Below, in pieces: positions 1 to 64,000 of a DNA stretch of 64,000 bases. The DNA comes from Treponemataceae bacterium (lineage in GTDB: Bacteria; Spirochaetota; Spirochaetia; Treponematales; Rectinemataceae), in contig CAXXHO010000005.1 in assembly GCA_963667725.2 (NCBI GenBank), positions 1 to 64,000 of the forward strand. The letters run 5' to 3'. Every line of letters begins with the position of its first letter. The stretch's first letter is position 1. The position numbers and the translations under genes are program-made. The notes under the pieces are model-generated. The model was given only the letters and a program-made list of their open reading frames with translations. It searched no databases and had not been told where the DNA came from.

Positions 1-446
1 GCCAAAGAAGACCTGCTTCTTGTTCACCGGCGTGGCGGTTTCGGCTGACTTTGCGGCTTGAGCCTTAACGTCCAGGGTGAGTTTGAGCGCCTTCCGGAGA
101 TCCTCAGGCTTGATGGGTTTCGGGATGAAGTCGTTCGCGCCGTTCTTCATGGCCTCGGCCACGTTGACCGGGGTTGCGGCGCCGGAGATCATGATGACGG
201 GCACTGAGGAATTGACCCGCCGGATTTCCTTCAGCGCATTGATGCCGTCCCGGCGCGGCATAATCATGTCCAGGATCACCGCGGAAAACGGGCCCGGATT
301 GGATTGCAGGCAGGCCAGAACCTCTTCGCCGTCCTGCGCCAGCTCCACCGAGTAGCCTTGGCATTTCAGTGCTGTTTCCAGATAACTGCGAACCTCGAGA
401 TCGTCCTCTCCAGCAGAATCGTGCGGTCACTCTTAACGGCAGACAT
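1..446 (-). CDS. Response regulator receiver domain, probably an NtrC/PrsR-like sigma-54 activator; runs off the window edge; apparent 1-nt frameshift near 409-411
   Basis: Manual translation: MSAVKSDRTILL / (G)EDDLEVRSYLETALKCQGYSVELAQDGEE..SAVILDMIMPRRDG..VPVIMISGA..GANDFIPKPIKPEDLRKAL..KQVFFG. It has the acidic pair, phospho-Asp and KP motifs. The ATG at 446 is out of frame with the receiver frame, which is closed upstream by TGA at 427-429. An AAA+ domain is inferred, not seen. Confidence 0.8.
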
Positions 447-451
447 AAAGG

Positions 452-1693
452 CTATTTCTCCACTAACCGAAGGCGGGCGGCGTCGGAACCGTCACGCCCA
501 GCGGGCAATTGGCAGAAGGGGATGACGAAGGAGAACTTGGCTCCTTCCAAACTGCTCTCGGCCCAGATGCGGCCTTGGTGCTGCTGCAGAATCATCCTGC
601 AGATTGCCAGGCCCAATCCTGCGCCGGACCGGTCCTGCCCTCCGGAATAGGAGGTATATTCTTCGAAGATTTTGTCTACGTGGGCCGACGGGATTCCTTG
701 CCCGGAATCCTTCACATCCAGGCGGAACGAATTCGGAGTTCGTGCCTGCCTGGTGCGGCGGTCCGGGGAGGGATGAAAAGCAGAACGCCGGCTGATTCTG
801 CGGTCCCAGAAATACGGGTACCCTTTGATTTCGATCGTCCCGGAGCGAGGCGTGAACTTGCAGGCATTGTCCAGCAGATTCACCAGCGCCTCTTCGATCT
901 TGCTCTTCTCAAAAAGCAGATTCTCCGGCGACGGTGCGATGTCCACGGTAACGGAAATCTGTTTCCGTTCGAGGAAGACGCCCACTTCGTGGAGCGCCTG
1001 TTCCACACATTCGCGGAGATCGCCGTTTTCGAGATTCAAAGCCTGGCTCAGATTCTGCGCCACGCTCAACTGGAACATCGCATTGGCGATTCGAGAAAGG
1101 CGCGTCGCGCTGCGCTGCATACGTTCCAGGATTTCGCGGTGCTGCGGTAGCAGGGGCCCCAGTTCGTCCTCCAGGAGCAGCCCGCAGTAGCCGGTGATGG
1201 CCGTGAGCGGTGCGCGAAAATCGTGGATCGAACGAGCCAGAAAATTGGTTCTCTCCTGGTCGTATTCCTGGAGTTTCAGATTTGCCTGGATCAAAAACTG
1301 GAGCATGTCGTCACGCTCCGCGCGTCCAGGCCCCATGGCATGGATTTCCCCATTTTGGGGATTTAGACCCTGACCTCCGAGAAAAGCGCGCAATGTAGCC
1401 CGAGTAACGGGTTTCAGGAGAACGTTGAGATCGCTGCTGCCGGCGGCTTCTCGAAATTCAGACAGAGAGTGCCGATGGAGCAGGAAGAAGTGCTTGCGCA
1501 GTTTCACGCCACTCAGATTCTGCGGAAGAAGAGTCTCTCCGGGCGCATAATCCCAGATGCATAGGTCGGTATTGGTAAAATTCTGCTCCGGTACTCCTAG
1601 TACGAGGGACCATTCCGTTCCAAATATTTCAGCCAAGACTTCGCGACAGGATCTTGCGAGCGATTCGTCTTTGGAGAAGAGTGTGACTCTCAT
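452..1693 (-). CDS. Cytoplasmic sensor histidine kinase (degenerate receiver-like N-terminus, HisKA, HATPase)
   Basis: H-box SIHDFRAPLTAI, N-box NLLDNACKFT, G1 DSGQGI, F-box IFEEY, G2 GAGLGLAIC; no transmembrane segment. Confidence 0.92.
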   Translation of the reverse strand: MRVTLFSKDESLARSCREVLAEIFGTEWSLVLGVPEQNFTNTDLCIWDYAPGETLLPQNLSGVKLRKHFFLLHRHSLSEFREAAGSSDLNVLLKPVTRATLRAFLGGQGLNPQNGEIHAMGPGRAERDDMLQFLIQANLKLQEYDQERTNFLARSIHDFRAPLTAITGYCGLLLEDELGPLLPQHREILERMQRSATRLSRIANAMFQLSVAQNLSQALNLENGDLRECVEQALHEVGVFLERKQISVTVDIAPSPENLLFEKSKIEEALVNLLDNACKFTPRSGTIEIKGYPYFWDRRISRRSAFHPSPDRRTRQARTPNSFRLDVKDSGQGIPSAHVDKIFEEYTSYSGGQDRSGAGLGLAICRMILQQHQGRIWAESSLEGAKFSFVIPFCQLPAGRDGSDAARLRLVEK

Positions 1694-2097
1694 GCCTATG
1701 CCAAAAGAGGCCCTTTCACCCGAATTGTTGTAGGATCCCCAGGTCCACGAAATGAGCTAACTTCCGGATTCCCGTGATTTGGGAATGGAGGCTCCGAATC
1801 AAAATAAAGATTCCGTGGTCCTAATTAGTGTTAAACCAGACCGAAATCGTGTCAAGGTACATTCTAGTACTGCAATCCCCACATTCATACTCGGGTGTTC
1901 TCCCCCCAATGGGGGCTGCCAGGCTACGCGTACTGCTGTAATGGAACCGAGATGAGATGTTCTTGAAGGATTTGCAATTAGTAACTGAGCCGGGCTGATG
2001 TTACATTTCGGTCCGGCAGGCAGCAGCGAAGAGGGAAACTGGTACTCTGCACGCAGCCCGCGGTGACCGCGAGGGCGGTAGTTCGGGAATATCCCCG

Positions 2098-2112
2098 TGG
2101 CAGAGAAAATGC
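2098..2112 (+). promoter_or_regulatory. Sigma-54 -24/-12 promoter (PilZ gene)
   Basis: TGGCAGAGAAAATGC = GG-N10-GC, 19 nt before ATG 2131. Confidence 0.6.
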
Positions 2113-2130
2113 ACTCAGCTCGGCGGACCC

Positions 2131-2532
2131 ATGCCTTATCTCAGCGAATTGGCGATGATGTCGGGCGAGAACCGATCTGAGCAGATCCGGGCTGCCGACT
2201 CCGAAAGACGCAGGACTTCCCGAGCGGCACTGAACTGGACAATTTATATAACTTGTGGAGGTTTGAAACATCCGCTCCGCACCAAGACCCGCGACATCAG
2301 CAGCGATGGGTTTTACTGCTTCCTGAACAAGCCGTTGAAGCCCGGTGAACGCATTGAGTGCGATATCGTGATGCCGACGCACGACATGCGCGACACGGCC
2401 GATGTGGCCCACCTGCATTGCCGCGCACGCGTGGTCCGAATCGAACAGACGGAGGAGGAAGGGGAATTTGGGGTCGCCTGCCGCATCGAGGACTATGCCA
2501 TCGTGCACGGCAGGCGAGACGGTTTGCAGTAA
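2131..2532 (+). CDS. PilZ-domain c-di-GMP receptor
   Basis: ERRRTSR (RxxxR) and DISSDG (D/NxSxxG) motifs; beta-barrel-like remainder (ARVVR..GVACRI). Confidence 0.9.
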   Translation: MPYLSELAMMSGENRSEQIRAADSERRRTSRAALNWTIYITCGGLKHPLRTKTRDISSDGFYCFLNKPLKPGERIECDIVMPTHDMRDTADVAHLHCRARVVRIEQTEEEGEFGVACRIEDYAIVHGRRDGLQ

Positions 2533-4338
2533 TCAGTTCGTGCGCCCGGTGGCGCTCCCGTAGCGGTTCACCAGGGTCACGGAGTCCAGGGTTACAGCGG
2601 TGGCGTCGCCCTGGACGGTGAAGGGCTGAGTGAAGGTGAACTGGCTGCCATATCGCGCGGCGGCCGCATCCTGATACCAGGTGCCGAACAAACTGTCGAG
2701 GGCGATCGGCACATCCGCGGTTTGCAGCACACTTCCCCCCGTAGCTTTGAAGTGAAACACCGCTTGTGTGACTTCAAGGGCGGTGGAATATCCGGTGACC
2801 ACAATCGTGAAGCCGTTCGTCGTGCGTGTAATCTGCGTGGCCGTGATGGCCGGCGCACCACGATTCACGTGGGTGGAGCAGTTGGGCGCCGGATTTGGAG
2901 TGAGATCCACACCGCCGGCGGAGATCTGCGCTGATAGCGTAATTGTGCCGGCCACGGTTCCGGTCTGAACGGCCATCCCGGGGGCCGAAAATACCGCCTC
3001 GGTTTTCCCGGCGGGAATGGTGAAGGCAGCGGTTCTGCCTCCAGTCAAAAACTGAATCGTCGAATCGCCGGCGCCGACGTCCGGAGCGAACGTGAGCGAC
3101 AATTGCCCGGCAATCGCCGCCGGGTATGCGGAGCCGATCGTCACGCGCAGCGCCGGCTGATCCGCGGGATTCGCTGTCGCGGGCAGTCCGGTGATCTGGA
3201 CCTGCGGAGCCGAGGGCATCCCCACCGAGAGGTGGAAGAGGCTGACGACGGTGGTCCGTGCACTGTCGGTGACTCGCACGGTGAACGAAAGCGCTCCGCC
3301 GGCAAGAGGCGCGCCGGTAACCACGCCCGTAGCCGGATCGAGAGTTAAACCTTCAGGCAGTCCGTTGGCGGACCAGGTGTACGGAGGCACCCCACCCTTC
3401 GCGGCGAACGTAGTGGTGTAAGCGGCGCCCAAGGTGGCATCCGGCAGAGTCGCGCTGGTGCTGATGCTCAACGCGGCGGGATTCACGGTAAAGGACAAAG
3501 CCTTGGTTGCCGTGCCGCCGGCGCTATCGGCGACCTGAACATTGACCGTGAAGGAACCCGCGGCGGGCGGAATCCCGGAAAGCGTTCCCGTCGTGGCATC
3601 CATCTGAAGGCCTGCGACGGCTCCCGTCAGGGACCAGGTATAGGGCGGCGTCCCGCCAGTCGCGGTGAGCTTTTGCGAATAGCTGGTGCCCGCGGTAGCG
3701 GCAGGCAGGCTCGATCCCGTGATGGAAAGCCGGGGGCTGGCAACGACCAATTGAAACGCTTTCGAATTCACCGCGGAGGAACTATCGATCACCTGGACGA
3801 TCAGGTTGTAGGTAGCCGCGGTAGTGGGGGTTCCCGTCAACGTGCCGGCGGTGGCGTCGAAAGTCAGCCCATCGGGCACCTGGCCCTGAAGAACAGCCCA
3901 TCTGTAGGGCGCTGTGCCGCCCGAGGCCTGGAAAACCTGGGAATAGAACTGCCCAACGGTGGCGTTGAAAAGCTGGGACTCCGTCGTGATCGCGAGCGGC
4001 GCCGGGTTGATGGTCAGCGCGAAGATGCGGCTTGCGGTAGAACCGGCGCTATCGGCCACCTGGATGGTGAAGGTGTAGGTGCCAGGCACTTGCGCGGTGC
4101 CGGCGAAAGCGCCGGTCGCGGCCTTCAACGTGAACAGCCCAGGCAATGCGCCCACGGCCGACCACAGGTAAGGTTGTGTGCCACCGGTAGCCGTGAACGT
4201 GTAGGTATAGGGCACGCCTACGGTACCGGCGGGGATCTGAATATCGGTGATGGCGACGGGCGCATACTGCGCGCGGGCGCTCCAGCCGGCCATCAGCACG
4301 AAGAAAGCGCAGGTTCCGATTTTGCGAAGTGTGGTCAC
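2533..4338 (-). CDS. Secreted protein with four putative Ig (He_PIG-like) repeats and a C-terminal beta-rich domain
   Basis: Signal peptide ending ARA-Q; four repeats of LP.ATxG..Y...F.A.GG..PY.W......P.GL..D...G.L.G.P. Confidence 0.85.
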   Translation of the reverse strand: MTTLRKIGTCAFFVLMAGWSARAQYAPVAITDIQIPAGTVGVPYTYTFTATGGTQPYLWSAVGALPGLFTLKAATGAFAGTAQVPGTYTFTIQVADSAGSTASRIFALTINPAPLAITTESQLFNATVGQFYSQVFQASGGTAPYRWAVLQGQVPDGLTFDATAGTLTGTPTTAATYNLIVQVIDSSSAVNSKAFQLVVASPRLSITGSSLPAATAGTSYSQKLTATGGTPPYTWSLTGAVAGLQMDATTGTLSGIPPAAGSFTVNVQVADSAGGTATKALSFTVNPAALSISTSATLPDATLGAAYTTTFAAKGGVPPYTWSANGLPEGLTLDPATGVVTGAPLAGGALSFTVRVTDSARTTVVSLFHLSVGMPSAPQVQITGLPATANPADQPALRVTIGSAYPAAIAGQLSLTFAPDVGAGDSTIQFLTGGRTAAFTIPAGKTEAVFSAPGMAVQTGTVAGTITLSAQISAGGVDLTPNPAPNCSTHVNRGAPAITATQITRTTNGFTIVVTGYSTALEVTQAVFHFKATGGSVLQTADVPIALDSLFGTWYQDAAAARYGSQFTFTQPFTVQGDATAVTLDSVTLVNRYGSATGRTN

Positions 4339-5270
4339 TGTGCGCCCCCGGCTACGAATACCACTCGATTCTGTAATCCGTCATAGAGGAAGAGCGGTCC
4401 CGGCCCGCCTTGTTTCAGGGCGAAAACGGAACGGCCGGCGAGCGGCTGTAATCCATCCGGTGTGCAGGGACAAGTCGCTACGGAGGACTCCGCGGTGGCG
4501 AGCGTTCTGGTGCTGACTGTGCCATCCGCATAGACTGCAATGCTGCGCGCGCCATCAGACGAGAATGAGACGGCAAGAACCGGGCGGGAATCCTCCTGCA
4601 ACACTTCGTACCGTGCATCGGAATCGATTCCAGAAACCAATGTCACGCTGCCGGAAGAGGCGATCAGGGCGCCGTGCGCGTTTGGCCGGAGCGCGAGTGC
4701 GGAGACGGGACCGGAGACAGGCAGCGACAGCGGAGTATCGCTATCTCCGGCGAGGAACACGGGGTTGAGTGCGTCGCCAACCGCGAGAAGAACCAGCGAT
4801 CCGTCGTCACTCACAGCCATGGGCCCGGCGGCGATTCCTGTAAACGTCTTCGCCACTACAGGCGCGGCAGGCAGACCCGTGATCACTTGGAGAACCTGCT
4901 TGCCCGCAGCGTATAACAGGGCGGACGTGCCGGTCGGGCTCAGCGCGATGCGATCTACCGCGGCTAGGGCGTCCGGAATCGCGCGAGACACCATTCCATC
5001 GGCCCCGATCTGGAGGACCACAGGGTTGTGGCTTTCCGACGAGAGAGCGAGGGCGTAGTCCAATTTCTGGCTGACGGCCACTTGTGAATACTGGCCGCCC
5101 AAATCGAGGGGATCGCCCAGAAATGCGGCTCCTGGAATGCCTTCCACCGCCCGCAGCGTTTGCGCGGCGGAGTCCCATACATAACCCAGGCGCGGCGCTT
5201 TCAAATCCGCGCCCCAGGCCTGGAGGAGAAATGCTGAACAGAGAAGTCCGTTGAAAAGAATGCGTCTCAT
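4335..5270 (-). CDS. Secreted beta-propeller-like protein
   Basis: Signal peptide; WD/YVTN-like blades (IALSPTG, MAVSDDG, VSFSSDG); 4-nt overlap with the downstream gene. Confidence 0.7.
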   Translation of the reverse strand: MRRILFNGLLCSAFLLQAWGADLKAPRLGYVWDSAAQTLRAVEGIPGAAFLGDPLDLGGQYSQVAVSQKLDYALALSSESHNPVVLQIGADGMVSRAIPDALAAVDRIALSPTGTSALLYAAGKQVLQVITGLPAAPVVAKTFTGIAAGPMAVSDDGSLVLLAVGDALNPVFLAGDSDTPLSLPVSGPVSALALRPNAHGALIASSGSVTLVSGIDSDARYEVLQEDSRPVLAVSFSSDGARSIAVYADGTVSTRTLATAESSVATCPCTPDGLQPLAGRSVFALKQGGPGPLFLYDGLQNRVVFVAGGAQ

Positions 5271-5279
5271 GTTGTTCCG

Positions 5280-5883
5280 TTATCGCGGGGGACCCACCGT
5301 GCCGGTGCCCGGTGTGATGACGATCGAAGGAGTAGGCGGAGTCACCGGCGCTGCTGAATCTTTGGGACGCAGTCCGGCATAGGCGCCGCCCGCGGCCGCA
5401 GCTCCGATCACTGCCACGATTGCGATGAGCTTGCCATGGCCGGATTTCACGGCTGCCTTTTCGACAACCATGTTGAACTGCGTAATGGTGGCATGCCCGG
5501 TTCGGCCTTGCGCGCTGGCGGTGACTGCAATTTCCAGCTTGCCGGCCACTCCATTGGGGCGGAAACCCTTAATCACAGCCTGCCCATGGGCATCGGCCGT
5601 CGCCGTGGTCATGGCTGCGCCATTTGCAAAGGTGCCGCTGGCTCCCTGGCCAGGCAGCACGAGAGAAATCGCCGCATTTGGAACTGGTTTATCGCCTTCG
5701 TCATTGATCTGAAGGCGAAATTCCCGGGCCGGGCGCTGCCGGACATTATTGATTGTGCCCTCGCCATTCAATACGAGGATTTTGCAGGTTCTCGACCTTT
5801 GATGTGCCTGCCGGCGCCTGCGCTCCCAAAGGCGGCAGAGCCAACGAGAACGCTAGCAGACAACTCACTCCAGCACTTTTCAT
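5280..5883 (-). CDS. Secreted Ig/carboxypeptidase-regulatory-like domain protein with C-terminal Gly/Ala-rich TM and Pro-rich tail; apparent +1 frameshift at 5780-5783
   Basis: ATG 5883 gives signal peptide MKSAGVSCLLAFSLALPPLGAQ. Removing one base from the T4 run joins it to ORF 5280-5771 (..ENLQILVLNGEGTINN..DEGDKPVPNAAISLVLP..TADAHGQA). Confidence 0.7.
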
Positions 5884-5900
5884 CGCGGTATCCCACAGTT

Positions 5901-5915
5901 GCAGTTTGGCTTCCG
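5901..5915 (-). promoter_or_regulatory. Sigma-54 promoter for the 5883-2533 operon
   Basis: Minus strand CGGAAGCCAAACTGC = GG-N10-GC, 18 nt before ATG 5883. Confidence 0.5.
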
Positions 5916-5940
5916 AAAATAGGCGGGGAAATCACAGTAA

Positions 5941-5955
5941 TGGCCCCGAAAATGC
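5941..5955 (+). promoter_or_regulatory. Sigma-54 promoter for the wza operon
   Basis: TGGCCCCGAAAATGC = GG-N10-GC; divergent from the box at 5901-5915. Confidence 0.6.
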
Positions 5956-5964
5956 GGAATAGCA

Positions 5965-6735
5965 ATGCTCATGTTCGGACCAGGAATTAGAAGGTGTTTC
6001 TTTCTAGTGGGATGCGCGGTTTCTTGCCTGTGCCTGATGGCAGAGCCTCAAAAAACCTCGAAGGACTTGTTCGCGTATATCCAGGAAGCGCGAAAACTCG
6101 GGCTTAGCGACGAGCAGATTCGCAAGAACGCTCTGGACGGTGGCTGGGATCAGACCACCATTGAACAGACCTACGGCATTGTGCGCCTGCTCAATAACGA
6201 AAAAATCAAGCCTGGCGAGGGTCTCCGTTCGCCTAACGCATTGCCGGAAGCCTATCGGATCGGCGCCGGCGATGTGCTGCAGATTGCGGTCTGGAAAGAG
6301 CCGGAGGCGTCGGTGCCGACGGTGGTTGTGCGGGTAGACGGCAAGGTTTCGCTCCCTCTGATCGGCGAAGTGGATGCGGCCGGATACACGCCTGTGGAGC
6401 TGGAGAAAGTGCTGGTGGAGAAGTTCTCCACGTACATCAAGAACCCCACGGTGACGGTGATCGCCGCGACGATCAACAGCAAGAAAGTTTATGTGGTGGG
6501 CGGAGTGAAGAAAGAAGGACCAGTGCCCCTGGTGCGGCCCATGACGGTGCTGCAGGCGCTCAATGAAGCGGGCGGGTTGGTCGATTTCGCCAAGAAACGA
6601 AAGATCTACGTTCTACGGAACGAAAATGGCAAACAGGCGAAACTGCCGTTCGATTACCAGCAGGTAATCAAGGGCGAGCGTTTGGAGCAGAATGTGGTGC
6701 TCCTGCCCGACGACACGATCATTGTGCCTCAGTAG
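5965..6735 (+). CDS. wza: Polysaccharide export protein (Wza/Poly_export + SLBB); start may be ATG 5971
   Basis: YRIGAGDVLQIAVWKEP..VRVDGKVSLPLIGEV.AAG.T..L; VYVVGGVKKEG; TVLQALNEAGG; LLPDDTIIVP. Confidence 0.9.
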   Translation: MLMFGPGIRRCFFLVGCAVSCLCLMAEPQKTSKDLFAYIQEARKLGLSDEQIRKNALDGGWDQTTIEQTYGIVRLLNNEKIKPGEGLRSPNALPEAYRIGAGDVLQIAVWKEPEASVPTVVVRVDGKVSLPLIGEVDAAGYTPVELEKVLVEKFSTYIKNPTVTVIAATINSKKVYVVGGVKKEGPVPLVRPMTVLQALNEAGGLVDFAKKRKIYVLRNENGKQAKLPFDYQQVIKGERLEQNVVLLPDDTIIVPQ

Positions 6736-6760
6736 GCATAGCACTTCCTAAATTGTTGCC

Positions 6761-9700
6761 ATGCGGGTCCCAATTTTTGAGTATTCGATGGGAGGATTTG
6801 CGGTGAGGGTCTCACGAGTAGTTTGGATTGCGCTCCTGGTTGGCGGGGTGGCGCAAGCGCAGTTGTCCACGAGCGCGTATCGGGCGTTGGGCCAGCCCGA
6901 TTTGAATCAGAACGGTGTCAATCGGGTGCAGGGAGTCGAGGTGTATGGCCCGAGCGCCATCGCACTGGATGCGCGCAACGGCGTCGTGCATCTCTATGTT
7001 TCCGATACCCGCAACCACCGCGTTCTCGGATGGGAGAATGCGCAGTCCTACCAGATCGGCGACCCGCCGGCTATCGTGTTGGGACAGCCGGGCCCTCAAT
7101 ACTCGCATCCCATGGGGATCGGCACAACGGGGTTCAACACGCCCGCGGGCATGGCTGTCGATCCGATCACGGGCAACCTCTATGTCGCGGACTACGGAAA
7201 CAACAGAGTTCTGCGATTCCCCAGTCCGTTCGCCAATCAGGGCCGAGTGGAGCCGGATGCGGTCTACGGCCAGCCCGACTTCAGCAGCCTGGGAACGAAT
7301 ACCGATGGAATCGGGCGGAACTCGATGTCCGGCCCGCGGTCGGTGGCATTCGATTCTTCCGGAAATCTGTGGGTAGCGGACAGCGGGAACCAGCGCGTGT
7401 TGCGATTCAATGGCTCCGTGCTGGATAGCCTCACGCCCGAAGCCGATGTGGTCTTGGGGCAGGCGAACTTCCTGAATAACGCGGTGAATCGCGGTGATGC
7501 CGCGGTTTCGGCCGCGGGATTCAGCACGCCGGCGGCCCTGGCATTCGATGCCCAGGACAATCTTTATGTCGCTGACTATGCCAACACGCGGGTGCTGAAA
7601 TTTGCGGCTCCTGTGATCTCCGGGGCCAACGCTGCCGTAGTTCTGGGGCATGCCACATTCACCGATATTCTGGTGCCTTCGGATCCGACGGCCGCTTCGC
7701 TCGCAGGTCCGGTGGGTGTGAGCGTCGATGCATCCGGCAACGTGTATGTTGCGGTTCCGGGCGATAACCGCGTGATGGTGTTTGCCGCGGGTGCGGCTTC
7801 CGGAGCGCTGGCAAAGCGGGTTTTGGGGCAGGTGGACTTCATTTCGAATCAGGCCAACCCGTCCAGCTCCCCGCTGGCTTCCACGCAATCGTTCTCCGGG
7901 CCTTCCGACGTGAAGGTGGATGCTGCCGGCACAGTGTACGTGGCCGACAGCGGGAACAACCGCGTGATTGCGTTGCCGAAAGATGCAACGGTTGCAACCC
8001 AGGTTTGGGGCCAGATCGATTTTTCGGCGAATGGAGCCAACCAGGTCAAGGCAGCCGGCATGAATACGCCGTTCAAAATTGCCGTGGACTATTCGCGGTC
8101 TCCTTTCCCGGTCTACGTTTCCGACGCTAATAACAATCGTGTGCTGGTGTGGCGGGATTCGATTCGCTTCCGCACGGGCGATCCGGCCGATCTAGTGATC
8201 GGGCAGCCGAACCTCACGACGGCCATTGCGAACGTGGATACCCGCGGATCGCGTACGCCTTCGAAGACCTCTTTGGCTTCGCCGAAGGGAATTGCGGTAG
8301 ATGCTGCCGGAAATCTCTATGTAGCCGATAGCGGCAACAATCGCGTGCTGCGCTATCCGCGGCCCGTGGATCAGTCCGGGCGCATCACGCCGGATGCGGT
8401 AATCGGGCAGCCGAATTTCACCAGCGCGACTTCGGCCGCGATCAGCGCAGCTTCGTTGCGCGCACCCTCGGCAGTGGCGATCGATCCGGATGGCGACATC
8501 TTCGTGGCCGATGCCGGGAACAATCGCGTCCTGGAGTTCGCGCGTGGCGCGGGAACGCATCCGAATGCCATCCGCGTGTATGGACAGCCGACTTTCACGG
8601 CGCTGGGTGCGGTAAGCCCGGCCTCGGCGCAGACGTTCAATTCGCCGCAAGGTGTGTTCGTCGATGTGAGCTACACGATGTACGTGGCCGATAGCGGCAA
8701 CAACCGCGTGCTGGTCTTCCCTGATACCAAGGACGATCCGGCTGCGGGTGCGGCCGCAACTATGGTGTTGGGCCAGACTTCGTTCGGTGCGGTCGGCGCC
8801 GGCGGTGGGACCACGGGACTTCGGTTGCCGTTCGATGTGGCTACCGACAGCCTGGGAGACATTCTGGTTTCCGATTCAGGCAACAATCGCGTGCTGGTGT
8901 TCCCATCCATGCTGTTCCTGGATCTGGCGGGTGCTACGGCGACCGCGGCGGTGGGGCAGTACAGTGTCGGCGGCAGTTCCGCCAATTGGAATAGCCTGAA
9001 TGGCCTCGCGACGGCGGAAGGCCTTTACGACCCGATCGGCATTTTCGTGGATCGGCAGGACACGCTCTATGCGGCAGATGCCGGTAATAACCGCGTGGTT
9101 CATTACCTAAAACCGCTAACGGTCACGCCGGGAGGCAGTTCGACAAGTACGGCACTGGCTCGCGGTGGCCTGGTGACTCTGACCGGCGAAGGGCTTTCCG
9201 ACGTCGATGAGAAAGCTTCCACCACCCCGTGGCCCCAGGCGCTGGCGGGCCGCGAAGTGGCGCTCGGAGAGGATACGAAGGTTTCGCTCGCCTCGGTGAC
9301 CAGTGAACAGATTGATCTTCAGGTGCCCTACGCCGCGGCGCTGGGCAATCAGCAGATCACGGTTCGCAAAGTGGATACGGGAGAGCTGATCGCCGGATCG
9401 AAGATCCTGGTGGAGAATGTCTCCCCGAGTCTGTTCTCCGGAACGGCCGATTCCACCCAGTACGCCATTCAGAACTTCGATGGCACCGCGAACACCGCGA
9501 AGAACCCCGCCCTTCGGGGCAGCACGATCACGATCTTCGGAACAGGGCAGGGACCGGTGAGTCCCACCGTGACCGAGGGAACGCCTGCACCCGCCGATGT
9601 GAACACCGTGGCCGTGCCGACGATGGACGGTGCCAAGTGCCTGAACAGCCAGCCTTCGGTTTGCGTAGCCGTGAGCAACAGTTTCGGGCAGATTCAGTTC

Positions 9701-9841
9701 TCCGGACTGGCGCCCGGACTGGTCGGGATCTGGCAGTTGAAGGTGAAGATCCCGATGAGCGTGAGTGCCGGAAATACGGTTCCGGTGCGTGCGGTGATCG
9801 ACGGGGTCCCCAGCAACATTGTGACGGTCGCACTGAAGTAG
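6761..9841 (+). CDS. Large secreted NHL-repeat beta-propeller protein with TIGR03437-like C-terminal domain
   Basis: More than 10 repeats of P..vAvD..GnLYVADsgNNRVL with GQPdF spacers; C-terminus N...NPALRGSTITIFGTGQGP..FSGLAPGLVGIWQLKVKIP. Confidence 0.88.
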   Translation: MRVPIFEYSMGGFAVRVSRVVWIALLVGGVAQAQLSTSAYRALGQPDLNQNGVNRVQGVEVYGPSAIALDARNGVVHLYVSDTRNHRVLGWENAQSYQIGDPPAIVLGQPGPQYSHPMGIGTTGFNTPAGMAVDPITGNLYVADYGNNRVLRFPSPFANQGRVEPDAVYGQPDFSSLGTNTDGIGRNSMSGPRSVAFDSSGNLWVADSGNQRVLRFNGSVLDSLTPEADVVLGQANFLNNAVNRGDAAVSAAGFSTPAALAFDAQDNLYVADYANTRVLKFAAPVISGANAAVVLGHATFTDILVPSDPTAASLAGPVGVSVDASGNVYVAVPGDNRVMVFAAGAASGALAKRVLGQVDFISNQANPSSSPLASTQSFSGPSDVKVDAAGTVYVADSGNNRVIALPKDATVATQVWGQIDFSANGANQVKAAGMNTPFKIAVDYSRSPFPVYVSDANNNRVLVWRDSIRFRTGDPADLVIGQPNLTTAIANVDTRGSRTPSKTSLASPKGIAVDAAGNLYVADSGNNRVLRYPRPVDQSGRITPDAVIGQPNFTSATSAAISAASLRAPSAVAIDPDGDIFVADAGNNRVLEFARGAGTHPNAIRVYGQPTFTALGAVSPASAQTFNSPQGVFVDVSYTMYVADSGNNRVLVFPDTKDDPAAGAAATMVLGQTSFGAVGAGGGTTGLRLPFDVATDSLGDILVSDSGNNRVLVFPSMLFLDLAGATATAAVGQYSVGGSSANWNSLNGLATAEGLYDPIGIFVDRQDTLYAADAGNNRVVHYLKPLTVTPGGSSTSTALARGGLVTLTGEGLSDVDEKASTTPWPQALAGREVALGEDTKVSLASVTSEQIDLQVPYAAALGNQQITVRKVDTGELIAGSKILVENVSPSLFSGTADSTQYAIQNFDGTANTAKNPALRGSTITIFGTGQGPVSPTVTEGTPAPADVNTVAVPTMDGAKCLNSQPSVCVAVSNSFGQIQFSGLAPGLVGIWQLKVKIPMSVSAGNTVPVRAVIDGVPSNIVTVALK

Positions 9842-9865
9842 AAGAGAACCGGGATAACAATACCA

Positions 9866-12121
9866 ATGCGTTTCGAACGTAAGCTCGTTTTACTGGGCCT
9901 TCTGGTTGTGTTTTTCACGGGGTGCTCCCAATCGCCCCAGGCGTACATGGAGAAGGGGAAGAAGGCCTTCGAGCAGAAACAGTATGAAGTCGCCATTCTG
10001 TATTTCAAGAATGCGATGCAGAAGGATCCGAAAAACGCGGAACCCTACTATCAGCTTGGATTGTCGTACCTGGCGTCCGGGGATTTGACCTCCGCCGCTT
10101 CATATTTGCGCAAGGCAACCGAACTGAATCCCCGGCACAGCGGAGCGCAGTTGAAGCTCTCGGAGCTGATGGTGGCCTCGCGCAGCAAGGACATGGTGGA
10201 AGAGGCCCAGAGGCGCACACATGAGATTTTGAAAACCGCGCCGGACGACGCCGAAGCGCTGAACCTGCTGGCATTGACCGAACTGAGCCTTGGGGATCCG
10301 GACAGCGCGGAGGGGCACCTGAAGCAGGTGCTGCAGAAAACGCCGCGATTTCTGCAATCGTCAGTGGCGCTGGCGCAATCGCGTATGGCGCGCAAGGACG
10401 TGGCCGGCGCGGAAGAAGCGCTCAAACAGGCAGTCTCCCAAGCGCCCGATTCCGCGGACCCGATCGTCTACCTGGGCGGTTTCTATCGGGCTTTGGGCCG
10501 GGACGCGGATGCGGAACAGCAGTTTCGGCGTGCGCTTACGGTGAACCCGAAACACGGTCCTGCGATGTTGGCGCTGGGAGCCTTGCAGGTGCACGCCGGA
10601 CAAACCGCGGAAGCGGAAGCGACGTACCGGCGGCTTTCGGCGCTTCCGGAAAAGCAGTACAAGCCCTTCCACGCGCTGTTCCTCTACCAGACCGGAAAGA
10701 GGGATCAGGCGATCGCGGAATTTGAGCGGCTGGCTAAAGAAGCACCGGACGACCGGGAGGCGCGGACGCGGTTGGTGCAAGCGTACCTGGCAGTGAATCG
10801 CGTCCCAGATGCCGAACGGGTGCTCTCAGGTGCGCTGAAGAAGGACCCCGTGGATGCGGATGCGCTGCTGCAACGGAGCCGAATCTATATCGGTTCGGCG
10901 AAGTATACCGAAGCGCAGGCCGATTTGGACCAGGTGCTGCGATATCGCAACGGCTCGGCTGAAGCGCACTATCTGCTTTCGAAATTGCGCCAGGCGCGTG
11001 GCGAGGCCGCGGGCCGCCAGCAGGAGTTGGGCGAGGCGCTGCGGCTGAATCCGGCATTCCTGGCAGCCCGGCTCGAGATGGCTCAGTTTCTGATCGCGGG
11101 ACGCGGGGCGCAATCGGCGATTCAGCTTCTCGATGAAGCGCCCGAGGCACAGCGGTCTACCGTTCCCGTTTTGGTGCAGAAGAACTGGGCGTTGTTGGCT
11201 CTGGGTCAGCCCGCCGAGGCACGCAAAGGAGTCGATCGCATTTTGGCGGGCGGCGGAGTGCCGGATGCGGTGCTACAGGATGCCGTCCTGAAGTTCGGCC
11301 AGAAGGACTATGCAGGGGCGCGGGCCGGAGCGGAAGAGGTTCTGAAACAGAACGCGGACGATACGCGGGCGTTGAATGTGCTGTTCCAGAGCTATGTGGC
11401 GCAGCGCCAGGCGCCGGCAGGCCTGGCGAAAGTGCGGGAGTATGCGTCGCGGCAGCCGGTGCCGGCATCGGCCCAATATTTTCTCGGACAGTTGCTGATG
11501 GAAAGCAGCGACCGACCGGGAGCGCGCCGGGCTTTTGAAGCGGCGAAGGGCGCGAACCCGCGCATGATTCCGGCGGATCTTTCGCTGGCCGAACTGGACG
11601 CAATCGAAGGCCGGAGGGATGAAGCGCGGCGCCGGATATCGGTGGTGGTTGCTGCGAATCCGAATAGCGTAGCGGCGCGGTTGTCTTTGGCGCAGTTGGA
11701 TGGCGCGGACGGACAGAACGCGGCTGCGATCGAGCAATATCGCAAGGTGCTGCAACTGGATTCAAAGAACATCGGCGCGTTGAACAATCTTTCGTACCTG
11801 TTGGCGGAGGCGAATCAGCCTGACGAAGCACTGAACTTTGCGCAGCAGGCCAAGGAAGCGGCGCCGGACAGTCCTGCCATAGACGATACGCTCGGCTGGG
11901 TTTATTTCCGCAAGGGTATGTATCCCTCGGCAGTGCAGTGCCTGGAGAGCGCTGTGGCGAAAGAGGGCACCGCGCGGCGACGCTACCATTTGGCGATGGC
12001 GTATTTCAAAGCCGGGAACGCGGTTCGAGGGCAGCAGTCGCTGGAGGCGGCGCTCAGGATGGATCCGCGGATGCCGGAAGCGGCAGAAGCCCAGCGGATG
12101 GCTGGCGAACTCGCCAGGTAA
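9866..12121 (+). CDS. TPR-repeat lipoprotein (PrsT-like, exosortase/EPS-associated)
   Basis: Lipobox FTGC; many TPR helices; C-terminal ALNNLSYLLA..DTLGWVYFRKG..YHLAMAY. Confidence 0.88.
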   Translation: MRFERKLVLLGLLVVFFTGCSQSPQAYMEKGKKAFEQKQYEVAILYFKNAMQKDPKNAEPYYQLGLSYLASGDLTSAASYLRKATELNPRHSGAQLKLSELMVASRSKDMVEEAQRRTHEILKTAPDDAEALNLLALTELSLGDPDSAEGHLKQVLQKTPRFLQSSVALAQSRMARKDVAGAEEALKQAVSQAPDSADPIVYLGGFYRALGRDADAEQQFRRALTVNPKHGPAMLALGALQVHAGQTAEAEATYRRLSALPEKQYKPFHALFLYQTGKRDQAIAEFERLAKEAPDDREARTRLVQAYLAVNRVPDAERVLSGALKKDPVDADALLQRSRIYIGSAKYTEAQADLDQVLRYRNGSAEAHYLLSKLRQARGEAAGRQQELGEALRLNPAFLAARLEMAQFLIAGRGAQSAIQLLDEAPEAQRSTVPVLVQKNWALLALGQPAEARKGVDRILAGGGVPDAVLQDAVLKFGQKDYAGARAGAEEVLKQNADDTRALNVLFQSYVAQRQAPAGLAKVREYASRQPVPASAQYFLGQLLMESSDRPGARRAFEAAKGANPRMIPADLSLAELDAIEGRRDEARRRISVVVAANPNSVAARLSLAQLDGADGQNAAAIEQYRKVLQLDSKNIGALNNLSYLLAEANQPDEALNFAQQAKEAAPDSPAIDDTLGWVYFRKGMYPSAVQCLESAVAKEGTARRRYHLAMAYFKAGNAVRGQQSLEAALRMDPRMPEAAEAQRMAGELAR

Positions 12122-12124
12122 TTT

Positions 12125-13288
12125 GTGTTCACCCGAGAGGATCGAAAACCCCTGTGGTGCGTTTTGATCGATGAGGTGCGGAATCGATTGGAAAGGGCGC
12201 CCACAATTCTGTTGGGCGGCGCCTGTCTGGCCGTGCTGGCCTACATCCTGGTAGCGGGACTTTGGCCGTTTCACGCGCCCGCGAATTCCGTGGCGTGGCT
12301 GAAGGGTGAAGATGGGCTGCGTTTTACCTATCCCAGCGCCATTCTGAGTGATGGAGAGATCCTGCCTGCAGGATCAAATGAGACCTCATGCAGCATCGAG
12401 GCCTGGCTTGAGCCGGCCCTCACTCAGGATTCCAGCACGATTCTGGCGTTCTATACACCGGAGAACTCAGCTCAATTAGCAGTCAAACAGTCGGTGTCAG
12501 ATCTGTTGATTACCGCCGGGAGAGGGCGTGGCTGGAACCAGGCGCGTACGGGTGCCTTATACGTGGACGATCTGTTCAGAGCGACGCGCCCGATGTTCCT
12601 CACTATCACGATTGGCGCGAGAGGCCTCTCAGTCTATCGAGACGGTTTGTTGCTCAGAAGCGCGCCTCGGTTCCCGCGCCGGGAGAATCTGTGTGCGGGC
12701 CGGTTAGTTGTGGGCAGTTCATCGGTGACGAATGCGGGCTGGACCGGAACCGTGCGCGGGTTGGCCGTCTACCATCGCGAACTCGGTACGGCGCAGGTGT
12801 TACGGCATTTCGAAGCATGGAGACGGAATGGGTCTCTCGAGTTGTTGGCCGATACCGGCGAGTGGTGCTCCGCGCTGTATCGATTTGATGAACGCGGCGG
12901 CAACCGTGTCCACAACCGGGCTGAAGGAAGAGCCGACCTCGTGGTGCCCGAGCGATACGAGGTGCCAGCGCAGACGTTTTTGGAGCCTTTCTGGAAGCAA
13001 ACCGAATTCAAATGGGGCTACTGGAGCGATATCCTTCTGAACATCTGCGGGCTCGTGCCGCTGGGGTTCTTCTGGTACGGTTATCTGCGGCGAGTGCGCC
13101 GCGGCAATCACCTTGTGGTCGTGACAATTGCGCTGGGCGCACTGGTGAGCATCATGATCGAAGTGCTACAGGTCTTCCTGCCGACGCGCGATTCTGACAC
13201 GACCGACATTCTCACGAACACACTAGGCACTGCAATTGGCGTCGTGCTCTATCGTTACCTGATCGAGCGAAGGCCGAAGTCAGCCTGA
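12125..13288 (+). CDS. VanZ-family membrane protein with inserted LamG/concanavalin-like domain
   Basis: N-terminal TM ending LWPF; SIEAWL..LSVYRDG..WTGTVRGLAVYHREL (LamG-like); DILLNICGLVPLG..IEVLQVFLPTRDSDTTDILTNTLG (VanZ). Confidence 0.82.
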   Translation: MFTREDRKPLWCVLIDEVRNRLERAPTILLGGACLAVLAYILVAGLWPFHAPANSVAWLKGEDGLRFTYPSAILSDGEILPAGSNETSCSIEAWLEPALTQDSSTILAFYTPENSAQLAVKQSVSDLLITAGRGRGWNQARTGALYVDDLFRATRPMFLTITIGARGLSVYRDGLLLRSAPRFPRRENLCAGRLVVGSSSVTNAGWTGTVRGLAVYHRELGTAQVLRHFEAWRRNGSLELLADTGEWCSALYRFDERGGNRVHNRAEGRADLVVPERYEVPAQTFLEPFWKQTEFKWGYWSDILLNICGLVPLGFFWYGYLRRVRRGNHLVVVTIALGALVSIMIEVLQVFLPTRDSDTTDILTNTLGTAIGVVLYRYLIERRPKSA

Positions 13289-13291
13289 ATA

Positions 13292-13999
13292 TCAGTGTGA
13301 CAGCTTGCTAGCGAAACGCCGGCGCAGGAAGAACACGAGTCCCGCTATTCCCAGAAGGTTCAGGACCAGAATCGCCACGGTAGATGGCTCTGGCGTCTTC
13401 ACGACAAGGAACTCTTGTGAAACATCAGAGGGGTTCGGCGTGTAGATCACTACGTCAGGTGCCGGCCCGGTGGGATTTAAAGCTTGGGCAAAAGCTTCAT
13501 TCCGGAGTTTGTCGATTTCGCTCACTACGATACCGCTATTATTGCCGTGATAGCCGCCAATCGCTCCCGGGTCGAAAATCGTCCAGATGGCATAGGAATA
13601 GTAGCCCGCGAGGGTCGGATTGTTGAGATTGCCGGATTGCATCAACTGGACGGCCAGCCAGGCGGCGGCATAATACTCCTGCTCGATAGTGAGTGTTGTC
13701 CCGTCAGGCTGAGGCGAACGGAACTTCTGGGGACCTGTGCTGCTCACGTCGGAAAGGGAATACTGAATCGCTTGCCAAGTCGTGGACGGGACCTCCGTCT
13801 CAAAGTCGTCGCAGATCGCCAGGGTGCTCACTTCGTCAATGGTCACCCAATACGGGCTGCTGTAGACTCCCCCCATGACTGCGTCGGTACTGTAAACGCC
13901 GCTGAAGGACAATTGGTCAGCTGCGGCAGACGACGCGAACGTCGACACCATCATCAGGCCGAACAGAACTACTTGCAGGTGCTTCCATATGTGGGTCAT
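13292..13999 (-). CDS. PEP-CTERM sorting-domain protein
   Basis: Signal peptide (start ATG 13999 after SD GAGGAG); C-terminus TPEPSTVAILVLNLLGIAGLVFFLRRR. Confidence 0.88.
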   Translation of the reverse strand: MTHIWKHLQVVLFGLMMVSTFASSAAADQLSFSGVYSTDAVMGGVYSSPYWVTIDEVSTLAICDDFETEVPSTTWQAIQYSLSDVSSTGPQKFRSPQPDGTTLTIEQEYYAAAWLAVQLMQSGNLNNPTLAGYYSYAIWTIFDPGAIGGYHGNNSGIVVSEIDKLRNEAFAQALNPTGPAPDVVIYTPNPSDVSQEFLVVKTPEPSTVAILVLNLLGIAGLVFFLRRRFASKLSH

Positions 14000-14031
14000 C
14001 GACATTCTCCTCAGCGTTGGCCGAACTACTG

Positions 14032-14046
14032 GCACTTTCGGTGCCA
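14032..14046 (-). promoter_or_regulatory. Sigma-54 promoter for PEP-CTERM gene
   Basis: Minus strand TGGCACCGAAAGTGC, near-consensus TGGCAC-N5-TTGC. Confidence 0.75.
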
Positions 14047-14176
14047 ACGCCCACACGGCCGGCTATCATAACGATGCCCGTATTTATGCCTGTTTTCATC
14101 AGGATGGACACCATAATTTGGGCCGTATGTTTCAAACAATTCAAATCCCTTTTGCCAAGATGTCGGAATTTGACGG

Positions 14177-14398
14177 CTAACGCGCCAGCCGTCGACGCAC
14201 GAGGGCATATATGCCGCCGAATACCGCGATTTCGAGCGCCAGGATCGCCCAAGTCGAAGGTTCCGGCATGGGTACGGAAACCATCAGGAGGCGGCCGCCG
14301 CCGACCAGGGCTTCCTTCCCGATCACATCAGCCGAAGCAATCCCGGGGACGAGGGTCAAACCTGCAAAGAGCGAAAGGCGCTTCAACGTCTGAGTCAT
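14177..14398 (-). CDS. Miniature PEP-CTERM protein (73 aa)
   Basis: Signal peptide ending ASA-D, about 20-aa mature part, then MPEPSTWAILALEIAVFGGIYALVRRRLAR; SD-like AAAGGA upstream. Confidence 0.8.
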   Translation of the reverse strand: MTQTLKRLSLFAGLTLVPGIASADVIGKEALVGGGRLLMVSVPMPEPSTWAILALEIAVFGGIYALVRRRLAR

Positions 14399-14470
14399 CA
14401 GATTCTGGTGTTCCTTTCTGGCAAGCCTAAGCTATCGGAGGCGACCGGGACTCGCGCGCCTGCGTCGTAC

Positions 14471-14485
14471 GCACTTTGGATACCA
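14471..14485 (-). promoter_or_regulatory. Sigma-54 promoter for the mini PEP-CTERM gene
   Basis: Minus strand TGGTATCCAAAGTGC = GG-N10-GC. Confidence 0.65.
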
Positions 14486-14515
14486 ATATTGTCGCGATGG
14501 TCAGGGTGTTTTTAG

Positions 14516-14528
14516 AATCAGGTGTTTA
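14516..14528 (+). promoter_or_regulatory. Putative IHF binding site between divergent sigma-54 promoters
   Basis: AATCAGGTGTTTA matches WATCAR-N4-TTR. Confidence 0.4.
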
Positions 14529-14657
14529 AGCCTTGTTACTCCGGAACTTCGATAGGCAAAAAACTGGTTCTACGCCGATGCAAAGTGCGATTCCGCCGCT
14601 CACTGGTCCCAGAAGTTGGGAGAAACGAGCGAGGGCTACAAGAATGCGCTTTCATTT

Positions 14658-14672
14658 TGGCCCACACATTGC
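14658..14672 (+). promoter_or_regulatory. Sigma-54 promoter for the beta-barrel gene
   Basis: TGGCCCACACATTGC; nearly identical to the box at 17115. Confidence 0.7.
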
Positions 14673-14690
14673 CTGAGAGATTCGGACCCC

Positions 14691-16076
14691 ATGATGGTGA
14701 GAAAATCTCGCACGCAATGTAGTCCGAGTATGCCCCATATAGCGGTTCTGGTGGCGGCACTCGCATGCCTGCATCCGCTCTCGGCACAGACCACCGAAGG
14801 GCAAGGGGCGCGATTTGACGGATTCCACGTCAACAGCATCACGGCGTTCACGGGGTACACCACCCTGGGGCTGCCGAATGCGGATTTCAACTATTTGATG
14901 GGGGTGGTCCCTACCGGCGGTGACGTTCAGGCGGGCGGCGGTATCAGCGTCGGCTTCACGCGGTTCCGGCCGCGTAGCAGTGTGTCGCTTACGTACGATC
15001 CTTCCTACAGCGGGATGATTCGTCATTCGGAGTGGAACGCATTGAACCACTCGCTTTCCTTCCGGGTTGCGAAAAAGTTCGGAAAACGGTGGGACTGGTC
15101 GCTCTCGATGGCCGGAAGCGCGAGCAGTATGTACCAGTTCCTGTTCACTCCGACAGCGTTGAGCAACGCGGCCGCAGTGCCGTCTTCCATGGAGGAACTG
15201 GCGGGGGCCATGGTTTCCGGCAGGTATACCAACGACCAGCTTGCTGCGGTGCTGACCGGTGCGCCGGGCCTGGAGTCTCCCGAACGAACAGTGCTCTATG
15301 GCAACCGGGTGCTTTCGGCCTCGGCTTCGACCGGAGTTACCTACTCGCCGACCGGGCGTTTGTCGTTTCACTTCGGGGCGAATGCTTCCCGAAGCCAGTT
15401 CTTGGATGACGGCAACCAACCGGCGTCAACCAATACCCAGGCACTGCTGGCGCGCACGACGAGCGGCGGCGCGACTGCCGGATTCTCCTATGCCATCACT
15501 CCCAAAACCGATTTTGGCGTGGATGCGAGCAGCACTCGGACGCAATCGGCGTTTCAGGATGCCTACACGACTGCGGGGGTAGTGTCGCTCGGCAGAAGAA
15601 TCGGCCGGCGATGGCTTGTGCAGGGGCGTGGGGGACCGTCCTGGATTACAGCAGTGCGCCAGACCTATCAGTTGCCACGAGGGATTCAATACTCTGCGGG
15701 CGGAACAATGGGGTACAAAACCTCGACTCAGACCATTCTGGGCACGGTGGATCGCAGCGCGGCGGATTCCTACGGCGCCGGCGCGGGCTACACGCTCTCA
15801 GCCGGAGGTACTTGGCGCCGTCACCGGCCGGGTAGCCTGTGGACGCTTTCCAGCAGCTTGCGCCAGCAGCGGATGAGGGGAACGGAGTACGCGGACCTTG
15901 AGGGCTGGGTGGTTTCAGGAAGTGTATCGCGGGCATTGAACCGGCGGACGGCGATGCAGATCACGTACACCTATATGACCAACTCGGGTACGTACCTCGG
16001 CTCCGCCCAGGAGATCAACTCGCATTCGATTCAGATAGCGTTCCTATGGAAAGACAGCTTCTCACAGGAACGCTAG
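14691..16076 (+). CDS. Outer-membrane beta-barrel protein (EPS/PEP-CTERM-associated porin-like)
   Basis: Signal peptide ending LSA-Q; alternating amphipathic beta strands rich in G/S/T/Y; last strand SIQIAFLW. Start placed downstream of the promoter (ATG 14691, or 14730). Confidence 0.75.
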   Translation: MMVRKSRTQCSPSMPHIAVLVAALACLHPLSAQTTEGQGARFDGFHVNSITAFTGYTTLGLPNADFNYLMGVVPTGGDVQAGGGISVGFTRFRPRSSVSLTYDPSYSGMIRHSEWNALNHSLSFRVAKKFGKRWDWSLSMAGSASSMYQFLFTPTALSNAAAVPSSMEELAGAMVSGRYTNDQLAAVLTGAPGLESPERTVLYGNRVLSASASTGVTYSPTGRLSFHFGANASRSQFLDDGNQPASTNTQALLARTTSGGATAGFSYAITPKTDFGVDASSTRTQSAFQDAYTTAGVVSLGRRIGRRWLVQGRGGPSWITAVRQTYQLPRGIQYSAGGTMGYKTSTQTILGTVDRSAADSYGAGAGYTLSAGGTWRRHRPGSLWTLSSSLRQQRMRGTEYADLEGWVVSGSVSRALNRRTAMQITYTYMTNSGTYLGSAQEINSHSIQIAFLWKDSFSQER

Positions 16077-16124
16077 CCTGTTGCCGGTGGCGAACCGGCT
16101 CAAATCCAGACCGTTAGCCGTGGT

Positions 16125-16751
16125 TCAATTGGTCCAACGAAGCTTCCGGACGGTTAGGCCAACGCCCAGCAGCATTACCGTCAACAACAGAACGACGCCC
16201 GGTTCAGGGACTGCCGTGTAGCTGACATTCTTAACCTGAGCCGTGATGTGGGTGCTGCTACCGGCGGCAATCGCAACCACGTCATGTCCGAGGATGATGT
16301 TGACCGGCGCGAGAGTCAGAGTGAAGCTGCCGGATCCCGTCGAGTTGTTGAAAGAGAACGTCTGGGACCAATTGTCAAAATCGACCGTCACGCCTCCCAT
16401 ACCCCACAGGACCACCCCGAGGATGTCTGCGGTGAAGTCGGGCGTGGGACCCGAGATTCCTTGCGGCGCCGAAAAATCGATCAACAGGTGGAATGCGTCA
16501 TTGGCGGCGTAAAGGTCGGTTTGGGGCGAGAGGGCCAATGTGCCGAGGTCGAGCGTGGAGCTTTTGGACGAGTCGAAGTTGCCGGCGGTGAATGTCAGGC
16601 CGCCTAATGTCTTGCTTGTGCCTGAACTGCCAAAATGGCTCGAATCGGTATCGCCGGCAACCACCAGGTCCGCCCGGGCAGCTGTAGGCAACAGAGCTAA
16701 ACCGCAGATGCCTACCGCTACCCCAATAATGTGGAACAGCCGTCGGTGCAT
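16125..16751 (-). CDS. PEP-CTERM sorting-domain protein
   Basis: ATG 16751 after SD AAAGGA; signal peptide ending ARA-D; C-terminus VPEPGVVLLLTVMLLGVGLTVRKLR. Confidence 0.9.
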   Translation of the reverse strand: MHRRLFHIIGVAVGICGLALLPTAARADLVVAGDTDSSHFGSSGTSKTLGGLTFTAGNFDSSKSSTLDLGTLALSPQTDLYAANDAFHLLIDFSAPQGISGPTPDFTADILGVVLWGMGGVTVDFDNWSQTFSFNNSTGSGSFTLTLAPVNIILGHDVVAIAAGSSTHITAQVKNVSYTAVPEPGVVLLLTVMLLGVGLTVRKLRWTN

Positions 16752-16816
16752 GACAAGATCCTTTCCAGGTGTCGTGTTCGACATCCAGGGGTACACTTTA
16801 CCCCCACGAATCTCGT

Positions 16817-16831
16817 GCATTTCGGCCTCCG
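16817..16831 (-). promoter_or_regulatory. Sigma-54 promoter for PEP-CTERM gene
   Basis: Minus strand CGGAGGCCGAAATGC = GG-N10-GC. Confidence 0.5.
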
Positions 16832-17114
16832 TTCGAAGAGAGCACGCTAAAGATAAGTACTTCAATAGGATCGCGCTCTGCGGTCTGGTGACCGTGGCGA
16901 AAACGTAGCTTCTCTATCCCGGTATTTCAGATATTCAGGCTACGAAATTGTAATCTGCCAAGCGAGTTTTTCCGAGACGGGATATGCCGGGTTGCCAAGC
17001 TGGTTCGCTCGGGACATCCCAAAGTTTAGGAAGAGGCGGACCGGGAATTGATGACGCGGTTCCGGAGGCGAGTGGGATGGTCGTAAGCTTTTGAAATTAA
17101 GCACAATTCCTGTT

Positions 17115-17129
17115 TGGACCGCACATTGC
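17115..17129 (+). promoter_or_regulatory. Sigma-54 promoter for the wzc operon
   Basis: TGGACCGCACATTGC = GG-N10-GC with TTGC. Confidence 0.7.
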
Positions 17130-17149
17130 GTACAACTTTCATTCGCAAC

Positions 17150-18760
17150 ATGAATAACAGCCTAGATACCGGTGTTGACGAATCCTCTACGCCTCAACCC
17201 GCATTTTCCCCACTCTCGATTGTCAGAGCGGTCTGGAAACGGAAGGTGCCGATCCTGGCGATCTGGTTTGTGCTGCTGGCGCTCACTTTCGCGGTGGTGT
17301 CGCGCCTCCCGGCCGTCTACATGTCCGAAGCGGTCATTCTGGTCGATTCGCAGAAAATTCCCGAAAAGTTCGTGGAAGCCACTGTCGCCAGCGACCTAGA
17401 AGATCGCATCGCCGCGATTCGAGAGCAACTTCTCAGCTCCGGCGCCTTGAAGAAGATTATCGACGACTTCGGGCTATACCAAAAGCAACGGGCGAATCAT
17501 TTCGAAGAAGAGATCCTGGAGATGATGCGCAACGATATCAGCATCACGCTCCAACCGGTCAGCGGCAACAACAAACGGCCAGGTGCATTTCGCATTGGCT
17601 ATCAGGGCCCCGATCCGGTCTTGGTCACTCGGGTCGCAAACCGTTTGACTGATCTCTACGTGGATCAGAATCTGCGGACGCGTGAAGGCCAGGCGGAGGG
17701 CACCTCGGATTTTCTGGACGGGCAGCTTCGCGAAGCGAAGACGAGGCTGGACGATTTGGAATCGTCGGTCAGCGCGTACAAGTTGCGGTTCAACGGGGAG
17801 CTGCCCGAGCAGCAGCAATCGCTTCAGGGCACACTTGCCAGGCTTCAGGTCGAATTGGAAGCGAATCGCGATGCAATCAACCGAACCCAGCAGAACAAGG
17901 TGATTCTTTCGAGCAACCTCAATGCTCTGGAGGCCAGCCTGGTGTCTCAACGACGCGCCTTGGAGCCGGCTGCCGGCGGTTTCGCTCAGTCGGAAACGGT
18001 CGCGCCTCAAGCCGGACCGACGCCGCGCCGTTCGTCGGAATTGTTGCAGGATCAGCTCGACAGGCTGCGGACACGATACAACGACGGGCATCCTGACGTG
18101 ATTCGACTTCGCGATGAGTTGGAGAAGGTCCGGCATGCCGAAGAGCAGGCGGCGGGAGCAGCTCCCTCGACACCCGCTTCGGCCGGAACCGCAGTGCCTC
18201 GAGTTCGCCGTCCTGCCCCGGTTGTCGACTCTGCGGAGACAGCACGAACCCGGGAGCAGGTCGCAGGTCTGAGAGCTCAGCTGACGGTCACGGATAAGGA
18301 ACTGGAGGAGCGCAACGCCCAGCAGCGCCGCATTCTTAGTGACATTGCGAATTACCAGAGCCGGATTGAACGGCTGCCCGTTCGTGAACAGCAGATGTCC
18401 CAGTTAACCCGCGACTACGAAATGTCCAAGGAAAACTACAAATCCCTGATGGACAAAAAGATGGCCGCCGGAATGGCTCTGGATATGGAAAGGCGCCAGA
18501 AATCGGAGCGCTTTACGGTGCTCGATCGCGCGAAGGTCCCGGAGAAGCCCATCAAACCGAAACGCCCGATGCTCTATGGCGGCGGCGCCGGAGCGAGCCT
18601 GGTGGTGGCCCTGCTGCTTGGATTCGTGATGGAGCTGCGGAAGAACGTCTTTCTGGGCGAGTGGGAACTGCCGCCGGATACGACTATCCTGGCACGGTTA
18701 CCTTACATCGAAGTGAGCGCTTCCTCTGAAGCCTCCTCGCCGCGGAGCGCGCGATCCTAA
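17150..18760 (+). CDS. Polysaccharide co-polymerase / chain-length determinant (Wzc/GumC periplasmic part)
   Basis: TM then LPAVYMSEAVILV; long coiled coil; RYNDGHPDV; LTRDYE..Y..L..K; FTVLDRAKVPEKPIKPKR then TM. Confidence 0.9.
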   Translation: MNNSLDTGVDESSTPQPAFSPLSIVRAVWKRKVPILAIWFVLLALTFAVVSRLPAVYMSEAVILVDSQKIPEKFVEATVASDLEDRIAAIREQLLSSGALKKIIDDFGLYQKQRANHFEEEILEMMRNDISITLQPVSGNNKRPGAFRIGYQGPDPVLVTRVANRLTDLYVDQNLRTREGQAEGTSDFLDGQLREAKTRLDDLESSVSAYKLRFNGELPEQQQSLQGTLARLQVELEANRDAINRTQQNKVILSSNLNALEASLVSQRRALEPAAGGFAQSETVAPQAGPTPRRSSELLQDQLDRLRTRYNDGHPDVIRLRDELEKVRHAEEQAAGAAPSTPASAGTAVPRVRRPAPVVDSAETARTREQVAGLRAQLTVTDKELEERNAQQRRILSDIANYQSRIERLPVREQQMSQLTRDYEMSKENYKSLMDKKMAAGMALDMERRQKSERFTVLDRAKVPEKPIKPKRPMLYGGGAGASLVVALLLGFVMELRKNVFLGEWELPPDTTILARLPYIEVSASSEASSPRSARS

Positions 18761-18762
18761 CT

Positions 18763-19773
18763 ATGTATAACCAGTTCTTTGGATTGCGCAAAACGCCGTT
18801 CAATCTGACTCCAGACCCGGAGTTTCTCTATCTCACCGCCCAGCATCAAGAGGCTTTGGCGGGGTTTACATACGCCATTCTGGCTCGCAAGGGATTCGTG
18901 GTTCTGACAGGCGATGCCGGGACAGGGAAAACCACTCTTCTCACGCGGGTTTTGCATCACCTTCCGGTTACGCGGGTTCAATCGAGCGTGATTGTCAACC
19001 CGACCCTCACCGCGACGGAGTTCCTCGAAGCGACACTGCTCGATTTCGGCATTACAGATGTTCCGGCAAGCAAGGCGCAGAGGATCGTGCGCTTGCAGAA
19101 TCTTCTTTGGAGCGCCCACCGGGCGGGGAAGGTTTCGGCGCTAATCATCGATGAAGCACACAAGTTGAGTGCGGAGGTTCTCGAAGAGATTCGGCTCTTG
19201 GGCAACTTCGAGTCTCCGGATGCGAAACTCCTGCAGGTGGCCCTGATCGGCCAGAGTGAGCTGGACGATTTGCTGAATCGGGATCACATGCGGCAGTTCC
19301 GGCAGAGGATTGCATTGCGGGTTTCCATCGGCCCGCTGGCGGCGGCTGAGGTGCCGGAGTACATCCGGTTTCGCTGGGCAAAAGCAGGCGGAGGACCGGA
19401 GGCGCCGTTTTCCAAGAGCGCGCTGGCCGAGATCGCCCGCGTGTCGAAAGCGATTCCGAGGGTCATCAACGTTCTCTGCGACAATGCTCTGATGCAGGCT
19501 TTCGGAGAGGGTGCAGCCGTGGTGGACACGAGGCATGTGCTGGCCGCTTGCCAGGACCTGCGCATGACGGATCAACGCGTGCAACCGCCCGCTCCGAAGG
19601 TGGAGGCGGCAGAGGTAGCAGAGGTGGCGGATAAGGTTGAGCCGTCTCCCCCGCTCGTCGATAACTATACGATGCGAACGCTGGAACGGTATAACACGGG
19701 ACATCGGCGAGCATCTTTGCTATCGCGGCTGGCGACGAAATTGGGAATGAATCAAAGGACTGAAACGGCGTGA
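18763..19773 (+). CDS. ExeA-family AAA ATPase (exosortase-system-associated)
   Basis: MYNQFFGLRKTPFNLTPDPEFLY; Walker A GDAGTGKTT; Walker B LIIDEAH; LIGQSEL; IPRVINVLCDNAL. Confidence 0.92.
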   Translation: MYNQFFGLRKTPFNLTPDPEFLYLTAQHQEALAGFTYAILARKGFVVLTGDAGTGKTTLLTRVLHHLPVTRVQSSVIVNPTLTATEFLEATLLDFGITDVPASKAQRIVRLQNLLWSAHRAGKVSALIIDEAHKLSAEVLEEIRLLGNFESPDAKLLQVALIGQSELDDLLNRDHMRQFRQRIALRVSIGPLAAAEVPEYIRFRWAKAGGGPEAPFSKSALAEIARVSKAIPRVINVLCDNALMQAFGEGAAVVDTRHVLAACQDLRMTDQRVQPPAPKVEAAEVAEVADKVEPSPPLVDNYTMRTLERYNTGHRRASLLSRLATKLGMNQRTETA

Positions 19774-20708
19774 GCAAAATATTCGAGACATTGAACAGGG
19801 GTGGGGGCGAACTCGCAGATCTCATACGCCCGGTTGTCGGAGGTCCGCGCGTCGTGCCTACGAATGGCGCCGCCAAGCAGATTCCCACCGTCCCGCCAAC
19901 GCATGACGAGCGGAATGTGGTGCCGGAGAAGCCGCCCACAAGCGCCGACGGGACGCCCTGGGAGGCAATTCGAACGCTGAAACTCCGGGTCCCTGCACCC
20001 TCTCCTCTGCTGCCGTTTGAGAGCGGTCAGCCGAAGGCGAGCGAGCAGTATCGAATCCTGCGCACGAAGATCACCCAAAACCGCAGACAACCGCGGGTGA
20101 TCGTCATTTCCAGCGCGGATGCCGGTGACGGCAAGAGCGTAAACGCCATCAATACCGCGGCGGCGCTGTCGTTGAAGAGCGAAGCGAGATCGTTGCTCGT
20201 GGACGCGGACCTGCGTCGGTCAGCAACTCACGTCTTGCTGGGTCTGCCACCCGCTCCGGGCCTGTCCGATGTGCTTCAGGGGACCGCCACCTTGGAAGAG
20301 GCGCTGGTGCACACGCACGAGTTCCCAAATCTATACGTGCTGCCGGCAGGCACGGCGCCCGCGAATCCGGCGGAACTGCTGGACAGTGCCCAGTGGCCGG
20401 CCCTGTGTGCGCGGCTTCGCGCGATGTTCCGGTTTGTCGTGATCGACTCGCCACCGATGGGTGCCGTGGCGGATTACGACCTGATCCAGACGGTGTGTGA
20501 CGGAATTGCTCTGGTGGTGCGCCCGGATCACACGAACCGGGCACTATTGCGGAAAGCGTTGGAGAGTGTGCCGAAAGAGAAGTTGCTTGGCGTGATGCTG
20601 AATTGTGTCCCAGCGTGGTCGCTTTCGCATCAGTATGATGCAAGCCACTACTACCAATACCAGGACGTGAGCTCTGCTGAAGGAGCGGAAGGCCGCACTA
20701 AAGCGTAG
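19770..20708 (+). CDS. CpsD/CapB-family BY tyrosine kinase
   Basis: EQYRILRT; SADAGDGKS; LVDADLRR; VIDSPP; C-terminal Tyr cluster YDASHYYQY. Confidence 0.92.
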   Translation: MSKIFETLNRGGGELADLIRPVVGGPRVVPTNGAAKQIPTVPPTHDERNVVPEKPPTSADGTPWEAIRTLKLRVPAPSPLLPFESGQPKASEQYRILRTKITQNRRQPRVIVISSADAGDGKSVNAINTAAALSLKSEARSLLVDADLRRSATHVLLGLPPAPGLSDVLQGTATLEEALVHTHEFPNLYVLPAGTAPANPAELLDSAQWPALCARLRAMFRFVVIDSPPMGAVADYDLIQTVCDGIALVVRPDHTNRALLRKALESVPKEKLLGVMLNCVPAWSLSHQYDASHYYQYQDVSSAEGAEGRTKA

Positions 20709-20711
20709 CTG

Positions 20712-21248
20712 CTACGGATTCGGGACCGCGGCAGTGGCCTGATTGGAGTAGGCACTCTCGTTGCTGCTGCTATCGACCGCGGTCGCGACGTAGTAGTAGG
20801 TTTGGCCGGAGGTCACGTTGTTGTCGGTGTATCCAAGCCCGGACACGGTGGAGGACGTGATCTTCGTGTACGGTCCGCCCGAAACGGTTCCGCGGTAGAC
20901 GTTATAGCCGGTCACGCCAGACGATGTGCTTGCCTGCCAGCTCAACGCTACGCTGTGCGAGGTCGTACCGGTGCCTGTGACGCAGGATCCCCCCAAGGCT
21001 GCATTCGTAACGCGCTGGATCACAATGACATTGCACGTGTTGGAGCCGTAGACGTTCGCCGTGCATGAGCTGATGCCAAGGGTCATATTCGTGGCCAGTT
21101 GGACATCGACAACATTGACCGCCCCGTCACTGTTGAGGTCGCATGCGCTGGTCTGCGCCCACGTAGCAGGAACGAACACAATAGCCGAGAGAAGACAGAG
21201 GAGACCCTTCACGTTAGAAATCTTAGGGTACCAGATGTACTGGGTCAA
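20712..21248 (-). CDS. Small secreted dockerin-like + fibronectin type III protein
   Basis: Signal peptide; CDLNSDGAVNVVDVQLATNMTLG plus degenerate second repeat; HSVALSW..GYNVYRG..YTD..TYYYVATAVD..ES.YSN. Confidence 0.8.
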   Translation of the reverse strand: MTQYIWYPKISNVKGLLCLLSAIVFVPATWAQTSACDLNSDGAVNVVDVQLATNMTLGISSCTANVYGSNTCNVIVIQRVTNAALGGSCVTGTGTTSHSVALSWQASTSSGVTGYNVYRGTVSGGPYTKITSSTVSGLGYTDNNVTSGQTYYYVATAVDSSSNESAYSNQATAAVPNP

Positions 21249-21314
21249 TACTAACGAAAGCTGGCTGGAGGATTTAACTGAAGTTAGGAACGGTGCCCGC
21301 CGTTCGTGCGCGCT

Positions 21315-22460
21315 CTACTTGATCGTGAGCGTTACGCCATACTGGCTTGTACTTGTGCCGATCTTCATCATCACGGGAACTGTATATCCAGGCGTGACTG
21401 TCATGGGGACTATGCAGTTGATCTGGAGCACACCCGCAATCAGCCCTGGGGCCGCACCAGCGTACAGTATGAGAGCGTCAGCCCCTCCGATCTGGACAGA
21501 CACTGGCAGCAATGGCTTGGGTAACGGGTCCGCAGAAAGTTGACCATCGATGCCTGGTGGGTTCGTTTGGCCAGCACCGTGTGCGAACAAACTGATGATC
21601 GAGCCACGCTCTGCGGCGTTCATTGGTGTATTGATGGTCGAATCGCAGTTGAGAATGGCGCCTGGACCGATGCCGCTGGCGTCGAGGGTGAAGATGCCAG
21701 GAGCGGCTTCGGTCACCGGCAGATCCATAGCAACTGTCTCTTCAGCTGCGGCCCTGATTTCCAGACGAGTGCTGGAAGTCCCCGTCACGCTATACGGAAC
21801 AACAGCGTTAATCTGGTTCGCATCAGCGTAGAGAATGGCGGCACGTCTCCCATCGAACTGCACCCGGAGCGCATTCTGCGCCGATGAACTGCCGATTCCG
21901 GATCCGATCAATGTAATGATTTCGCCCGGAGCGATTGCCCCAGGAAGCAGGCTTGCGGCATTCAGGACACCGGCTGGTGACAAGCGGCTCAGGACCCCGG
22001 AATCCTGTATGGAGACAAAGCCATCCGCCCCATTTAGCGGTGCGTAGTCTCCGGATGGAGTTGCACCCTGGATAGCAGACAACTGCAATGCATAGGTGTT
22101 TGCGGGTGCGGTCGCCGCCAGGTTGACGATCAGATTGGCGGCAACACCATCCGGAATCGGACTCTGGTTCAAGCCGTAGAGCACAAATCGTTTCCGGCTT
22201 GGGCCGATGTCTGCGATACTCAGCCGCCCACCCGAACCTCGCAGGATCTCACCAACGGTAGTGTTCAGGCTGATCACGGAGGAGTCATAGATCAGATCGA
22301 ACTGCAAAGCGCTAATGACGGACGCATCGGATCTAAAGGAGATGGGAAGGATAACGCTTCCACCGGGGCGTGAGGTCCCTGAGGCTACCGAGAGTGTCGC
22401 CGCTGTCACCGTCGCGGTTGAGATTAAGCCAAGAAGGATCGTCGCGAGTCCGGTTTTCAT
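21315..22460 (-). CDS. Secreted cohesin-domain protein with TIGR03437-like C-terminal domain
   Basis: LSVASGTSRPGGSVILPISF..ISALQFDLIYDSSVISL (cohesin-like); VLNAAS..IAPGEIITLIGSG..QINAVVP..YAGAAPGLIAGVLQIN. Confidence 0.8.
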   Translation of the reverse strand: MKTGLATILLGLISTATVTAATLSVASGTSRPGGSVILPISFRSDASVISALQFDLIYDSSVISLNTTVGEILRGSGGRLSIADIGPSRKRFVLYGLNQSPIPDGVAANLIVNLAATAPANTYALQLSAIQGATPSGDYAPLNGADGFVSIQDSGVLSRLSPAGVLNAASLLPGAIAPGEIITLIGSGIGSSSAQNALRVQFDGRRAAILYADANQINAVVPYSVTGTSSTRLEIRAAAEETVAMDLPVTEAAPGIFTLDASGIGPGAILNCDSTINTPMNAAERGSIISLFAHGAGQTNPPGIDGQLSADPLPKPLLPVSVQIGGADALILYAGAAPGLIAGVLQINCIVPMTVTPGYTVPVMMKIGTSTSQYGVTLTIK

Positions 22461-23362
22461 GCTCTCGTCCCTTGTGCATGTGCGCTTTGCTTACGGCACT
22501 CTGAGTTTCGAAATAGCACCATGACGGCAGCTAGAATTGCGACGGATATTAGGGAGAACAGCACTCCGCCAGAGTGGTGGAGGCTACCAAACAGGAAACT
22601 AGGGTCCACGTAAATGGCAAGACAGGTAAGGGTAACAATTCGAACCGCGTTGGTGAACATCGCTATCGGAGCTGTAAGCAGAACAAGACAGGCTCGCTTA
22701 ACGTTAGACCGCAGTGATAAGTGGGCCACCAGCAAGCCCGTGATAAATAGCGCTGTGGCTGATCGGATGGAGCTGCACTCCTTGGCAATTTCAATCGTGA
22801 AGTGAGGAACCGAGAATCTAAACCCTTCTCGAAACGCCGGCACGTGCAGGATGCCGAATAGCAGCGAAGTCATTTCCGACGATCCGGCTCTAAGAACGGA
22901 GACGATCTCGTCCAGCAGGGGCATCGGAATCGGAAGCATCAAAAGAAGCAGCACGAGCGGGAACGTCGCCGCCTTATAGGAACTTGGGCCATAGCAAAAC
23001 AAGAAAATGGCCGTCCATGCCACAATTATGCCGAACACTTGGACGAATAGGCCTGCATCCGTCGACAGACGCGCGTGGCTGGCGCCGTTACAAATGGCGA
23101 TGCCGAGTATCAGCAGCGGCAATCCAATCTTTGGGCACAGGCGGGCTTGCCGGAACACCTTCTGCCTTTTCAGATACAGCAGGCCAGCGCTGATAAACGG
23201 GATTGTCACGGCATGAGAATAGTGTTCGTCCTGAATCGCCAGAGTCACCAAGGTCCGCAGTTGGCCGTAGAACACCAGGAGCATCAGCAGAAAAGCGACT
23301 GGGAACCAGAAAGGCTGTCCCAAAGACTGTTCCGTTTTGTTGGCTTTCGGGACGGGGTGCAT
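22457..23362 (-). CDS. Exosortase (EpsH/Xrt family)
   Basis: Multi-TM protein; DEHYSH; LMLPIP; catalytic Cys/Arg/His in ECSSIRS, NAVRI, LHHSGG. Confidence 0.92.
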   Translation of the reverse strand: MHPVPKANKTEQSLGQPFWFPVAFLLMLLVFYGQLRTLVTLAIQDEHYSHAVTIPFISAGLLYLKRQKVFRQARLCPKIGLPLLILGIAICNGASHARLSTDAGLFVQVFGIIVAWTAIFLFCYGPSSYKAATFPLVLLLLMLPIPMPLLDEIVSVLRAGSSEMTSLLFGILHVPAFREGFRFSVPHFTIEIAKECSSIRSATALFITGLLVAHLSLRSNVKRACLVLLTAPIAMFTNAVRIVTLTCLAIYVDPSFLFGSLHHSGGVLFSLISVAILAAVMVLFRNSECRKQSAHAQGTRA

Positions 23363-23377
23363 TGAGGAGGACGGTCC

Positions 23378-24499
23378 TTACGCGAAGTGCCTGTAGAAGA
23401 TGCTCCCCACCGCAGAAAACACAGGATCGGGCAAGCAGGCTACGACGGATCCAGCTGCTCTTGGAAGCCAGCCCATATGAAGTGCGTTGAACGCGTGCTT
23501 GTTCTGTCTCGCAAATCGGGTGTAGGTCAAGGATGAGCGGGCGGCGCCCCAGCGATCCTTGAAAGTGATCAGGCCAGCGTTGTCGCAATCGGAGCGACCA
23601 AGGTCGAACTCGCTCAGACCGTCGCGCCGAGCATCCTGGATGGCGGTCCAGAACAGGAGCTGGGTGCCGCCGAGATTGCTGTAGCGCGCGTCGGAGCAGC
23701 CGTATTTATAGACAAGCGTGTCTTTGTGGCGTAGCGTCAGTATGGCTGCCAGCGGCTGTTGATCCCTTAATGCGACCCTGATCTCGAGCGCATCAGCGAG
23801 GCAATTAATCAGATTGCGGAACCAACTCCGGGGTTGCGGCGGGAGTTGGTGTCGGCGACGCGTCATAACGACCAAGTTCCAGAATGCGTCCAGGAGATCC
23901 CGGGAGCGGCCGGCTTTGCAGACAATGCCTTCCCGTTCGGCGCGCCGGATCTTTCGTTGTGTGCAGTCCTTATGACAGTTTCGCAGCAGCGTCGCGACAT
24001 CGGGCCGCAGATCTAAACGATGGAAGCAGTACTGCTGGGTGGATACGTTGAGGTCCAACGTAGCGTCCAAAGGGCGCTCGGCTCGAATTTCCACATAGTG
24101 CAGATTGTCCCGGCGGAGTTCTTGATCGAGTGAGGCGAGGAATGCTCTACCTTCGGTCGCATCACGGAGCAGTGGCGCACAGTGATCCGAGAACGGGAGT
24201 GAGACCAAGCGATCCCCCGTGATTGAGCTCCTCACAAGGCACAGGACCATCGCGTCCTCAAGCGGGGTGCCAGGGGCCGATGTGGTGTACGCGATGGGCT
24301 CAAATCCATACGTCTGCTGGAGCGCGGTGAGCCACTCCCGGGTATGAAAAATGGAAGACAGGGGGTGCCTCGTAACGAGACCGGTCCATCGGGGATCTTG
24401 AAGCGGGCAGATTTTATAGATCACCGATGGACCCTCGACGGAGGATAAACCATTCTTGTTTTGGGGAACCAGCCGACTGGGACACACAAAATTCGGCAT
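23378..24499 (-). CDS. FemAB-like GNAT-family protein
   Basis: IFHTREWL; LVSLPFSDHC; RKIRRAEREG; YKYGCSD; FDLGRSD..GLITFKDRWGA. Confidence 0.85.
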   Translation of the reverse strand: MPNFVCPSRLVPQNKNGLSSVEGPSVIYKICPLQDPRWTGLVTRHPLSSIFHTREWLTALQQTYGFEPIAYTTSAPGTPLEDAMVLCLVRSSITGDRLVSLPFSDHCAPLLRDATEGRAFLASLDQELRRDNLHYVEIRAERPLDATLDLNVSTQQYCFHRLDLRPDVATLLRNCHKDCTQRKIRRAEREGIVCKAGRSRDLLDAFWNLVVMTRRRHQLPPQPRSWFRNLINCLADALEIRVALRDQQPLAAILTLRHKDTLVYKYGCSDARYSNLGGTQLLFWTAIQDARRDGLSEFDLGRSDCDNAGLITFKDRWGAARSSLTYTRFARQNKHAFNALHMGWLPRAAGSVVACLPDPVFSAVGSIFYRHFA

Positions 24500-24546
24500 C
24501 CGACGATTTGGCTAATCCCGAGCGACAGACTCTCCGCACTGCCACG

Positions 24547-24561
24547 GCAATCGAAGGTCCG
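24547..24561 (-). promoter_or_regulatory. Sigma-54 promoter for the GNAT-exosortase-cohesin-dockerin unit
   Basis: Minus strand CGGACCTTCGATTGC = GG-N10-GC with TTGC. Confidence 0.55.
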
Positions 24562-24675
24562 AAGAGGGTGCGAGGGGCGAGATTCACTGCTATAGCACCC
24601 CACGGTATGAGTGTGCTTTGTTCCGCTTTGCACCACATCACGTGAGCGTGTAAGCCGCCGCTATCTGGTATCCTG

Positions 24676-27600
24676 CTACCACTCATTGCGTGAGTTGGAA
24701 CCGGTCATTGGCGTTTGCAGACCCGCCAAATCAATTGCTTCTTTTATCTTTTCTGCCAGGACCTGCACGTAGGGATCTACGAATATACCGCCTGGCGCAG
24801 TGGGCAGTTCTTCTATCTTCAGTGACCCAGTAACAACACCGTCCCATCCCATCTGGGGATCGCGCATATATGAGTAGTGTCTGTTTGGCTTGAAGATAGT
24901 TACCGGCCCCGCGTAAGGGGTTGGCACGTACCCAAAAGCAAGCTTATCATTACGATCTTCGAGCCAGACGTCAGAAATCGGAATCCCAGTGCGGCCAAGC
25001 CTCAGAAAGTTCGAGACTCTAGCCGCTGTTTTTTGGGATTCTCTCAAGATCGCAACTTTGAGCTTTTTCCCTAGATAATTTAGTTGGTGTTTCATGCTGA
25101 GTCGGATGAGGTTTACTAGGTGAAAAGTGACCTTTTCAGTAGCGTTCAAGAGCTGCTCGCGAAGCGAGCGGTGCAAGCCGGCGCCGCGAAAATTGTAAGT
25201 ATCGATCAGAGCGAGGAACGCCACTTCCTCCCCCTCCTTTCGAAGAATCTGTGCCATAGCATAGGCGATTAGGCCACCCATGCAGAACCCGCCAAGACAA
25301 TATGGTCCCTTGGGTTGGACCTGCCGAATTTCCTCCAGGTAGCAGGCGGCCATTTCCTGGATGGACCGTGGAATCTTCCTGCTCGGACCCATTCGGCGGG
25401 CCTGCAGCGCGTAGAAAGGGTAGTCGGGTGCCATTTGGCGGGCCAAGTCGCCGAAGATCAAGACGTTGCCTCCAGCCCCATGCACGCAGAAAAACGGCTT
25501 CTTGGTACCCTGTTCTTGCATCGGTACAAGGGATGACCAGGGTCGGGAATCTCCGGTTCGGAGCAGAGCGGACAGTTCTTCTACTGTAGGTGCACGAAGC
25601 AATACAGAGATGGGGAGATTTCTTCCAAAACGCTTCTTTAGTTCCATGAACAGCCGAGCCGCCGTTAGGGAATTGCCTCCGAGATCGAAGAAGTTGTCCC
25701 GCAATCCAATATCGTTCACGCCGAGTATCTTTGTCCATGTATCGCGCAACTGCTCCTCCAGCGTGTCCCCATATTTCGTGGTAGTTCGTTCATCGCAAAT
25801 AGGCGCCGGTAATGCCTCCACGTTTTCTGCCGAGGGGATGCTGAAGAACAGTGTTTCGGGGGCGGGAACATTCTCCGATTCCGTCAAACCTGCCAGTTCG
25901 AGCGCTGCTCGCCCAGGCCCAGCCGCCATAGCTACCAGAATCTTTTCGAGCGCCGCCAGCCAGTTTTCCACTGTCGCGTGCTTCAGCAGTCCCGTATCGT
26001 AGTGGCAGTGCAGTTCCAGGCCATCCTCGTCCTCAATGGCGTTCAAGTACCATTCGAACGACTCACTGGTTTTCGCATTGGCATAGTAGTCCACGGAAAA
26101 GCCGTGTTGCGGCAACTCGTGCCGCCGGAATTTCTTCACGTTGGTCAACCCGGCCGGGATTGGAGAGAGGTGTTGCGCAGGGGTGGAAGGTCGCAGGGTT
26201 TCGAGCAGACTCACTAGGGTGAACGAGGATTCGTCACAGGCTTCGCCGAGTTCTTTTTGTACGCGCGTCAGGTACTCATTCACACTCTCGTTGCTTTGTA
26301 AATCCACCAAGAACGGCAGCAGGCCGACGCAATGACCGACTAACTGAGGTTTACCTACAGCTGGCTGGTCGGCCGTGGGGAGAGCGATCACAAACCTCCG
26401 CTGCTTCGAGACCTGTGCGAGCATGATGGACAGGGCCCCCAGAATAGCGGCGAAGAAGCTGCAGCCTTGTTTTGCCGCCATCTCGCGGGTCTTTTCCACG
26501 ATTGGGGCGGCAATTCTGCGATCTAGGCGTCTAGCGCGGCTAACGCGCCGCGCCCCCCGGGGGAAATCGGCGGGCAATACTAGTGGCGGCAGCCCGCCGG
26601 CGAATTTATTCGCCCAGAACCTTCTTGAGTCCACAAACTTCACGGAATGCTCGCGCCGCACCACCTCGGCCGCGTAACTGGCGAAGCTCGATACTGGGCC
26701 CAAATTGGACGGCACGCCGGATATTTCTTCCGAATAGAACGCACACCAGTCATGGATCAAGACGTCCAGTGACCAGCCATCGCAAATCACGTGATGGCCG
26801 GTGATGATTACAGCCGCAGAATCGCGTCCCAATACGATAATCTGACTGCGGAAAAGCGGACCGCTGGGCAACGCAAATGGGCGTGCCATCTCTTCCGTCG
26901 TCAGTTCGCGAAGCCTGACTTGGCGTTCCGAGTCCCGGGTAAGGCCGGAAAGATCGATAACCGGAACGCGCAACTCCATCTCGGGGGCCACTCGCATCAC
27001 CGACCCGGTTTCATCGAAAGACGCACGTAAGGCGTCATGCCGTTCAACTAGTCGCTGCAGAGACCTCGTGAGTTGTGGAACTGAAACACAGCCCTTCACA
27101 AACAGCGTGATGGACTCGTTGTAGGAAGCGGACAGGTTATCAGAGAGCCGCGACGAGAAAAAGATGCCCCGTTGCGGCACCGTGGACGGCGTCGAAACCA
27201 CAATAGCAGTACCCGAAGCAAGGACCGACTCAGGAATGACGGCGGCTGATCCCGCGGGTGTAGTCGGTTCGTTCGTATCGGGCTGTCGCGTTCTCTGCAA
27301 CTCCATCTGGCGCAAATTCCGCTCGATCACAACGTGCGCGATTTCCTGAAGTGATGTGGGTGGAGCGGATGGGCCATCGGCCATCGAATTGTTCAGATGT
27401 TCCGCGACCATTTGCACGTTCGGGAACTGATTCATGAGCTCGGTGAAGCTCATCTTGATCCCGAACTCCTTACGGATGGCAAAGGCGACCTGGGCCAAAG
27501 AGAGAGAGTCGAAACCTTGCTCCAAGAACGTTGCCGAGGTGCTGATTTGCGCGCGCTCGTGTCCCGATATGGGGACAAGAATATCGAGCAGGGCTGCCGT

Positions 27601-30600
27601 CACGCGATCTCTCCGCGTTGCTACAGTGGGGCCCGCGGGTTCTCCAGTTACAGTAGTTCCTACGATGACGTTCCCCAGGTCAGGTGTGTCTGACACGCCC
27701 TCACTCTCCCGCGGCGTTTCCGCGATGACTACTGGATCGACCCAGTACCGCTGGCGCTCGAACGGATAATTGGGCAAGGGAATGCGTCGGCGGTCTTCAT
27801 GGACGTAGAACCCGTCCCAGTCGATAGAGACGCCGTTTAGCCATAGTGAACCCAGAGCAAACAGCATTGAAGCCCATTCTGCGTTGCCTTCGCACGTATC
27901 CGACAACGTTGGAACCGCTACGCACGGCCGGTCTGAGCCGAAGTGTTGCCGGGCGAGCGAACACATGGTGGCTCGAGGCCCGCATTCTAGGAAAACGTCA
28001 TGGCCCATTTCCTTCAGCGCCAGCACGGCCTTAGAGAACTCGACGGTCGCCCGGGCATGATGGGCCCAGTAAGATGGGCTCATCGCCTCCTCCTCGGTGA
28101 TAAGTCGTCCCGTCACGGTGGACACAAACGGCTGCGTAGGCAGCCGCAACTTCGCCTTTGCGATCTCGATTCGCAGCGGCTCCACAACCGGATCCATCAT
28201 TGCCGAATGGAATGCGTGCGAGGTATACAGATGCTGGCAAGCGATATTTCTGGCCTCGAGTCGCGCGCGCAAGGCCTCAACGTCCGCCATAGGCCCGGAA
28301 ACCACGCAGAGAGACGGCGCGTTGTTAGAAGCGACCTGGATGCTATCCGGCAGTACTTGCCTGATCTTTTGTACACTGGTACGCACCGCCAGCATCGCTC
28401 CACTCGGAAGCACCCGCATCAAGCGTCCGCGCTGGGCGATGATCCGGAGACCGTCTTCCAATTCCCATACGCCCGCTAGCGTGGCCGCCACGAATTCGCC
28501 GATGCTGTGACCTGCCATCATGGCGGGCCGAATTCCGAAGCTTTGCCACAGACGCGCGAGCGCATATTCGACTACGAAAATGGCGGGCTGAGTATAGAAC
28601 GTGTCCTGCAGCGAAATCTGCGCGGCCCTTTCGTCCCCGCTTTTGGGATACAGGAACTCGCGGAGATCCACTCCCAGATGGACTTTCAAGATGTCACAGC
28701 AAGTATCCACAACAGCGCGGAACAGGGGTTCCTCTTGATATAGGTTCTGCCCCATATTGACGTATTGTGTACCCTGCCCCCCGAACAGGAATACGACTGC
28801 CGGATCCCGTTTTTCGCAACGCTTGTGGCCGCTCCGTAGTGGGTTCGGCTGCCGCAGAAGCTTTGCGGCTTCCTTCGGATCTCCGGCGACAACAAAGCGA
28901 CGTTCCGCCATCTGCTTGCGCCCGGTTTGCAGCGTGAATGCGACGTCCGCGAGATCCTGCGAGCGGACGGAATCCAGGTGAGAAGCAAACAACTGAATAT
29001 ATGCATCGAGGACCGTGGGCGTTCTTCCGGAAATCGGAAGTAGTTGCAAAGGCCGCGACTTATTCCCTGGCTGCCAGACTGGCGCCTCTTCCAAAATCAC
29101 GTGAACATTCGTTCCGCCAAAGCCGAACGAACTCACCGCGGTCCGCCGAGGCGTCTCCCCACGACGGTACGGTATCAAATGATTCGCAACTTTGAACGGA
29201 CTGTTCTCGAAATCGATTCGAGGGTTCGGCGTCTTGTAGTGTAGAGTGGCAGGAATCTCTTCCCGATGCAGAACCATCGCGGCTTTGATGAGGCCTGCTA
29301 CTCCCGCGGCATTCGTGGGATGCCCGATATTGCCCTTGATGGATCCTATAAAACAGAACTGCTTCTTTTGCGTCTTTCTTTCGAAAACCTTGCGAAGCGC
29401 CTCGATCTCAATCGGATCCCCGACAGGCGTCCCCGTGCCATGCGCTTCGATGTACCCGATTGTTTCGACATCGACATTCGCACGTGCCTGCGCGATTGCA
29501 ATCGCTTCCGCCTGTCCTTCCACGCTCGGCGCGAGAAATGAAGCCGGCCGTGCGCCGTTATTGTTCTTTCCCGATCCTTTCACCACAGCATAAATCGTGT
29601 CACCGTCCGCGATGGCCTCCGATAGTCGCTTCAGCACCACCAGACCTGCGCCGTCGCAGAACATCGTCCCCGTGGCACCCGCATCAAAGGGCCGGCAGTG
29701 TCCGTCCTTCGCGAACGTGCCACCTTCTGTGTAAGGGAAACCGCTCCTTTGTGGTACTGTGATGTCTATGCCGCCCGCAAGCGCTATGTCGCATTCGTAG
29801 TCCAGCAAAGCCCGATAAGCCTGATCCACCGCCAGTAAGGTTGTAGAGCACGCGGTGTTGAGACTGACAGCCGGACCATGTAGGTCCAGAAAGTACGCCG
29901 CTCGCAGAGCAATGTAATCTTTCTGGTTCCCATATTCCACCGCCAGCTTGCCCGCCCTAGCTATCAGGTCCGGATGTGTAAGCAAGTTCGTCGTATAATA
30001 GTGATTGTCTCCGATGCCCGCGTAGACTCCAATGAGACCTTTGTAGCGTCCTGGATCATAACCCGCGTTCTCCAACGCGTTGTACGCCAACTCCAGGAAG
30101 ACTCGCTGTTGCGGGTCCATGACCTTCGCTTCCAGTGAGCTCACACCAAAAAAACCGGCATCAAACAGCTCCGCTCCCTGTATCAGCCCCCGTGCCCGGA
30201 TATAATCTGGGTCTGTTCGCAGGTTTTCGTCAAGCCCGGGTCCCAATTCCTCGGGACCAAAGAACGAGATGGACTCCACCTCACCGCACAGGTTTCTCCA
30301 CAATTGGTCGAGGTTGTCCGCCCCTGGGAATCTCCCTACCATCCCAATAATCGCAACCTCTTCCTGCGTCACCTTGTTCCCTGAATGCCCTCTCCGCACT
30401 CGCTCTGCTCTCTGTTCCGCATCTGCCACGAACGACGAGTCCGTCTCCTCGCTGTCCAAAAATCGACAGAGTTGCGCGATGGTCGGGTATTGGAACACCT
30501 TCACTAGAGGGAGTTCTCTCCCAAATCTGGAGTGATATTCGCTTGCCATGTGAACGGCCGCCAGCGAGTTGCCTCCGACGTCGAAAAAACTGTCGTCAAT

Positions 30601-32235
30601 CCCGATCTGGTCGAGGTGCAGCAGTTCACACCATAGCGCTGCCAATCGTCTTTCCAGCGCTGTTTGCGGCGTGACGTACTCACATGCCCGCGGCGGCCTC
30701 GTCCTTGCCGGAGCCGGAAGAGCCTTGCGATCTAGTTTTGCGTTTGGCGTCCTCGGAAATTCTTTCATCCAAACGTACGCTGACGGCACCATGTACTCTG
30801 GCAACGTCGTCTTCAACTTCCGCGATAGGACAAGCGAATTCAAGTCCGGCTGTCCCGTGTAATAACCTACGAGCCTTTTCTCGCCAGGCACGTCTTCCCG
30901 TACGGCCACCACGGCTTGGCAGACGCCATCGATATTGCCCATCGCACTCTCGATTTCCCCGAGTTCGATGCGAAAGCCGTTTAGCTTTACCTGGTGGTCG
31001 AGGCGTCCCAAAAACTCCAGCGACCCATCTGTCCGGTAGCGCACTTCGTCGCCCGTCCGGTACAGCCGAGCACCTTCTACTGCCCGGAAGGTATCAGGAA
31101 CAAATTTCTCTGCCGTCAGCTCCGCGCGCTTCAAGTAACCCCGCGCAAGTCCGTCCCCCCCGATCAGAAGCTCGCCCCGTTGCCCTGCCTCCACCGGCTG
31201 CAAGTTCTCATCCACCACGTAAAATTGCGTATTTGCGATCGGCGGTCCTAGCGATATTCTCTCCGGGGAAGTAATCTTCTCCGTCGAGGACCATATGGTA
31301 GTCTCCGTCGGCCCGTACATATTCCACAATTCGTGACAGCGCGGCAGCAGCTGTTCCACCAAGTCCAACGTTAGGGCCTCGCCGCCGCACAAGATCTTCA
31401 GGTCCTCCTTCCCTGACCAGCCTGTCTCCACCAGCATCCGCCATGTTGTTGGAGTTGCCTGCATCACCGTGATGCCATGCCGTTCCAGGAGCCGCACCAG
31501 TTCCTTTGGGTCCACACTCTCTTCACGCGTCGCTATGACCGTGTGCGCGCCGGCCGTGAGTGGCAACAGCAATTCCAAAATCGAAATATCGAAGGAAATT
31601 GTGGTCACCGCCAACAGTACATCTCGCGTGCGTATTCCCGGCCTCTCCGCCATCGAAAACAGGAAATTCGTCAGCGCCTGTCGCGGGATCATCACTCCTT
31701 TGGGCTTTCCCGTCGAACCTGACGTGTAGATCATGTACGCCAAGTCATCCGGGGTGTTAACGTGCACGCGATCGTCCGCCGGATCCCTCGCCAACGCTTC
31801 CTCGATCTCGTCGAGCACAATCACCCGGGCCTCTGTCTCCGGCAAACTCCCCTTCTTGGCAGCTTGTGTCAGAACTACCGGGACTGCCGCGTCCTCCAGC
31901 ATGAAGGCCAGTCGTTCCTGCGGGAACTTCGGATCTAACGGCAGGTAAACTCCACCGGCTTTCAAGATGGCAAGGAAACAGACCACCATCTCGATGGATC
32001 GGTCTACGTATACTCCGACGACGCGACCGGTAGCCGTACCCTGTTTTTGGAGGAACTGCGCCAGTCGGTTCGCCTTTTCGTCCAATTCACGATAGTTCAG
32101 CCGTTTAGCACCCATCGTCACCGCGGGACTATCAGGAGTCTTCGCGACCTGTTCCTCGATGAGTTCGTGAGGACCCCGGCCAAGAGGATAGTCGCGCTGC
32201 GTCTTATTCCATGGCTGTAGGCAAGGGGAATTCAT
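24676..32235 (-). CDS. Hybrid NRPS/type I PKS: A-T-KS-AT-T-C-T-TE (2519 aa)
   Basis: A: YTSGSTGKPKG, YGPTE, YRTGD, PNAKLDR; T: GGNSL; KS: TACSTT, EAHGTGT, NIGH; AT: GHSIG, HAFHS; T: GFDSL; C: HHVICDG; T: GGNSL; TE-like: GFCMG. Confidence 0.95.
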   Translation of the reverse strand: MNSPCLQPWNKTQRDYPLGRGPHELIEEQVAKTPDSPAVTMGAKRLNYRELDEKANRLAQFLQKQGTATGRVVGVYVDRSIEMVVCFLAILKAGGVYLPLDPKFPQERLAFMLEDAAVPVVLTQAAKKGSLPETEARVIVLDEIEEALARDPADDRVHVNTPDDLAYMIYTSGSTGKPKGVMIPRQALTNFLFSMAERPGIRTRDVLLAVTTISFDISILELLLPLTAGAHTVIATREESVDPKELVRLLERHGITVMQATPTTWRMLVETGWSGKEDLKILCGGEALTLDLVEQLLPRCHELWNMYGPTETTIWSSTEKITSPERISLGPPIANTQFYVVDENLQPVEAGQRGELLIGGDGLARGYLKRAELTAEKFVPDTFRAVEGARLYRTGDEVRYRTDGSLEFLGRLDHQVKLNGFRIELGEIESAMGNIDGVCQAVVAVREDVPGEKRLVGYYTGQPDLNSLVLSRKLKTTLPEYMVPSAYVWMKEFPRTPNAKLDRKALPAPARTRPPRACEYVTPQTALERRLAALWCELLHLDQIGIDDSFFDVGGNSLAAVHMASEYHSRFGRELPLVKVFQYPTIAQLCRFLDSEETDSSFVADAEQRAERVRRGHSGNKVTQEEVAIIGMVGRFPGADNLDQLWRNLCGEVESISFFGPEELGPGLDENLRTDPDYIRARGLIQGAELFDAGFFGVSSLEAKVMDPQQRVFLELAYNALENAGYDPGRYKGLIGVYAGIGDNHYYTTNLLTHPDLIARAGKLAVEYGNQKDYIALRAAYFLDLHGPAVSLNTACSTTLLAVDQAYRALLDYECDIALAGGIDITVPQRSGFPYTEGGTFAKDGHCRPFDAGATGTMFCDGAGLVVLKRLSEAIADGDTIYAVVKGSGKNNNGARPASFLAPSVEGQAEAIAIAQARANVDVETIGYIEAHGTGTPVGDPIEIEALRKVFERKTQKKQFCFIGSIKGNIGHPTNAAGVAGLIKAAMVLHREEIPATLHYKTPNPRIDFENSPFKVANHLIPYRRGETPRRTAVSSFGFGGTNVHVILEEAPVWQPGNKSRPLQLLPISGRTPTVLDAYIQLFASHLDSVRSQDLADVAFTLQTGRKQMAERRFVVAGDPKEAAKLLRQPNPLRSGHKRCEKRDPAVVFLFGGQGTQYVNMGQNLYQEEPLFRAVVDTCCDILKVHLGVDLREFLYPKSGDERAAQISLQDTFYTQPAIFVVEYALARLWQSFGIRPAMMAGHSIGEFVAATLAGVWELEDGLRIIAQRGRLMRVLPSGAMLAVRTSVQKIRQVLPDSIQVASNNAPSLCVVSGPMADVEALRARLEARNIACQHLYTSHAFHSAMMDPVVEPLRIEIAKAKLRLPTQPFVSTVTGRLITEEEAMSPSYWAHHARATVEFSKAVLALKEMGHDVFLECGPRATMCSLARQHFGSDRPCVAVPTLSDTCEGNAEWASMLFALGSLWLNGVSIDWDGFYVHEDRRRIPLPNYPFERQRYWVDPVVIAETPRESEGVSDTPDLGNVIVGTTVTGEPAGPTVATRRDRVTAALLDILVPISGHERAQISTSATFLEQGFDSLSLAQVAFAIRKEFGIKMSFTELMNQFPNVQMVAEHLNNSMADGPSAPPTSLQEIAHVVIERNLRQMELQRTRQPDTNEPTTPAGSAAVIPESVLASGTAIVVSTPSTVPQRGIFFSSRLSDNLSASYNESITLFVKGCVSVPQLTRSLQRLVERHDALRASFDETGSVMRVAPEMELRVPVIDLSGLTRDSERQVRLRELTTEEMARPFALPSGPLFRSQIIVLGRDSAAVIITGHHVICDGWSLDVLIHDWCAFYSEEISGVPSNLGPVSSFASYAAEVVRREHSVKFVDSRRFWANKFAGGLPPLVLPADFPRGARRVSRARRLDRRIAAPIVEKTREMAAKQGCSFFAAILGALSIMLAQVSKQRRFVIALPTADQPAVGKPQLVGHCVGLLPFLVDLQSNESVNEYLTRVQKELGEACDESSFTLVSLLETLRPSTPAQHLSPIPAGLTNVKKFRRHELPQHGFSVDYYANAKTSESFEWYLNAIEDEDGLELHCHYDTGLLKHATVENWLAALEKILVAMAAGPGRAALELAGLTESENVPAPETLFFSIPSAENVEALPAPICDERTTTKYGDTLEEQLRDTWTKILGVNDIGLRDNFFDLGGNSLTAARLFMELKKRFGRNLPISVLLRAPTVEELSALLRTGDSRPWSSLVPMQEQGTKKPFFCVHGAGGNVLIFGDLARQMAPDYPFYALQARRMGPSRKIPRSIQEMAACYLEEIRQVQPKGPYCLGGFCMGGLIAYAMAQILRKEGEEVAFLALIDTYNFRGAGLHRSLREQLLNATEKVTFHLVNLIRLSMKHQLNYLGKKLKVAILRESQKTAARVSNFLRLGRTGIPISDVWLEDRNDKLAFGYVPTPYAGPVTIFKPNRHYSYMRDPQMGWDGVVTGSLKIEELPTAPGGIFVDPYVQVLAEKIKEAIDLAGLQTPMTGSNSRNEW

Positions 32236-32329
32236 TTGATCGCCTCTCGAGCTTGCAGATCCCTACAAGGTACCTTATGCCACCCTTCGCCGGATCGGCC
32301 TCTCTCGAGAGATCCGGTACACGCTTGTC

Positions 32330-34465
32330 TCAACTCAGTGGCTGACGCCCATCCTCGAATTTCTGATTGATGAGCGAAGTCACCAAGTGTAGGTAGTCCT
32401 TCTTCTTCCTCTCCCAGCTATAGCGCTCCACGTACTCTAGCCCTTTCGCAACCATGGACTCTCGCGCACTCCGGTTCTCGATTACCTCCAACATCGCCAG
32501 TGCCATCGCCTCGTCATCCCCCGATGTAAAGAAACGAACGACCGAGTTATCAAAATACATTGAGTCAATCTTAGTTCGTGAGAGTACTACCGGGACCGCC
32601 TGAGACATGAATTCCATGATCTTTGTGCTGTAAGCTTCATTCCCGAACGAATTGGCCCGCTTCGGGACCACTCCCAGATCAGCATTCGCTATCACTTCCG
32701 GGATTATGTCCAACGCGACTGGCCCGAAGAACTTCACTCTTTCGGCCAAGCCTAACTGATTGGCCAACTCGGCCAACTCAGTCCTGGCGTTTCCCCCGCC
32801 TCCGCCCCCGTATAAGTGCAACTCGGCTCCGGGTACGCGATTCTTCAAACGAGCCAACGCCCTAATAGCAATATCCAACCCCTGATGCCATTGGAACGTG
32901 CCCGGGAAGAGGATAACCACCTTGCCGTCAGTTCTCGTTCGGGGCCGTCGATAAAAGATGGCTGGGTCGACATGATTGAGAAAGACCGACGCTTTCTCTT
33001 TGGGAACAGACCGCGAAGTCAGTGTTTCGTACCAGAGATCATTAGAGACGATGACGTGATCCACAAATGAGGCTGAGAGGCTCTCTAACCGTTTGAGTAA
33101 ACGAACATATCGAGGCCTCGCTCCGCCAAATTTGCTCGCGAATAATTCGGGCACTATATCATGGATGTCCAGGATCAGTTTCGCATCAGTCTGTTTTGGA
33201 TACCATGCGGCAAACACGAGAAAGTCGGGTACGTTGTGGACGTGAATTAGGTCATATCGCACTTCGTGGTGACGACGAGTCAAAAAGACCGAAGATGCCA
33301 ACAAAAAGCGCAGTACGCGCCATGCGTATGTCCATTTCCCCTGCTCGTCGCGTTCGCGGTGCTGAATTCGGTATATGGAAACGCCGTTAATTATTTCCGT
33401 CTTGAGTGTGTTTCCCCCGCTACTAAGTGCCACAACATCGACTTGATCACCACTTTTGGCGAGTGCCTCCGCGTATCGTCGAACCCGGTTATCACTTTCA
33501 TAGCCCGTATACGCCAGCATACAGACCTTTCTCCGCGTATTGCGTGAAGCGAGTGGCACACGGGCGGAATAGAAGCGGGCGACATCGCGCGGGCATGCCG
33601 TCCAGATGGCTTGACTGTGGTTTTCTTGCACATACCGCAGAAGATCTTCATACCGAGACGCCGGGTACTCATCTCTGGCTCGTGTCGCCTCATTAAAGGA
33701 CATGTAGTCTGGGTGAGTATTGACCAAGGCCATGCCGCCACGAGCTGCTATCCAATCGAGCTTGCGTTTCCAAGTATCGATATCGTGCTCGCGCAACACG
33801 CCAAACAAGGTAAAGTCTTGTGGGAGGGTATAGGGCAGTTCTACATAGCCATCGCCGTCGCGGCCCGGCACCCAGAAAGGGAAAATCGTCCCTACGCCAT
33901 CCGGTTCAGGCTCGAAGGGGTCGGTGTCAAAGGTAGATGCATCATACTCGACGCCGATCTGGTGTAGCCACGCCAGCCTGTGCTGCATCAGCGGCGAACG
34001 AAAACCGGAAGCATTCCAGCACTCAAGGTATTTCTTGATTCGAACCGCATCTGAAGCAAATCGGTCTTTGGAAGAGTAAAGCTTTCCATCATGTTGCAGA
34101 CCATGTACTCCAACCTCGAAACCAGCTCGATCTAGCGTGTCTCGCAAGGCGTCTGGGACTCGATATTCTCCTTCGGGCACGAAATTGAATGATGAGCGGA
34201 AGCCGTACTTCAGGTCCAGATTCATTAGCGCTTCGACACGCGCCAAGCCCTTGCTTCCCTCAACATCATGAGTGAGGACGAATGCAAAACGCTTGCCTTC
34301 AGGCCAGCCCGGCCAGCCTGGGGGAGTGAAGCCCGCCCTCTCATCGATTGGCCATACGCCGGCATGGCTGGCCCGCCTTCTGGCGGCCCACCATCGCCGC
34401 GCCGTCAAACACAACCATCGCGGTAGAAACGGCTTGACGTTGTAGTACAAAGTCGTGAAGATCAT
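32330..34465 (-). CDS. Polysaccharide deacetylase-like domain fused to GT4 glycosyltransferase
   Basis: N-terminal LTHDVE, EVGVHGLQH, GFRSP, ELPYTL, HPDY; C-terminal DNRVRRYAEAL, IHVHNVPDF, STKIMEFMSQAVPVV. Confidence 0.88.
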   Translation of the reverse strand: MIFTTLYYNVKPFLPRWLCLTARRWWAARRRASHAGVWPIDERAGFTPPGWPGWPEGKRFAFVLTHDVEGSKGLARVEALMNLDLKYGFRSSFNFVPEGEYRVPDALRDTLDRAGFEVGVHGLQHDGKLYSSKDRFASDAVRIKKYLECWNASGFRSPLMQHRLAWLHQIGVEYDASTFDTDPFEPEPDGVGTIFPFWVPGRDGDGYVELPYTLPQDFTLFGVLREHDIDTWKRKLDWIAARGGMALVNTHPDYMSFNEATRARDEYPASRYEDLLRYVQENHSQAIWTACPRDVARFYSARVPLASRNTRRKVCMLAYTGYESDNRVRRYAEALAKSGDQVDVVALSSGGNTLKTEIINGVSIYRIQHRERDEQGKWTYAWRVLRFLLASSVFLTRRHHEVRYDLIHVHNVPDFLVFAAWYPKQTDAKLILDIHDIVPELFASKFGGARPRYVRLLKRLESLSASFVDHVIVSNDLWYETLTSRSVPKEKASVFLNHVDPAIFYRRPRTRTDGKVVILFPGTFQWHQGLDIAIRALARLKNRVPGAELHLYGGGGGGNARTELAELANQLGLAERVKFFGPVALDIIPEVIANADLGVVPKRANSFGNEAYSTKIMEFMSQAVPVVLSRTKIDSMYFDNSVVRFFTSGDDEAMALAMLEVIENRSARESMVAKGLEYVERYSWERKKKDYLHLVTSLINQKFEDGRQPLS

Positions 34466-34580
34466 AAATCCGAAGGGACAGCTCCCCACTACGAGGAACG
34501 AACGGACACTTGTACTCGCTGCATCACCGGTGGTACTGGCCGAGACTTTGGGCCATTCTGGAGGCCAACTACACCAAGGT

Positions 34581-34879
34581 TCACCTGATATTGAATGCGT
34601 TGCTAGTTGCGGATGTCAAGCTGCCATCGGTTGCTCGAAGTATGTAACCAGTTCCCGCTCTGCTAATCCTGCAACCGGCAAACGTTGCTGTGCCGTTTGA
34701 CGCAGACGTTGGGTTAGATGTACAGTCGAGGGTACCCCCGCCGGGGTTGGTGTTGATCGCCAATGTTACGCTGGAGTAGTTATTCGTGACGGTGTTACCG
34801 CCGGCATCCTGTACGGCCACCACCGGCTGCGTCGTCCAGGTTGCGCCAGCCGTACCACCACCCGGCTGAGCGGTAAAGG
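34581..34879 (-). pseudogene. Detached 3' end (last Ig-like repeat) of the giant surface protein gene
   Basis: Encodes AFTAQPGGG..NAFNIR*, continuing ..GPAAKL at 37637 once both IS are removed. Confidence 0.92.
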
Positions 34880-34883
34880 CTAG

Positions 34884-36345
34884 TACTACTGTGTTATAAA
34901 CGGAACAAATTAGTGTAGAATTGTTTGGTGGGCACACCGACCGCGCCAGGCTCACAGCAGAAGCGCTTTGCGGCATACATGGATGGCCTGGCCGAAGCCG
35001 CAGGGCACGCCGATCGCAGCATCCCGCTGAAGAACTACTGCACCGGACTGCTCTTGCCGGGCGAACGTAAAAGCGTCGAGCCGATGGCGGCCCGCCTGGC
35101 TCCCCACAATGTGCGCCGGATGCATCAGTGCTTGCACCACCTGGTGGCGACCGCGCCCTGGAATGATGAGGTCGTGCTGGATCGAGCGTTGGACACCGTA
35201 TTGCCGGCGATGCTGGCCCGCGGTCCGTTGATCGCCTGGGTGGTGGACGATACCGGCTTCCCCAAAAAAGGCAGGTATTCGGTCGGCGTGGCCCGTCAGT
35301 ATTGTGGTCAACTCGGCAAGCAGGACAACTGCCGTGTCGCCGTCAGCGTTTCGGTAACTACGGGAACCTCCAGCATGCCGGTCGCCTTCGGTCTGTATCT
35401 GCCGGAAGCGTGGGCTAACGACAGTCAGCGACGGGAGGAAGCGGGCGTGCCGGCGGAAGTTGAGTTCCGCACCAAACCGGAAATCGCGCTGTCGCAAATC
35501 CGTCGGGCGCGCGAGCGGGGCATCCCCGAAGGGGTGGTGCTGGCCGATGCCGGATACGGAACCGACACGGGTTTTCGCACGGAACTGACGAAGCTGGAAT
35601 TGCGCTACGTAGTGGGAATCCAAAGCACGGCAACCGTCTGGGAACCGGGCAAACAGCCCGAACCGGCGCCACCCTACGCCGGAAAGGGGCGACCGCCACG
35701 ACTGTTACAGCGAGACGCGAAGCATCTGCCGGTTGCGGTGGGGCAACTCGCGCTGTCCTTGCCAGCCAAATCCTGGAAGACGGTGACCTGGCGAGCCGGA
35801 GTAAAACAGAAACTGCGTTCCCGGTTTGCCGCCGTCCGCGTTCGCCCGGCCCATCGCGACTACTGGCGCAGTGAGCCGCATGCCGAGGAATGGTTGCTGA
35901 TCGAATGGCCCAAAAACGAGGCGGAACCGACCAAGTACTGGCTTTCTACCTTGCCTGGGGAACTCTCCATGACCGAACTGGTCCGGATGGCCAAACATCG
36001 CTGGATCATCGAGCGCGACTATGAAGAACTGAAGCAGGAGTTAGGGTTGGGGCACTTCGAGGGGCGCGGCTGGCGAGGTTTTCACCATCACGCCACACTC
36101 TGCCTGGCCGCGTATGGGTTCCTGGTGGCCGAGCGGAACCGTTTTTTCCCCTCAGCGCGTGTCGGCCATCTTGGACTACCAGCCCTGGACTTGCCGCCGG
36201 ACTTCCGGCCGCGCGGCTCGCCTTCGACCCGAGCGGCATAACCCGACCTCAATCGCCACCTTACGCATCCGGATCGCCCGCTATCTCCTGACGCAGTTCC
36301 CCTCCTGCCCTTTCTGCGGATGCCTACGTTTATAACACAGTAGTG
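34884..36345 (+). mobile_element. IS701-family insertion sequence
   Basis: Terminal inverted repeats TACTACTGTGTTATAAACG / CGTTTATAACACAGTAGTG (18/19 match); CTAG on both sides (34880-83, 36346-49). Confidence 0.93.
34925..36241 (+). CDS. IS701-family DDE transposase
   Basis: GERKSVEPMA; VDDTGFPKKG..SVGVARQYCGQLGKQDNC; LADAGYG; RWIIERDYEELKQELGL. Confidence 0.95.
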   Translation: MVGTPTAPGSQQKRFAAYMDGLAEAAGHADRSIPLKNYCTGLLLPGERKSVEPMAARLAPHNVRRMHQCLHHLVATAPWNDEVVLDRALDTVLPAMLARGPLIAWVVDDTGFPKKGRYSVGVARQYCGQLGKQDNCRVAVSVSVTTGTSSMPVAFGLYLPEAWANDSQRREEAGVPAEVEFRTKPEIALSQIRRARERGIPEGVVLADAGYGTDTGFRTELTKLELRYVVGIQSTATVWEPGKQPEPAPPYAGKGRPPRLLQRDAKHLPVAVGQLALSLPAKSWKTVTWRAGVKQKLRSRFAAVRVRPAHRDYWRSEPHAEEWLLIEWPKNEAEPTKYWLSTLPGELSMTELVRMAKHRWIIERDYEELKQELGLGHFEGRGWRGFHHHATLCLAAYGFLVAERNRFFPSARVGHLGLPALDLPPDFRPRGSPSTRAA

Positions 36346-36349
36346 CTAG

Positions 36350-37636
36350 GAACCTGTTGAAAAACGCCGCCAGTTGCGTCTATCCAGTCACTATGATCGC
36401 GAAAGCGACGCCTTCGGAGGCGTTTCGAGGGCCGGAGTTAGCCCTCATCGGGCGCGCGGCGTGTTGAAAAACGCCGCTTTTCGCCCGCGGGTCACACTTC
36501 GGTCCGAGCCAACCGCGGGAGCCGCCATAAATTGTAGGCCGCAGCGGTCATCACGAACTGCCAGCTCACTTTCAGCAGCCCTCTCAGCTTCGTCTTCTTC
36601 ATGCCGCCGGTCTGCTTCATCCAACCGAATATCTTCTCGATCAGCGGGCGCTTCGATAGACTGATCCGGTAACTGGCGTGCCGCGCCGTTCGCCCGTCAA
36701 TCGCGCTGCCGCCGTTGCGCCCGGTGTTCTGCGCCACGTGCGGGCGAATGTTCATCTCACGCGCAGTGTTCACGAAGTCCCGCGTGTCGTAGCCCTTATC
36801 GGCCCCCACGCTCATCGGCCCGCGCTTCCCGCGCCGTCGCCGGGATTTCCATTTGCTGTGAAGCATCAGCAGCGCCGCGTCGCGCTCGGCCGTGCCGTCG
36901 GCGTGCGTCAACAACGCATCCACCACCAGGCCGTTCCGGTTTTCCATTAACACGTGGCCCAAGTAGCCCAACTTGGCTTCCTGACAGTTACCCTTGCGAT
37001 ACAGGCGCGAGTCCGGATCGGTCTTCGATTCGTGCGTGTCGTTGCTGCGCTTCTGGCCGCGAAACTGGCCCGGTTCATCGTCGTCGCCGTCCTTTTTCTG
37101 GAAGCTCTTCTGGCTCGCCCACGCCTCGATCAGCGTGCCGTCGACGCTGAAATGCTCATCCGACAGGTGCGGCTTGGCCTGCTCCAGCACCCGCGCGAAG
37201 AACGCCCGCGCCACGTCCTGATTCAGCAACCGCTCGCGGTTCTTGCTGAACACCGCGTGGTTCCACACCGGCTCATCCAACTCCAGACCAACGAACCAGC
37301 GGAACAACAAGTTGTACTGCATTTGCTCCATCAGCATGCGCTCGCTGCGGACGGAGTAGAAGATTTGCAGCAGCGCCGCGCGGAGCAAGCGCTCGGGCGG
37401 CACCGAGGGGCGGCCGGTGCGGGAATACATGCCCTCGAAGTCCTTGGCCATGGCTCGAAGGACCTCATCCACTGCCTTGCGGATGGAACGCAACGGGTGA
37501 TCCTGCGGCACCCGCTCCTCCAAGGATACATAGCTGAACATCCCCGATTGCTGCTGATCGTCACCGCGCATACTCTGATTGTCGCGTGGCCGAATTCGCT
37601 GGCAAAGGATCTCAGGAAGAGTTTTTCAACAAGTTC
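36350..37636 (-). mobile_element. IS5-family insertion sequence
   Basis: Terminal inverted repeats GAACCTGTTGAAAAAC / GTTTTTCAACAAGTTC (15/16 match); CTAG on both sides (36346-49, 37637-40). Confidence 0.93.
36492..37571 (-). CDS. IS5-family transposase
   Basis: VPQDHPLR; GRPSVPPERLL; FRWFVGL; SVDGTLIEAWAS; GADKGYD; RPLIEKIFGWMK. Confidence 0.95.
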   Translation of the reverse strand: MRGDDQQQSGMFSYVSLEERVPQDHPLRSIRKAVDEVLRAMAKDFEGMYSRTGRPSVPPERLLRAALLQIFYSVRSERMLMEQMQYNLLFRWFVGLELDEPVWNHAVFSKNRERLLNQDVARAFFARVLEQAKPHLSDEHFSVDGTLIEAWASQKSFQKKDGDDDEPGQFRGQKRSNDTHESKTDPDSRLYRKGNCQEAKLGYLGHVLMENRNGLVVDALLTHADGTAERDAALLMLHSKWKSRRRRGKRGPMSVGADKGYDTRDFVNTAREMNIRPHVAQNTGRNGGSAIDGRTARHASYRISLSKRPLIEKIFGWMKQTGGMKKTKLRGLLKVSWQFVMTAAAYNLWRLPRLARTEV

Positions 37637-40600
37637 CTAGCTTTGCCGCAGGCCCTACGGCGATGTTGAACGCATTGCTCGTCGCAGCGGTTAGGCTGCC
37701 GTCGGTTGCCCGTAAGGTATAACCGGCCCCAATTTTGTCGATCGCGCAGCCAGTAAAGGTCGCAACCCCCGATACCGCGGATCGGGGGTTACTGGGACAC
37801 ATAAGCGTACCCCCGCCGGGGTTGCTGCTAATCGCCAACGTCACCGTGGAGGTGTCAGTTGTGACCGTGTTTCCATTGGCGTCGCTAATTGTCACTACCG
37901 GCTGCGTAGATAAACTAGCCCCGCCGGCCCCGTTACCCGGTTGTGTAGTGAAGACTAGCCGCGTGGCCGGACCGGGAACGATGTTGAAAGCGCTGCTGGC
38001 ATCGCTTGAAACTCCGGAAGCGTTCGCGCTCAAAATGTAGCCGGTTCCCGATCTGTTGATGCTGCACCCCGCAAACGTAGCCACTCCCGATACAGTAGCG
38101 ACCGCCAAACCGCCCGGAGAGCATACGAGCGTCCCTGACCCGGGATTGGTCGAGATCGCCAATGTGACCGTCCGGCTGGCCGTGCTAACGGTGTTGCCAC
38201 CGGCGTCCTGAATCGCCACAACCGGTTGAACCCCCCATGTGGCTGCGGCACTACCACCGCTCGGCTGCGTGGTGAAGGTCAGTTGCGTAGGTAATCCCAC
38301 AGTGACGGTGAACGCGTTGCTCGTCGTCGCGGTCAGGCTGCCGTCGGTTGCCCTTAAGGTATAACCGGTGCCGATTTTGTCAATTGCGCAACCCGTAAAG
38401 GTCGCCACCCCCGATACCGCGGACCGGGGGTTGGACGTGCAATTGAGGGTACCACCGCCTGGGTTGGTGCTGATCGCCAACGTCACGCTGGAATAGTTAT
38501 TCGTGACGGTGTTACCGCCGGCGTCCTGTACAGCCACCACCGGCTGGGTTAACCAGGTTGCGCCACCCGTGCCACCACCCGGCTGAGTGGTAAAGGCCAG
38601 CTTCGCCGCGGATCCCACGGTGATGTTGAACGTGTTGCTGGTGGCTGGGGCCAAAGTGCCGTCGATCGCTTGTAACCGGTAGCCGTTCCCAATCCTATCG
38701 ATCTGGCAACCGGAAAATGTTGCCACTCCCACCATTGCGGTCACAGGGTCGGCGGCGCAGGTTAGAGTCCCTCCACCAGGGTTGTTACTGATCGTCAAAG
38801 TCACGCTGGACGCGTCCGTGTTGACAATGTTGCCATTCGCGTCCTCAATGGCCACCACCGGCTGCGTTGCAAGGCTCGAACCGCCGCTACCGTTGCCTGG
38901 CTGCATGGTGAACACCAACTTCGTGGCCGCGCCAGCCGTGATATTGAAAGCACTGGTGGTTGCGCTGGTCATACCGGAAGATGCGGCGCTCAATGTGTAT
39001 CCAATCCCTGATTTGCTGATATTGCAGCCTGCGAATGTCGCCACGCCCGACACCGTAGCCATCGCCAAGCCGCCCGGCGGGCACGCCAGAGTTCCAGAAC
39101 CAGGGTTGTTTGAGATCGCCAATGTGATCGTCCTGTTTACCGTGGTTACCGTGTTCCCACCAGCATCCTGAATTGCAACCACCGGCTGAGCTGGCCAGGC
39201 CGTTAGGAACATGCCCCCACTCGGCTGTATGGTAAAACCGAGCTTCGCGGCGGAGCCCACAGTGATGCTGAAGGCAGCACTGGTTGCGCCATGCAGTGAG
39301 CCGGACGTTGCCAGCAAGGTGTAGCCGCTTCCTGCCCTGTCAATCGCGCAGCCTGCAAAGATCGCGACGCCTGACGACGTGCTGACGGGATTTGCCGTGC
39401 AGCCAAGAGATCCCGAACTGGGATTAGTCCCTGTCGCGAGCGTGATGGAATAGGCTGGGGTCGTTACGGTGTTACCGTTAGAATCCTGAACGGTCACCCT
39501 TGGCTGCGCGGCCCATGTCGTTCCTCCGGTTCCTCCACCCGGCTCTTGTGTGAAGACCAGTTGAGCCGCGGCCCCTGCTGCGATGTTGAAGGTCCCGCTC
39601 GTGGCTCCTGCTAACCCTGCCGCCGAGGCTGTTAACGTGTAGCCGTTTCCCGACTTGTTAATGCTGCAGCCTGCAAACATCGCGGCCCCCGCCGAACCGT
39701 CTAAGGGATTCGTGATACACGACAGCGTCCCCGAGCCAGGATTCGTCCCGATCGCCAGCGTGATCGCATTCGTTGCATCGGCTATCGTGTGGCCGAACGA
39801 ATCTTGGATTGCCAGTACCGGCTGAAGCGTCCACGCCAGTCCGGCGGTCCCCCCGCCCGGCTGAGTTGTGAACGCAATTCTGGATGCGGATCCCAGAATA
39901 GCGACCACCGGTGAAGTCGGCATCGCCGTGTCATTTCCATAGCCAAGCCTCGTCGTCGCACTGAACGTCGAGTTCTGAGCAGAGTCAGGTGACGTCACAT
40001 AGTTCCCCGCCGTACCAAATGTGACTCTGAAACTCGTGTTTGCAGGGCAAACCATGTTCACGGTTATGACGTTTGAGTAAACGCTGCCTAGACCAGCGCT
40101 GGTGCAGTTTGTGTTCGTAACACCGACGTTGGAGGTGTTGGGTACAGTCCATCCGCTCGGGACGGTAATCCGAACTCTACTGCCGCTCGTAAAGGCCGTA
40201 GTAGTAAAAAACGTGAAAGTCAAGCTCATGCCGGACTGGCTGGCCTTGACGCTGGTCGGGTTCACCGATAGCGAGACGCCCGTGGGCATGACTGTGAGCG
40301 CTGCTTGCTGACTCGTACCGTTGTAGGTAGCGGTAATCACGACACCAGTCGCGTAAGCAACGGTGCCTGTGTTCACGGTAAAGCTCGCAGTGCTAGAACT
40401 CGGGGAGACCGTCACACTAGCCGGCACCGCGGCCACCGCCGGATTGCTGCTGGTAAGCGCCACAACCGCACCACCGGTCGAGGCCGGCCCGGTCAACGTC
40501 ACCGTGCCACCGGAATCGCCGCCCGCGGCAACGATACTCGGTGTCAATGCAATTGCCGAGAGTGACGGCGGATTCACGGTCAAACTGGCGTCCTTAATTA

Positions 40601-43600
40601 CGCCGTTTAGAGTAGCTGAGACGGTTACCCCGCTCACCGCTACCACCGGGTTGGTCGCGACAGTGAAGATAGCAGTACTGGCGCCGGCCGCTACTATCAC
40701 GCTGCCTGGTACCGCAGCCGTCGCCGCCTCGCTCGAAGTGAGCGTAACCACCGCTCCACCAGCAGGTGCCGGCGCAGTCAGAGTGACAGTGCCTATTGAG
40801 TCGGTACCACCTGCTACGGTAGAGGGTACCAATGCCACTGAAGCGACTCCAAAGCCCGCTTGTACGACGGTACCGCCGACAGTCGCGGTCGGCTCCACCG
40901 CTGCATACTTTCTCACCAACACATTGTTGAAGTTCGCGACGGTATTTGCTTCGCCGTACAAGGCCACACCGCCTGCGGTTAAAGACGAATCTGACGCCTG
41001 AACCTGCAGCACGTCGTCTTTATATAGTTCAATCCAAGTACCGTGCACTTTGGCCGTTAACTTGTACCACTCGTTCGGATTGACCACTCCCACGGACGCG
41101 CTACCGAGCGTCGCAGCCGAATTGTTCATCCATCTGTAGAGATACAGGTTATTCGTTGAATTGAGGTCATCGTACAGATTGGCGGAATAAAGATTACCGA
41201 CGCCACCGTTCCGCACTCCCAAGCCCCACAGCCTGCCAGCCACCTGCTTCCCGTACACCTGTACTACATAGTCAGTGCCCGAGTACAAAGAGGAAAGAAT
41301 CTGTGTTGCCGTCGTGCTCCCCTGACCGACTAGGCCAGCGATGCCGTCCTGTTGAGTGTCGCTCACCACCGACCATGTGCCTCCACTTGCGCTCCATTTG
41401 GCAGGGTTCAGAATGGCAGAGCTGAAATCATCGAAAAACTCGAAGGTCTGATCGCCACTAGCTGTGCTGCTGTTTGCTGACGAATTTCCATAATATAGAA
41501 AAAGCGTAACCCCGCTCGTCGGAATCGTCGGCACCCGCACCCATAAGCGGGCACTCTGCTGCGACGGGTTCCAGCTTTCAATCCAGTATGGAAGTTGTGT
41601 GCCTCCGTCTGCATCGGCGAAGCGTAAGTCCGCCCCGTCACTCCGGACTTTTGTAAAGTCAAAGGACGCATCCAACTTGACCTGGACTTGGTGATTCATT
41701 AACGCAGCACCACTTCCGTTCGCCACAGCCACTGCGCTCCGGTACACCCAAGATGGGTTCAACCAACTCCCCCCGACAACGTTGACCGGGAGGGTAGCCG
41801 CTACGTTGATTCCGTCGTAACTGGCAGTAATCGTGACGTTGGTCGATTGCGACACACTGTTGGTTGTCACCGTGAACGTGGCGCTGGTTGCACCCGCCGG
41901 AACAGTCACGCTGTTCGGAACAGCGGCTACGGAAGAACTGCTGCTGGAAATTACCACCACCACCCCGCCCGCCGGGGCGGCACCCGACAACAATACCATC
42001 CCCACGGAGCTGCCGCCAGCCATTACTGCGGCAGGAGTAAACGTCAAAGACGATAGTACTGGCGTAATCATCAAAACTGCCGCTTGGCTGGCGCCAGCAT
42101 ACGTCGCTGTGATCGTAACGCTGGTTGCCTGCGATACAGCACCAGAAGTCACAGTGAAGCCTGCCGTCACCGCACCCCCTTGGACTGTCACGCTGTTCGG
42201 CACAGACGCAACAGCAGGGTTACTACTTGAAAGAGAAATCACGGCACCGTCTTGCGGCGCACTCGCTGCCAACGTCACCGTACCCACCGAACTGCCGCCA
42301 CCAAAAACACTTGAAGGGCTAAGTACCACTGAAGAAAGGATCGGGGTTACCGTAAGAGTAGCCTGTTGCACCTGACCACTATAGGTGGCTGAAATAGTCG
42401 CCATGCTTGTCCTCACGACGGTGCTAGTTCTAACCATAAAGCTCGCACTCGTAGCCCCTTGATTCACCACGACGCTGACCGGTACACCAGCTATGGTTGG
42501 ATTTGAGCTCGAAAGCGTGACCACAATTCCCCCTGCCGGCGCGACACTAGCTAGGGTCACGGACCCGACCGCCTGATCGCCCCCAAACACTGGGTTGGGA
42601 TTAAACGATATCCCTGAGAGTAACTGGTCAGATCGCCCTGTTATAGTCGCGGTCGGCTCCACCGCTGCATACTTTCTCACCAACACATTGTTGAAGTTCG
42701 CGACGGTATTTGCTTCGCCGTACAAGGCCACACCGCCTGCGGTTAAAGACGAATCTGACGCCTGAACCTGCAGCACGTCGTCTTTATATAGTTCAATCCA
42801 AGTACCGTGCACTTTGGCCGTTAACTTGTACCACTCGTTCGGATTGACCACTCCCACGGACGCGCTACCGAGCGTCGCAGCTGAATTGTTCATCCATCTG
42901 TAGAGATACAGGTTATTCGTTGAATTGAGGTCATCGTACAGATTGGCGGAATAAAGATTACCGACGCCACTGTTCCGCACTCCCAAGCCCCACAGCCTGC
43001 CAGCCACCTGCTTCCCGTACACCTGTACTACATAGTCAGTGCCCGAGTACAAAGAGGAAAGAATCTGTGTTGCCGTCGTGCTCCCCTGACCGACTAGGCC
43101 AGCGATGCCGTCCTGTTGAGTGTCGCTCACCACCGACCATGTGCCTCCACTTGCGCTCCATTTGGCAGGGTTCAGAATGGCAGAGCTGAAATCATCGAAA
43201 AACTCGAAGGTCTGATCGCCACTAGCTGTGCTGCTGTTTGCTGACGAATTTCCATAATATAGAAAAAGCGTAACCCCGCTCGTCGGAATCGTCGGCACCC
43301 GCACCCATAAGCGGGCACTCTGCTGCGACGGGTTCCAGCTTTCAATCCAGTATGGAAGTTGTGTGCCTCCGTCTGCATCGGCGAAGCGTAAGTCCGCCCC
43401 GTCACTCCGGACTTTTGTAAAGTCAAAGGACGCATCCAACTTGACCTGGACTTGGTGATTCATTAACGCAGCACCACTTCCGTTCGCCACAGCCACTGCG
43501 CTCCGGTACACCCAAGATGGGTTCAACCAACTCCCCCCGACAACGTTGACCGGGAGGGTAGCCGCTACGTTGATTCCGTCGTAACTGGCAGTAATCGTGA

Positions 43601-46220
43601 CGTTGGTCGATTGCGACACACTGTTGGTTGTCACCGTGAACGTGGCGCTGGTTGCACCCGCCGGAACAGTCACGCTGTTCGGAACAGCGGCTACGGAAGA
43701 ACTGCTGCTGGAAATTACCACCACCACCCCGCCCGCCGGGGCGGCACCCGACAACAATACCATCCCCACGGAGCTGCCGCCAGCCATTACTGCGGCAGGA
43801 GTAAACGTCAAAGACGATAGTACTGGCGTAATCATCAAAACTGCCGCTTGGCTGGCGCCAGCATACGTCGCTGTGATCGTAACGCTGGTTGCCTGCGATA
43901 CAGCACCAGAAGTCACAGTGAAGCCTGCCGTCACCGCACCCCCTTGGACTGTCACGCTGTTCGGCACAGACGCAACAGCAGGGTTACTACTTGAAAGAGA
44001 AATCACGGCACCGTCTTGCGGCGCACTCGCTGCCAACGTCACCGTACCCACCGAACTGCCGCCACCAAAAACACTTGAAGGGCTAAGTACCACTGAAGAA
44101 AGGATCGGGGTTACCGTAAGAGTAGCCTGTTGCACCTGACCACTATAGGTGGCTGAAATAGTCGCCATGCTTGTCCTCACGACGGTGCTAGTTCTAACCA
44201 TAAAGCTCGCACTCGTAGCCCCTTGATTCACCACGACGCTGACCGGTACACCAGCTATGGTTGGATTTGAGCTCGAAAGCGTGACCACAATTCCCCCTGC
44301 CGGCGCGACACTAGCTAGGGTCACGGACCCGACCGCCTGATCGCCCCCAAACACTGGGTTGGGATTAAACGATATCCCTGAGAGTAACTGGTCAGATCGC
44401 CCTGTTATAGTCGCGGTCGGCTCCACCGCTGCATACTTTCTCACCAACACATTGTTGAAGTTCGCGACGGTATTTGCTTCGCCGTACAAGGCCACACCGC
44501 CTGCGGTTAAAGACGAATCTGACGCCTGAACCTGCAGCACGTCGTCTTTATATAGTTCAATCCAAGTACCGTGCACTTTGGCCGTTAACTTGTACCACTC
44601 GTTCGGATTGACCACTCCCACGGACGCGTTACCGAGCGTCGCAGCCGGATTACGGACAAAACTAAAAGCATATAGGTTGTCAGTACCGTCAAGGTCCTCG
44701 TACAAGTTAGCGGAGTCATAACTGGATGGTCCCGTTACCCCAACACCGAGGCCCCACACCCTTCCGCTAACTTGTTTCCCATACGCTTCTACGACGTAGT
44801 CCCTGCCTTGAAACCCAGTCGCTTGTAGGACCTGGCGACTTAACGTGGACCCCTGAATGACAGTCCCAAGAAGTCCATCTTGCTGTACGTCCTGCCTGGG
44901 CAGCCAACTGCCTGAGGACGGGGCCCACTTCGCCGTATCCGGTCCAAGAATCCTTCCGAGGCTCAGGTCGGCTGCTCGATGTTCAAGAGTCCACGTTCCG
45001 CTGTCTAGCTTACAAGTATACTCATGAAGCGTGTTACCGAAGACGTGCTGAAACATGCACGCGGAATTATTACTAATCACTGGATTACCCGGCAACGGAA
45101 TAAAGCCGGTCATTGGATCGGTGCTGGCATATACCATAACGTTCCAGCTGCCGCTAGTCATGCTAGCGCCCCCGTCCAACACCTCGGTAGAAAGGAAGTA
45201 GGTACCTCCGTAGTACAACATGTTTGGCGCTGCAAGTGCTGTACTGGACGACAAGAGTGTGGTCTCAGTTGAACCGTCATCAAGCCCCAGCGGTGATGTC
45301 GCACGACGAGCTTTGATGTTGCATTGCTTTTCACCGTCGCCGGAGTACCAATAGATATAGTAGAGCCCATCCACCTGGTTGTAGAAGAGATTCGGATTTT
45401 GGTTTCGAAAGCCGAGTTGAGGTTCGACTATCGTCTTCACATCGGTGAAAGTGATGCCATCGGCGCTGGTCGCGAGTACAATGTAGCTAGTTGTACAATA
45501 ATCCTTCGTATACAGCATATAGAAGGTGCCGTTCACTCTGAGTACTGAAGGCCACCGACCATTGCTGAACACCGGATTGCCCGTGTACTTGGTCCAACTG
45601 ACCAAGTCGTCGCTAAAGGCGAGACCGACGCCGCCGCATCCACCGTCCAGACCGTAGTACCCCCAGTAGGTGTGTCCACCACTACTAACGTCGAGCACGC
45701 TCAATGTATGGGGCGCCGCCGTTTCCCAAGACTGGTCGCGGACCAGCGCAGTCTGAGGTGGGCCGAGGTGAAAATATCCTTCCAGTGGGTGTGGAGACGC
45801 CTCGAAATCATCGAAGAATTCAAAGGTGGCGTCTCCTTTGGAGATGCTACTGGCCAACGGATTGCCATAATACAGGTACACGATTGCGCCGTTCGCGGGC
45901 AAGGAGGGCACCTTTACCCAGATGCTAGCTGACAAGGACGCAAGGTTCCATGTCTCTACCCAGTGTGGCAGGACCGTAGTTCCGTCCGAAGCGGTGAGCC
46001 GGATGTCGCTCCCGTCCGGTTTCGCCTTGTCGAAACTGAACGAACTGTCCAGCCTCACGTGCACCTGAAAGTCCTCAAGAGATGCTCCGTTTGGATTGCC
46101 CAACGTTATCTGAGTTCGGTACGCCCAACTCGAACCTAGCCACCCGGGCGTCTGGGCTACGAGGCTCCGGGCAGGCCACAGCGCCGCCACTAGCGCAAGC
46201 GTCAGCTTGAGTGTCTTCAT
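37626..46220 (-). CDS. Giant secreted surface protein (3x DUF2341-like, glycoside-hydrolase-like propeller, lectin-like and Ig-like repeats), truncated by IS insertion
   Basis: Signal peptide; DGSDIR..LPHWVE..WVKVP..YLYYGN three times; AFSDDLVSWTKYTGNPV propeller blades; GTVTL...AP.GG..V.LSSS repeats; eight KLxFTxQP repeats, the last cut by IS5. Confidence 0.88.
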   Translation of the reverse strand: MKTLKLTLALVAALWPARSLVAQTPGWLGSSWAYRTQITLGNPNGASLEDFQVHVRLDSSFSFDKAKPDGSDIRLTASDGTTVLPHWVETWNLASLSASIWVKVPSLPANGAIVYLYYGNPLASSISKGDATFEFFDDFEASPHPLEGYFHLGPPQTALVRDQSWETAAPHTLSVLDVSSGGHTYWGYYGLDGGCGGVGLAFSDDLVSWTKYTGNPVFSNGRWPSVLRVNGTFYMLYTKDYCTTSYIVLATSADGITFTDVKTIVEPQLGFRNQNPNLFYNQVDGLYYIYWYSGDGEKQCNIKARRATSPLGLDDGSTETTLLSSSTALAAPNMLYYGGTYFLSTEVLDGGASMTSGSWNVMVYASTDPMTGFIPLPGNPVISNNSACMFQHVFGNTLHEYTCKLDSGTWTLEHRAADLSLGRILGPDTAKWAPSSGSWLPRQDVQQDGLLGTVIQGSTLSRQVLQATGFQGRDYVVEAYGKQVSGRVWGLGVGVTGPSSYDSANLYEDLDGTDNLYAFSFVRNPAATLGNASVGVVNPNEWYKLTAKVHGTWIELYKDDVLQVQASDSSLTAGGVALYGEANTVANFNNVLVRKYAAVEPTATITGRSDQLLSGISFNPNPVFGGDQAVGSVTLASVAPAGGIVVTLSSSNPTIAGVPVSVVVNQGATSASFMVRTSTVVRTSMATISATYSGQVQQATLTVTPILSSVVLSPSSVFGGGSSVGTVTLAASAPQDGAVISLSSSNPAVASVPNSVTVQGGAVTAGFTVTSGAVSQATSVTITATYAGASQAAVLMITPVLSSLTFTPAAVMAGGSSVGMVLLSGAAPAGGVVVVISSSSSSVAAVPNSVTVPAGATSATFTVTTNSVSQSTNVTITASYDGINVAATLPVNVVGGSWLNPSWVYRSAVAVANGSGAALMNHQVQVKLDASFDFTKVRSDGADLRFADADGGTQLPYWIESWNPSQQSARLWVRVPTIPTSGVTLFLYYGNSSANSSTASGDQTFEFFDDFSSAILNPAKWSASGGTWSVVSDTQQDGIAGLVGQGSTTATQILSSLYSGTDYVVQVYGKQVAGRLWGLGVRNSGVGNLYSANLYDDLNSTNNLYLYRWMNNSAATLGSASVGVVNPNEWYKLTAKVHGTWIELYKDDVLQVQASDSSLTAGGVALYGEANTVANFNNVLVRKYAAVEPTATITGRSDQLLSGISFNPNPVFGGDQAVGSVTLASVAPAGGIVVTLSSSNPTIAGVPVSVVVNQGATSASFMVRTSTVVRTSMATISATYSGQVQQATLTVTPILSSVVLSPSSVFGGGSSVGTVTLAASAPQDGAVISLSSSNPAVASVPNSVTVQGGAVTAGFTVTSGAVSQATSVTITATYAGASQAAVLMITPVLSSLTFTPAAVMAGGSSVGMVLLSGAAPAGGVVVVISSSSSSVAAVPNSVTVPAGATSATFTVTTNSVSQSTNVTITASYDGINVAATLPVNVVGGSWLNPSWVYRSAVAVANGSGAALMNHQVQVKLDASFDFTKVRSDGADLRFADADGGTQLPYWIESWNPSQQSARLWVRVPTIPTSGVTLFLYYGNSSANSSTASGDQTFEFFDDFSSAILNPAKWSASGGTWSVVSDTQQDGIAGLVGQGSTTATQILSSLYSGTDYVVQVYGKQVAGRLWGLGVRNGGVGNLYSANLYDDLNSTNNLYLYRWMNNSAATLGSASVGVVNPNEWYKLTAKVHGTWIELYKDDVLQVQASDSSLTAGGVALYGEANTVANFNNVLVRKYAAVEPTATVGGTVVQAGFGVASVALVPSTVAGGTDSIGTVTLTAPAPAGGAVVTLTSSEAATAAVPGSVIVAAGASTAIFTVATNPVVAVSGVTVSATLNGVIKDASLTVNPPSLSAIALTPSIVAAGGDSGGTVTLTGPASTGGAVVALTSSNPAVAAVPASVTVSPSSSTASFTVNTGTVAYATGVVITATYNGTSQQAALTVMPTGVSLSVNPTSVKASQSGMSLTFTFFTTTAFTSGSRVRITVPSGWTVPNTSNVGVTNTNCTSAGLGSVYSNVITVNMVCPANTSFRVTFGTAGNYVTSPDSAQNSTFSATTRLGYGNDTAMPTSPVVAILGSASRIAFTTQPGGGTAGLAWTLQPVLAIQDSFGHTIADATNAITLAIGTNPGSGTLSCITNPLDGSAGAAMFAGCSINKSGNGYTLTASAAGLAGATSGTFNIAAGAAAQLVFTQEPGGGTGGTTWAAQPRVTVQDSNGNTVTTPAYSITLATGTNPSSGSLGCTANPVSTSSGVAIFAGCAIDRAGSGYTLLATSGSLHGATSAAFSITVGSAAKLGFTIQPSGGMFLTAWPAQPVVAIQDAGGNTVTTVNRTITLAISNNPGSGTLACPPGGLAMATVSGVATFAGCNISKSGIGYTLSAASSGMTSATTSAFNITAGAATKLVFTMQPGNGSGGSSLATQPVVAIEDANGNIVNTDASSVTLTISNNPGGGTLTCAADPVTAMVGVATFSGCQIDRIGNGYRLQAIDGTLAPATSNTFNITVGSAAKLAFTTQPGGGTGGATWLTQPVVAVQDAGGNTVTNNYSSVTLAISTNPGGGTLNCTSNPRSAVSGVATFTGCAIDKIGTGYTLRATDGSLTATTSNAFTVTVGLPTQLTFTTQPSGGSAAATWGVQPVVAIQDAGGNTVSTASRTVTLAISTNPGSGTLVCSPGGLAVATVSGVATFAGCSINRSGTGYILSANASGVSSDASSAFNIVPGPATRLVFTTQPGNGAGGASLSTQPVVTISDANGNTVTTDTSTVTLAISSNPGGGTLMCPSNPRSAVSGVATFTGCAIDKIGAGYTLRATDGSLTAATSNAFNIAVGPAAKLGTC
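40881..44645. repeat. Near-perfect in-frame tandem duplication, period 1764 bp (about 2.13 copies)
   Basis: AGTCGCGGTCGGCTCC starts at 40881, 42645 and 44409; identical shadow ORFs 1764 bp apart (41408/43172, 41833/43597). Confidence 0.95.
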
Positions 46221-46325
46221 AAACTGTCCTCTTCGTGGTTCTAATTCGTTCGAGCGGTCTGGAAACGCCGGACCAGTCGATTATGTCTTATATGGCAAAA
46301 GCCATAGCTCAACGACCGACGTCGA

Positions 46326-47738
46326 CTACCTGCCAATGCCGGCAGCGGTCAAGAGCCTCCGCAGCGTCCCAGAATACTGTCTAGCTTCCGTTCCCATTGT
46401 TGAGCCCCGGACCACTCCGCGCGCGAACGCGAGCGTCCATATACCGTGAAATGCATAGGCTATCAAACGAGCTACCGATAACCCGAATGATCCCCAATGC
46501 CCTAAGAAACAGGTCATGCCAATGAAGACCACAGCCCAGGCGAGATTCATCACAAACCCTAGCCACATCCTCCCGGACGCTACGATGACATCTCCCACGG
46601 GCATCAAAATCGTGTAAATACCGGCCGTCGCAAGAACTGCAATGAGCGTCGGCCACCCTGCGGAATATCTAGCTCCGTAGGCACGCATAATATATGGACT
46701 AAATGCCGCGATACCCAAGACTAGCGGAAGTGCGATCACCGCATTGAGACGCATCATGAACGAGATCAACTCCGCCGACATCTTGCTGTCACGCCCGCCT
46801 AACCGGTCCGACAGAATTGGCAGCAACCCACTACCCAGCGCGAGAGGCAGGAAGAGCAGGACTCTGTACCACTGACCGGCGGCGTTGTAGACGCCCATTT
46901 CTGCATACCCGTTGGCCTGGTTTACGAGAATTGCCGAGCACACCCAATTTGCTGGTGCAACCATAATGCCCGCCATCACAGCCGGCACGCTGAAATCCCG
47001 GAGAACCGCAAGCTCTTTCGTCGCATCTCGCCACAAGACCGGGATCCCGGCCCGTTGCGCTTCCGAACGAAGTGCGCATTGCTTAAGGCACCATTCAGCA
47101 ACCCCGCCCACCACTGACCCCACAAGAATGCCCTCCAGCCCCGCCAAATAAAAGCCCCCGAGGGACAATGGGATGTTAAGTAGCCCCGACAAACACTGAA
47201 TCCTCGCAATTGCACGAAAGGCCTCAAATCCCGCCAATCCACCGGCCTGCGCGCCATTCACCGCTCCAAAGAATAGCAAGAGACCGCCGATACGCAGTGG
47301 ATTTGCCAAATTTGGCGCTGCCAAATACCGACCCGCTAGCCACGGCGCCAGAACATAAACGAGGATCGCAAACGCCGCTCCACTGACCGCCGCAGTCATG
47401 TTCGATAGAGCCAGAACCCGCCCAGCGCGGGCCGGATCCCTGACCTTCAACTCCGCAACATATTTCGTTGCGGTGAGACTTAGCCCGAAACCTGCGAAGG
47501 CCCCGAATAAATCTACGCTTGAGATAACTACGCCGAATTCACCATATCCAGCCGGGCCCATTAGTCTTGCCAGGAGAAACGACACCGGAATACCTAGGGC
47601 CTTTGCGCCCACAGTCCCCGCGAAACTCCAAGCGGCACTTCGAACCACGCGCCGCCCCATTGGAAAGCCATTAACGCGTTCAACTATACAGCGCCGTATT
47701 GCGCCGCCCCATCCAACCCTGGCGTCTCTTGCCATCAC
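46326..47738 (-). CDS. wzx: Wzx oligosaccharide flippase
   Basis: LARLMGPAGYGEFG; GLSLTATKYVAE; EMGVYNAA; about 12-14 TM segments. Confidence 0.88.
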   Translation of the reverse strand: MMARDARVGWGGAIRRCIVERVNGFPMGRRVVRSAAWSFAGTVGAKALGIPVSFLLARLMGPAGYGEFGVVISSVDLFGAFAGFGLSLTATKYVAELKVRDPARAGRVLALSNMTAAVSGAAFAILVYVLAPWLAGRYLAAPNLANPLRIGGLLLFFGAVNGAQAGGLAGFEAFRAIARIQCLSGLLNIPLSLGGFYLAGLEGILVGSVVGGVAEWCLKQCALRSEAQRAGIPVLWRDATKELAVLRDFSVPAVMAGIMVAPANWVCSAILVNQANGYAEMGVYNAAGQWYRVLLFLPLALGSGLLPILSDRLGGRDSKMSAELISFMMRLNAVIALPLVLGIAAFSPYIMRAYGARYSAGWPTLIAVLATAGIYTILMPVGDVIVASGRMWLGFVMNLAWAVVFIGMTCFLGHWGSFGLSVARLIAYAFHGIWTLAFARGVVRGSTMGTEARQYSGTLRRLLTAAGIGR

Positions 47739-47805
47739 TCTCCAATCCGTCCAACCCCGCTACAGCCACTTCTCTCGTATGCCATTCTCCTAAGAGCCGC
47801 AGAGC

Positions 47806-49110
47806 TCACCTAGTAGCTGAAATCAACCCTCTCGTTGCTGACAAGAACTGCCCAGCGATCGTCCGAGGGGAAAACCTGACAGCACGTTCGCTCGATGCAG
47901 CCTCTCCCGCCAAGTTGCCCTGGCCGAATACATAGAACAGGCGTGTTATCGCCTTCTGAACATCAACGGCATCATCGCCATCTACACGAATGATCCCGTG
48001 CGTCGAAGCCATGTCAGCCACCACGCCCCGTGCCGGACTCAACGCCAGCACTGGTTTTCGTGCAACGATATAATCTATTAGTTTCGACGGTAAGAAAATG
48101 CCCTCAGACAGCCTCCCTTCCACTAGTACACACACCGAGGCACGCGCGATGTACTCGAGGCTTTTCTCGTAGCTCACACGCTCAACCCATCTGACGCTCT
48201 CACCAAGGCCAAGGTCATCGACTTGCCGGCGAGTCTGATCGTCCGCCGGCCCGACCAGCACGAGCTGCAGGCACTCGCGCTGGATATTAGTTTGATCGAT
48301 AAAGCCCTTGATTCCCTTTAGGAGACCTGTCGCGGACCTGCCGGTCATTTCGGCCGTGCCAAGCTTCCCAGCGTGAACTAACGTAAAACGCTCGCGACAA
48401 CTTGCCTGTTCCGAGCAATTGCCAACGTGGGGGACTATCTCGGCATCGTGCTCAATCCCAGATATCTCGGCGTGGTAGGACTGCAGTCTATCACATGGAT
48501 AGGTGACGACATCGGCGGAGAGTAATGTCTTTCGCAGCCAGTGGTCCGAAAAGCTACGATACAGCAGGGACGCGCTCGTTTTAGCCTGGCCGGGAAAGAG
48601 ATGATAGTCCCATGGATCGTTTATATTCGCCACCCACGGCACCTTAAGGCGCCTCGAACACCAATACCCGCAAACATGAGCTATCATCGGTAGTGAGCGT
48701 GAATAGACAACATCATACGGTGTTCTTGAATGCGACCGGGTCGCCCTGCACACCACGTCGTCTATCCACCGAGCGTAGACCGGTGCGCAATAGTTGAGGC
48801 CAGCTAGCAGTGACCGTGCTCGCTCTCGCCTCGTGTTCAGAGGAATATCTCTGGCAACTCTCATGAGGGGGAGCCAGAGTTCGGACTGGTCAAGGCAGCG
48901 AATCGTTGGAGAACGGAAGTTACTGCAGTGAATAACTGTCACGTCAGCGCCCGATTCCATCAGCCCCAGCACCATCTTCCCGGCGCAGAAGGACTCAGAG
49001 TCGGCCACAGGTGGAAACAGGGGACTTATGCAGAGAATGCGCATTGGACGGTTCCGGAGAGCCGCTTTAGCAATGAAAACGTCGGAATGCCGACTCTGAG
49101 TGGAATACAC
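47806..49110 (-). CDS. GT4-like glycosyltransferase
   Basis: MRILCISPLFPP; VPWVANINDPW; FLPSKLIDYIVARKPVL. Confidence 0.85.
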   Translation of the reverse strand: MYSTQSRHSDVFIAKAALRNRPMRILCISPLFPPVADSESFCAGKMVLGLMESGADVTVIHCSNFRSPTIRCLDQSELWLPLMRVARDIPLNTRRERARSLLAGLNYCAPVYARWIDDVVCRATRSHSRTPYDVVYSRSLPMIAHVCGYWCSRRLKVPWVANINDPWDYHLFPGQAKTSASLLYRSFSDHWLRKTLLSADVVTYPCDRLQSYHAEISGIEHDAEIVPHVGNCSEQASCRERFTLVHAGKLGTAEMTGRSATGLLKGIKGFIDQTNIQRECLQLVLVGPADDQTRRQVDDLGLGESVRWVERVSYEKSLEYIARASVCVLVEGRLSEGIFLPSKLIDYIVARKPVLALSPARGVVADMASTHGIIRVDGDDAVDVQKAITRLFYVFGQGNLAGEAASSERAVRFSPRTIAGQFLSATRGLISATR

Positions 49111-49283
49111 CTCAGTCCACTTTAGAGTTGTCCTTAGACGATGTCAGGAGAACATACCCGGGCACCGTTGTAGGCTTGCGTCACGGTTACCCACACCTTC
49201 GGAAGTTCGTGTTAACAACGACTTCACCTAGATTTAACAAGGACCAGGTTCGCCGCGCTCGGAACACTCGGTCACGTGCAGTG

Positions 49284-50477
49284 TTACGGCATTTCGCTTG
49301 GCGCTAGAGTTCCTGTGTCGGTTGAGTGTTTCTCTGCAGCTAAATGGGAAACGACCACTTTGGTGATGCGTTGTGCCGCAGTACCGTCTCCATACGGATT
49401 CGCCAACGTAGACTTGGACCGGTAATACTCCGCGTCGCTTAGTAGTCGCTCCACTTCGCGACAGATGCTCGCGCGCGACGCTCCCACGAGGGTCGCGCAT
49501 CCCGCTGAAACAGCTTCGGGGCGTTCCGTCGTGCTTCGAGTAACAACGACAGGCTTCCCAAGGCTTGGAGCCTCTTCCTGGACGCCTCCAGAATCCGTGA
49601 GGATCAACGTGGCGCGCTCCATCAGGGCAATAAATGGAAGATAGGGAATGGGCTCGACTAGATGGATATTTGTGGTCCTGTGCCCGCTGGCGCCCAGAAC
49701 TTCGCGCACGACGTCTCGGACGTTAGGATTGGGGTGCACCGGATAAACGAAATGAACACCTGGGAAGGCTCTCGCCAGATCGGCCACGGCACTGCAGATG
49801 GAATGAAGGTTTTCACCATGGCTTTCGCGTCTGTGCCCAGTGATTAAAACTACTGGCACATTTCGCCAATCGGCTGCGAAGAGCTGCTCCAATCCCGGGA
49901 CGGTCGGTGGATTGGCGTGTATGCGTTCAAGGGCGAGAAAGAGCGCATCGATACCCGTGTTCCCAGTTACGAAGACCCTTTCCGGAGGAACGCCCTCGTC
50001 GAGTAGGTTCCGCCGGTTGGTCTCGGTAGGGGCAAAATGCAAAGTAGCCATGCGGCTCGTCAGAACACGGTTCGCCTCCTCCGGCCAAGGGGCATGGAAA
50101 TTCCACGTTCTCAGCCCGGCTTCGACGTGGCCGACGGGGATCCCCCGGTAGAAAGCAGCTAGCGCGGACGCCAAAACAGTAGTGGTATCGCCCTGGACCA
50201 AAACCAACCCTGGCCGCGCACTGCCCAAGTAGCGATCAACACTTGTCATCGCTCGCGACGTCAGTTCGGTCAGGGTCTGATCCGCACGCATGAGGTCCAA
50301 ATCGACGTCGGGCTCAATTCCAAACGCTCCCAGCACCTGGTCCAGTAGGTCCCGGTGCTGGGCCGTAACGCAGACGTGGCATTCGAGCGCATCGCAGTTC
50401 CTTAGGGCAAAGATCAAGGGAGCCAGCTTGATTGCCTCCGGTCTTGTCCCGAAGATCACAGAGATTCTATTGTTCAT
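49284..50477 (-). CDS. wecB: Non-hydrolysing UDP-N-acetylglucosamine 2-epimerase
   Basis: IFGTRPEAIK; VQGDTTT; HVEAGLRT; PEEANR; TDSGGVQEEAP; NPYGDG. Confidence 0.95.
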   Translation of the reverse strand: MNNRISVIFGTRPEAIKLAPLIFALRNCDALECHVCVTAQHRDLLDQVLGAFGIEPDVDLDLMRADQTLTELTSRAMTSVDRYLGSARPGLVLVQGDTTTVLASALAAFYRGIPVGHVEAGLRTWNFHAPWPEEANRVLTSRMATLHFAPTETNRRNLLDEGVPPERVFVTGNTGIDALFLALERIHANPPTVPGLEQLFAADWRNVPVVLITGHRRESHGENLHSICSAVADLARAFPGVHFVYPVHPNPNVRDVVREVLGASGHRTTNIHLVEPIPYLPFIALMERATLILTDSGGVQEEAPSLGKPVVVTRSTTERPEAVSAGCATLVGASRASICREVERLLSDAEYYRSKSTLANPYGDGTAAQRITKVVVSHLAAEKHSTDTGTLAPSEMP

Positions 50478-50579
50478 AGAAGGAGGAAGCGGTTCGGCAG
50501 GGCGCCAAGGTGCATCCAGCAACGATCAGCATCGGCCGGTGAGCATTCGGGATTACTCATGGAACGCTGCGACCCACAC

Positions 50580-52469
50580 TCACCTTCCATGTACTTCCAG
50601 AAACTCCCGATGCCACAACTCGAGTATCGCGAGAGAGAATAATTCCCGGGAAAAGTCACCGCGTCGCTGATGGTCCAAAATCAGATGTTCGATGCAGGCC
50701 TTTTCGAAATAGCCTCTCGCCAAGGTCTTGCGATCAAACAGAATTTCCTGCAACCAGTCCCTCAGTTCGTTTCGCAGCCACGAGGCGTATGGAACCGGGA
50801 AGCCAACTTTTCGACGACGAACTATCTTCTTGGGAACCTGGCGGCCGAGAGCCCTCTTAGCGATATACTTTGTTGTAAAGCCTCGGATCTTGAAGTCGTC
50901 AGGTAGTGAAGCTGCAAATTCCAAGACCTTATGATCTAGCAGGGGAACTCGAAGCTCGATCGAATTGGCCATGGTCATTTTGTCAGCCTTGAGCAGTAGA
51001 TCGTCAGGCAGCCAAGTTTTGCTATCGACGTATAGCATCTGGTCGAGGGTGCTCTGGCCCTTGACGCGAGAGCGCAGTCGATGCAGGGGCTCAACAGCAT
51101 ACTCATGATCAATGGCTCCTGCATATTCGGGCCGATACAATGTTTGATACCACTGTCCCGAGTTGCCGTACAAAGTGCGGCCGTTGTAGTAGTCGGGAAA
51201 CTGCGCATTCATTAAGGGGCCATACCGGGCCAGCGGTTGAAAACGGAACAGCGCGTTCACAATCGAAACTGCTCGAGTGGCAGCTCTATTGAAGGGAGAG
51301 AGGCAGCGTTTCAGGCGTTCCAGCCAAAGGAGATTGCGGTAGTTGGGATATCCAGCAAACGCCTCGTCCCCCCCCTCGCCTGAAAGGACTACCTTGACGT
51401 GGCTGCTGGCCAGTTTCGAGATGTAGTAAAGTGCAACCGCCGGTGGTTCGAAGACTGGCTCTTCCATATGCCAGACGAAACTCGGCATGAACGCGGCAAA
51501 ATCCGCTGCCGAGATGGTCATGTCATAGTGCCGGGAGCCGTACGTTTCCGAGGCCAACCGGGCATAAGGTCTCTCATCCGCTAGCTGCGGCGCTGCAAAA
51601 CCCACTGTGAAGGTGCTGATTTCCTGTTGAGTTCGTCCTGCAGCCAAGCTGAGTACAGCCGTCGAATCCAGGCCGCCGCTCAATAGAATGCCGATCGGAA
51701 CGTCCGCGATCATGTGCAACTCTACCGCTTCGCCAAGAACGTTCAATAACTGCTTCTCAGTCTCCGCTTGGCTAGGAACCTGGCTATCCCTTGAGAACTT
51801 CAGGTCCCAGTACTGATGGACCTTAATCTGGCCATCCCTTTGCAAGAGATATGTCCCAGGGCTTAGCTTTTGCACGCCCTTGAGCAGAGTCTCTTCGCCG
51901 GGCAAGTAGCCAAACTTCAAGAACCGGTCGACCATCTCGGGAGCGATATCCCGCTCTACGGCCGGGTCCGCCAGGATCGCCTTGATTTCGGAAGCAAACA
52001 CCAGCGACTCGCTCGACAGGAGGTAGTACAGGGGCTTGATCCCGAGGCGATCCCTGGCCAATATGAGTGCCCGCTTCTTCTCATCCCAGATCGCAAAGGC
52101 AAACATTCCCCGAAGCTTTTCCAAGCACGCCGTGCCCAGCTCTTCATATAGATGTACGATAACCTCCGTGTCGGTCTTGGTGCTGAAGACGTGACCCCTG
52201 CCCAGAAGAAAGGTGTGCAACTCCCGGAAGTTATAGATTTCTCCGTTGAAGACTACCCAAACGGTCCCGTCCTCATTCGAAAGCGGCTGATGCCCTGTGT
52301 TTAGGTCAATAATCGAGAGCCGTCGATGGCCCAGTCCTATCTGCGGCGCTATATAGGTCCCCTCATCGTCGGGCCCACGGTGCCGAATCGTATCGAGCAT
52401 CGCCCTCAGTAGCGCCGGCGATACTTGGCCCTCACTGTCGTACACTACCTTGCCGCAAATCCCGCACAC
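50580..52469 (-). CDS. asnB: Asparagine synthase (glutamine-hydrolysing)-family amidotransferase
   Basis: MCGICG; HRGPD; HRRLSIIDL; FNGEIYN; LSGGLDS; SGEGGDE; ELRVPLLD. Confidence 0.93.
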   Translation of the reverse strand: MCGICGKVVYDSEGQVSPALLRAMLDTIRHRGPDDEGTYIAPQIGLGHRRLSIIDLNTGHQPLSNEDGTVWVVFNGEIYNFRELHTFLLGRGHVFSTKTDTEVIVHLYEELGTACLEKLRGMFAFAIWDEKKRALILARDRLGIKPLYYLLSSESLVFASEIKAILADPAVERDIAPEMVDRFLKFGYLPGEETLLKGVQKLSPGTYLLQRDGQIKVHQYWDLKFSRDSQVPSQAETEKQLLNVLGEAVELHMIADVPIGILLSGGLDSTAVLSLAAGRTQQEISTFTVGFAAPQLADERPYARLASETYGSRHYDMTISAADFAAFMPSFVWHMEEPVFEPPAVALYYISKLASSHVKVVLSGEGGDEAFAGYPNYRNLLWLERLKRCLSPFNRAATRAVSIVNALFRFQPLARYGPLMNAQFPDYYNGRTLYGNSGQWYQTLYRPEYAGAIDHEYAVEPLHRLRSRVKGQSTLDQMLYVDSKTWLPDDLLLKADKMTMANSIELRVPLLDHKVLEFAASLPDDFKIRGFTTKYIAKRALGRQVPKKIVRRRKVGFPVPYASWLRNELRDWLQEILFDRKTLARGYFEKACIEHLILDHQRRGDFSRELFSLAILELWHREFLEVHGR

Positions 52470-52493
52470 CTTCGCCTCCCCTGGTCCGCAGCT

Positions 52494-53456
52494 TCAGGCA
52501 ACATCAAAGGCCGCCTTCTCCAGCCCAAGTGCCCATCTCAATATGGCCTTCCATTTTGCTGCCGCCATAGATAGGTCCTCGCTGTTCCACCGCGCGCTCA
52601 CGATACAAGATGCCAAGCCAATCAGCAAAAGACGCCCCATGGCACTACACGCCATAGCCGCCCGATACACCGCACCATACCCACGCCCCCGCGTCTTTAC
52701 ACAAAAGTGCTGCACCGCCCTGACCTTCATGATCGTTGCCCATTGGTCGATCTTTTGCTGCCGACTGCTTTTCCCGCCATGGTGAATCATCCTCGCCTGG
52801 CTAATGTAGTAGTTAACATAACCAGCACGGACAACCTTGTAGCACAGGTCGAGGTCCTCCGCATACATGAAGTACTCCTCGCTGAACATGCCAACTTCCG
52901 CGAATACTTCGCGGCGGAGCATCATGCAAGCCCCGGAAACGGCCTCGACTTCGCTTGCCGAAGGACAATCGGATAACAGTGGGCTGATTCCCCACAGTCG
53001 GCTGTTTGGCCAGCGCGATCGTAAGTACGCGACATCCATTAGTTGATTGAGGACCGTCGGAAAACTCTGGATACAACTCGTCTGCACGGACAAGTCACTG
53101 TTTAGCAGCTTACATCCTATAACCCCCGCGTCCGGTAGGGACTTAAGCCGTTCCAGAACGATGTTGATCGTCTGCCCCAACAGCCTCGTGTCGGGGTTCA
53201 GGAAAAGAACGTGATCGCCCGAGGACTGCCTGAACCCGAGATTGTTAGCCCTGGCGAAGCCGAGATTTCGTGAACTCTTGATCACCTTGAGCTCGGAGAA
53301 TTGTTCAACCAGACGGTCACAGTCCTGAACTCGTGACGCGTTGTCAACTACAATGACCTCGAACGAGACTCCGCTTGTGAATTCATAAATACTGGCCACG
53401 CACTCTCGCAGGTAGTCGGTCGAGTTCCAGTTTACGAGAATAATCGACAAATCCAT
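52494..53456 (-). CDS. GT2 glycosyltransferase
   Basis: LSIILVNWN; VVDNAS; NLGFARANN; LNPD; FMYAEDLDLC. Confidence 0.92.
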   Translation of the reverse strand: MDLSIILVNWNSTDYLRECVASIYEFTSGVSFEVIVVDNASRVQDCDRLVEQFSELKVIKSSRNLGFARANNLGFRQSSGDHVLFLNPDTRLLGQTINIVLERLKSLPDAGVIGCKLLNSDLSVQTSCIQSFPTVLNQLMDVAYLRSRWPNSRLWGISPLLSDCPSASEVEAVSGACMMLRREVFAEVGMFSEEYFMYAEDLDLCYKVVRAGYVNYYISQARMIHHGGKSSRQQKIDQWATIMKVRAVQHFCVKTRGRGYGAVYRAAMACSAMGRLLLIGLASCIVSARWNSEDLSMAAAKWKAILRWALGLEKAAFDVA

Positions 53457-53503
53457 ATAACCCTCAATGGCCCACTTGCGGCGCGATTACCTGAACAGCG
53501 GGA

Positions 53504-54376
53504 TCACTGCCAGATACTGTGGCCACCTCGCAGCTTCGCGAGCTGCTCGCGACGCAGGTACCAGATCAACTTCGGGTCATCGACCTGGGGAATATGTTTC
53601 AGGTAGCCACTCACAAATCCATGTGCTAGTGCAAGTGGCCCTACAAGGTAGGGCCTCTTCCAAAGCCGCGATATGCACTTCGCCAACATGAACAGCGGAT
53701 GATATCCCGATATATAATTGGCTCTTCCGTTCTTGACCAGATCCCGCCAATGGCCGTCAGCTGAACCAGTAGGCCTAAGGTGATGGATGTGTACATCCGA
53801 AAAGCTTCTGGTGGCCCACCCCAGCATATTCGCCTTCACCTCATCCAGAGTGTCCCAGCCCGGCGCCGGCCAGAAGCCGCCAATGCCTTTCCAGCAGGCC
53901 CGCCGATAAATCTTGGTGGCCCCTCGAACGTGAAATCGTGGCCCCCCCAACTCTAGCTGCCGGCTACCGTCAGCCATCACGTTGTAGACAACACCTCCAC
54001 CGACCCCCAGGCGCGGCTCACGCTCAAAGTACGCGAGGCACTTTTCGAAGTAATCCGGCTCGAATGCCAAGTCACCGTCCAGCTTGACCATGAACTCCCA
54101 ATCATCGCACTGCAGCGCAGCATATCCATTGTTGAAGGCCTCCACCACGCCGCCACCGGATTCCCGAAATCCTCGATTTCGCCTATAAACGCCGCGTATC
54201 CACGGAACCCGGCGAGCACTCTCCTCTATGATGCTCCGCGTGGCATCCGTTGAACCGTCGTCTACAATGACCCACTCCGCCGGCGGGACCCGCTGGTGCA
54301 CCACGCTCTCGGCCGTAGACCGTAGGTGCGCCTCTTCATTGCGAACAGGCGTGATAATCACGTACCGATTGTTCAT
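53504..54376 (-). CDS. GT2 glycosyltransferase
   Basis: ITPVRNEE; VDDGSTD; KLDGD; GWDTLDE. Confidence 0.92.
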   Translation of the reverse strand: MNNRYVIITPVRNEEAHLRSTAESVVHQRVPPAEWVIVDDGSTDATRSIIEESARRVPWIRGVYRRNRGFRESGGGVVEAFNNGYAALQCDDWEFMVKLDGDLAFEPDYFEKCLAYFEREPRLGVGGGVVYNVMADGSRQLELGGPRFHVRGATKIYRRACWKGIGGFWPAPGWDTLDEVKANMLGWATRSFSDVHIHHLRPTGSADGHWRDLVKNGRANYISGYHPLFMLAKCISRLWKRPYLVGPLALAHGFVSGYLKHIPQVDDPKLIWYLRREQLAKLRGGHSIWQ

Positions 54377-54403
54377 TTGGAGTTGAGGGCGATGATAATA
54401 TGA

Positions 54404-55759
54404 TCACTGAGCATGAGCTTCGAGAACTTCTACCGACTTCCTACCTTCGAGACGCGGAGGTGGTGCCTGAAGTGACGGCGCCGCTGCGGAAACCATAGCA
54501 AGAAAAGAAAACCACCACATCTGCGTCTGGTCGAAGTAGCTCACACCGAAGTAAGCCAGCACATGCGCGAACATCACGGCCCCGAGGCTCCAATATAGCC
54601 ATTGCTGCTGCCTATTACGCTTCGCCAGATCCCTCACCTTGCCGAGCCTGCTAAAGCCTAGAGCTATTACAGCTATAAAGGCGCCGAAGGCCACCAAGCC
54701 ACCCGCTTCCGCTCCTTGCACAAAACCGTTGCACGTGTCCCACATATCAAAGCCCCAGTTGCCGTTCTCACGAGTTCCGATCAACCACCAATCCTTAAAA
54801 TGACGAACGAAGTTGTCAATCAGCATCGCCCGGTGATAAGCATCCGAAGATCCCGTCACATTTACGCGGGCTATGATGAACCACACGGGCGCCTTCATGA
54901 TGAGATCCAATGCCGCCAGCGTCAGAACAATCCCCCAGCGCACCGCTCGCATGTACCTGCGTATAGGCCACAGGAACAGCGCGACAATCCCTCCAGCGAA
55001 GGCCGCAGCTGGAGTGCTCGAAGCGGACAGGTACACCATGACGAGCGAACCCATCATTCCCAGCGCACCTAGTGCCTTTGCCTTACCATGCTTCCATAGC
55101 CAATAGAATAAAGGTGTGAGCGTCGCTCCAAAGCAACCTGCCAGAATGGGATGCGAAAAGGACGCCTGGGCCCGGATCCGGTCAGCACGTACCGCTGGAG
55201 TAACTGGCACGCCGCCGAGATAACCAAACATATCTATCCAGTAGATACGTTCAACGATCATGCACAGGCCAAATATCAGAGCAAGCACCGCGAAGGTTTT
55301 GGCTGCCGTGACGATATCGTCGACGTCTCGAATCAGGTAGCGCAGGAAGAAATACCCGCCGAACGCCTGTATCCAGAACGCGAATTGAAGTGGCATCGCT
55401 TCTGTTTCGCCAAACAATAGTAAGGGAGCTAAGCCCGCATAGAACGCCCATAAGGTGAACGCCCAATCGATTGCACCCAAGCCATTGGGTACAAGCCTAC
55501 CCCCAGTCGTCAGTTTTTGATGGAACACCCTCACACAGCCCACTAGGATCATAATCCGTAGTACCAGCCAGTGAGTGCCCGCAATATAGATCTGCTGGCC
55601 GAGCGGTGTCAAGAAGGTAATCAGGAGGAATGGGACAACTATCTTCCGTCTCGGGAGCGTCAGAACCAGTATGACGCTTAGGACCATCCCTACAAGGACC
55701 ACTGGATGGAGTACCGTCGCTGACGCTCCACCACCATAGTCGAAGTTTTCTGGCCTCAT
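54404..55759 (-). CDS. Wzy-like polymerase / O-antigen ligase-family membrane protein
   Basis: About 11-12 TM; RAQASFSHPILAG; SASSTP; YHRAMLID..WWLIG loop; lies among GT genes. Confidence 0.78.
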   Translation of the reverse strand: MRPENFDYGGGASATVLHPVVLVGMVLSVILVLTLPRRKIVVPFLLITFLTPLGQQIYIAGTHWLVLRIMILVGCVRVFHQKLTTGGRLVPNGLGAIDWAFTLWAFYAGLAPLLLFGETEAMPLQFAFWIQAFGGYFFLRYLIRDVDDIVTAAKTFAVLALIFGLCMIVERIYWIDMFGYLGGVPVTPAVRADRIRAQASFSHPILAGCFGATLTPLFYWLWKHGKAKALGALGMMGSLVMVYLSASSTPAAAFAGGIVALFLWPIRRYMRAVRWGIVLTLAALDLIMKAPVWFIIARVNVTGSSDAYHRAMLIDNFVRHFKDWWLIGTRENGNWGFDMWDTCNGFVQGAEAGGLVAFGAFIAVIALGFSRLGKVRDLAKRNRQQQWLYWSLGAVMFAHVLAYFGVSYFDQTQMWWFSFLAMVSAAAPSLQAPPPRLEGRKSVEVLEAHAQ

Positions 55760-55762
55760 CCT

Positions 55763-56476
55763 TTAGCAGACCGCTCCTTGACCGTTCCGGGACGGTACAA
55801 ATGTCAGAACCACCCCGGCGCTGTCTTCTCGAGTTAAGCTCTCCAAAACTTGATATTCATTCTTAATGTGCAATATAATCTCTCGGTACTTCTCACGATC
55901 GCAGAGCCGCACCATCAGCAGGCCGTCCGGTTTAAGATATTCAGAATACCGCCGGAGAATCCGCTTCACCTGGTACCCCGGAAAGTATTGGAGACAGTCA
56001 CTGAAGAGAATGATTGAGAACAGCTTCGGTGGAACATAAGAGAGAATATCTCCTGCCTGAAAATGGCTCTTTTGCCCTCTTACGGGATCTTGAGCAAGAC
56101 GACGTTCGGCGTTTTCGGCGGCAACCTTCGAAATGTCAACTCCAAGATATTCTCGGAAGTGGCCAGCAATCGCGCCGCAAGTGTAGCCATCGCCGCAACC
56201 CAGATCCAGAATATCGAGGCCTGCGCTGTGCCTGTCTAGGGCTTCATAGGCGATGTCCCGCTCTCGCATAGGCCGTGAGGGGTCCTGTCTCCAGTCCCAA
56301 TGCCCGCTCGCATGTTCGCGGTCCCAGATCCGCTGTTTCAGTGATGCTGTGCCTATCCGTTTTACAACAGCATCTGTCCATTTGCTAAGCTTTCCATTCA
56401 TCACAGCTGTTTTGACCTCCCTAACCGGTCCTCGCCGGAAAGACTTTGGCAGATCAGATCGCCGATCAGGCTCCAT
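55763..56476 (-). CDS. Class I SAM-dependent methyltransferase
   Basis: ILDLGCGDG; GVDIS; LKPDG. Confidence 0.88.
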   Translation of the reverse strand: MEPDRRSDLPKSFRRGPVREVKTAVMNGKLSKWTDAVVKRIGTASLKQRIWDREHASGHWDWRQDPSRPMRERDIAYEALDRHSAGLDILDLGCGDGYTCGAIAGHFREYLGVDISKVAAENAERRLAQDPVRGQKSHFQAGDILSYVPPKLFSIILFSDCLQYFPGYQVKRILRRYSEYLKPDGLLMVRLCDREKYREIILHIKNEYQVLESLTREDSAGVVLTFVPSRNGQGAVC

Positions 56477-57440
56477 CCTCAGAGAAGACGCTCGCCGTTG
56501 CTGATTGTTGCGGCAAGGGACCGGTCTTCATTTTGGGATACCAGGGCGATCGGCGGTATACCGCTCCAGCTGCGCGCCTTAACACTTCGAAGTGGCTATT
56601 ATTTGATACCTCCGAACCAGGAAATGCTGTCTGCATGACGCCGTAATCTGCATCGAGGGCAGCCTGGATTCTGTTGGCTTGCCGCTGCACCTGCCGCGCC
56701 AGCTTTCCTCCCTCAGGCGAAGTCAGCCTCTCAAAGCGCCTCCAGACGCACAGCTCACACTCCTTCAAGGGGCGTTCATTCTCTAGTACCGCACGTGAAA
56801 TGCTGTCTTTGCTCTGCCGCCACACCACGAGGGGGTCAGCGATGAAAGCCCACGGGCCAAGTAACGAAAGGCGGAGCGCTAGATCATGGTCCTCGTCGTA
56901 ACGCAGTGTCGGATCGAATTCCCCAGCCTTCTCATAGGCGCCGCGGCGAATCACCGTTGTCTGGCAAGTCTGCACAAACCGGGTTACAAGGACTTCTGTC
57001 ACATTCCACCACAAGCCGTCTGAGTGTCTCGGGAACAAAGTGGCGTTGTCGAAGGACGTATTGTGCTTCCCTATTACCCGTTCTAGCAACGCATTGCTTA
57101 TGCAACACGGAACGGCATCTCCAGCTCTCTGCAGAACCGCGGCGCACCGGTCCAAAAAGGCAGGTAGCCACACATCGTCCGAATCAAGAAACGCAAGCAG
57201 GGTTCCTCGCGACATTCGGGCCCCAGCATAGCGGGCCGCAGCTGGCCCGCCATTTCTCTGATGAAGGACGCGGATTCTCTCACCATAGCGCCGGAGCACG
57301 TTTCGCGTATCATCGGTTGATCCGTCATCAACAACGATAAGCTCGACGTTCGAGTATGTCTGCGTTAATACGCTTTCAATCGCTCGGCCGACTGAGCGTC
57401 CTCGATTGTAAGTCGGAATAACTACGCTTATGAGAGACAT
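56466..57440 (-). CDS. GT2 glycosyltransferase
   Basis: SVVIPTYNR; VDDGSTD; FLDSDD; EDHDLALR. Confidence 0.92.
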   Translation of the reverse strand: MSLISVVIPTYNRGRSVGRAIESVLTQTYSNVELIVVDDGSTDDTRNVLRRYGERIRVLHQRNGGPAAARYAGARMSRGTLLAFLDSDDVWLPAFLDRCAAVLQRAGDAVPCCISNALLERVIGKHNTSFDNATLFPRHSDGLWWNVTEVLVTRFVQTCQTTVIRRGAYEKAGEFDPTLRYDEDHDLALRLSLLGPWAFIADPLVVWRQSKDSISRAVLENERPLKECELCVWRRFERLTSPEGGKLARQVQRQANRIQAALDADYGVMQTAFPGSEVSNNSHFEVLRRAAGAVYRRSPWYPKMKTGPLPQQSATASVFSEDGA

Positions 57441-57451
57441 GTGCCGATATC

Positions 57452-58423
57452 TTAGAGAGCATAACGCCGTTCGTCAACATCTCGACGGCTGCGCAAACGA
57501 GAACCCAGCCAGATCCACACTTCCACTCCGACATGACCAAATAATGCAGCGACGAAAAACGCGACCGACTTTAACGAGAAACCGAAACGAAACTGTTGCA
57601 ATGCCAGGGTACTCACCGGCTCACCCTTTCGAGCCAGCGCTCTGCAAAGACCCCTGACACCATGAGCGTGCGATCTCGGCCATTGCTTGCGCGCGTCATT
57701 CCTCGCTATCAAAGAGTAGGCATCGACTCTGGCGCGGAAATAGTCCTCCGAATATCTTCCGGCGAGGTCGCTTGAACTGGCAAGAAGGTCGCTAGTCCTA
57801 TATATCTTGGTCACCGTTGCGGAGACGGCAGCAAACCTATATTGACAAGCCACCTGAACCCCAACCAAGAAGTCTTCACTGTGCCGCAAACCCTCGCTGA
57901 AGCAATCCACCGCCAAGAGGGCAGCTCTTCGAATGATGCTAGTCTGAACTAACCCAAATTGAAACGGGTGATGTACACTCCAGATGTCGCTGAATACTTG
58001 CATATTTCCGGCCATTTTGAGCCCATGTCGCTCAAAGAGGCTTATCGGTTCGCTGCCGTCCTTGATTATTAACGCGTCCCCGAATATCCACGCTACATTT
58101 GCGGGGACCAGCGCAGCTGCCTCAAGCAGTCTTCCAGTCCGGTCAGGCAACCACTCATCGTCGCTATCCAGAAATGCAATCCACTCGCATTGAGCTTCCC
58201 GCACTGCTCGGCGACGTGCCCCGGAGACACCCGTATTGTCCTGGCTAACAACTCGTACTCGTTTCCCGTACCGTGACCTGATACTCTGGGCGCTGCCATC
58301 CGTTGATCCATCGTCAATGACAATTACTTCGTCTACGGGGTGCTCCTGAGAGAGTATACTGTCAATCGCCCGTATCACCTGCGTGCGGCGATTGTAGGTC
58401 GGTACCAGCGCAGCAACGTTCAT
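57452..58423 (-). CDS. GT2 glycosyltransferase
   Basis: VPTYNR; IDDGSTD; FLDSDDEW; SEDF. Confidence 0.92.
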   Translation of the reverse strand: MNVAALVPTYNRRTQVIRAIDSILSQEHPVDEVIVIDDGSTDGSAQSIRSRYGKRVRVVSQDNTGVSGARRRAVREAQCEWIAFLDSDDEWLPDRTGRLLEAAALVPANVAWIFGDALIIKDGSEPISLFERHGLKMAGNMQVFSDIWSVHHPFQFGLVQTSIIRRAALLAVDCFSEGLRHSEDFLVGVQVACQYRFAAVSATVTKIYRTSDLLASSSDLAGRYSEDYFRARVDAYSLIARNDARKQWPRSHAHGVRGLCRALARKGEPVSTLALQQFRFGFSLKSVAFFVAALFGHVGVEVWIWLGSRLRSRRDVDERRYAL

Positions 58424-58631
58424 GTGTGCTTTCTTGGGGGATCCTCAGTAAAGAGGACGGGGGGGACGGTCGGACACCCTCTAGAGAACCCGCCCGGCGC
58501 GGCACAGCCACGCCGCAAACGGCGGCCACGGGACCCTGGACTTCAGCAGAAAACTTGAAACTGAACGGATTTCGTGTTTCTTCACTGCTTTGCTGCTTGG
58601 ATTCGGGTAGTCCGAATTCTAACAGGCGAGG

Positions 58632-60215
58632 CTACAAGCCGCCCGTGCCAGCGATGGCCGTCAAACCCGCAGGCGCACTTGGAGGAGCGCCGAAGTACTG
58701 ATAGGCGCCGATATCCCACGGTCCGCTTGTTGGCCGTGGTTTGCCAGCCGCGTCATAACATAACGCGCCGATCCCGGGATTTGGCTGTCCATCGCACAAG
58801 CCGTAAAGGTTAGCCCCAGCCGAGATAACCGGAGAGCCAGCATTGGGCCTGTAATTCACAGTCAGATTAGGATTTGTTGTGATGCCATGAGCGTCGAAGC
58901 CGAGAGCCTTCCACGCCGCAAAAGTCGAATAGGTGGAGTTATTGTAAAACCAGCGCGAGACGTTGTACCAAATATTGTAATCCGATGACTGCAGCCCAGC
59001 GGCTGTGGCATAAGTTGCTTGGGCGGGAGACGGTGACCAAATATTGTTGGTCAACACTGCCTTCGCCCCAGACGAGTTTGGACCATACAGCATCCCGGCA
59101 ATTAGAGTATTGTTATATACTCTGGGGCCGTTTGGCATATTAAGAATCGAGATCACACCGTTACCGCAGCTTGAGCCAGATTGGTCGATAACATTATTGA
59201 ATATCCACGGTGCGTCAATGGTCCCAGCGCTGGAGGACATGAAAATACCTGCGGTGCAATGCGACCCGCCAAAATTTCCATAAATATAGTTATTGTAATA
59301 TGCAATCGGGGCACGGATGGAATCGCCAGTGCTCTCCGCCCAGAAATAGATCCCGTTGTGGTGCTGGTACGAATCACTCGGGTCATCCCAATTCTGGAAG
59401 TCGTGGATACGGTTGCGATACACCAGCAATCCTGTCAGGGATGAAGCTCCATCTCCAAATCCCGCTACACCGAAGTTAATATTCGATATTTCATTGTCGA
59501 AGACCGACACGTTGGACATTCCGGCTGGCGTATACTCCGTGAACACACCAACCCTAACGTCGTGGATTGTGTTGTTATGGACCGATAGTCCGCTACCGCC
59601 ATTCAGAGAAACTCCTGCACTCTCGCCGTTCCCGTTGTCTTCTGTGGCAGCGTGGACATAAATGTTAGAAACCGTGAGGTTCTTGATTTCGATCTGCGAG
59701 GCGTTCTGCGTCCCAACTCCAGCGCCTACATAGGCGGAGGATGTATATGAACACGCTCCTCCTGAGCAAGCGGTACCAGGGCTTCCCGCTAAAGTGGCGC
59801 GGATGGTTCCGTTCGTTCCTCCATCGACGACCACGTATGAGACATTTCGGATTCCAATGACCGACACACTGCCCCAGTAGGGCGATGTCAAGACAGCGCC
59901 AGGCTCAAAGAGCAGGGTGACAGGATTACCGGCACTCCCCCCGCCTTTGAATGACAGGTAATCACTTGATCCAGCGGTAGGTCCCGTGAACGTACCGCAG
60001 AGATGTACGGTAGTCCCGGGCCCGATTTTGTTCGTCCCCGTCCCCCAGTTGCCGGTGGTATTGAAATAACTCACCGCGTAGGCATTAGCGCAACTACTAC
60101 CATTGTTCGCCCCGACGGAGTTCTGCGCAATATATACATCGTTCGCCCTCACAACTCCAGAAGCGAACACCAAGCTGACCATTCCTAGTATCAACCGGGA
60201 GCCGTTCGAGAACAC
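58632..60215 (-). CDS. Secreted right-handed beta-helix (pectin-lyase-like) protein with choice-of-anchor-Q-like C-terminus
   Basis: Signal peptide from GTG 60215 (start approximate); GPGTTVHLCGTF; many .NN.I repeats; SPVISAG..WDIGAYQY; tail PPSAPAGLTA. Confidence 0.82.
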   Translation of the reverse strand: MFSNGSRLILGMVSLVFASGVVRANDVYIAQNSVGANNGSSCANAYAVSYFNTTGNWGTGTNKIGPGTTVHLCGTFTGPTAGSSDYLSFKGGGSAGNPVTLLFEPGAVLTSPYWGSVSVIGIRNVSYVVVDGGTNGTIRATLAGSPGTACSGGACSYTSSAYVGAGVGTQNASQIEIKNLTVSNIYVHAATEDNGNGESAGVSLNGGSGLSVHNNTIHDVRVGVFTEYTPAGMSNVSVFDNEISNINFGVAGFGDGASSLTGLLVYRNRIHDFQNWDDPSDSYQHHNGIYFWAESTGDSIRAPIAYYNNYIYGNFGGSHCTAGIFMSSSAGTIDAPWIFNNVIDQSGSSCGNGVISILNMPNGPRVYNNTLIAGMLYGPNSSGAKAVLTNNIWSPSPAQATYATAAGLQSSDYNIWYNVSRWFYNNSTYSTFAAWKALGFDAHGITTNPNLTVNYRPNAGSPVISAGANLYGLCDGQPNPGIGALCYDAAGKPRPTSGPWDIGAYQYFGAPPSAPAGLTAIAGTGGL

Positions 60216-60399
60216 CTTAATCACCACCTTTTTGGGTCGATTCGCCCTATGTGCCACGGCGCGCGCACCGCGTCGGAGAGCATTCGCCCAAACAGAATGA
60301 TTATAGTAGAGCAAAGGCGGTGTTCCCGATATTGAAAATGGTTGTACTTTCACTGCTAACGTCGGAGAGGCGGCACTGCCAGATATTCCTCCACTCGAA

Positions 60400-61266
60400 T
60401 CACTCCCCTTGCTCGGCCGCACGGCGCAACTGCGGCTTCCACATCTTCGACGTGAGCTGTATTGTGTGGAGCCAGTCGTACCCGCCCTCCAACTTTGCCT
60501 TGAGAAACCCGCTGTCGTCACCGGAGTTTACCGGAAGGCGCTCCAAAACGCAGCGGTCGCTGCGCCGGCTGAGTCGGCCAATGATTGTCGAAACCCCGTT
60601 GCAGTAGCCAGCCGCGATCAGCATCTCGCGAAATTCTCGCTTGAATTCGCGGTTGGCCTCCGGGAAAGCGTAAGGATAGGAGAACGATCGGACCGGTGCG
60701 CCCAACCTGTCTTCCACCTCGGTCCTTGAGCACCACAACTCGCGCTTGACCGATTCCTTTGGGAGAGTCGCCAATTGAGGATGCGTGACCGTGTGAGATC
60801 CAAATTCGATGCCGGCATTCTGCAATTCCCGAACATGGCTCCAAGTCAGGCATTCCGTGCCGTTGAACGCCTGCGCCGTGTCGCCGATATAGGCCGTCGG
60901 GAGAAAGACGGTCGCGGTGTAGCGGAACGCACTCAGGACCGGAAAGGCTTCGGTGTAGAAATCCTCGTATCCATCATCGAACGTGAGGACAACCGCCTTT
61001 CTCGCATTCGGGGATGGCGCCTCGATTCTCTGGATAGCTTCATCGAGATTGATCGCCTCGTATCCATTCCGCGCAAGATACTTGATTTGGTTCTCGAAAA
61101 TCGTGGGGTCCGTGCACGTCCGAAAATATGGGCCTCGGCCCCTTTCCTCTTCCCGCGAAATGCTGTGGTACATCAGGATGGGAATCCCCGGCCGCGGTCC
61201 AGCCAGACGCTGTAAAGGATAGAAAAGCCCGAGGGTAACGATCCTGTCCGGACGAAACTTCAGCAT
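60400..61266 (-). CDS. Polysaccharide deacetylase (CE4/NodB)
   Basis: PILMYH; LTFDDGY; GSHTVTHP; FSYPY. Confidence 0.93.
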   Translation of the reverse strand: MLKFRPDRIVTLGLFYPLQRLAGPRPGIPILMYHSISREEERGRGPYFRTCTDPTIFENQIKYLARNGYEAINLDEAIQRIEAPSPNARKAVVLTFDDGYEDFYTEAFPVLSAFRYTATVFLPTAYIGDTAQAFNGTECLTWSHVRELQNAGIEFGSHTVTHPQLATLPKESVKRELWCSRTEVEDRLGAPVRSFSYPYAFPEANREFKREFREMLIAAGYCNGVSTIIGRLSRRSDRCVLERLPVNSGDDSGFLKAKLEGGYDWLHTIQLTSKMWKPQLRRAAEQGE

Positions 61267-61299
61267 TTGAAAGGCGACCTCCCCTTCAAGGAATGTAAG

Positions 61300-62529
61300 T
61301 TACACCCGGGCAGCGGTTGCCGCGCGCCGAACTTCCTCCCGCTCTGTCCTGGACGAGAGGAAGCCCATTATGCCCGCAGAGACCCATACCTGCTGCTCAC
61401 CGGACAACTGGGGGAACATCGGCAACGAGACTATTTCTGGCGCAACCTTCTCCGCTACCGGATAGTCTCCCGGACTTGGACCGAGCCCTTCATAGGCCTT
61501 CTGTAGATGGAGCGGTATTGGATAGTGAACCGCGGTGGCGACGCTTGAGTTGGCCATGTGCCGCATGAAGGCGTCCCGGCCCTGTACTCGGATGGCGTAC
61601 AGATGGTATACAGCTTTGGTCCATTCGGGTTTGTGCGGGACCAACTCCGCATGCCCGGCCTTGATAAACAACTCCCGGTATCGCGCTGCCGCTTCCCGCC
61701 GCTGCTCATTCCACTTGGCCAGGTGCTTCAGCTTCACGCTCAGGATTCCCGCCTGAATCGCATCCAGCCGCCCGTTGAACCCTTCTACGTCGTGGTAGTA
61801 CTTTCGGCTCTGCCCGTGGTCACGCAGCATGCGGATCTTCCGCGCAATCCCCTCGTCGTTGGTCGTCACCGCACCAGCTTCCCCGCAGGCGCCCAAGTTC
61901 TTTCCCGGATAGAAGCTGAATGCCCCGGCACTGCCCATCGATCCGGCTTTCCGCCAGCGCTGCTCGCGCCGCGAGAAATACTCGGCCCCATGCGCTTGGC
62001 ACGCATCCTCCACCACAACCAGGCCGAACCGCTCCGCTAATTCCAGAATAGGGTCCATGTCCGCCGGTTGCCCGTAAAGATGCACCGGGACCACGGCCGA
62101 CACGCGCAATCCTAGCCGCCGGTTGATCACCGCGCCTTCCGCATCGATGAAGCACTTCTCTTCCAGGTATCCCCGCAACTTCTCGGGGTCCATGTTGTAC
62201 GTTCGTTCGTCAATGTCCACGAAATCTGGACGCGCACCGGCCTGGGTGATCGCCTCGGTAGTCGCGATAAACGTATTCGGAACCGTGACGACAATGGAAC
62301 CCTGCGGCACTCCGGCAGCCATCAAGGCGAAGCGCACTGCATCCGTGCCGCTGCCCACTCCCACACAATGTTCGGTCTCGCAGAATGCGGCGAACTCGCG
62401 CTCGAAGTTCTGAACCATCGGACCGCCGATGAAGCCAGCGGTATCGAGCGCTTGGTTGAACACAGCCACCAGCTCCTCGCGAAGTTCTGCGTGGGGTGTT
62501 ACGAGATCAAGGAACGGAATCGGTGTCAT
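61300..62529 (-). CDS. DegT/DnrJ/EryC1/StrS sugar aminotransferase
   Basis: GSGTDA; PVHLYGQ; EDACQAHG; SFYPGKNLGACGEAG; NGRLDAIQA. Confidence 0.95.
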   Translation of the reverse strand: MTPIPFLDLVTPHAELREELVAVFNQALDTAGFIGGPMVQNFEREFAAFCETEHCVGVGSGTDAVRFALMAAGVPQGSIVVTVPNTFIATTEAITQAGARPDFVDIDERTYNMDPEKLRGYLEEKCFIDAEGAVINRRLGLRVSAVVPVHLYGQPADMDPILELAERFGLVVVEDACQAHGAEYFSRREQRWRKAGSMGSAGAFSFYPGKNLGACGEAGAVTTNDEGIARKIRMLRDHGQSRKYYHDVEGFNGRLDAIQAGILSVKLKHLAKWNEQRREAAARYRELFIKAGHAELVPHKPEWTKAVYHLYAIRVQGRDAFMRHMANSSVATAVHYPIPLHLQKAYEGLGPSPGDYPVAEKVAPEIVSLPMFPQLSGEQQVWVSAGIMGFLSSRTEREEVRRAATAARV

Positions 62530-62568
62530 GAAATCACTCGCTTCTGAAAGTCCCAAATCGACAGCGTG

Positions 62569-63045
62569 CTACAAGATCCGCAACACGCGGCCCGGCACAC
62601 CTGCAACAACCGCGTTTGGTGGAACGTTGTGGGTCACCACGGCACCGGCGCCGATCATAGCGCCCTCGCCGATCGTGACATTTGCCAAAATCGTAGATCC
62701 TGACCCGATCGACGCACGCTTCTTTACCAGCGTCGGCGCCACAATCCAGTCTTGTCCCTGTTCTTGCAACTCGCCCGTTGGACTCGTCGCCCTGGGATAG
62801 ACGTCGTTGATGAACACCACCCCGTGACCCACAAATACCTCATCTTCGATCGTCACGCCTTCACAGATGAAGGTATGGCTGGAAATCTTGCAGTTCTTCC
62901 CGACGCTGGCGTTCTTCTGGATCTCGACAAACGCGCCGATCTTGGTGTTGTCCCCAACCTCGCAACCGTAGAGGTTGATGAACTTCGCCAGCTTCACGTT
63001 CGCGCCCAGCTTCACGTCCGGGGCAATCGCCAGGAATTCGTTCAC
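62569..63045 (-). CDS. Hexapeptide-repeat N-acetyltransferase (WbpD/WlbB-like)
   Basis: GTG start overlaps the upstream TGA; IGAFVEIQKNASVGKNCKISSHTFICEGV; IGAGAVVT..VVAGVPGR. Confidence 0.92.
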   Translation of the reverse strand: MNEFLAIAPDVKLGANVKLAKFINLYGCEVGDNTKIGAFVEIQKNASVGKNCKISSHTFICEGVTIEDEVFVGHGVVFINDVYPRATSPTGELQEQGQDWIVAPTLVKKRASIGSGSTILANVTIGEGAMIGAGAVVTHNVPPNAVVAGVPGRVLRIL

Positions 63046-64000
63046 AGCTCCACCGGCTTTCCGCGCTGCTTCAATGACTGACAAGCTGCTTCCAGAATGC
63101 GGACCACGCCCAGCCCCGCGCAGCCATCGTTGAAGGGAGTCTGGTTTCTCTCGACACACTCGACGAAATACTTCGCTTCGGCCTTCAACGCTTCGCCTTG
63201 CTCCACCTTCGGGATCCACACATCCCCGGAGCGGTAGCTCACTAGCAGGTCGTAAATACCGTGGCCGTTGGCAATGTCGACGCCTTTGTCGTAGACCTTG
63301 ACCTTCTCGTCCGCTTCCAGATCGTTCCAGACCACCATCTTCTTTTCGCCGCCGATCAGCGTGGTCCGCACCTTCACCGGAGAGAGCCAGTTCACGTTGA
63401 TGTGCGCCAGCATGCGGTCCTTGAAATAGACGGTGATGTAGGCCATGTCCTCGAGGCCGTTCAAATGGCTCTGGCCGGTCGCCGCTACGGCCTCTGGCTC
63501 AGCATCGAGGAGATAGTTCATGATCGAAAGGTCGTGCGGGGCCAAGTCCCAGACCACGTTCACGTCGTGCTGGAACAACCCCAGGTTCACACGCGTGGAG
63601 TCGTAGTAGTAAAGCTTGCCCAGAACGCCGTCGTCCACCAGTTGCCGGATCTTCCTGACAGCCCCGGTAAACAGGAACGTGTGGTCTACCATGATCCGCA
63701 GGTTCTTGCTCAGGGCCAGGTCAATCAATTCCGAGGCCTGATCCGCAGTCGATGTGAAAGGCTTTTCAACAAAGACATGCTTGCCGTTTTCAAGGGCCGC
63801 TTTGGCCAGCTCGAAGTGGGTCCAGACAGGCGTAATCACCGCGACCGCGTCGATCACGGAGGACCGGAGAACCTCCGACACATCGCTGGTGGTCCGGACA
63901 CCAGGATGGTTCTTGCCGGCGCGGGAGAGCGCGGCAGGGTTGGAATCGCATACCACGGCCAGCTCACAACCCTCAGCGGAGTGAAAATTGCGGGCCACAA
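63042..64000 (-). CDS. Gfo/Idh/MocA NAD-dependent oxidoreductase (5' end outside window)
   Basis: GKHVFVEKP; MVDHTFLF; WDLAPHDLS; NWLSPVKVR. Confidence 0.93.
   Translation of the reverse strand, partial: VARNFHSAEGCELAVVCDSNPAALSRAGKNHPGVRTTSDVSEVLRSSVIDAVAVITPVWTHFELAKAALENGKHVFVEKPFTSTADQASELIDLALSKNLRIMVDHTFLFTGAVRKIRQLVDDGVLGKLYYYDSTRVNLGLFQHDVNVVWDLAPHDLSIMNYLLDAEPEAVAATGQSHLNGLEDMAYITVYFKDRMLAHINVNWLSPVKVRTTLIGGEKKMVVWNDLEADEKVKVYDKGVDIANGHGIYDLLVSYRSGDVWIPKVEQGEALKAEAKYFVECVERNQTPFNDGCAGLGVVRILEAACQSLKQRGKPVEL

Follow-up and report, generated by a model that had tools for sequence, protein, structure and literature searches.

The 64,000-nucleotide stretch of DNA analysed here (the window) encodes an intact hybrid NRPS-PKS, hereafter the synthetase, which belongs to a conserved family found mostly in Terriglobia and ends in a TE-fold domain with a Cys nucleophile and no triad His. 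The preferred reading, held at a probability a little below one half (approximately 0.47), is that the synthetase is an accessory line whose TE cysteine would pass a glycine-ketide(-glycine) acyl group on to the amine of a sugar. The synthetase and its domains are as follows.

24676-32235, minus strand: hybrid NRPS-PKS, A-T-KS-AT-T-C-T-TE, 2519 residues, with 112 full-length relatives of identical layout
30736-32157, minus strand: A domain, pocket DILQLGMIWK, glycine-type by code
30445-30663, minus strand: T1, Ser557, invariant in 112/112
29086-30363, minus strand: KS, Cys796/His932/His972, invariant in 112/112
27901-28794, minus strand: AT, GHSIG and HAFH, invariant in 112/112
27388-27618, minus strand: T2, Ser1577, invariant in 112/112, with no aminotransferase between T2 and C
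25885-27186, minus strand: C domain, HHxxCDGW, invariant in 112/112, nested among post-aminotransferase C domains
25546-25773, minus strand: T3, Ser2189, invariant in 112/112, without an A domain of its own
24721-25497, minus strand: TE-fold terminal domain with Cys2318 (25282-25284), Asp2345, Pro2481 at the triad-His site (24793-24795) and lid His2372 (25120-25122), from alignment and model

The Pfam order over the open reading frame is that given in the original prediction, which had also read the A-domain pocket as DILQLGMIWK, recovered in the same form by motif anchoring, and had reported HAFH in the AT domain and no KR, in agreement with the Pfam domain search, in which KR, DH and aminotransferase domains were absent from the 2519 residues. 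The colinear A, T, KS, AT and C domains with intact active sites (KS Cys/His/His, GHSIG and HAFH in AT, HHVICDG in C and the serines of all three T domains) are those of a hybrid cis-AT NRPS-PKS. Variants of the pocket occur in all 112 relatives, and the code DILQLG[LMV]IWK, which we take to specify glycine, predicts a glycine-type A domain. The domain clusters with Gly-code domains in a quick tree (SH-aLRT 97), which is no proof of origin because A domains cluster by substrate. HAFH presumably marks the AT as malonyl-type. The 4-amino-3-oxobutanoyl group expected earlier on T2 fits this domain content, but the final product may be longer because the C domain and the last carrier are intact. 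Against onward transfer of such a group, a free 4-amino-3-oxo thioester is expected on chemical grounds to close to pyrrolidine-2,4-dione, and no N-capping domain was found in the synthetase.

The TE, handled as ordinary in the original prediction, instead has a Cys nucleophile in the elbow GFCMG and Pro2481 aligned with the catalytic His of the NocB TE, while the model (pLDDT 88.5) has the TE fold, an alpha/beta-hydrolase fold with the GxS/CxG elbow. Among the 112 relatives the nucleophile is Cys in 110, and the triad-His site is Pro in 90 and His in 2. The domain has neither the canonical type I triad (Ser/Cys-Asp-His, with His after strand 8) nor the SulM/ObiF-type arrangement (Cys-His, with Asp moved behind strand 7), and fits a His-less Cys TE clade defined by the Cys elbow, Pro at the His site and a lid FHxxN motif. 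A wider search covered 165 complete TE domains, of which 104 combine Cys and Pro; all 104 carry an acid (D/E) at the strand-6 position and lack the His, and 100 of the 104 have the lid His compared with 7 of 40 TEs that retain the triad His, a pattern indicating selection rather than decay. The lid His is a candidate replacement for the lost base. The Cys TEs of AB3403 (PDB 4zxh, rank 4), SulM, ObiF1 and MacB share the fold and GxCxG elbow but are described as having Cys-His-Asp triads, whereas the synthetase TE has Pro for His and the His of the lid FHxxN. A search of the non-subscription literature returned no report of a His-less TE or of an EPS-linked NRPS-PKS of this kind.

The synthetase gene lies in one co-oriented run, as originally described, since every gene between 34465 and 20712 is encoded on the minus strand, successive gaps measuring approximately 95, 177, 16, -4 and 67 nt; the domain search likewise returned no efflux, resistance or redox gene within 20712-34465. 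The surrounding features are as follows.

32330-34465, minus strand: CE4-like deacetylase (THDVE, HGLQHDG, HPDY) fused to a GT4 glycosyltransferase, 711 residues
23378-24499, minus strand: FemAB-like GNAT (PF13480, PF02388), travelling with the CE4 gene rather than the synthetase
22457-23362, minus strand: exosortase, TIGR02602 above cut-off and XrtA below, not a conserved partner
21315-22460, minus strand: secreted protein with cohesin-like, TIG and Soli_cterm domains, Soli_cterm at the protein end
20712-21248, minus strand: small secreted protein with a dockerin-like motif seen by eye and a weak fn3 match (E 0.004)
34880-36349, plus strand: IS element, DDE_5 transposase, 23-nt inverted repeats, CTAG ends
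36345-37641, minus strand: IS element, DUF772/DDE transposase, 21-nt inverted repeats
46326-63998, minus strand: upstream co-oriented Wzx/Wzy-type gene run, by domain matches
5965-20708, plus strand: converging export arm with wza, PrsT-like TPR, VanZ-like, chain-length determinant, ExeA-like ATPase and tyrosine kinase genes

The deacetylase-GT4 fusion adjoins the synthetase as stated earlier, with its CE4 label derived from profile matches (3rxz, E 1.9e-6; 3qbu, E 5e-4) and language-model neighbours carrying PF01522, not from Pfam, which gave no match for the deacetylase domain at E 0.01; this profile similarity and the D-x-D/E, H-x3-H and HPD motifs predict membership of CE4/NodB. The reported order GNAT-exosortase-cohesin also holds, with a marginal cohesin match (24.5 bits against a cut-off of 24.1), but the dockerin is a by-eye motif in a protein that at E 0.01 matched fn3 alone. 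The upstream run contains wzx, GT4, epimerase, amidotransferase, four GT2, wzy-like, methyltransferase, deacetylase, DegT, hexapeptide transferase and Gfo/Idh/MocA genes, with a priming GT past it, just outside the window. It is parted from the synthetase run by the two tandem IS elements (34880-37641), DegT being approximately 29 kb off; these elements sit inside a giant surface-protein gene and sever its last repeat (34581-34880) from the remainder (37626-46220). Scans for promoters and terminators gave counts equal or close to those expected by chance (8 vs 6.7 and 22 vs 15.5, respectively).

The window is a mis-joined foreign segment of its contig, likely of Terriglobia origin. Positions 20001-36375 are covered without difference by one 19.8-kb short-read contig, from a run that may be the source sample. 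The mis-joining explains the null results among relatives of the source genome (G000), with no match in 36 genomes of its family and matches of only 21-36% identity in 2 of 24 further genomes of the order. Class-wide and family-wide searches, with at most four candidates scored per genome, counted 2/401 and 4/401 carriers respectively, the centre genome included.

The genomic setting of the family was surveyed at 84 loci over approximately 7 kb per side, and the 44 non-redundant loci whose flanks extended for 6 kb or more were compared with 40 control stretches. A polysaccharide marker was present in 24 of the 44 loci and 5 of the 40 controls, and two or more in 19 and 2 respectively, an enrichment that is overstated because 8 of the 28 marker proteins were taken from surveyed loci, two genomes supplied all the controls and related loci do not count as independent observations. 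After grouping at 70%, two of six groups were polysaccharide-positive. The link to polysaccharide loci is thus real but partial; the original prediction had named homologues lying mostly outside EPS loci as evidence against it, and the unmarked loci, at 20 of 44, are not the majority, yet come close to half. The commonest neighbours across the 84 loci were CE4 (32), PPTase (23), priming GT (16), Gfo/Idh/MocA (15), hexapeptide-DegT (14) and GT2 (14), and CE4 was directly adjacent and co-oriented in 27 of its 32 loci. CE4 was rejected as an obligate partner; its locus also occurs without the synthetase. The CE4 gene is present in 76/401 genomes as opposed to 4/401 for the synthetase, the 12 closest CE4 orthologues all lie outside synthetase-carrying genomes, the CE4/EPS locus lies on a separate contig in G064 and G787 and approximately 50 kb from the synthetase in G691, and it occurs as well with other carrier-protein systems having the same type of terminal domain. 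DegT, which may be a source of the acceptor amine, travels with Gfo/Idh/MocA and a hexapeptide acetyltransferase in 14-15 of the 84 loci, genes that together normally acetylate the amine they produce (WbpB/E/D logic). Polysaccharide markers were also found in 11 of 29 long distant loci of aminotransferase-type relatives.

In the preferred reading, the A domain would load glycine onto T1 and KS-AT would add malonyl to yield 4-amino-3-oxobutanoyl-T2 without reduction, which the C domain would condense with glycine on T3, loaded by the same A domain or by one acting in trans. The chain would then pass to Cys2318, where the thioester would not be efficiently hydrolysed because the triad His is absent and would persist until attacked by an external nucleophile, the lid His being a candidate base; the Cys, His-less TE is the best candidate for the transfer step. 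The likeliest acceptor would be a sugar de-N-acetylated by the adjacent CE4, on a lipid-linked repeat unit or a nucleotide sugar, the synthetase line being an optional accessory of the CE4 locus and the exosortase a bystander. The same deacetylate-then-acylate logic applies to NodB/NodA and teicoplanin, with small-molecule acceptors and a separate acyltransferase rather than a TE-fold domain. Loading of A-less modules by upstream A domains is documented (10.1101/560987). Movement of a carrier-bound acyl onto an amino sugar is known from streptothricin (ORF18; PMC11546977), where the acceptor is a small molecule and a C domain performs the transfer.

The strongest competing explanation, possible but distinctly less probable, is a small diffusible metabolite, either pyrrolidine-2,4-dione formed by closure of Gly-ketide or a 3-glycyl tetramic acid formed from Gly-ketide-Gly by cyclisation on the TE cysteine, perhaps glycosylated and exported via the polysaccharide machinery, in line with a proposal made for carenaemin. 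The loci devoid of polysaccharide markers are in its favour, as are several reports: the althiomycin pyrrolinone route is proposed to proceed from Gly and malonyl to TE cyclisation (PMC3445576), and Cys TEs close rings with little hydrolysis (MacB, PMC13288461; SulM and ObiF, PMC11298585). The althiomycin terminal modules (A(Gly)-T, KS-AT-T-TE) share the malonyl extension of Gly without reduction but, as described there, the Gly amine is acylated upstream and the TE directly follows the ketide, whereas the synthetase starts with Gly and continues with C-T-TE after the ketide. Carenaemin of Collimonas arenae Cal35, likened here by description alone, is a diffusible antifungal that requires both a PKS-NRPS and a Wzy-type locus, the PKS-NRPS being functionally tied to Wzx/Wzy genes, and its authors propose attachment of the peptide to a repeat unit (PMC8313283); it differs by a multi-module line with KR and E domains and two separate loci. 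Against a diffusible product, the 84 loci share no recurrent gene for transport, resistance or tailoring, the Cys+Pro domain also ends ketide-free lines (stand-alone T-TE), and the characterised cyclising Cys TEs retain a triad His that supports turnover.

The C domain bears on both the origin of the family and a further alternative. The 112 relatives have invariant catalytic sites, C and T3 included, and are 41-51% identical over the C-terminal region. PF00202 was absent from the synthetase and from 120 relatives among the matches listed, and the T2-to-C distance is 194-306 residues, with no class-III aminotransferase between T and C; the C domain falls within a clade holding 24 of 25 post-aminotransferase C domains (FastTree, 82 rows, support 0.955). 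Post-aminotransferase hybrid modules (A-T-KS-AT-T-AMT-C-A-T), presumably of the MycA/McyE type, share the A-T-KS-AT-T front with approximately 50% KS identity, but the aminotransferase present in 6 of 6 tested distant lines is missing from the synthetase together with the second A domain, the starter is Gly-type rather than Val/Pro/Thr-type, and the synthetase is one polypeptide. EPS-linked relatives of the post-aminotransferase type occur in Pseudomonadota, Bacteroidota and Verrucomicrobiota (L022-L068, L284-L287). The family probably arose from two-module lines that contained an aminotransferase, which would have dropped out along with the second A domain; no second A domain is present in either the synthetase or the 189-kb block. 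Aminotransferase-type Cys+Pro lines that keep the last-module A domain have a Gly code there (L284-L287, L072), and the close-family member L131 bears a second Gly-type A domain. Glycine on T3 is not general, because L166 and L274/L275 pair an A-less C-T-TE end with a Thr-type starter.

It is improbable that the C domain itself moves the T2-bound 4-amino-3-oxobutanoyl group onto a free amino sugar, as in streptothricin, or merely relays it to T3, with no second Gly and T3-TE as a relay or editing arm. The lack of a second A domain is compatible with such a role, as are the A-less C-T-TE ends that recur after complete modules or a Thr starter (L267, L268, L274, L275, L166) and as stand-alone proteins, and C-domain transfer onto streptothrisamine is documented (PMC11546977); however, HHxxxDG is canonical, the domain nests in a clade mostly succeeded by A-T, and strong selection acts on the T3 Ser and the TE Cys. 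This alternative differs from the preferred reading in mechanism only, because a glycan acceptor is still implied.

Far less probable is that the product modifies an exosortase lipid anchor or PEP-CTERM proteins, or that the FemAB-like GNAT is the transferase, routes advanced in the original prediction. Both genes are directly co-oriented with the synthetase in the window, an exosortase lies near 7 of 29 Cys+Pro TE loci, and a GNAT domain is the terminus of some relatives (L016, L018, L149, L153). Each gene is nevertheless found in only 3 of the 84 loci, and both were rejected as partners: the window GNAT follows the CE4 gene in 10 of 15 synthetase-free CE4 loci and is not detectably similar to the fused GNATs (BLASTP E 0.4), and the window has its own PEP-CTERM-tailed proteins, encoded on the minus strand in the export arm (13292-14056, 16125-16865). 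None of the three non-redundant variants ending in GNAT rather than TE has a polysaccharide marker. Exosortase A/PEP-CTERM EPS loci share with the window an exosortase, PrsT-like TPR (above cut-off), FemAB-like GNAT, deacetylases, amidotransferase, ExeA-like ATPase and PEP-CTERM tails, but most XrtA-specific models fall below cut-off (TIGR03109, 125/208 bits; FemAB-like TIGR03019, 112/260 bits), in contrast to TIGR02602, and NRPS-PKS is not among the XrtA-associated families matched. Equally remote is a decaying remnant of an aminotransferase-type line with a dead TE, for which the absent aminotransferase, second A domain and triad His, the upstream IS elements and the lack of a PPTase in the 189-kb block (most of the organism's genome lying outside that search) would speak, but 112 relatives retain the reduced layout together with every active site, the His-to-Pro change covaries with the lid His, and a PPTase gene neighbours the synthetase in 23 of 84 loci.

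Cys+Pro TEs also end stand-alone T-TE, A-T-TE, C-A-T-TE and T-AMT-C-T-TE architectures. A polysaccharide marker was present in 21 of 29 fetched stretches around them, of which 6 rest on one exosortase or one GT2 match, the stretches being up to 20 kb compared with 14-kb controls; a CE4 gene lies 1-37 kb off on the same contig for 10 of the best 26 TE matches. The sole plasmid match, a Nostoc PKS, has an ordinary Ser/His TE. A wider proposal, less likely than not, is that the Cys/Pro/lid-His domain may represent an undescribed class of glycan acyltransferases with the TE fold, a delivery head shared by several phyla and by interchangeable NRPS, PKS and acyl-ligase lines. It would attach amino-acid-ketide substituents to Wzx/Wzy polysaccharides once CE4 has de-N-acetylated them, and the synthetase would be its most compact form, in which a single A domain serves both carriers.

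Because the whole line is one protein, the question lends itself to study in vitro. Were the product diffusible, the synthetase would still represent a minimal tetramate-type route with an unusual release domain. If the preferred reading is correct, it would constitute an undescribed mode of cell-surface decoration, with a TE-fold enzyme whose active site has been rebuilt and an exopolysaccharide that bears an unusual amino-keto acyl group; a class of orphan NRPS-PKS clusters counted in genome mining as antibiotic candidates would instead build cell-surface substituents, which would explain the absence of extractable product from such clusters.

An earlier reading by eye had proposed a stand-alone A-T-KS-AT-T-C-T-TE protein without KR, and this was recovered as a single open reading frame with the same Pfam order. 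No KR, DH or aminotransferase domain was found in the synthetase by Pfam scan. The gene and its surroundings are:

24676-32235, minus strand: hybrid NRPS-PKS of 2519 aa, Pfam order A, T, KS, AT, T, C, T, TE
Upstream of the synthetase: CE4-like + GT4 protein of 711 aa
Downstream of the synthetase: FemAB-like GNAT, exosortase, cohesin-like/TIG/Soli_cterm protein and small fn3 protein
34880-36349 and 36345-37641: tandem IS elements at CTAG within the final repeat of a surface protein of 2864 aa

The same-strand run of Wzx/Wzy-type genes extends past 64 kb, and an arm converging from the opposite side encodes wza, a PrsT-like protein, a chain-length determinant, an ATPase and a tyrosine kinase. 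The two IS elements stand between the synthetase cassette and wzx. The pair (34880-37641) consists of unlike elements sharing one CTAG site, with the last repeat of the giant protein cut off, and the second element (36345-37641) has a read depth 3-6 times the local depth. The interrupted 2864-aa protein (37626-46220) is secreted and contains three DUF2341 domains, a GH43-like propeller, C-terminal Ig-like repeats and a long near-exact internal duplication. Two further genes with PEP-CTERM-like tails (13292-14056 and 16125-16865, minus strand) gave no Pfam or NCBIfam match at the thresholds used. Positions 20001-36375 were covered by a single short-read contig with zero differences; the short-read runs (X1-X3) are from one sample, which may be the source sample.

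The window is a mis-joined segment of another organism, as indicated by a composition shift, duplicate housekeeping genes, SerS likeness and a depth break. The second component of tetranucleotide make-up was -3.3 to -4.1 over the leading 180 kb of contig C5, window included, versus 0.39 ± 0.46 on contig C3 of the same assembly. The block carries second copies of serS, mreB, mrdA and purM with 29-48% identity to those of C3; second copies of ligA and gatE were looked for and none was found. The SerS of the block shares 54% identity with its counterpart in a Terriglobia genome, versus 35-36% with those of three kin of the assembled genome, and the source organism is likely a member of Terriglobia. 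At C5:189,287 (L099:7286/7287 in the fetched stretch) the depth steps from ~8 to ~45 and contigs on both sides run into other sequence, leaving the block (C5:1-189287) at a depth five-fold lower. The end of contig C4 has a tetranucleotide signature resembling that of C5:1-189287. The foreign origin explains why a search for relatives of the synthetase among relatives of the assembled genome came up blank. No PPTase was found in the foreign block, a result that says little since most of the true organism's genome lies outside it. The block also contains a second polysaccharide cluster (L095-L096, C5 ~103-126 kb) encoding an amidotransferase and NeuD-like, LegC-like and NDP-sugar dehydrogenase proteins, and within this bacterial block GatE and GatD (L096:7493-10839) exceed the NCBIfam cut-offs.

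With residues 1540-2519 as query, 7987 proteins were scored and 875 of them reached E 1e-60; 112 proteins of 2350-2700 aa (query included), drawn from the best 120 of the 875, were aligned. All 112 retain the serine of each of their three carrier domains, Cys/His/His in the KS, GHSIG and HAFH in the AT, and the C-domain motif. Of their A-domain pockets, 50 read DILQLGMIWK, the glycine-type code, 39 read DILQFGMIWK, and the remaining 23 are close variants. Close loci from named genomes were all from Acidobacteriota (12/12), and the family is rare, with carriers in 4/401 Acidobacteriaceae and 2/401 Terriglobia genomes, the centre genome counted.

The TE failed the canonical triad test, with Pro2481 falling on the catalytic His in an alignment with NocB, following an elbow of GFCMG. 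Among the 112 aligned proteins the elbow Cys was present in 110, and the residue at the His site was Pro (90), Arg (9), Ser (6), Ala (3) or His (2). A TE profile search of 1.84 billion representatives gave 150 proteins with 189 domain rows among the matches listed, of which 24 incomplete rows were dropped and 165 complete rows kept. Domains with both the elbow Cys and the Pro (Cys+Pro) accounted for 104/165 complete rows among the matches listed; the acid site was Asp or Glu in 104/104, and the His of a lid FHxxN motif was present in 100/104 versus 7/40 domains retaining the triad His. The lid His of the window's TE is His2372 (conserved in 99/112 across the family), located on the first lid helix of a predicted structure with a confident TE fold (pLDDT 88.5). 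The accounts consulted of the Cys TEs MacB (PMC13288461), SulM and ObiF1 (PMC11298585), and AB3403 all describe a Cys-His-Asp triad, whereas the window's TE has Pro in place of that His. Among the profile matches, P0122, P0131-P0133, P0139 and P0142 are NRPS proteins with an internal Cys/His TE domain followed by further modules. In L016, L018, L149 and L153 a GNAT-like domain stands in the TE's place, and L016 has a free-standing paralogue upstream (54% identical). The family is a real and conserved, so far uncharacterised variant of hybrid NRPS-PKS; no description of an EPS-linked NRPS-PKS of this kind or of a His-less TE was found in the literature searched, with subscription journals outside its coverage.

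Distant loci from Pseudomonadota, Bacteroidota and Verrucomicrobiota have the layout A-T-KS-AT-T plus C-A-T, with a class-III aminotransferase ahead of the C domain in 6/6 lines tested, a first A code of Val, Pro or Thr type and a second A often of Gly type. In a FastTree phylogeny of 82 C domains with midpoint root, the window's family was nested with 24/25 post-aminotransferase domains (support 0.955), for which the simplest reading is that the window's layout arose by loss of the aminotransferase and second A. Intermediates L274 and L275 keep the aminotransferase with the second A absent, L166 has the window's layout but a Thr-type starter, and L131 has an additional C-A(Gly). Other aminotransferase-type lines (L053, L057, L026 and similar) have no TE: they stop at a C domain, after which come two alpha/beta-hydrolase genes; L057 shares a contig with the close family member L015. 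The aminotransferase-type lines of L284-L286 terminate with A(Gly)-T-TE(Cys+Pro), and a gene for a PMT_2 (GT-C type) membrane glycosyltransferase comes after them; two of these loci also have an ATP-grasp gene.

Neighbours were clustered for 84 close loci, with Pfam scans of representatives (66 and 121 proteins, part of the neighbours). The commonest were CE4-like (32 loci, directly adjoining and co-oriented in 27), PPTase (23), priming GT (16), Gfo/Idh/MocA (15), hexapeptide-DegT (14), GT2 (14), rml genes (8-9 each) and UDP-sugar dehydrogenase (7). For a marker test with a fixed 28-protein polysaccharide set, loci were grouped at 95% C-domain identity into 63 groups, and 19 with <6 kb of flank were dropped. 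At least one marker was present in 24/44 and two or more in 19/44, with 17/31 and 13/31 at 80% grouping and 2/6 and 2/6 at 70%; among 40 control stretches of 14 kb, taken at even spacing from two carrier genomes, the counts were 5 and 2. The enrichment is clear but its size is overstated, because eight of the markers were drawn from these same loci and related loci do not count as independent. The synteny with polysaccharide loci held in part, 20/44 loci being marker-free, including three non-redundant variants with the GNAT-like end domain.

The CE4 gene often occurs where the synthetase is absent (76/401 genomes). Among 15 such loci fetched, a homologue of the GNAT in the window was present in 10 and other carrier-protein genes in 3, one of these a stand-alone T-TE of Cys+Pro type. 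The TE profile matched in 47/401 Acidobacteriaceae genomes and 8/301 genomes of one Bacteroidota class. Fetching 36 top-scoring stretches gave 29 with a Cys+Pro domain, and a marker lay in 21 of the 29; in 6 of the 21 an exosortase or one GT2 was the sole marker. Thus, polysaccharide loci keep company with the end domain more than with a particular assembly line. A recurring cassette at the edge of EPS loci (L238/L289, L254-L265, L110, L136) brings together two T-TEs, one of Cys+Pro and one of ordinary Ser/His type, and an aminotransferase of class IV, a TPP enzyme, an AMP ligase and an aldehyde dehydrogenase.

The family combines intact domains, a conserved layout and a rebuilt TE site with partial linkage to CE4 and polysaccharide genes. 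Transfer to an anchor used by the exosortase, as once envisaged, was not borne out, since an exosortase occurs near the synthetase in 3/84 loci and that of the window has its own PEP-CTERM-tailed substrates; the enzyme is not needed for the proposed model. A tetramate-type metabolite is a strong rival to transfer onto a sugar, the weak point of which is chemistry: cyclisation is to be expected of a free 4-amino-3-oxo thioester, and is proposed for an N-acylated form in althiomycin (PMC3445576). A diffusible product is also compatible with dependence on a Wzy locus, the two coexisting for carenaemin (PMC8313283). Domain logic predicts that Gly is extended once by malonate with no reduction. In the sugar-transfer model, the most likely of the readings, the C domain would then add a second residue from the third carrier domain (T3). 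This carrier may be loaded by the single A domain, a route documented for modules lacking an A domain (10.1101/560987), or in trans. The chain would rest on Cys2318, shielded from hydrolysis, and would be passed to an outside amine, most plausibly one that the CE4 domain has exposed on a sugar; such a step has a known parallel in streptothricin, where a carrier-bound group is moved onto an amino sugar (PMC11546977).

Follow-up and report, generated by a model that had tools for sequence, protein, structure and literature searches.

The window analysed here, a stretch of DNA of 64,000 nucleotides, contains an exopolysaccharide locus with two genes whose products look like complementary parts of one domain. 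A secreted right-handed β-helix protein (the cargo) ends in a segment resembling strand A of an Fn3 domain, and a dockerin-like protein (the adaptor) carries an Fn3 domain lacking this strand. The question is whether the C-terminal tail of the cargo (the plug) could complete the domain of the adaptor (the socket), so that two separately encoded proteins are joined. The features concerned are collected in Table 1.

Table 1. Positions in the window of the features discussed in the text.
Feature	Position	Strand	Remarks
Secreted right-handed β-helix protein (cargo)	58632..60521	minus	Longest frame, true start probably downstream; model pLDDT 85.8
C-terminal Fn3 A-strand tail (plug), 17 residues + stop	58632..58685	minus	Tail residues 58635-58685
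Choice-of-anchor Q domain directly ahead of the tail	58695..58865	minus	NF041518, E 3.6e-5, 23.9 bits vs cut-off 25
Fn3 lacking strand A (socket), residues 97-178, His98 at start	20715..20960	minus	Model and structural matches
Linker VTGTGTT, 4-13 residues to strand B	20961..20981	minus	No strand in model
Dockerin-like domain with an intact first and a degenerate second calcium loop; Cys at four invariant or near-invariant positions	20982..21152	minus	PF00404 below cut-off
Cohesin-like + TIG + Solibacter C-terminal domain (TIGR03437) protein, directly upstream of the adaptor	21315..22460	minus	PF00963 24.5 bits vs cut-off 24.1 (borderline); TIGR03437 E 4.7e-56
Exosortase	22457..23362	minus	PF09721 E 1e-41
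PrsT-like TPR protein, candidate rival receptor for a C-terminal peptide	9866..12121	plus	TIGR02917 328.6 bits, over cut-off
Exopolysaccharide genes around the cargo gene: flippase, glycosyltransferases, epimerase, amidotransferase, deacetylase	46326..64000	minus	

The Two Putative Partners in the Window

The cargo ORF (58632-60521, minus strand) has the C-terminus ...DIGAYQYFGAPPSAPAGLTAIAGTGGL, followed by a TAG stop; its terminal stretch before TAG, tail included, is PPSAPAGLTAIAGTGGL. The first-pass annotation had read this end as a lone Fn3 strand A, which is borne out by the end of the sequence and by conservation of the tail pattern in 87 of the 119 best cargo homologues (best 119 of 824). 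The window tail runs nine residues past the core Leu, i.e., four more than the five found in 80 of 88 tails of the family (homologues plus the window copy). In the single-chain model, the last 19 cargo residues are without secondary structure (pLDDT 75, then 65). The top folds retrieved with the model by Foldseek are GH136 lacto-N-biosidases (E 1.8e-10, TM 0.5, 15-16% identity), with a further match to Pel9A (E 5.8e-7); no Pfam family, including GH136 and PL9, was matched in the profile search. Judging by the fold match, the cargo could be a carbohydrate-active protein. No promoter or terminator was found near its gene.

The adaptor ORF (20712-21248, minus strand) encodes a signal peptide, a Cys-containing dockerin-like part (helices 46-57 and 74-84 in the model) and an Fn3 domain from residue 97. 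This domain begins with SHSVALSW, and no PxxPxxL segment precedes it. The strands of the model (100-103, 112-120, 139-142, 150-159 and 171-174, none earlier) represent B-G only. Structural search matches are filled by the Fn3 part, and 49 of 50 start at model residue 94-97, which corresponds to residue 16-19 of single Fn3 chains. Membership of the Fn3 family is indicated by the fold and by invariant W104 (B-strand Trp), Y115, Y151 and Y153 (C-strand Tyr, F-strand Tyr corner); PF25833 is Fn3_SaeA_3rd in the Atlas, where only generic Fn3 clusters were returned. The closest solved structures are Fn3 modules of Xyl5A of C. thermocellum (3MPC, 5G56) and of chitinase A1 (1K85), with Z 11.8-12.5, rmsd 2.5-3.2, 79-80 residues and 38-39% identity (3MPC: Z 11.8, rmsd 3.2, 80 aligned), and their own first ~16 residues have no counterpart in the socket. 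Strand A, the seventh strand, is missing from the chain by sequence, model and structural alignment, as had been claimed from the letters alone. Folding of the domain by means of its own CVTGTG segment, named beforehand as a finding that would speak against docking, is not seen in the model, where this segment does not appear as strand A.

An Fn3 profile of 30 stretches from fetched loci (28 intact and 2 A-less domains caught by the pattern) aligns the adaptor to positions 8-93 with 82.6 bits and the window tail, weakly (-0.5 bits), to positions 1-11; the overlap at 8-11 is the linker TGTG. Searched against the 21,797 stop-to-stop frames of the assembly, the profiles of tail and adaptor have a single match each, both inside the window.

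Conservation of the Tail

None of the 119 cargo homologues, which are of similar length, contains an Fn3 motif or continues into a whole Fn3 domain. The tail pattern fails in 32 of them, several of which end in a dockerin (P0044, P0104, P0116), a T9SS tail (P0096), a hydrophobic end (P0018, P0027) or nothing; choice-of-anchor D domains occupy the tail position in some further homologues.

A 30-position tail profile, blind to stop codons, was searched against 1.84 billion representatives and gave 277 matches at E<=0.001, a few of them being whole Fn3 repeats. Among the best 150 of the 277, 139 lie within five residues of the C-terminus, these proteins being members of different 50% clusters. 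The end point is exactly five residues after Leu in 137 of the 139, a count biased toward this length by the tails from which the profile was built, and the last residue is mostly Q, N or H. No Fn3 motif occurs elsewhere in these 139 proteins, and 7 of the 11 internal matches read as A strands of whole Fn3 domains. Among 66 proteins longer than 300 aa, mostly from Terriglobia and most with visible signal peptides, the tail ends 16 BLAST clusters. It usually follows a choice-of-anchor Q domain, and unrelated C-terminal domains also precede it. The DNA pattern of tail plus stop was found at no fewer than 120 loci, Acidobacteriota accounting for 77 of the 80 named; among the matches listed, 2 of 120 end in TGG, which is not a stop.

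The natural whole Fn3 domain of L173 reads PAAPTGLTATAGNASVALSW, which places the split point between tail and socket in the A-B loop. In P0004, P0036, P0041, P0069, P0113 and P0429, a different Gly-rich C-terminus with alternating hydrophobic residues replaces or follows the usual tail; possibly it is a second C-terminal tag.

The Socket Subfamily

The linker between the last dockerin Cys and strand B spans 4-13 residues in 119 of 120 adaptor homologues and contains an A-strand motif in none of the 120. Across the fetched loci, 170 C-terminal Fn3 domains were classed by pattern as A-less and 11 as intact. The A-less domains carry His two positions before strand B in 142 of 170 cases and Tyr or Phe ahead of the G-strand Ser in 112 of 170, versus 0 of 11 intact domains for either residue. 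Adaptor homologues end at strand G, with no donor strand beyond it among the matches listed.

Complete socket carriers number 138, of which 84 are ASH/choice-of-anchor D stalk-like, 22 have little beyond the domain and 23 are dockerin-like, the last share being enriched by the search design. A lipobox-like motif was recognized in 28 of the 138 by a crude pattern. The system is wider than the earlier reading, since choice-of-anchor D (ASH) stalks and lipoproteins, rather than dockerins, carry the majority of sockets. Sockets behind a mere Ser/Gly linker are found at L257, L360 and L376. Enzyme-like proteins ending in a socket are encoded in L295 (51-1757) and L179 (6286-8538), and enzymes could dock on enzymes there. 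P0127, in which a dockerin-like domain precedes a tandem of two A-less Fn3 domains, is a possible two-socket adaptor. In other Acidobacteriota (L379, L380, L381, L382, L384), an A-less Fn3 domain stands right behind the signal peptide, without the His and without a tail on the same chain (L384 runs off its contig).

Distribution of Tail and Socket among Genomes

Co-occurrence of the two parts, proposed as a check by the first-pass annotation, was examined in 150 genomes from the order of the central genome G001 and found to hold. Among 27 genomes with tail-profile matches, G001 itself, G318 (whole Fn3), G311 (doubtful frame) and G314 (no tail read out) were left out, and the tail was verified at the stop in 23. 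A socket was called from an adaptor-profile match at E<=1e-20, an imperfect call, as the matches in G052 and G121 are whole Fn3 domains. Such a strong match is present in 18 of the 23 tail genomes versus 16 of the 127 others (Fisher p 5e-10, with kin not independent). The remaining five tail genomes hold an A-less Fn3 domain just below the cut-off (E 1e-17 to 1e-20), so that all 23 have one. Subtraction of G265 and G313, marked as unpublished, leaves 17 of 22 versus 15 of 126.

Of the 16 genomes with a socket match only, G052 has a whole Fn3 domain, G366, G351, G261 and G284 proved to be tail-bearing, and G313 was outside the check. In the ten socket-bearing genomes that remain, no tail was found within the 20-200 kb examined, nor in two of them in a whole-genome search, which is insensitive because it missed the real tail of G261. 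Sockets are more numerous than tails, and no tail lies near the N-terminal A-less Fn3 domains of G037, G101, G156 and G175. A stricter DNA pattern for the tail remained at chance level in 251 genomes of the phylum (12 matches outside G001 vs 15 in controls); only those in G174, G183 and G228 have the look of canonical tails, and these three genomes belong to the 11 that are A1-positive apart from G001. A loose DNA pattern was dropped, as control matches exceeded forward matches.

Gene Linkage and Fused Forms

In the window, the cargo and adaptor genes are 38 kb apart within one exopolysaccharide locus. On 12 of 15 long contigs with both parts (11 without the one from a targeted look), the nearest socket is at most 40 kb from the tail, whereas random placement gives 0.6 expected and at most 5 in 20,000 runs, with positions entered by hand. 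The socket gene is directly upstream of the tail gene in G362 (two pairs), G384 (two pairs) and G385, and in G351 a gene for a signal peptide plus socket adjoins a tail gene convergently. Simple fission would not be expected to produce the order found here, strands B-G followed by cargo plus A. Wherever a socket has Ile for Leu in strand B (six cases), the adjoining tail has Val for Leu, and one further Val tail (G286) goes with a Leu socket; this pairing is a hint only and may reflect one or two events. No Fn3 domain lies within 6 kb of the tail at any of the 120 listed loci of the tail-plus-stop pattern (80 with flanks), and no tail was found in 79 metagenome loci, most of them short, around adaptor-type Fn3 domains. 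The linkage may merely reflect shared residence in polysaccharide loci.

Three of 53 longer cargo homologues run from choice-of-anchor Q into a whole Fn3 domain (P0429, P0403 and P0440; one recognized by pattern, two by eye). A single chain in P0429 comprises the cargo, the A strand, strands B-G, which match the adaptor at 37% over 60 aa, and a pair of choice-of-anchor D domains. In P0104 the cargo family is fused directly to the dockerin-like domain of the adaptor (54% over 65 aa). Each of the two unites in one chain parts that the split system would bring together.

A Possible Cohesin-Dockerin Tier and Locus Context

The first-pass annotation had proposed a chain from a cohesin anchor through the dockerin-Fn3 protein to the β-helix enzyme. 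In its favour, the PF00963 score of the cohesin-like protein lies just over the cut-off (Table 1). On the other side, the dockerin-like domain of the adaptor scores 14.4 bits with PF00404 against a cut-off of 22.9, and the cohesin-like protein has neither a membrane segment nor a PEP-CTERM end, its TIGR03437 domain being an uncharacterised one, so that it is at most a putative anchor. Weak PF00404 matches (E<=0.1) occur in 84 of 107 members of the adaptor family, and the second calcium loop, degenerate in the window, is complete in P0104. A cohesin-like domain is present in 7 of the 79 adaptor-type metagenome loci, most of which are short. Beyond the window, cohesin-like stalk genes occur twice more, at C5:66336 and C5:76696. 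The two proteins encoded in L399 (C5:66336-71960 and 75699-81588) are long repeat stalks with the cohesin-like domain at the N-terminus, and the second seems to be frame-shifted into a TIGR03437 ORF. The full chain of the window is a tentative reading, a little short of an even chance.

Features of exosortase substrates (PEP motif, membrane helix, basic tail) are absent from the cargo, the adaptor and the cohesin-like protein and present in the ORF at 16125-16865. The window also encodes, within the exopolysaccharide locus, a hybrid protein of 2519 aa (24676-32235) with AMP-binding, ketosynthase, acyltransferase, carrier and condensation domains, which perhaps acylates the polymer. A DUF2341/GH43-like repeat protein of 2864 aa (34581-46220) is interrupted close to its end by elements of the IS5 and IS701 types, with a remnant of 131 aa with the same repeats behind. 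An NHL-repeat protein ending in TIGR03437 (6761-9841) and a LamG and VanZ-like fusion (12125-13288) were also noted.

Origin of the Window

On contig C5, the initial 188 kb are set apart from the remainder of the assembly by their tetranucleotide composition, the change falling near 188 kb; another odd stretch lies at ~390-550 kb (GC 32-39%). All three TIGR03437 matches fall in the first 77 kb of the contig. The DNA of the window was found in none of 20 relatives, and contamination of the assembly is 6.26%. Contig C5 is probably chimeric, and the window is probably acidobacterial DNA mis-joined into the assembly of another organism, or a large transferred island. If the window is foreign to the assembly, the count of one plug and one socket covers a fragment of less than 190 kb.

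Proposed Mechanism and Alternatives

The tail and the A-less Fn3 domain are likely to form a joint by strand complementation in trans, with predicted binding of plug to socket. Secreted cargo, mostly with carbohydrate-active β-helix folds, would end in an Fn3 strand A cut at the A-B loop, and strands B-G would be supplied by other exported proteins, be they lipoproteins, ASH/choice-of-anchor D stalks, further enzymes or dockerin-like adaptors. Once both partners are outside the cell, by presumed routes of export, the tail would pair with strand B, its Pro, Leu and Ala being buried against the B-strand Trp, and the socket His would be placed next to the free end of the tail, where contact could be made. 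A seven-stranded domain would thus be rebuilt from two chains and the cargo tethered. Within the window, the β-helix protein probably pairs with the dockerin-Fn3 adaptor, for which one of three cohesin-like proteins is a possible further partner. The earlier interpretation is supported in part: conservation, the exact end point, co-occurrence, gene adjacency and fused homologues all speak for the tail as a docking tag, and the cohesin step is the weaker portion.

The tail could instead be a free C-terminal recognition or sorting signal for another receptor (an export machine, for example, or the PrsT-like TPR protein), with the A-less Fn3 domain self-sufficient as a six-stranded fold and both merely located in polysaccharide loci. 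The fixed length and the polar last residue fit recognition of an end equally, a TPR gene is present within the locus, and sockets occur without detected tails. The Tyr or Phe before the G-strand Ser, frequent in A-less and absent from intact domains, could cover an empty site, and strands A and G of Fn3 pack last around the B-C-E-F core according to PMC4330816. Such a signal leaves unexplained why it should have the form of an Fn3 A strand that stops at the A-B loop, why an A-less Fn3 domain is present in all 23 tail genomes, and why direct gene pairs and the one-chain P0429 exist; we consider it improbable. A cap function, in which the tail folds back on its own β-helix or choice-of-anchor Q domain, would suit its usual place behind the latter domain. 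The disorder of the tail in the single-chain model, the unrelated domains that also precede it, and its failure or replacement in 32 of 119 homologues speak against a cap, which is scarcely credible.

Completion of the adaptor domain in cis by V90-T91-G92, with no donor needed, draws on the position of V90, 14 residues before the B-strand Trp and inside the 13-18 spacing of intact domains, on the alignment of the Fn3 profile from T91, and on one structural match reaching residue 84 (rmsd 5.2). It is opposed by the linker of 4-13 residues without PxxPxxL in 120 homologues, by the lack of a strand at the linker in the model and by the three sockets that follow only Ser/Gly, and appears very improbable. 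Truncation had been foreseen as a simpler account, with the tail a functionless leftover of an Fn3 domain. Homologues with a whole domain do exist (3 of the 53 longer ones, 0 of the 119 of similar length), and the window copy has drifted by four residues; the cut form, however, is fixed and far commoner. That 137 of 139 proteins, each representing a different 50% cluster, stop at an identical point, and that the tail recurs in 16 sequence clusters, largely refutes this account, to which we give almost no weight. The joint formed in trans remains the preferred reading.

In a broader picture, on which we are evenly divided, Terriglobia would possess a modular surface assembly, in which a 12-residue C-terminal Fn3 strand clicks interchangeable polysaccharide-modifying enzymes end to end onto lipoprotein stalks, enzymes and dockerin adaptors in capsule loci, with cohesin-dockerin binding as a second tier. 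It would be a diderm counterpart of the cellulosome, resting on a naturally split Fn3, and a ready-made tag/catcher pair. If true, one of the most frequent C-terminal domains among surface proteins of Terriglobia would acquire a function, as would an unannotated tail shared by hundreds of secreted proteins (the 277 representatives above), and it would be seen how an abundant soil group positions enzymes on exopolysaccharide. Donor-strand complementation would be extended from pilus polymers to cargo docking on the Fn3 fold, and the natural pair would be small (one peptide and one 9 kDa domain).

Comparison with Known Systems

Display of carbohydrate-active cargo by cohesin-dockerin binding is known from the cellulosome. 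The likeness consists in a modular C-terminal tag on such cargo that would dock on a scaffold, and in the presence of a dockerin-like/cohesin-like pair. In contrast to the cellulosome, a strand of 12 residues would serve as the tag, one calcium loop is intact in the dockerin-like domain, which also has disulfides, and the host is diderm. The tail fills the same C-terminal place as PEP-CTERM, T9SS tails and dockerins, the anchors of choice-of-anchor Q/D proteins, but it differs from them in matching no NCBIfam model (four tail segments, E<=1) and in having neither a membrane segment nor a PEP motif.

Detachment and swapping of the terminal strands of FN3, which pack last, are described in PMC4330816, and a strand-swapped engineered FN3 is represented by PDB 4M6A. 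The swap in these cases takes place between whole engineered domains, whereas two naturally separate genes are concerned here. Fibronectin strand addition and Ig folds without strand A are treated in the available excerpts of PMC8471655 and PMC12051499, which do not deal with the tail/socket system. In the full-text literature, whose coverage excludes most subscription papers, no account was found of an Fn3 A strand acting as C-terminal tag, or of an A-less Fn3 domain acting as receptor, in Acidobacteria.

Donor-strand complementation occurs in pili, namely chaperone-usher Pap/Fim and the Pam pili of Patescibacteria (PMC13278184). An incomplete β-sandwich is completed there by a strand of another chain, as is predicted here: in the window pair, the acceptor fold lacks one strand in the model, and the matching strand is a terminal extension of another protein. 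Unlike in Pap, Fim and Pam pili, the fold is Fn3 and the donor would be the C-terminus of an enzyme-like cargo; the window proteins that were scanned included neither a chaperone nor an usher. A subunit of donor-strand pili (Pap/Fim, Pam, type V) has both groove and donor and polymerizes, whereas plug and socket reside on separate proteins and would give a joint, not a polymer. The tail and socket would work like donor-strand complementation but do not constitute a pilus.
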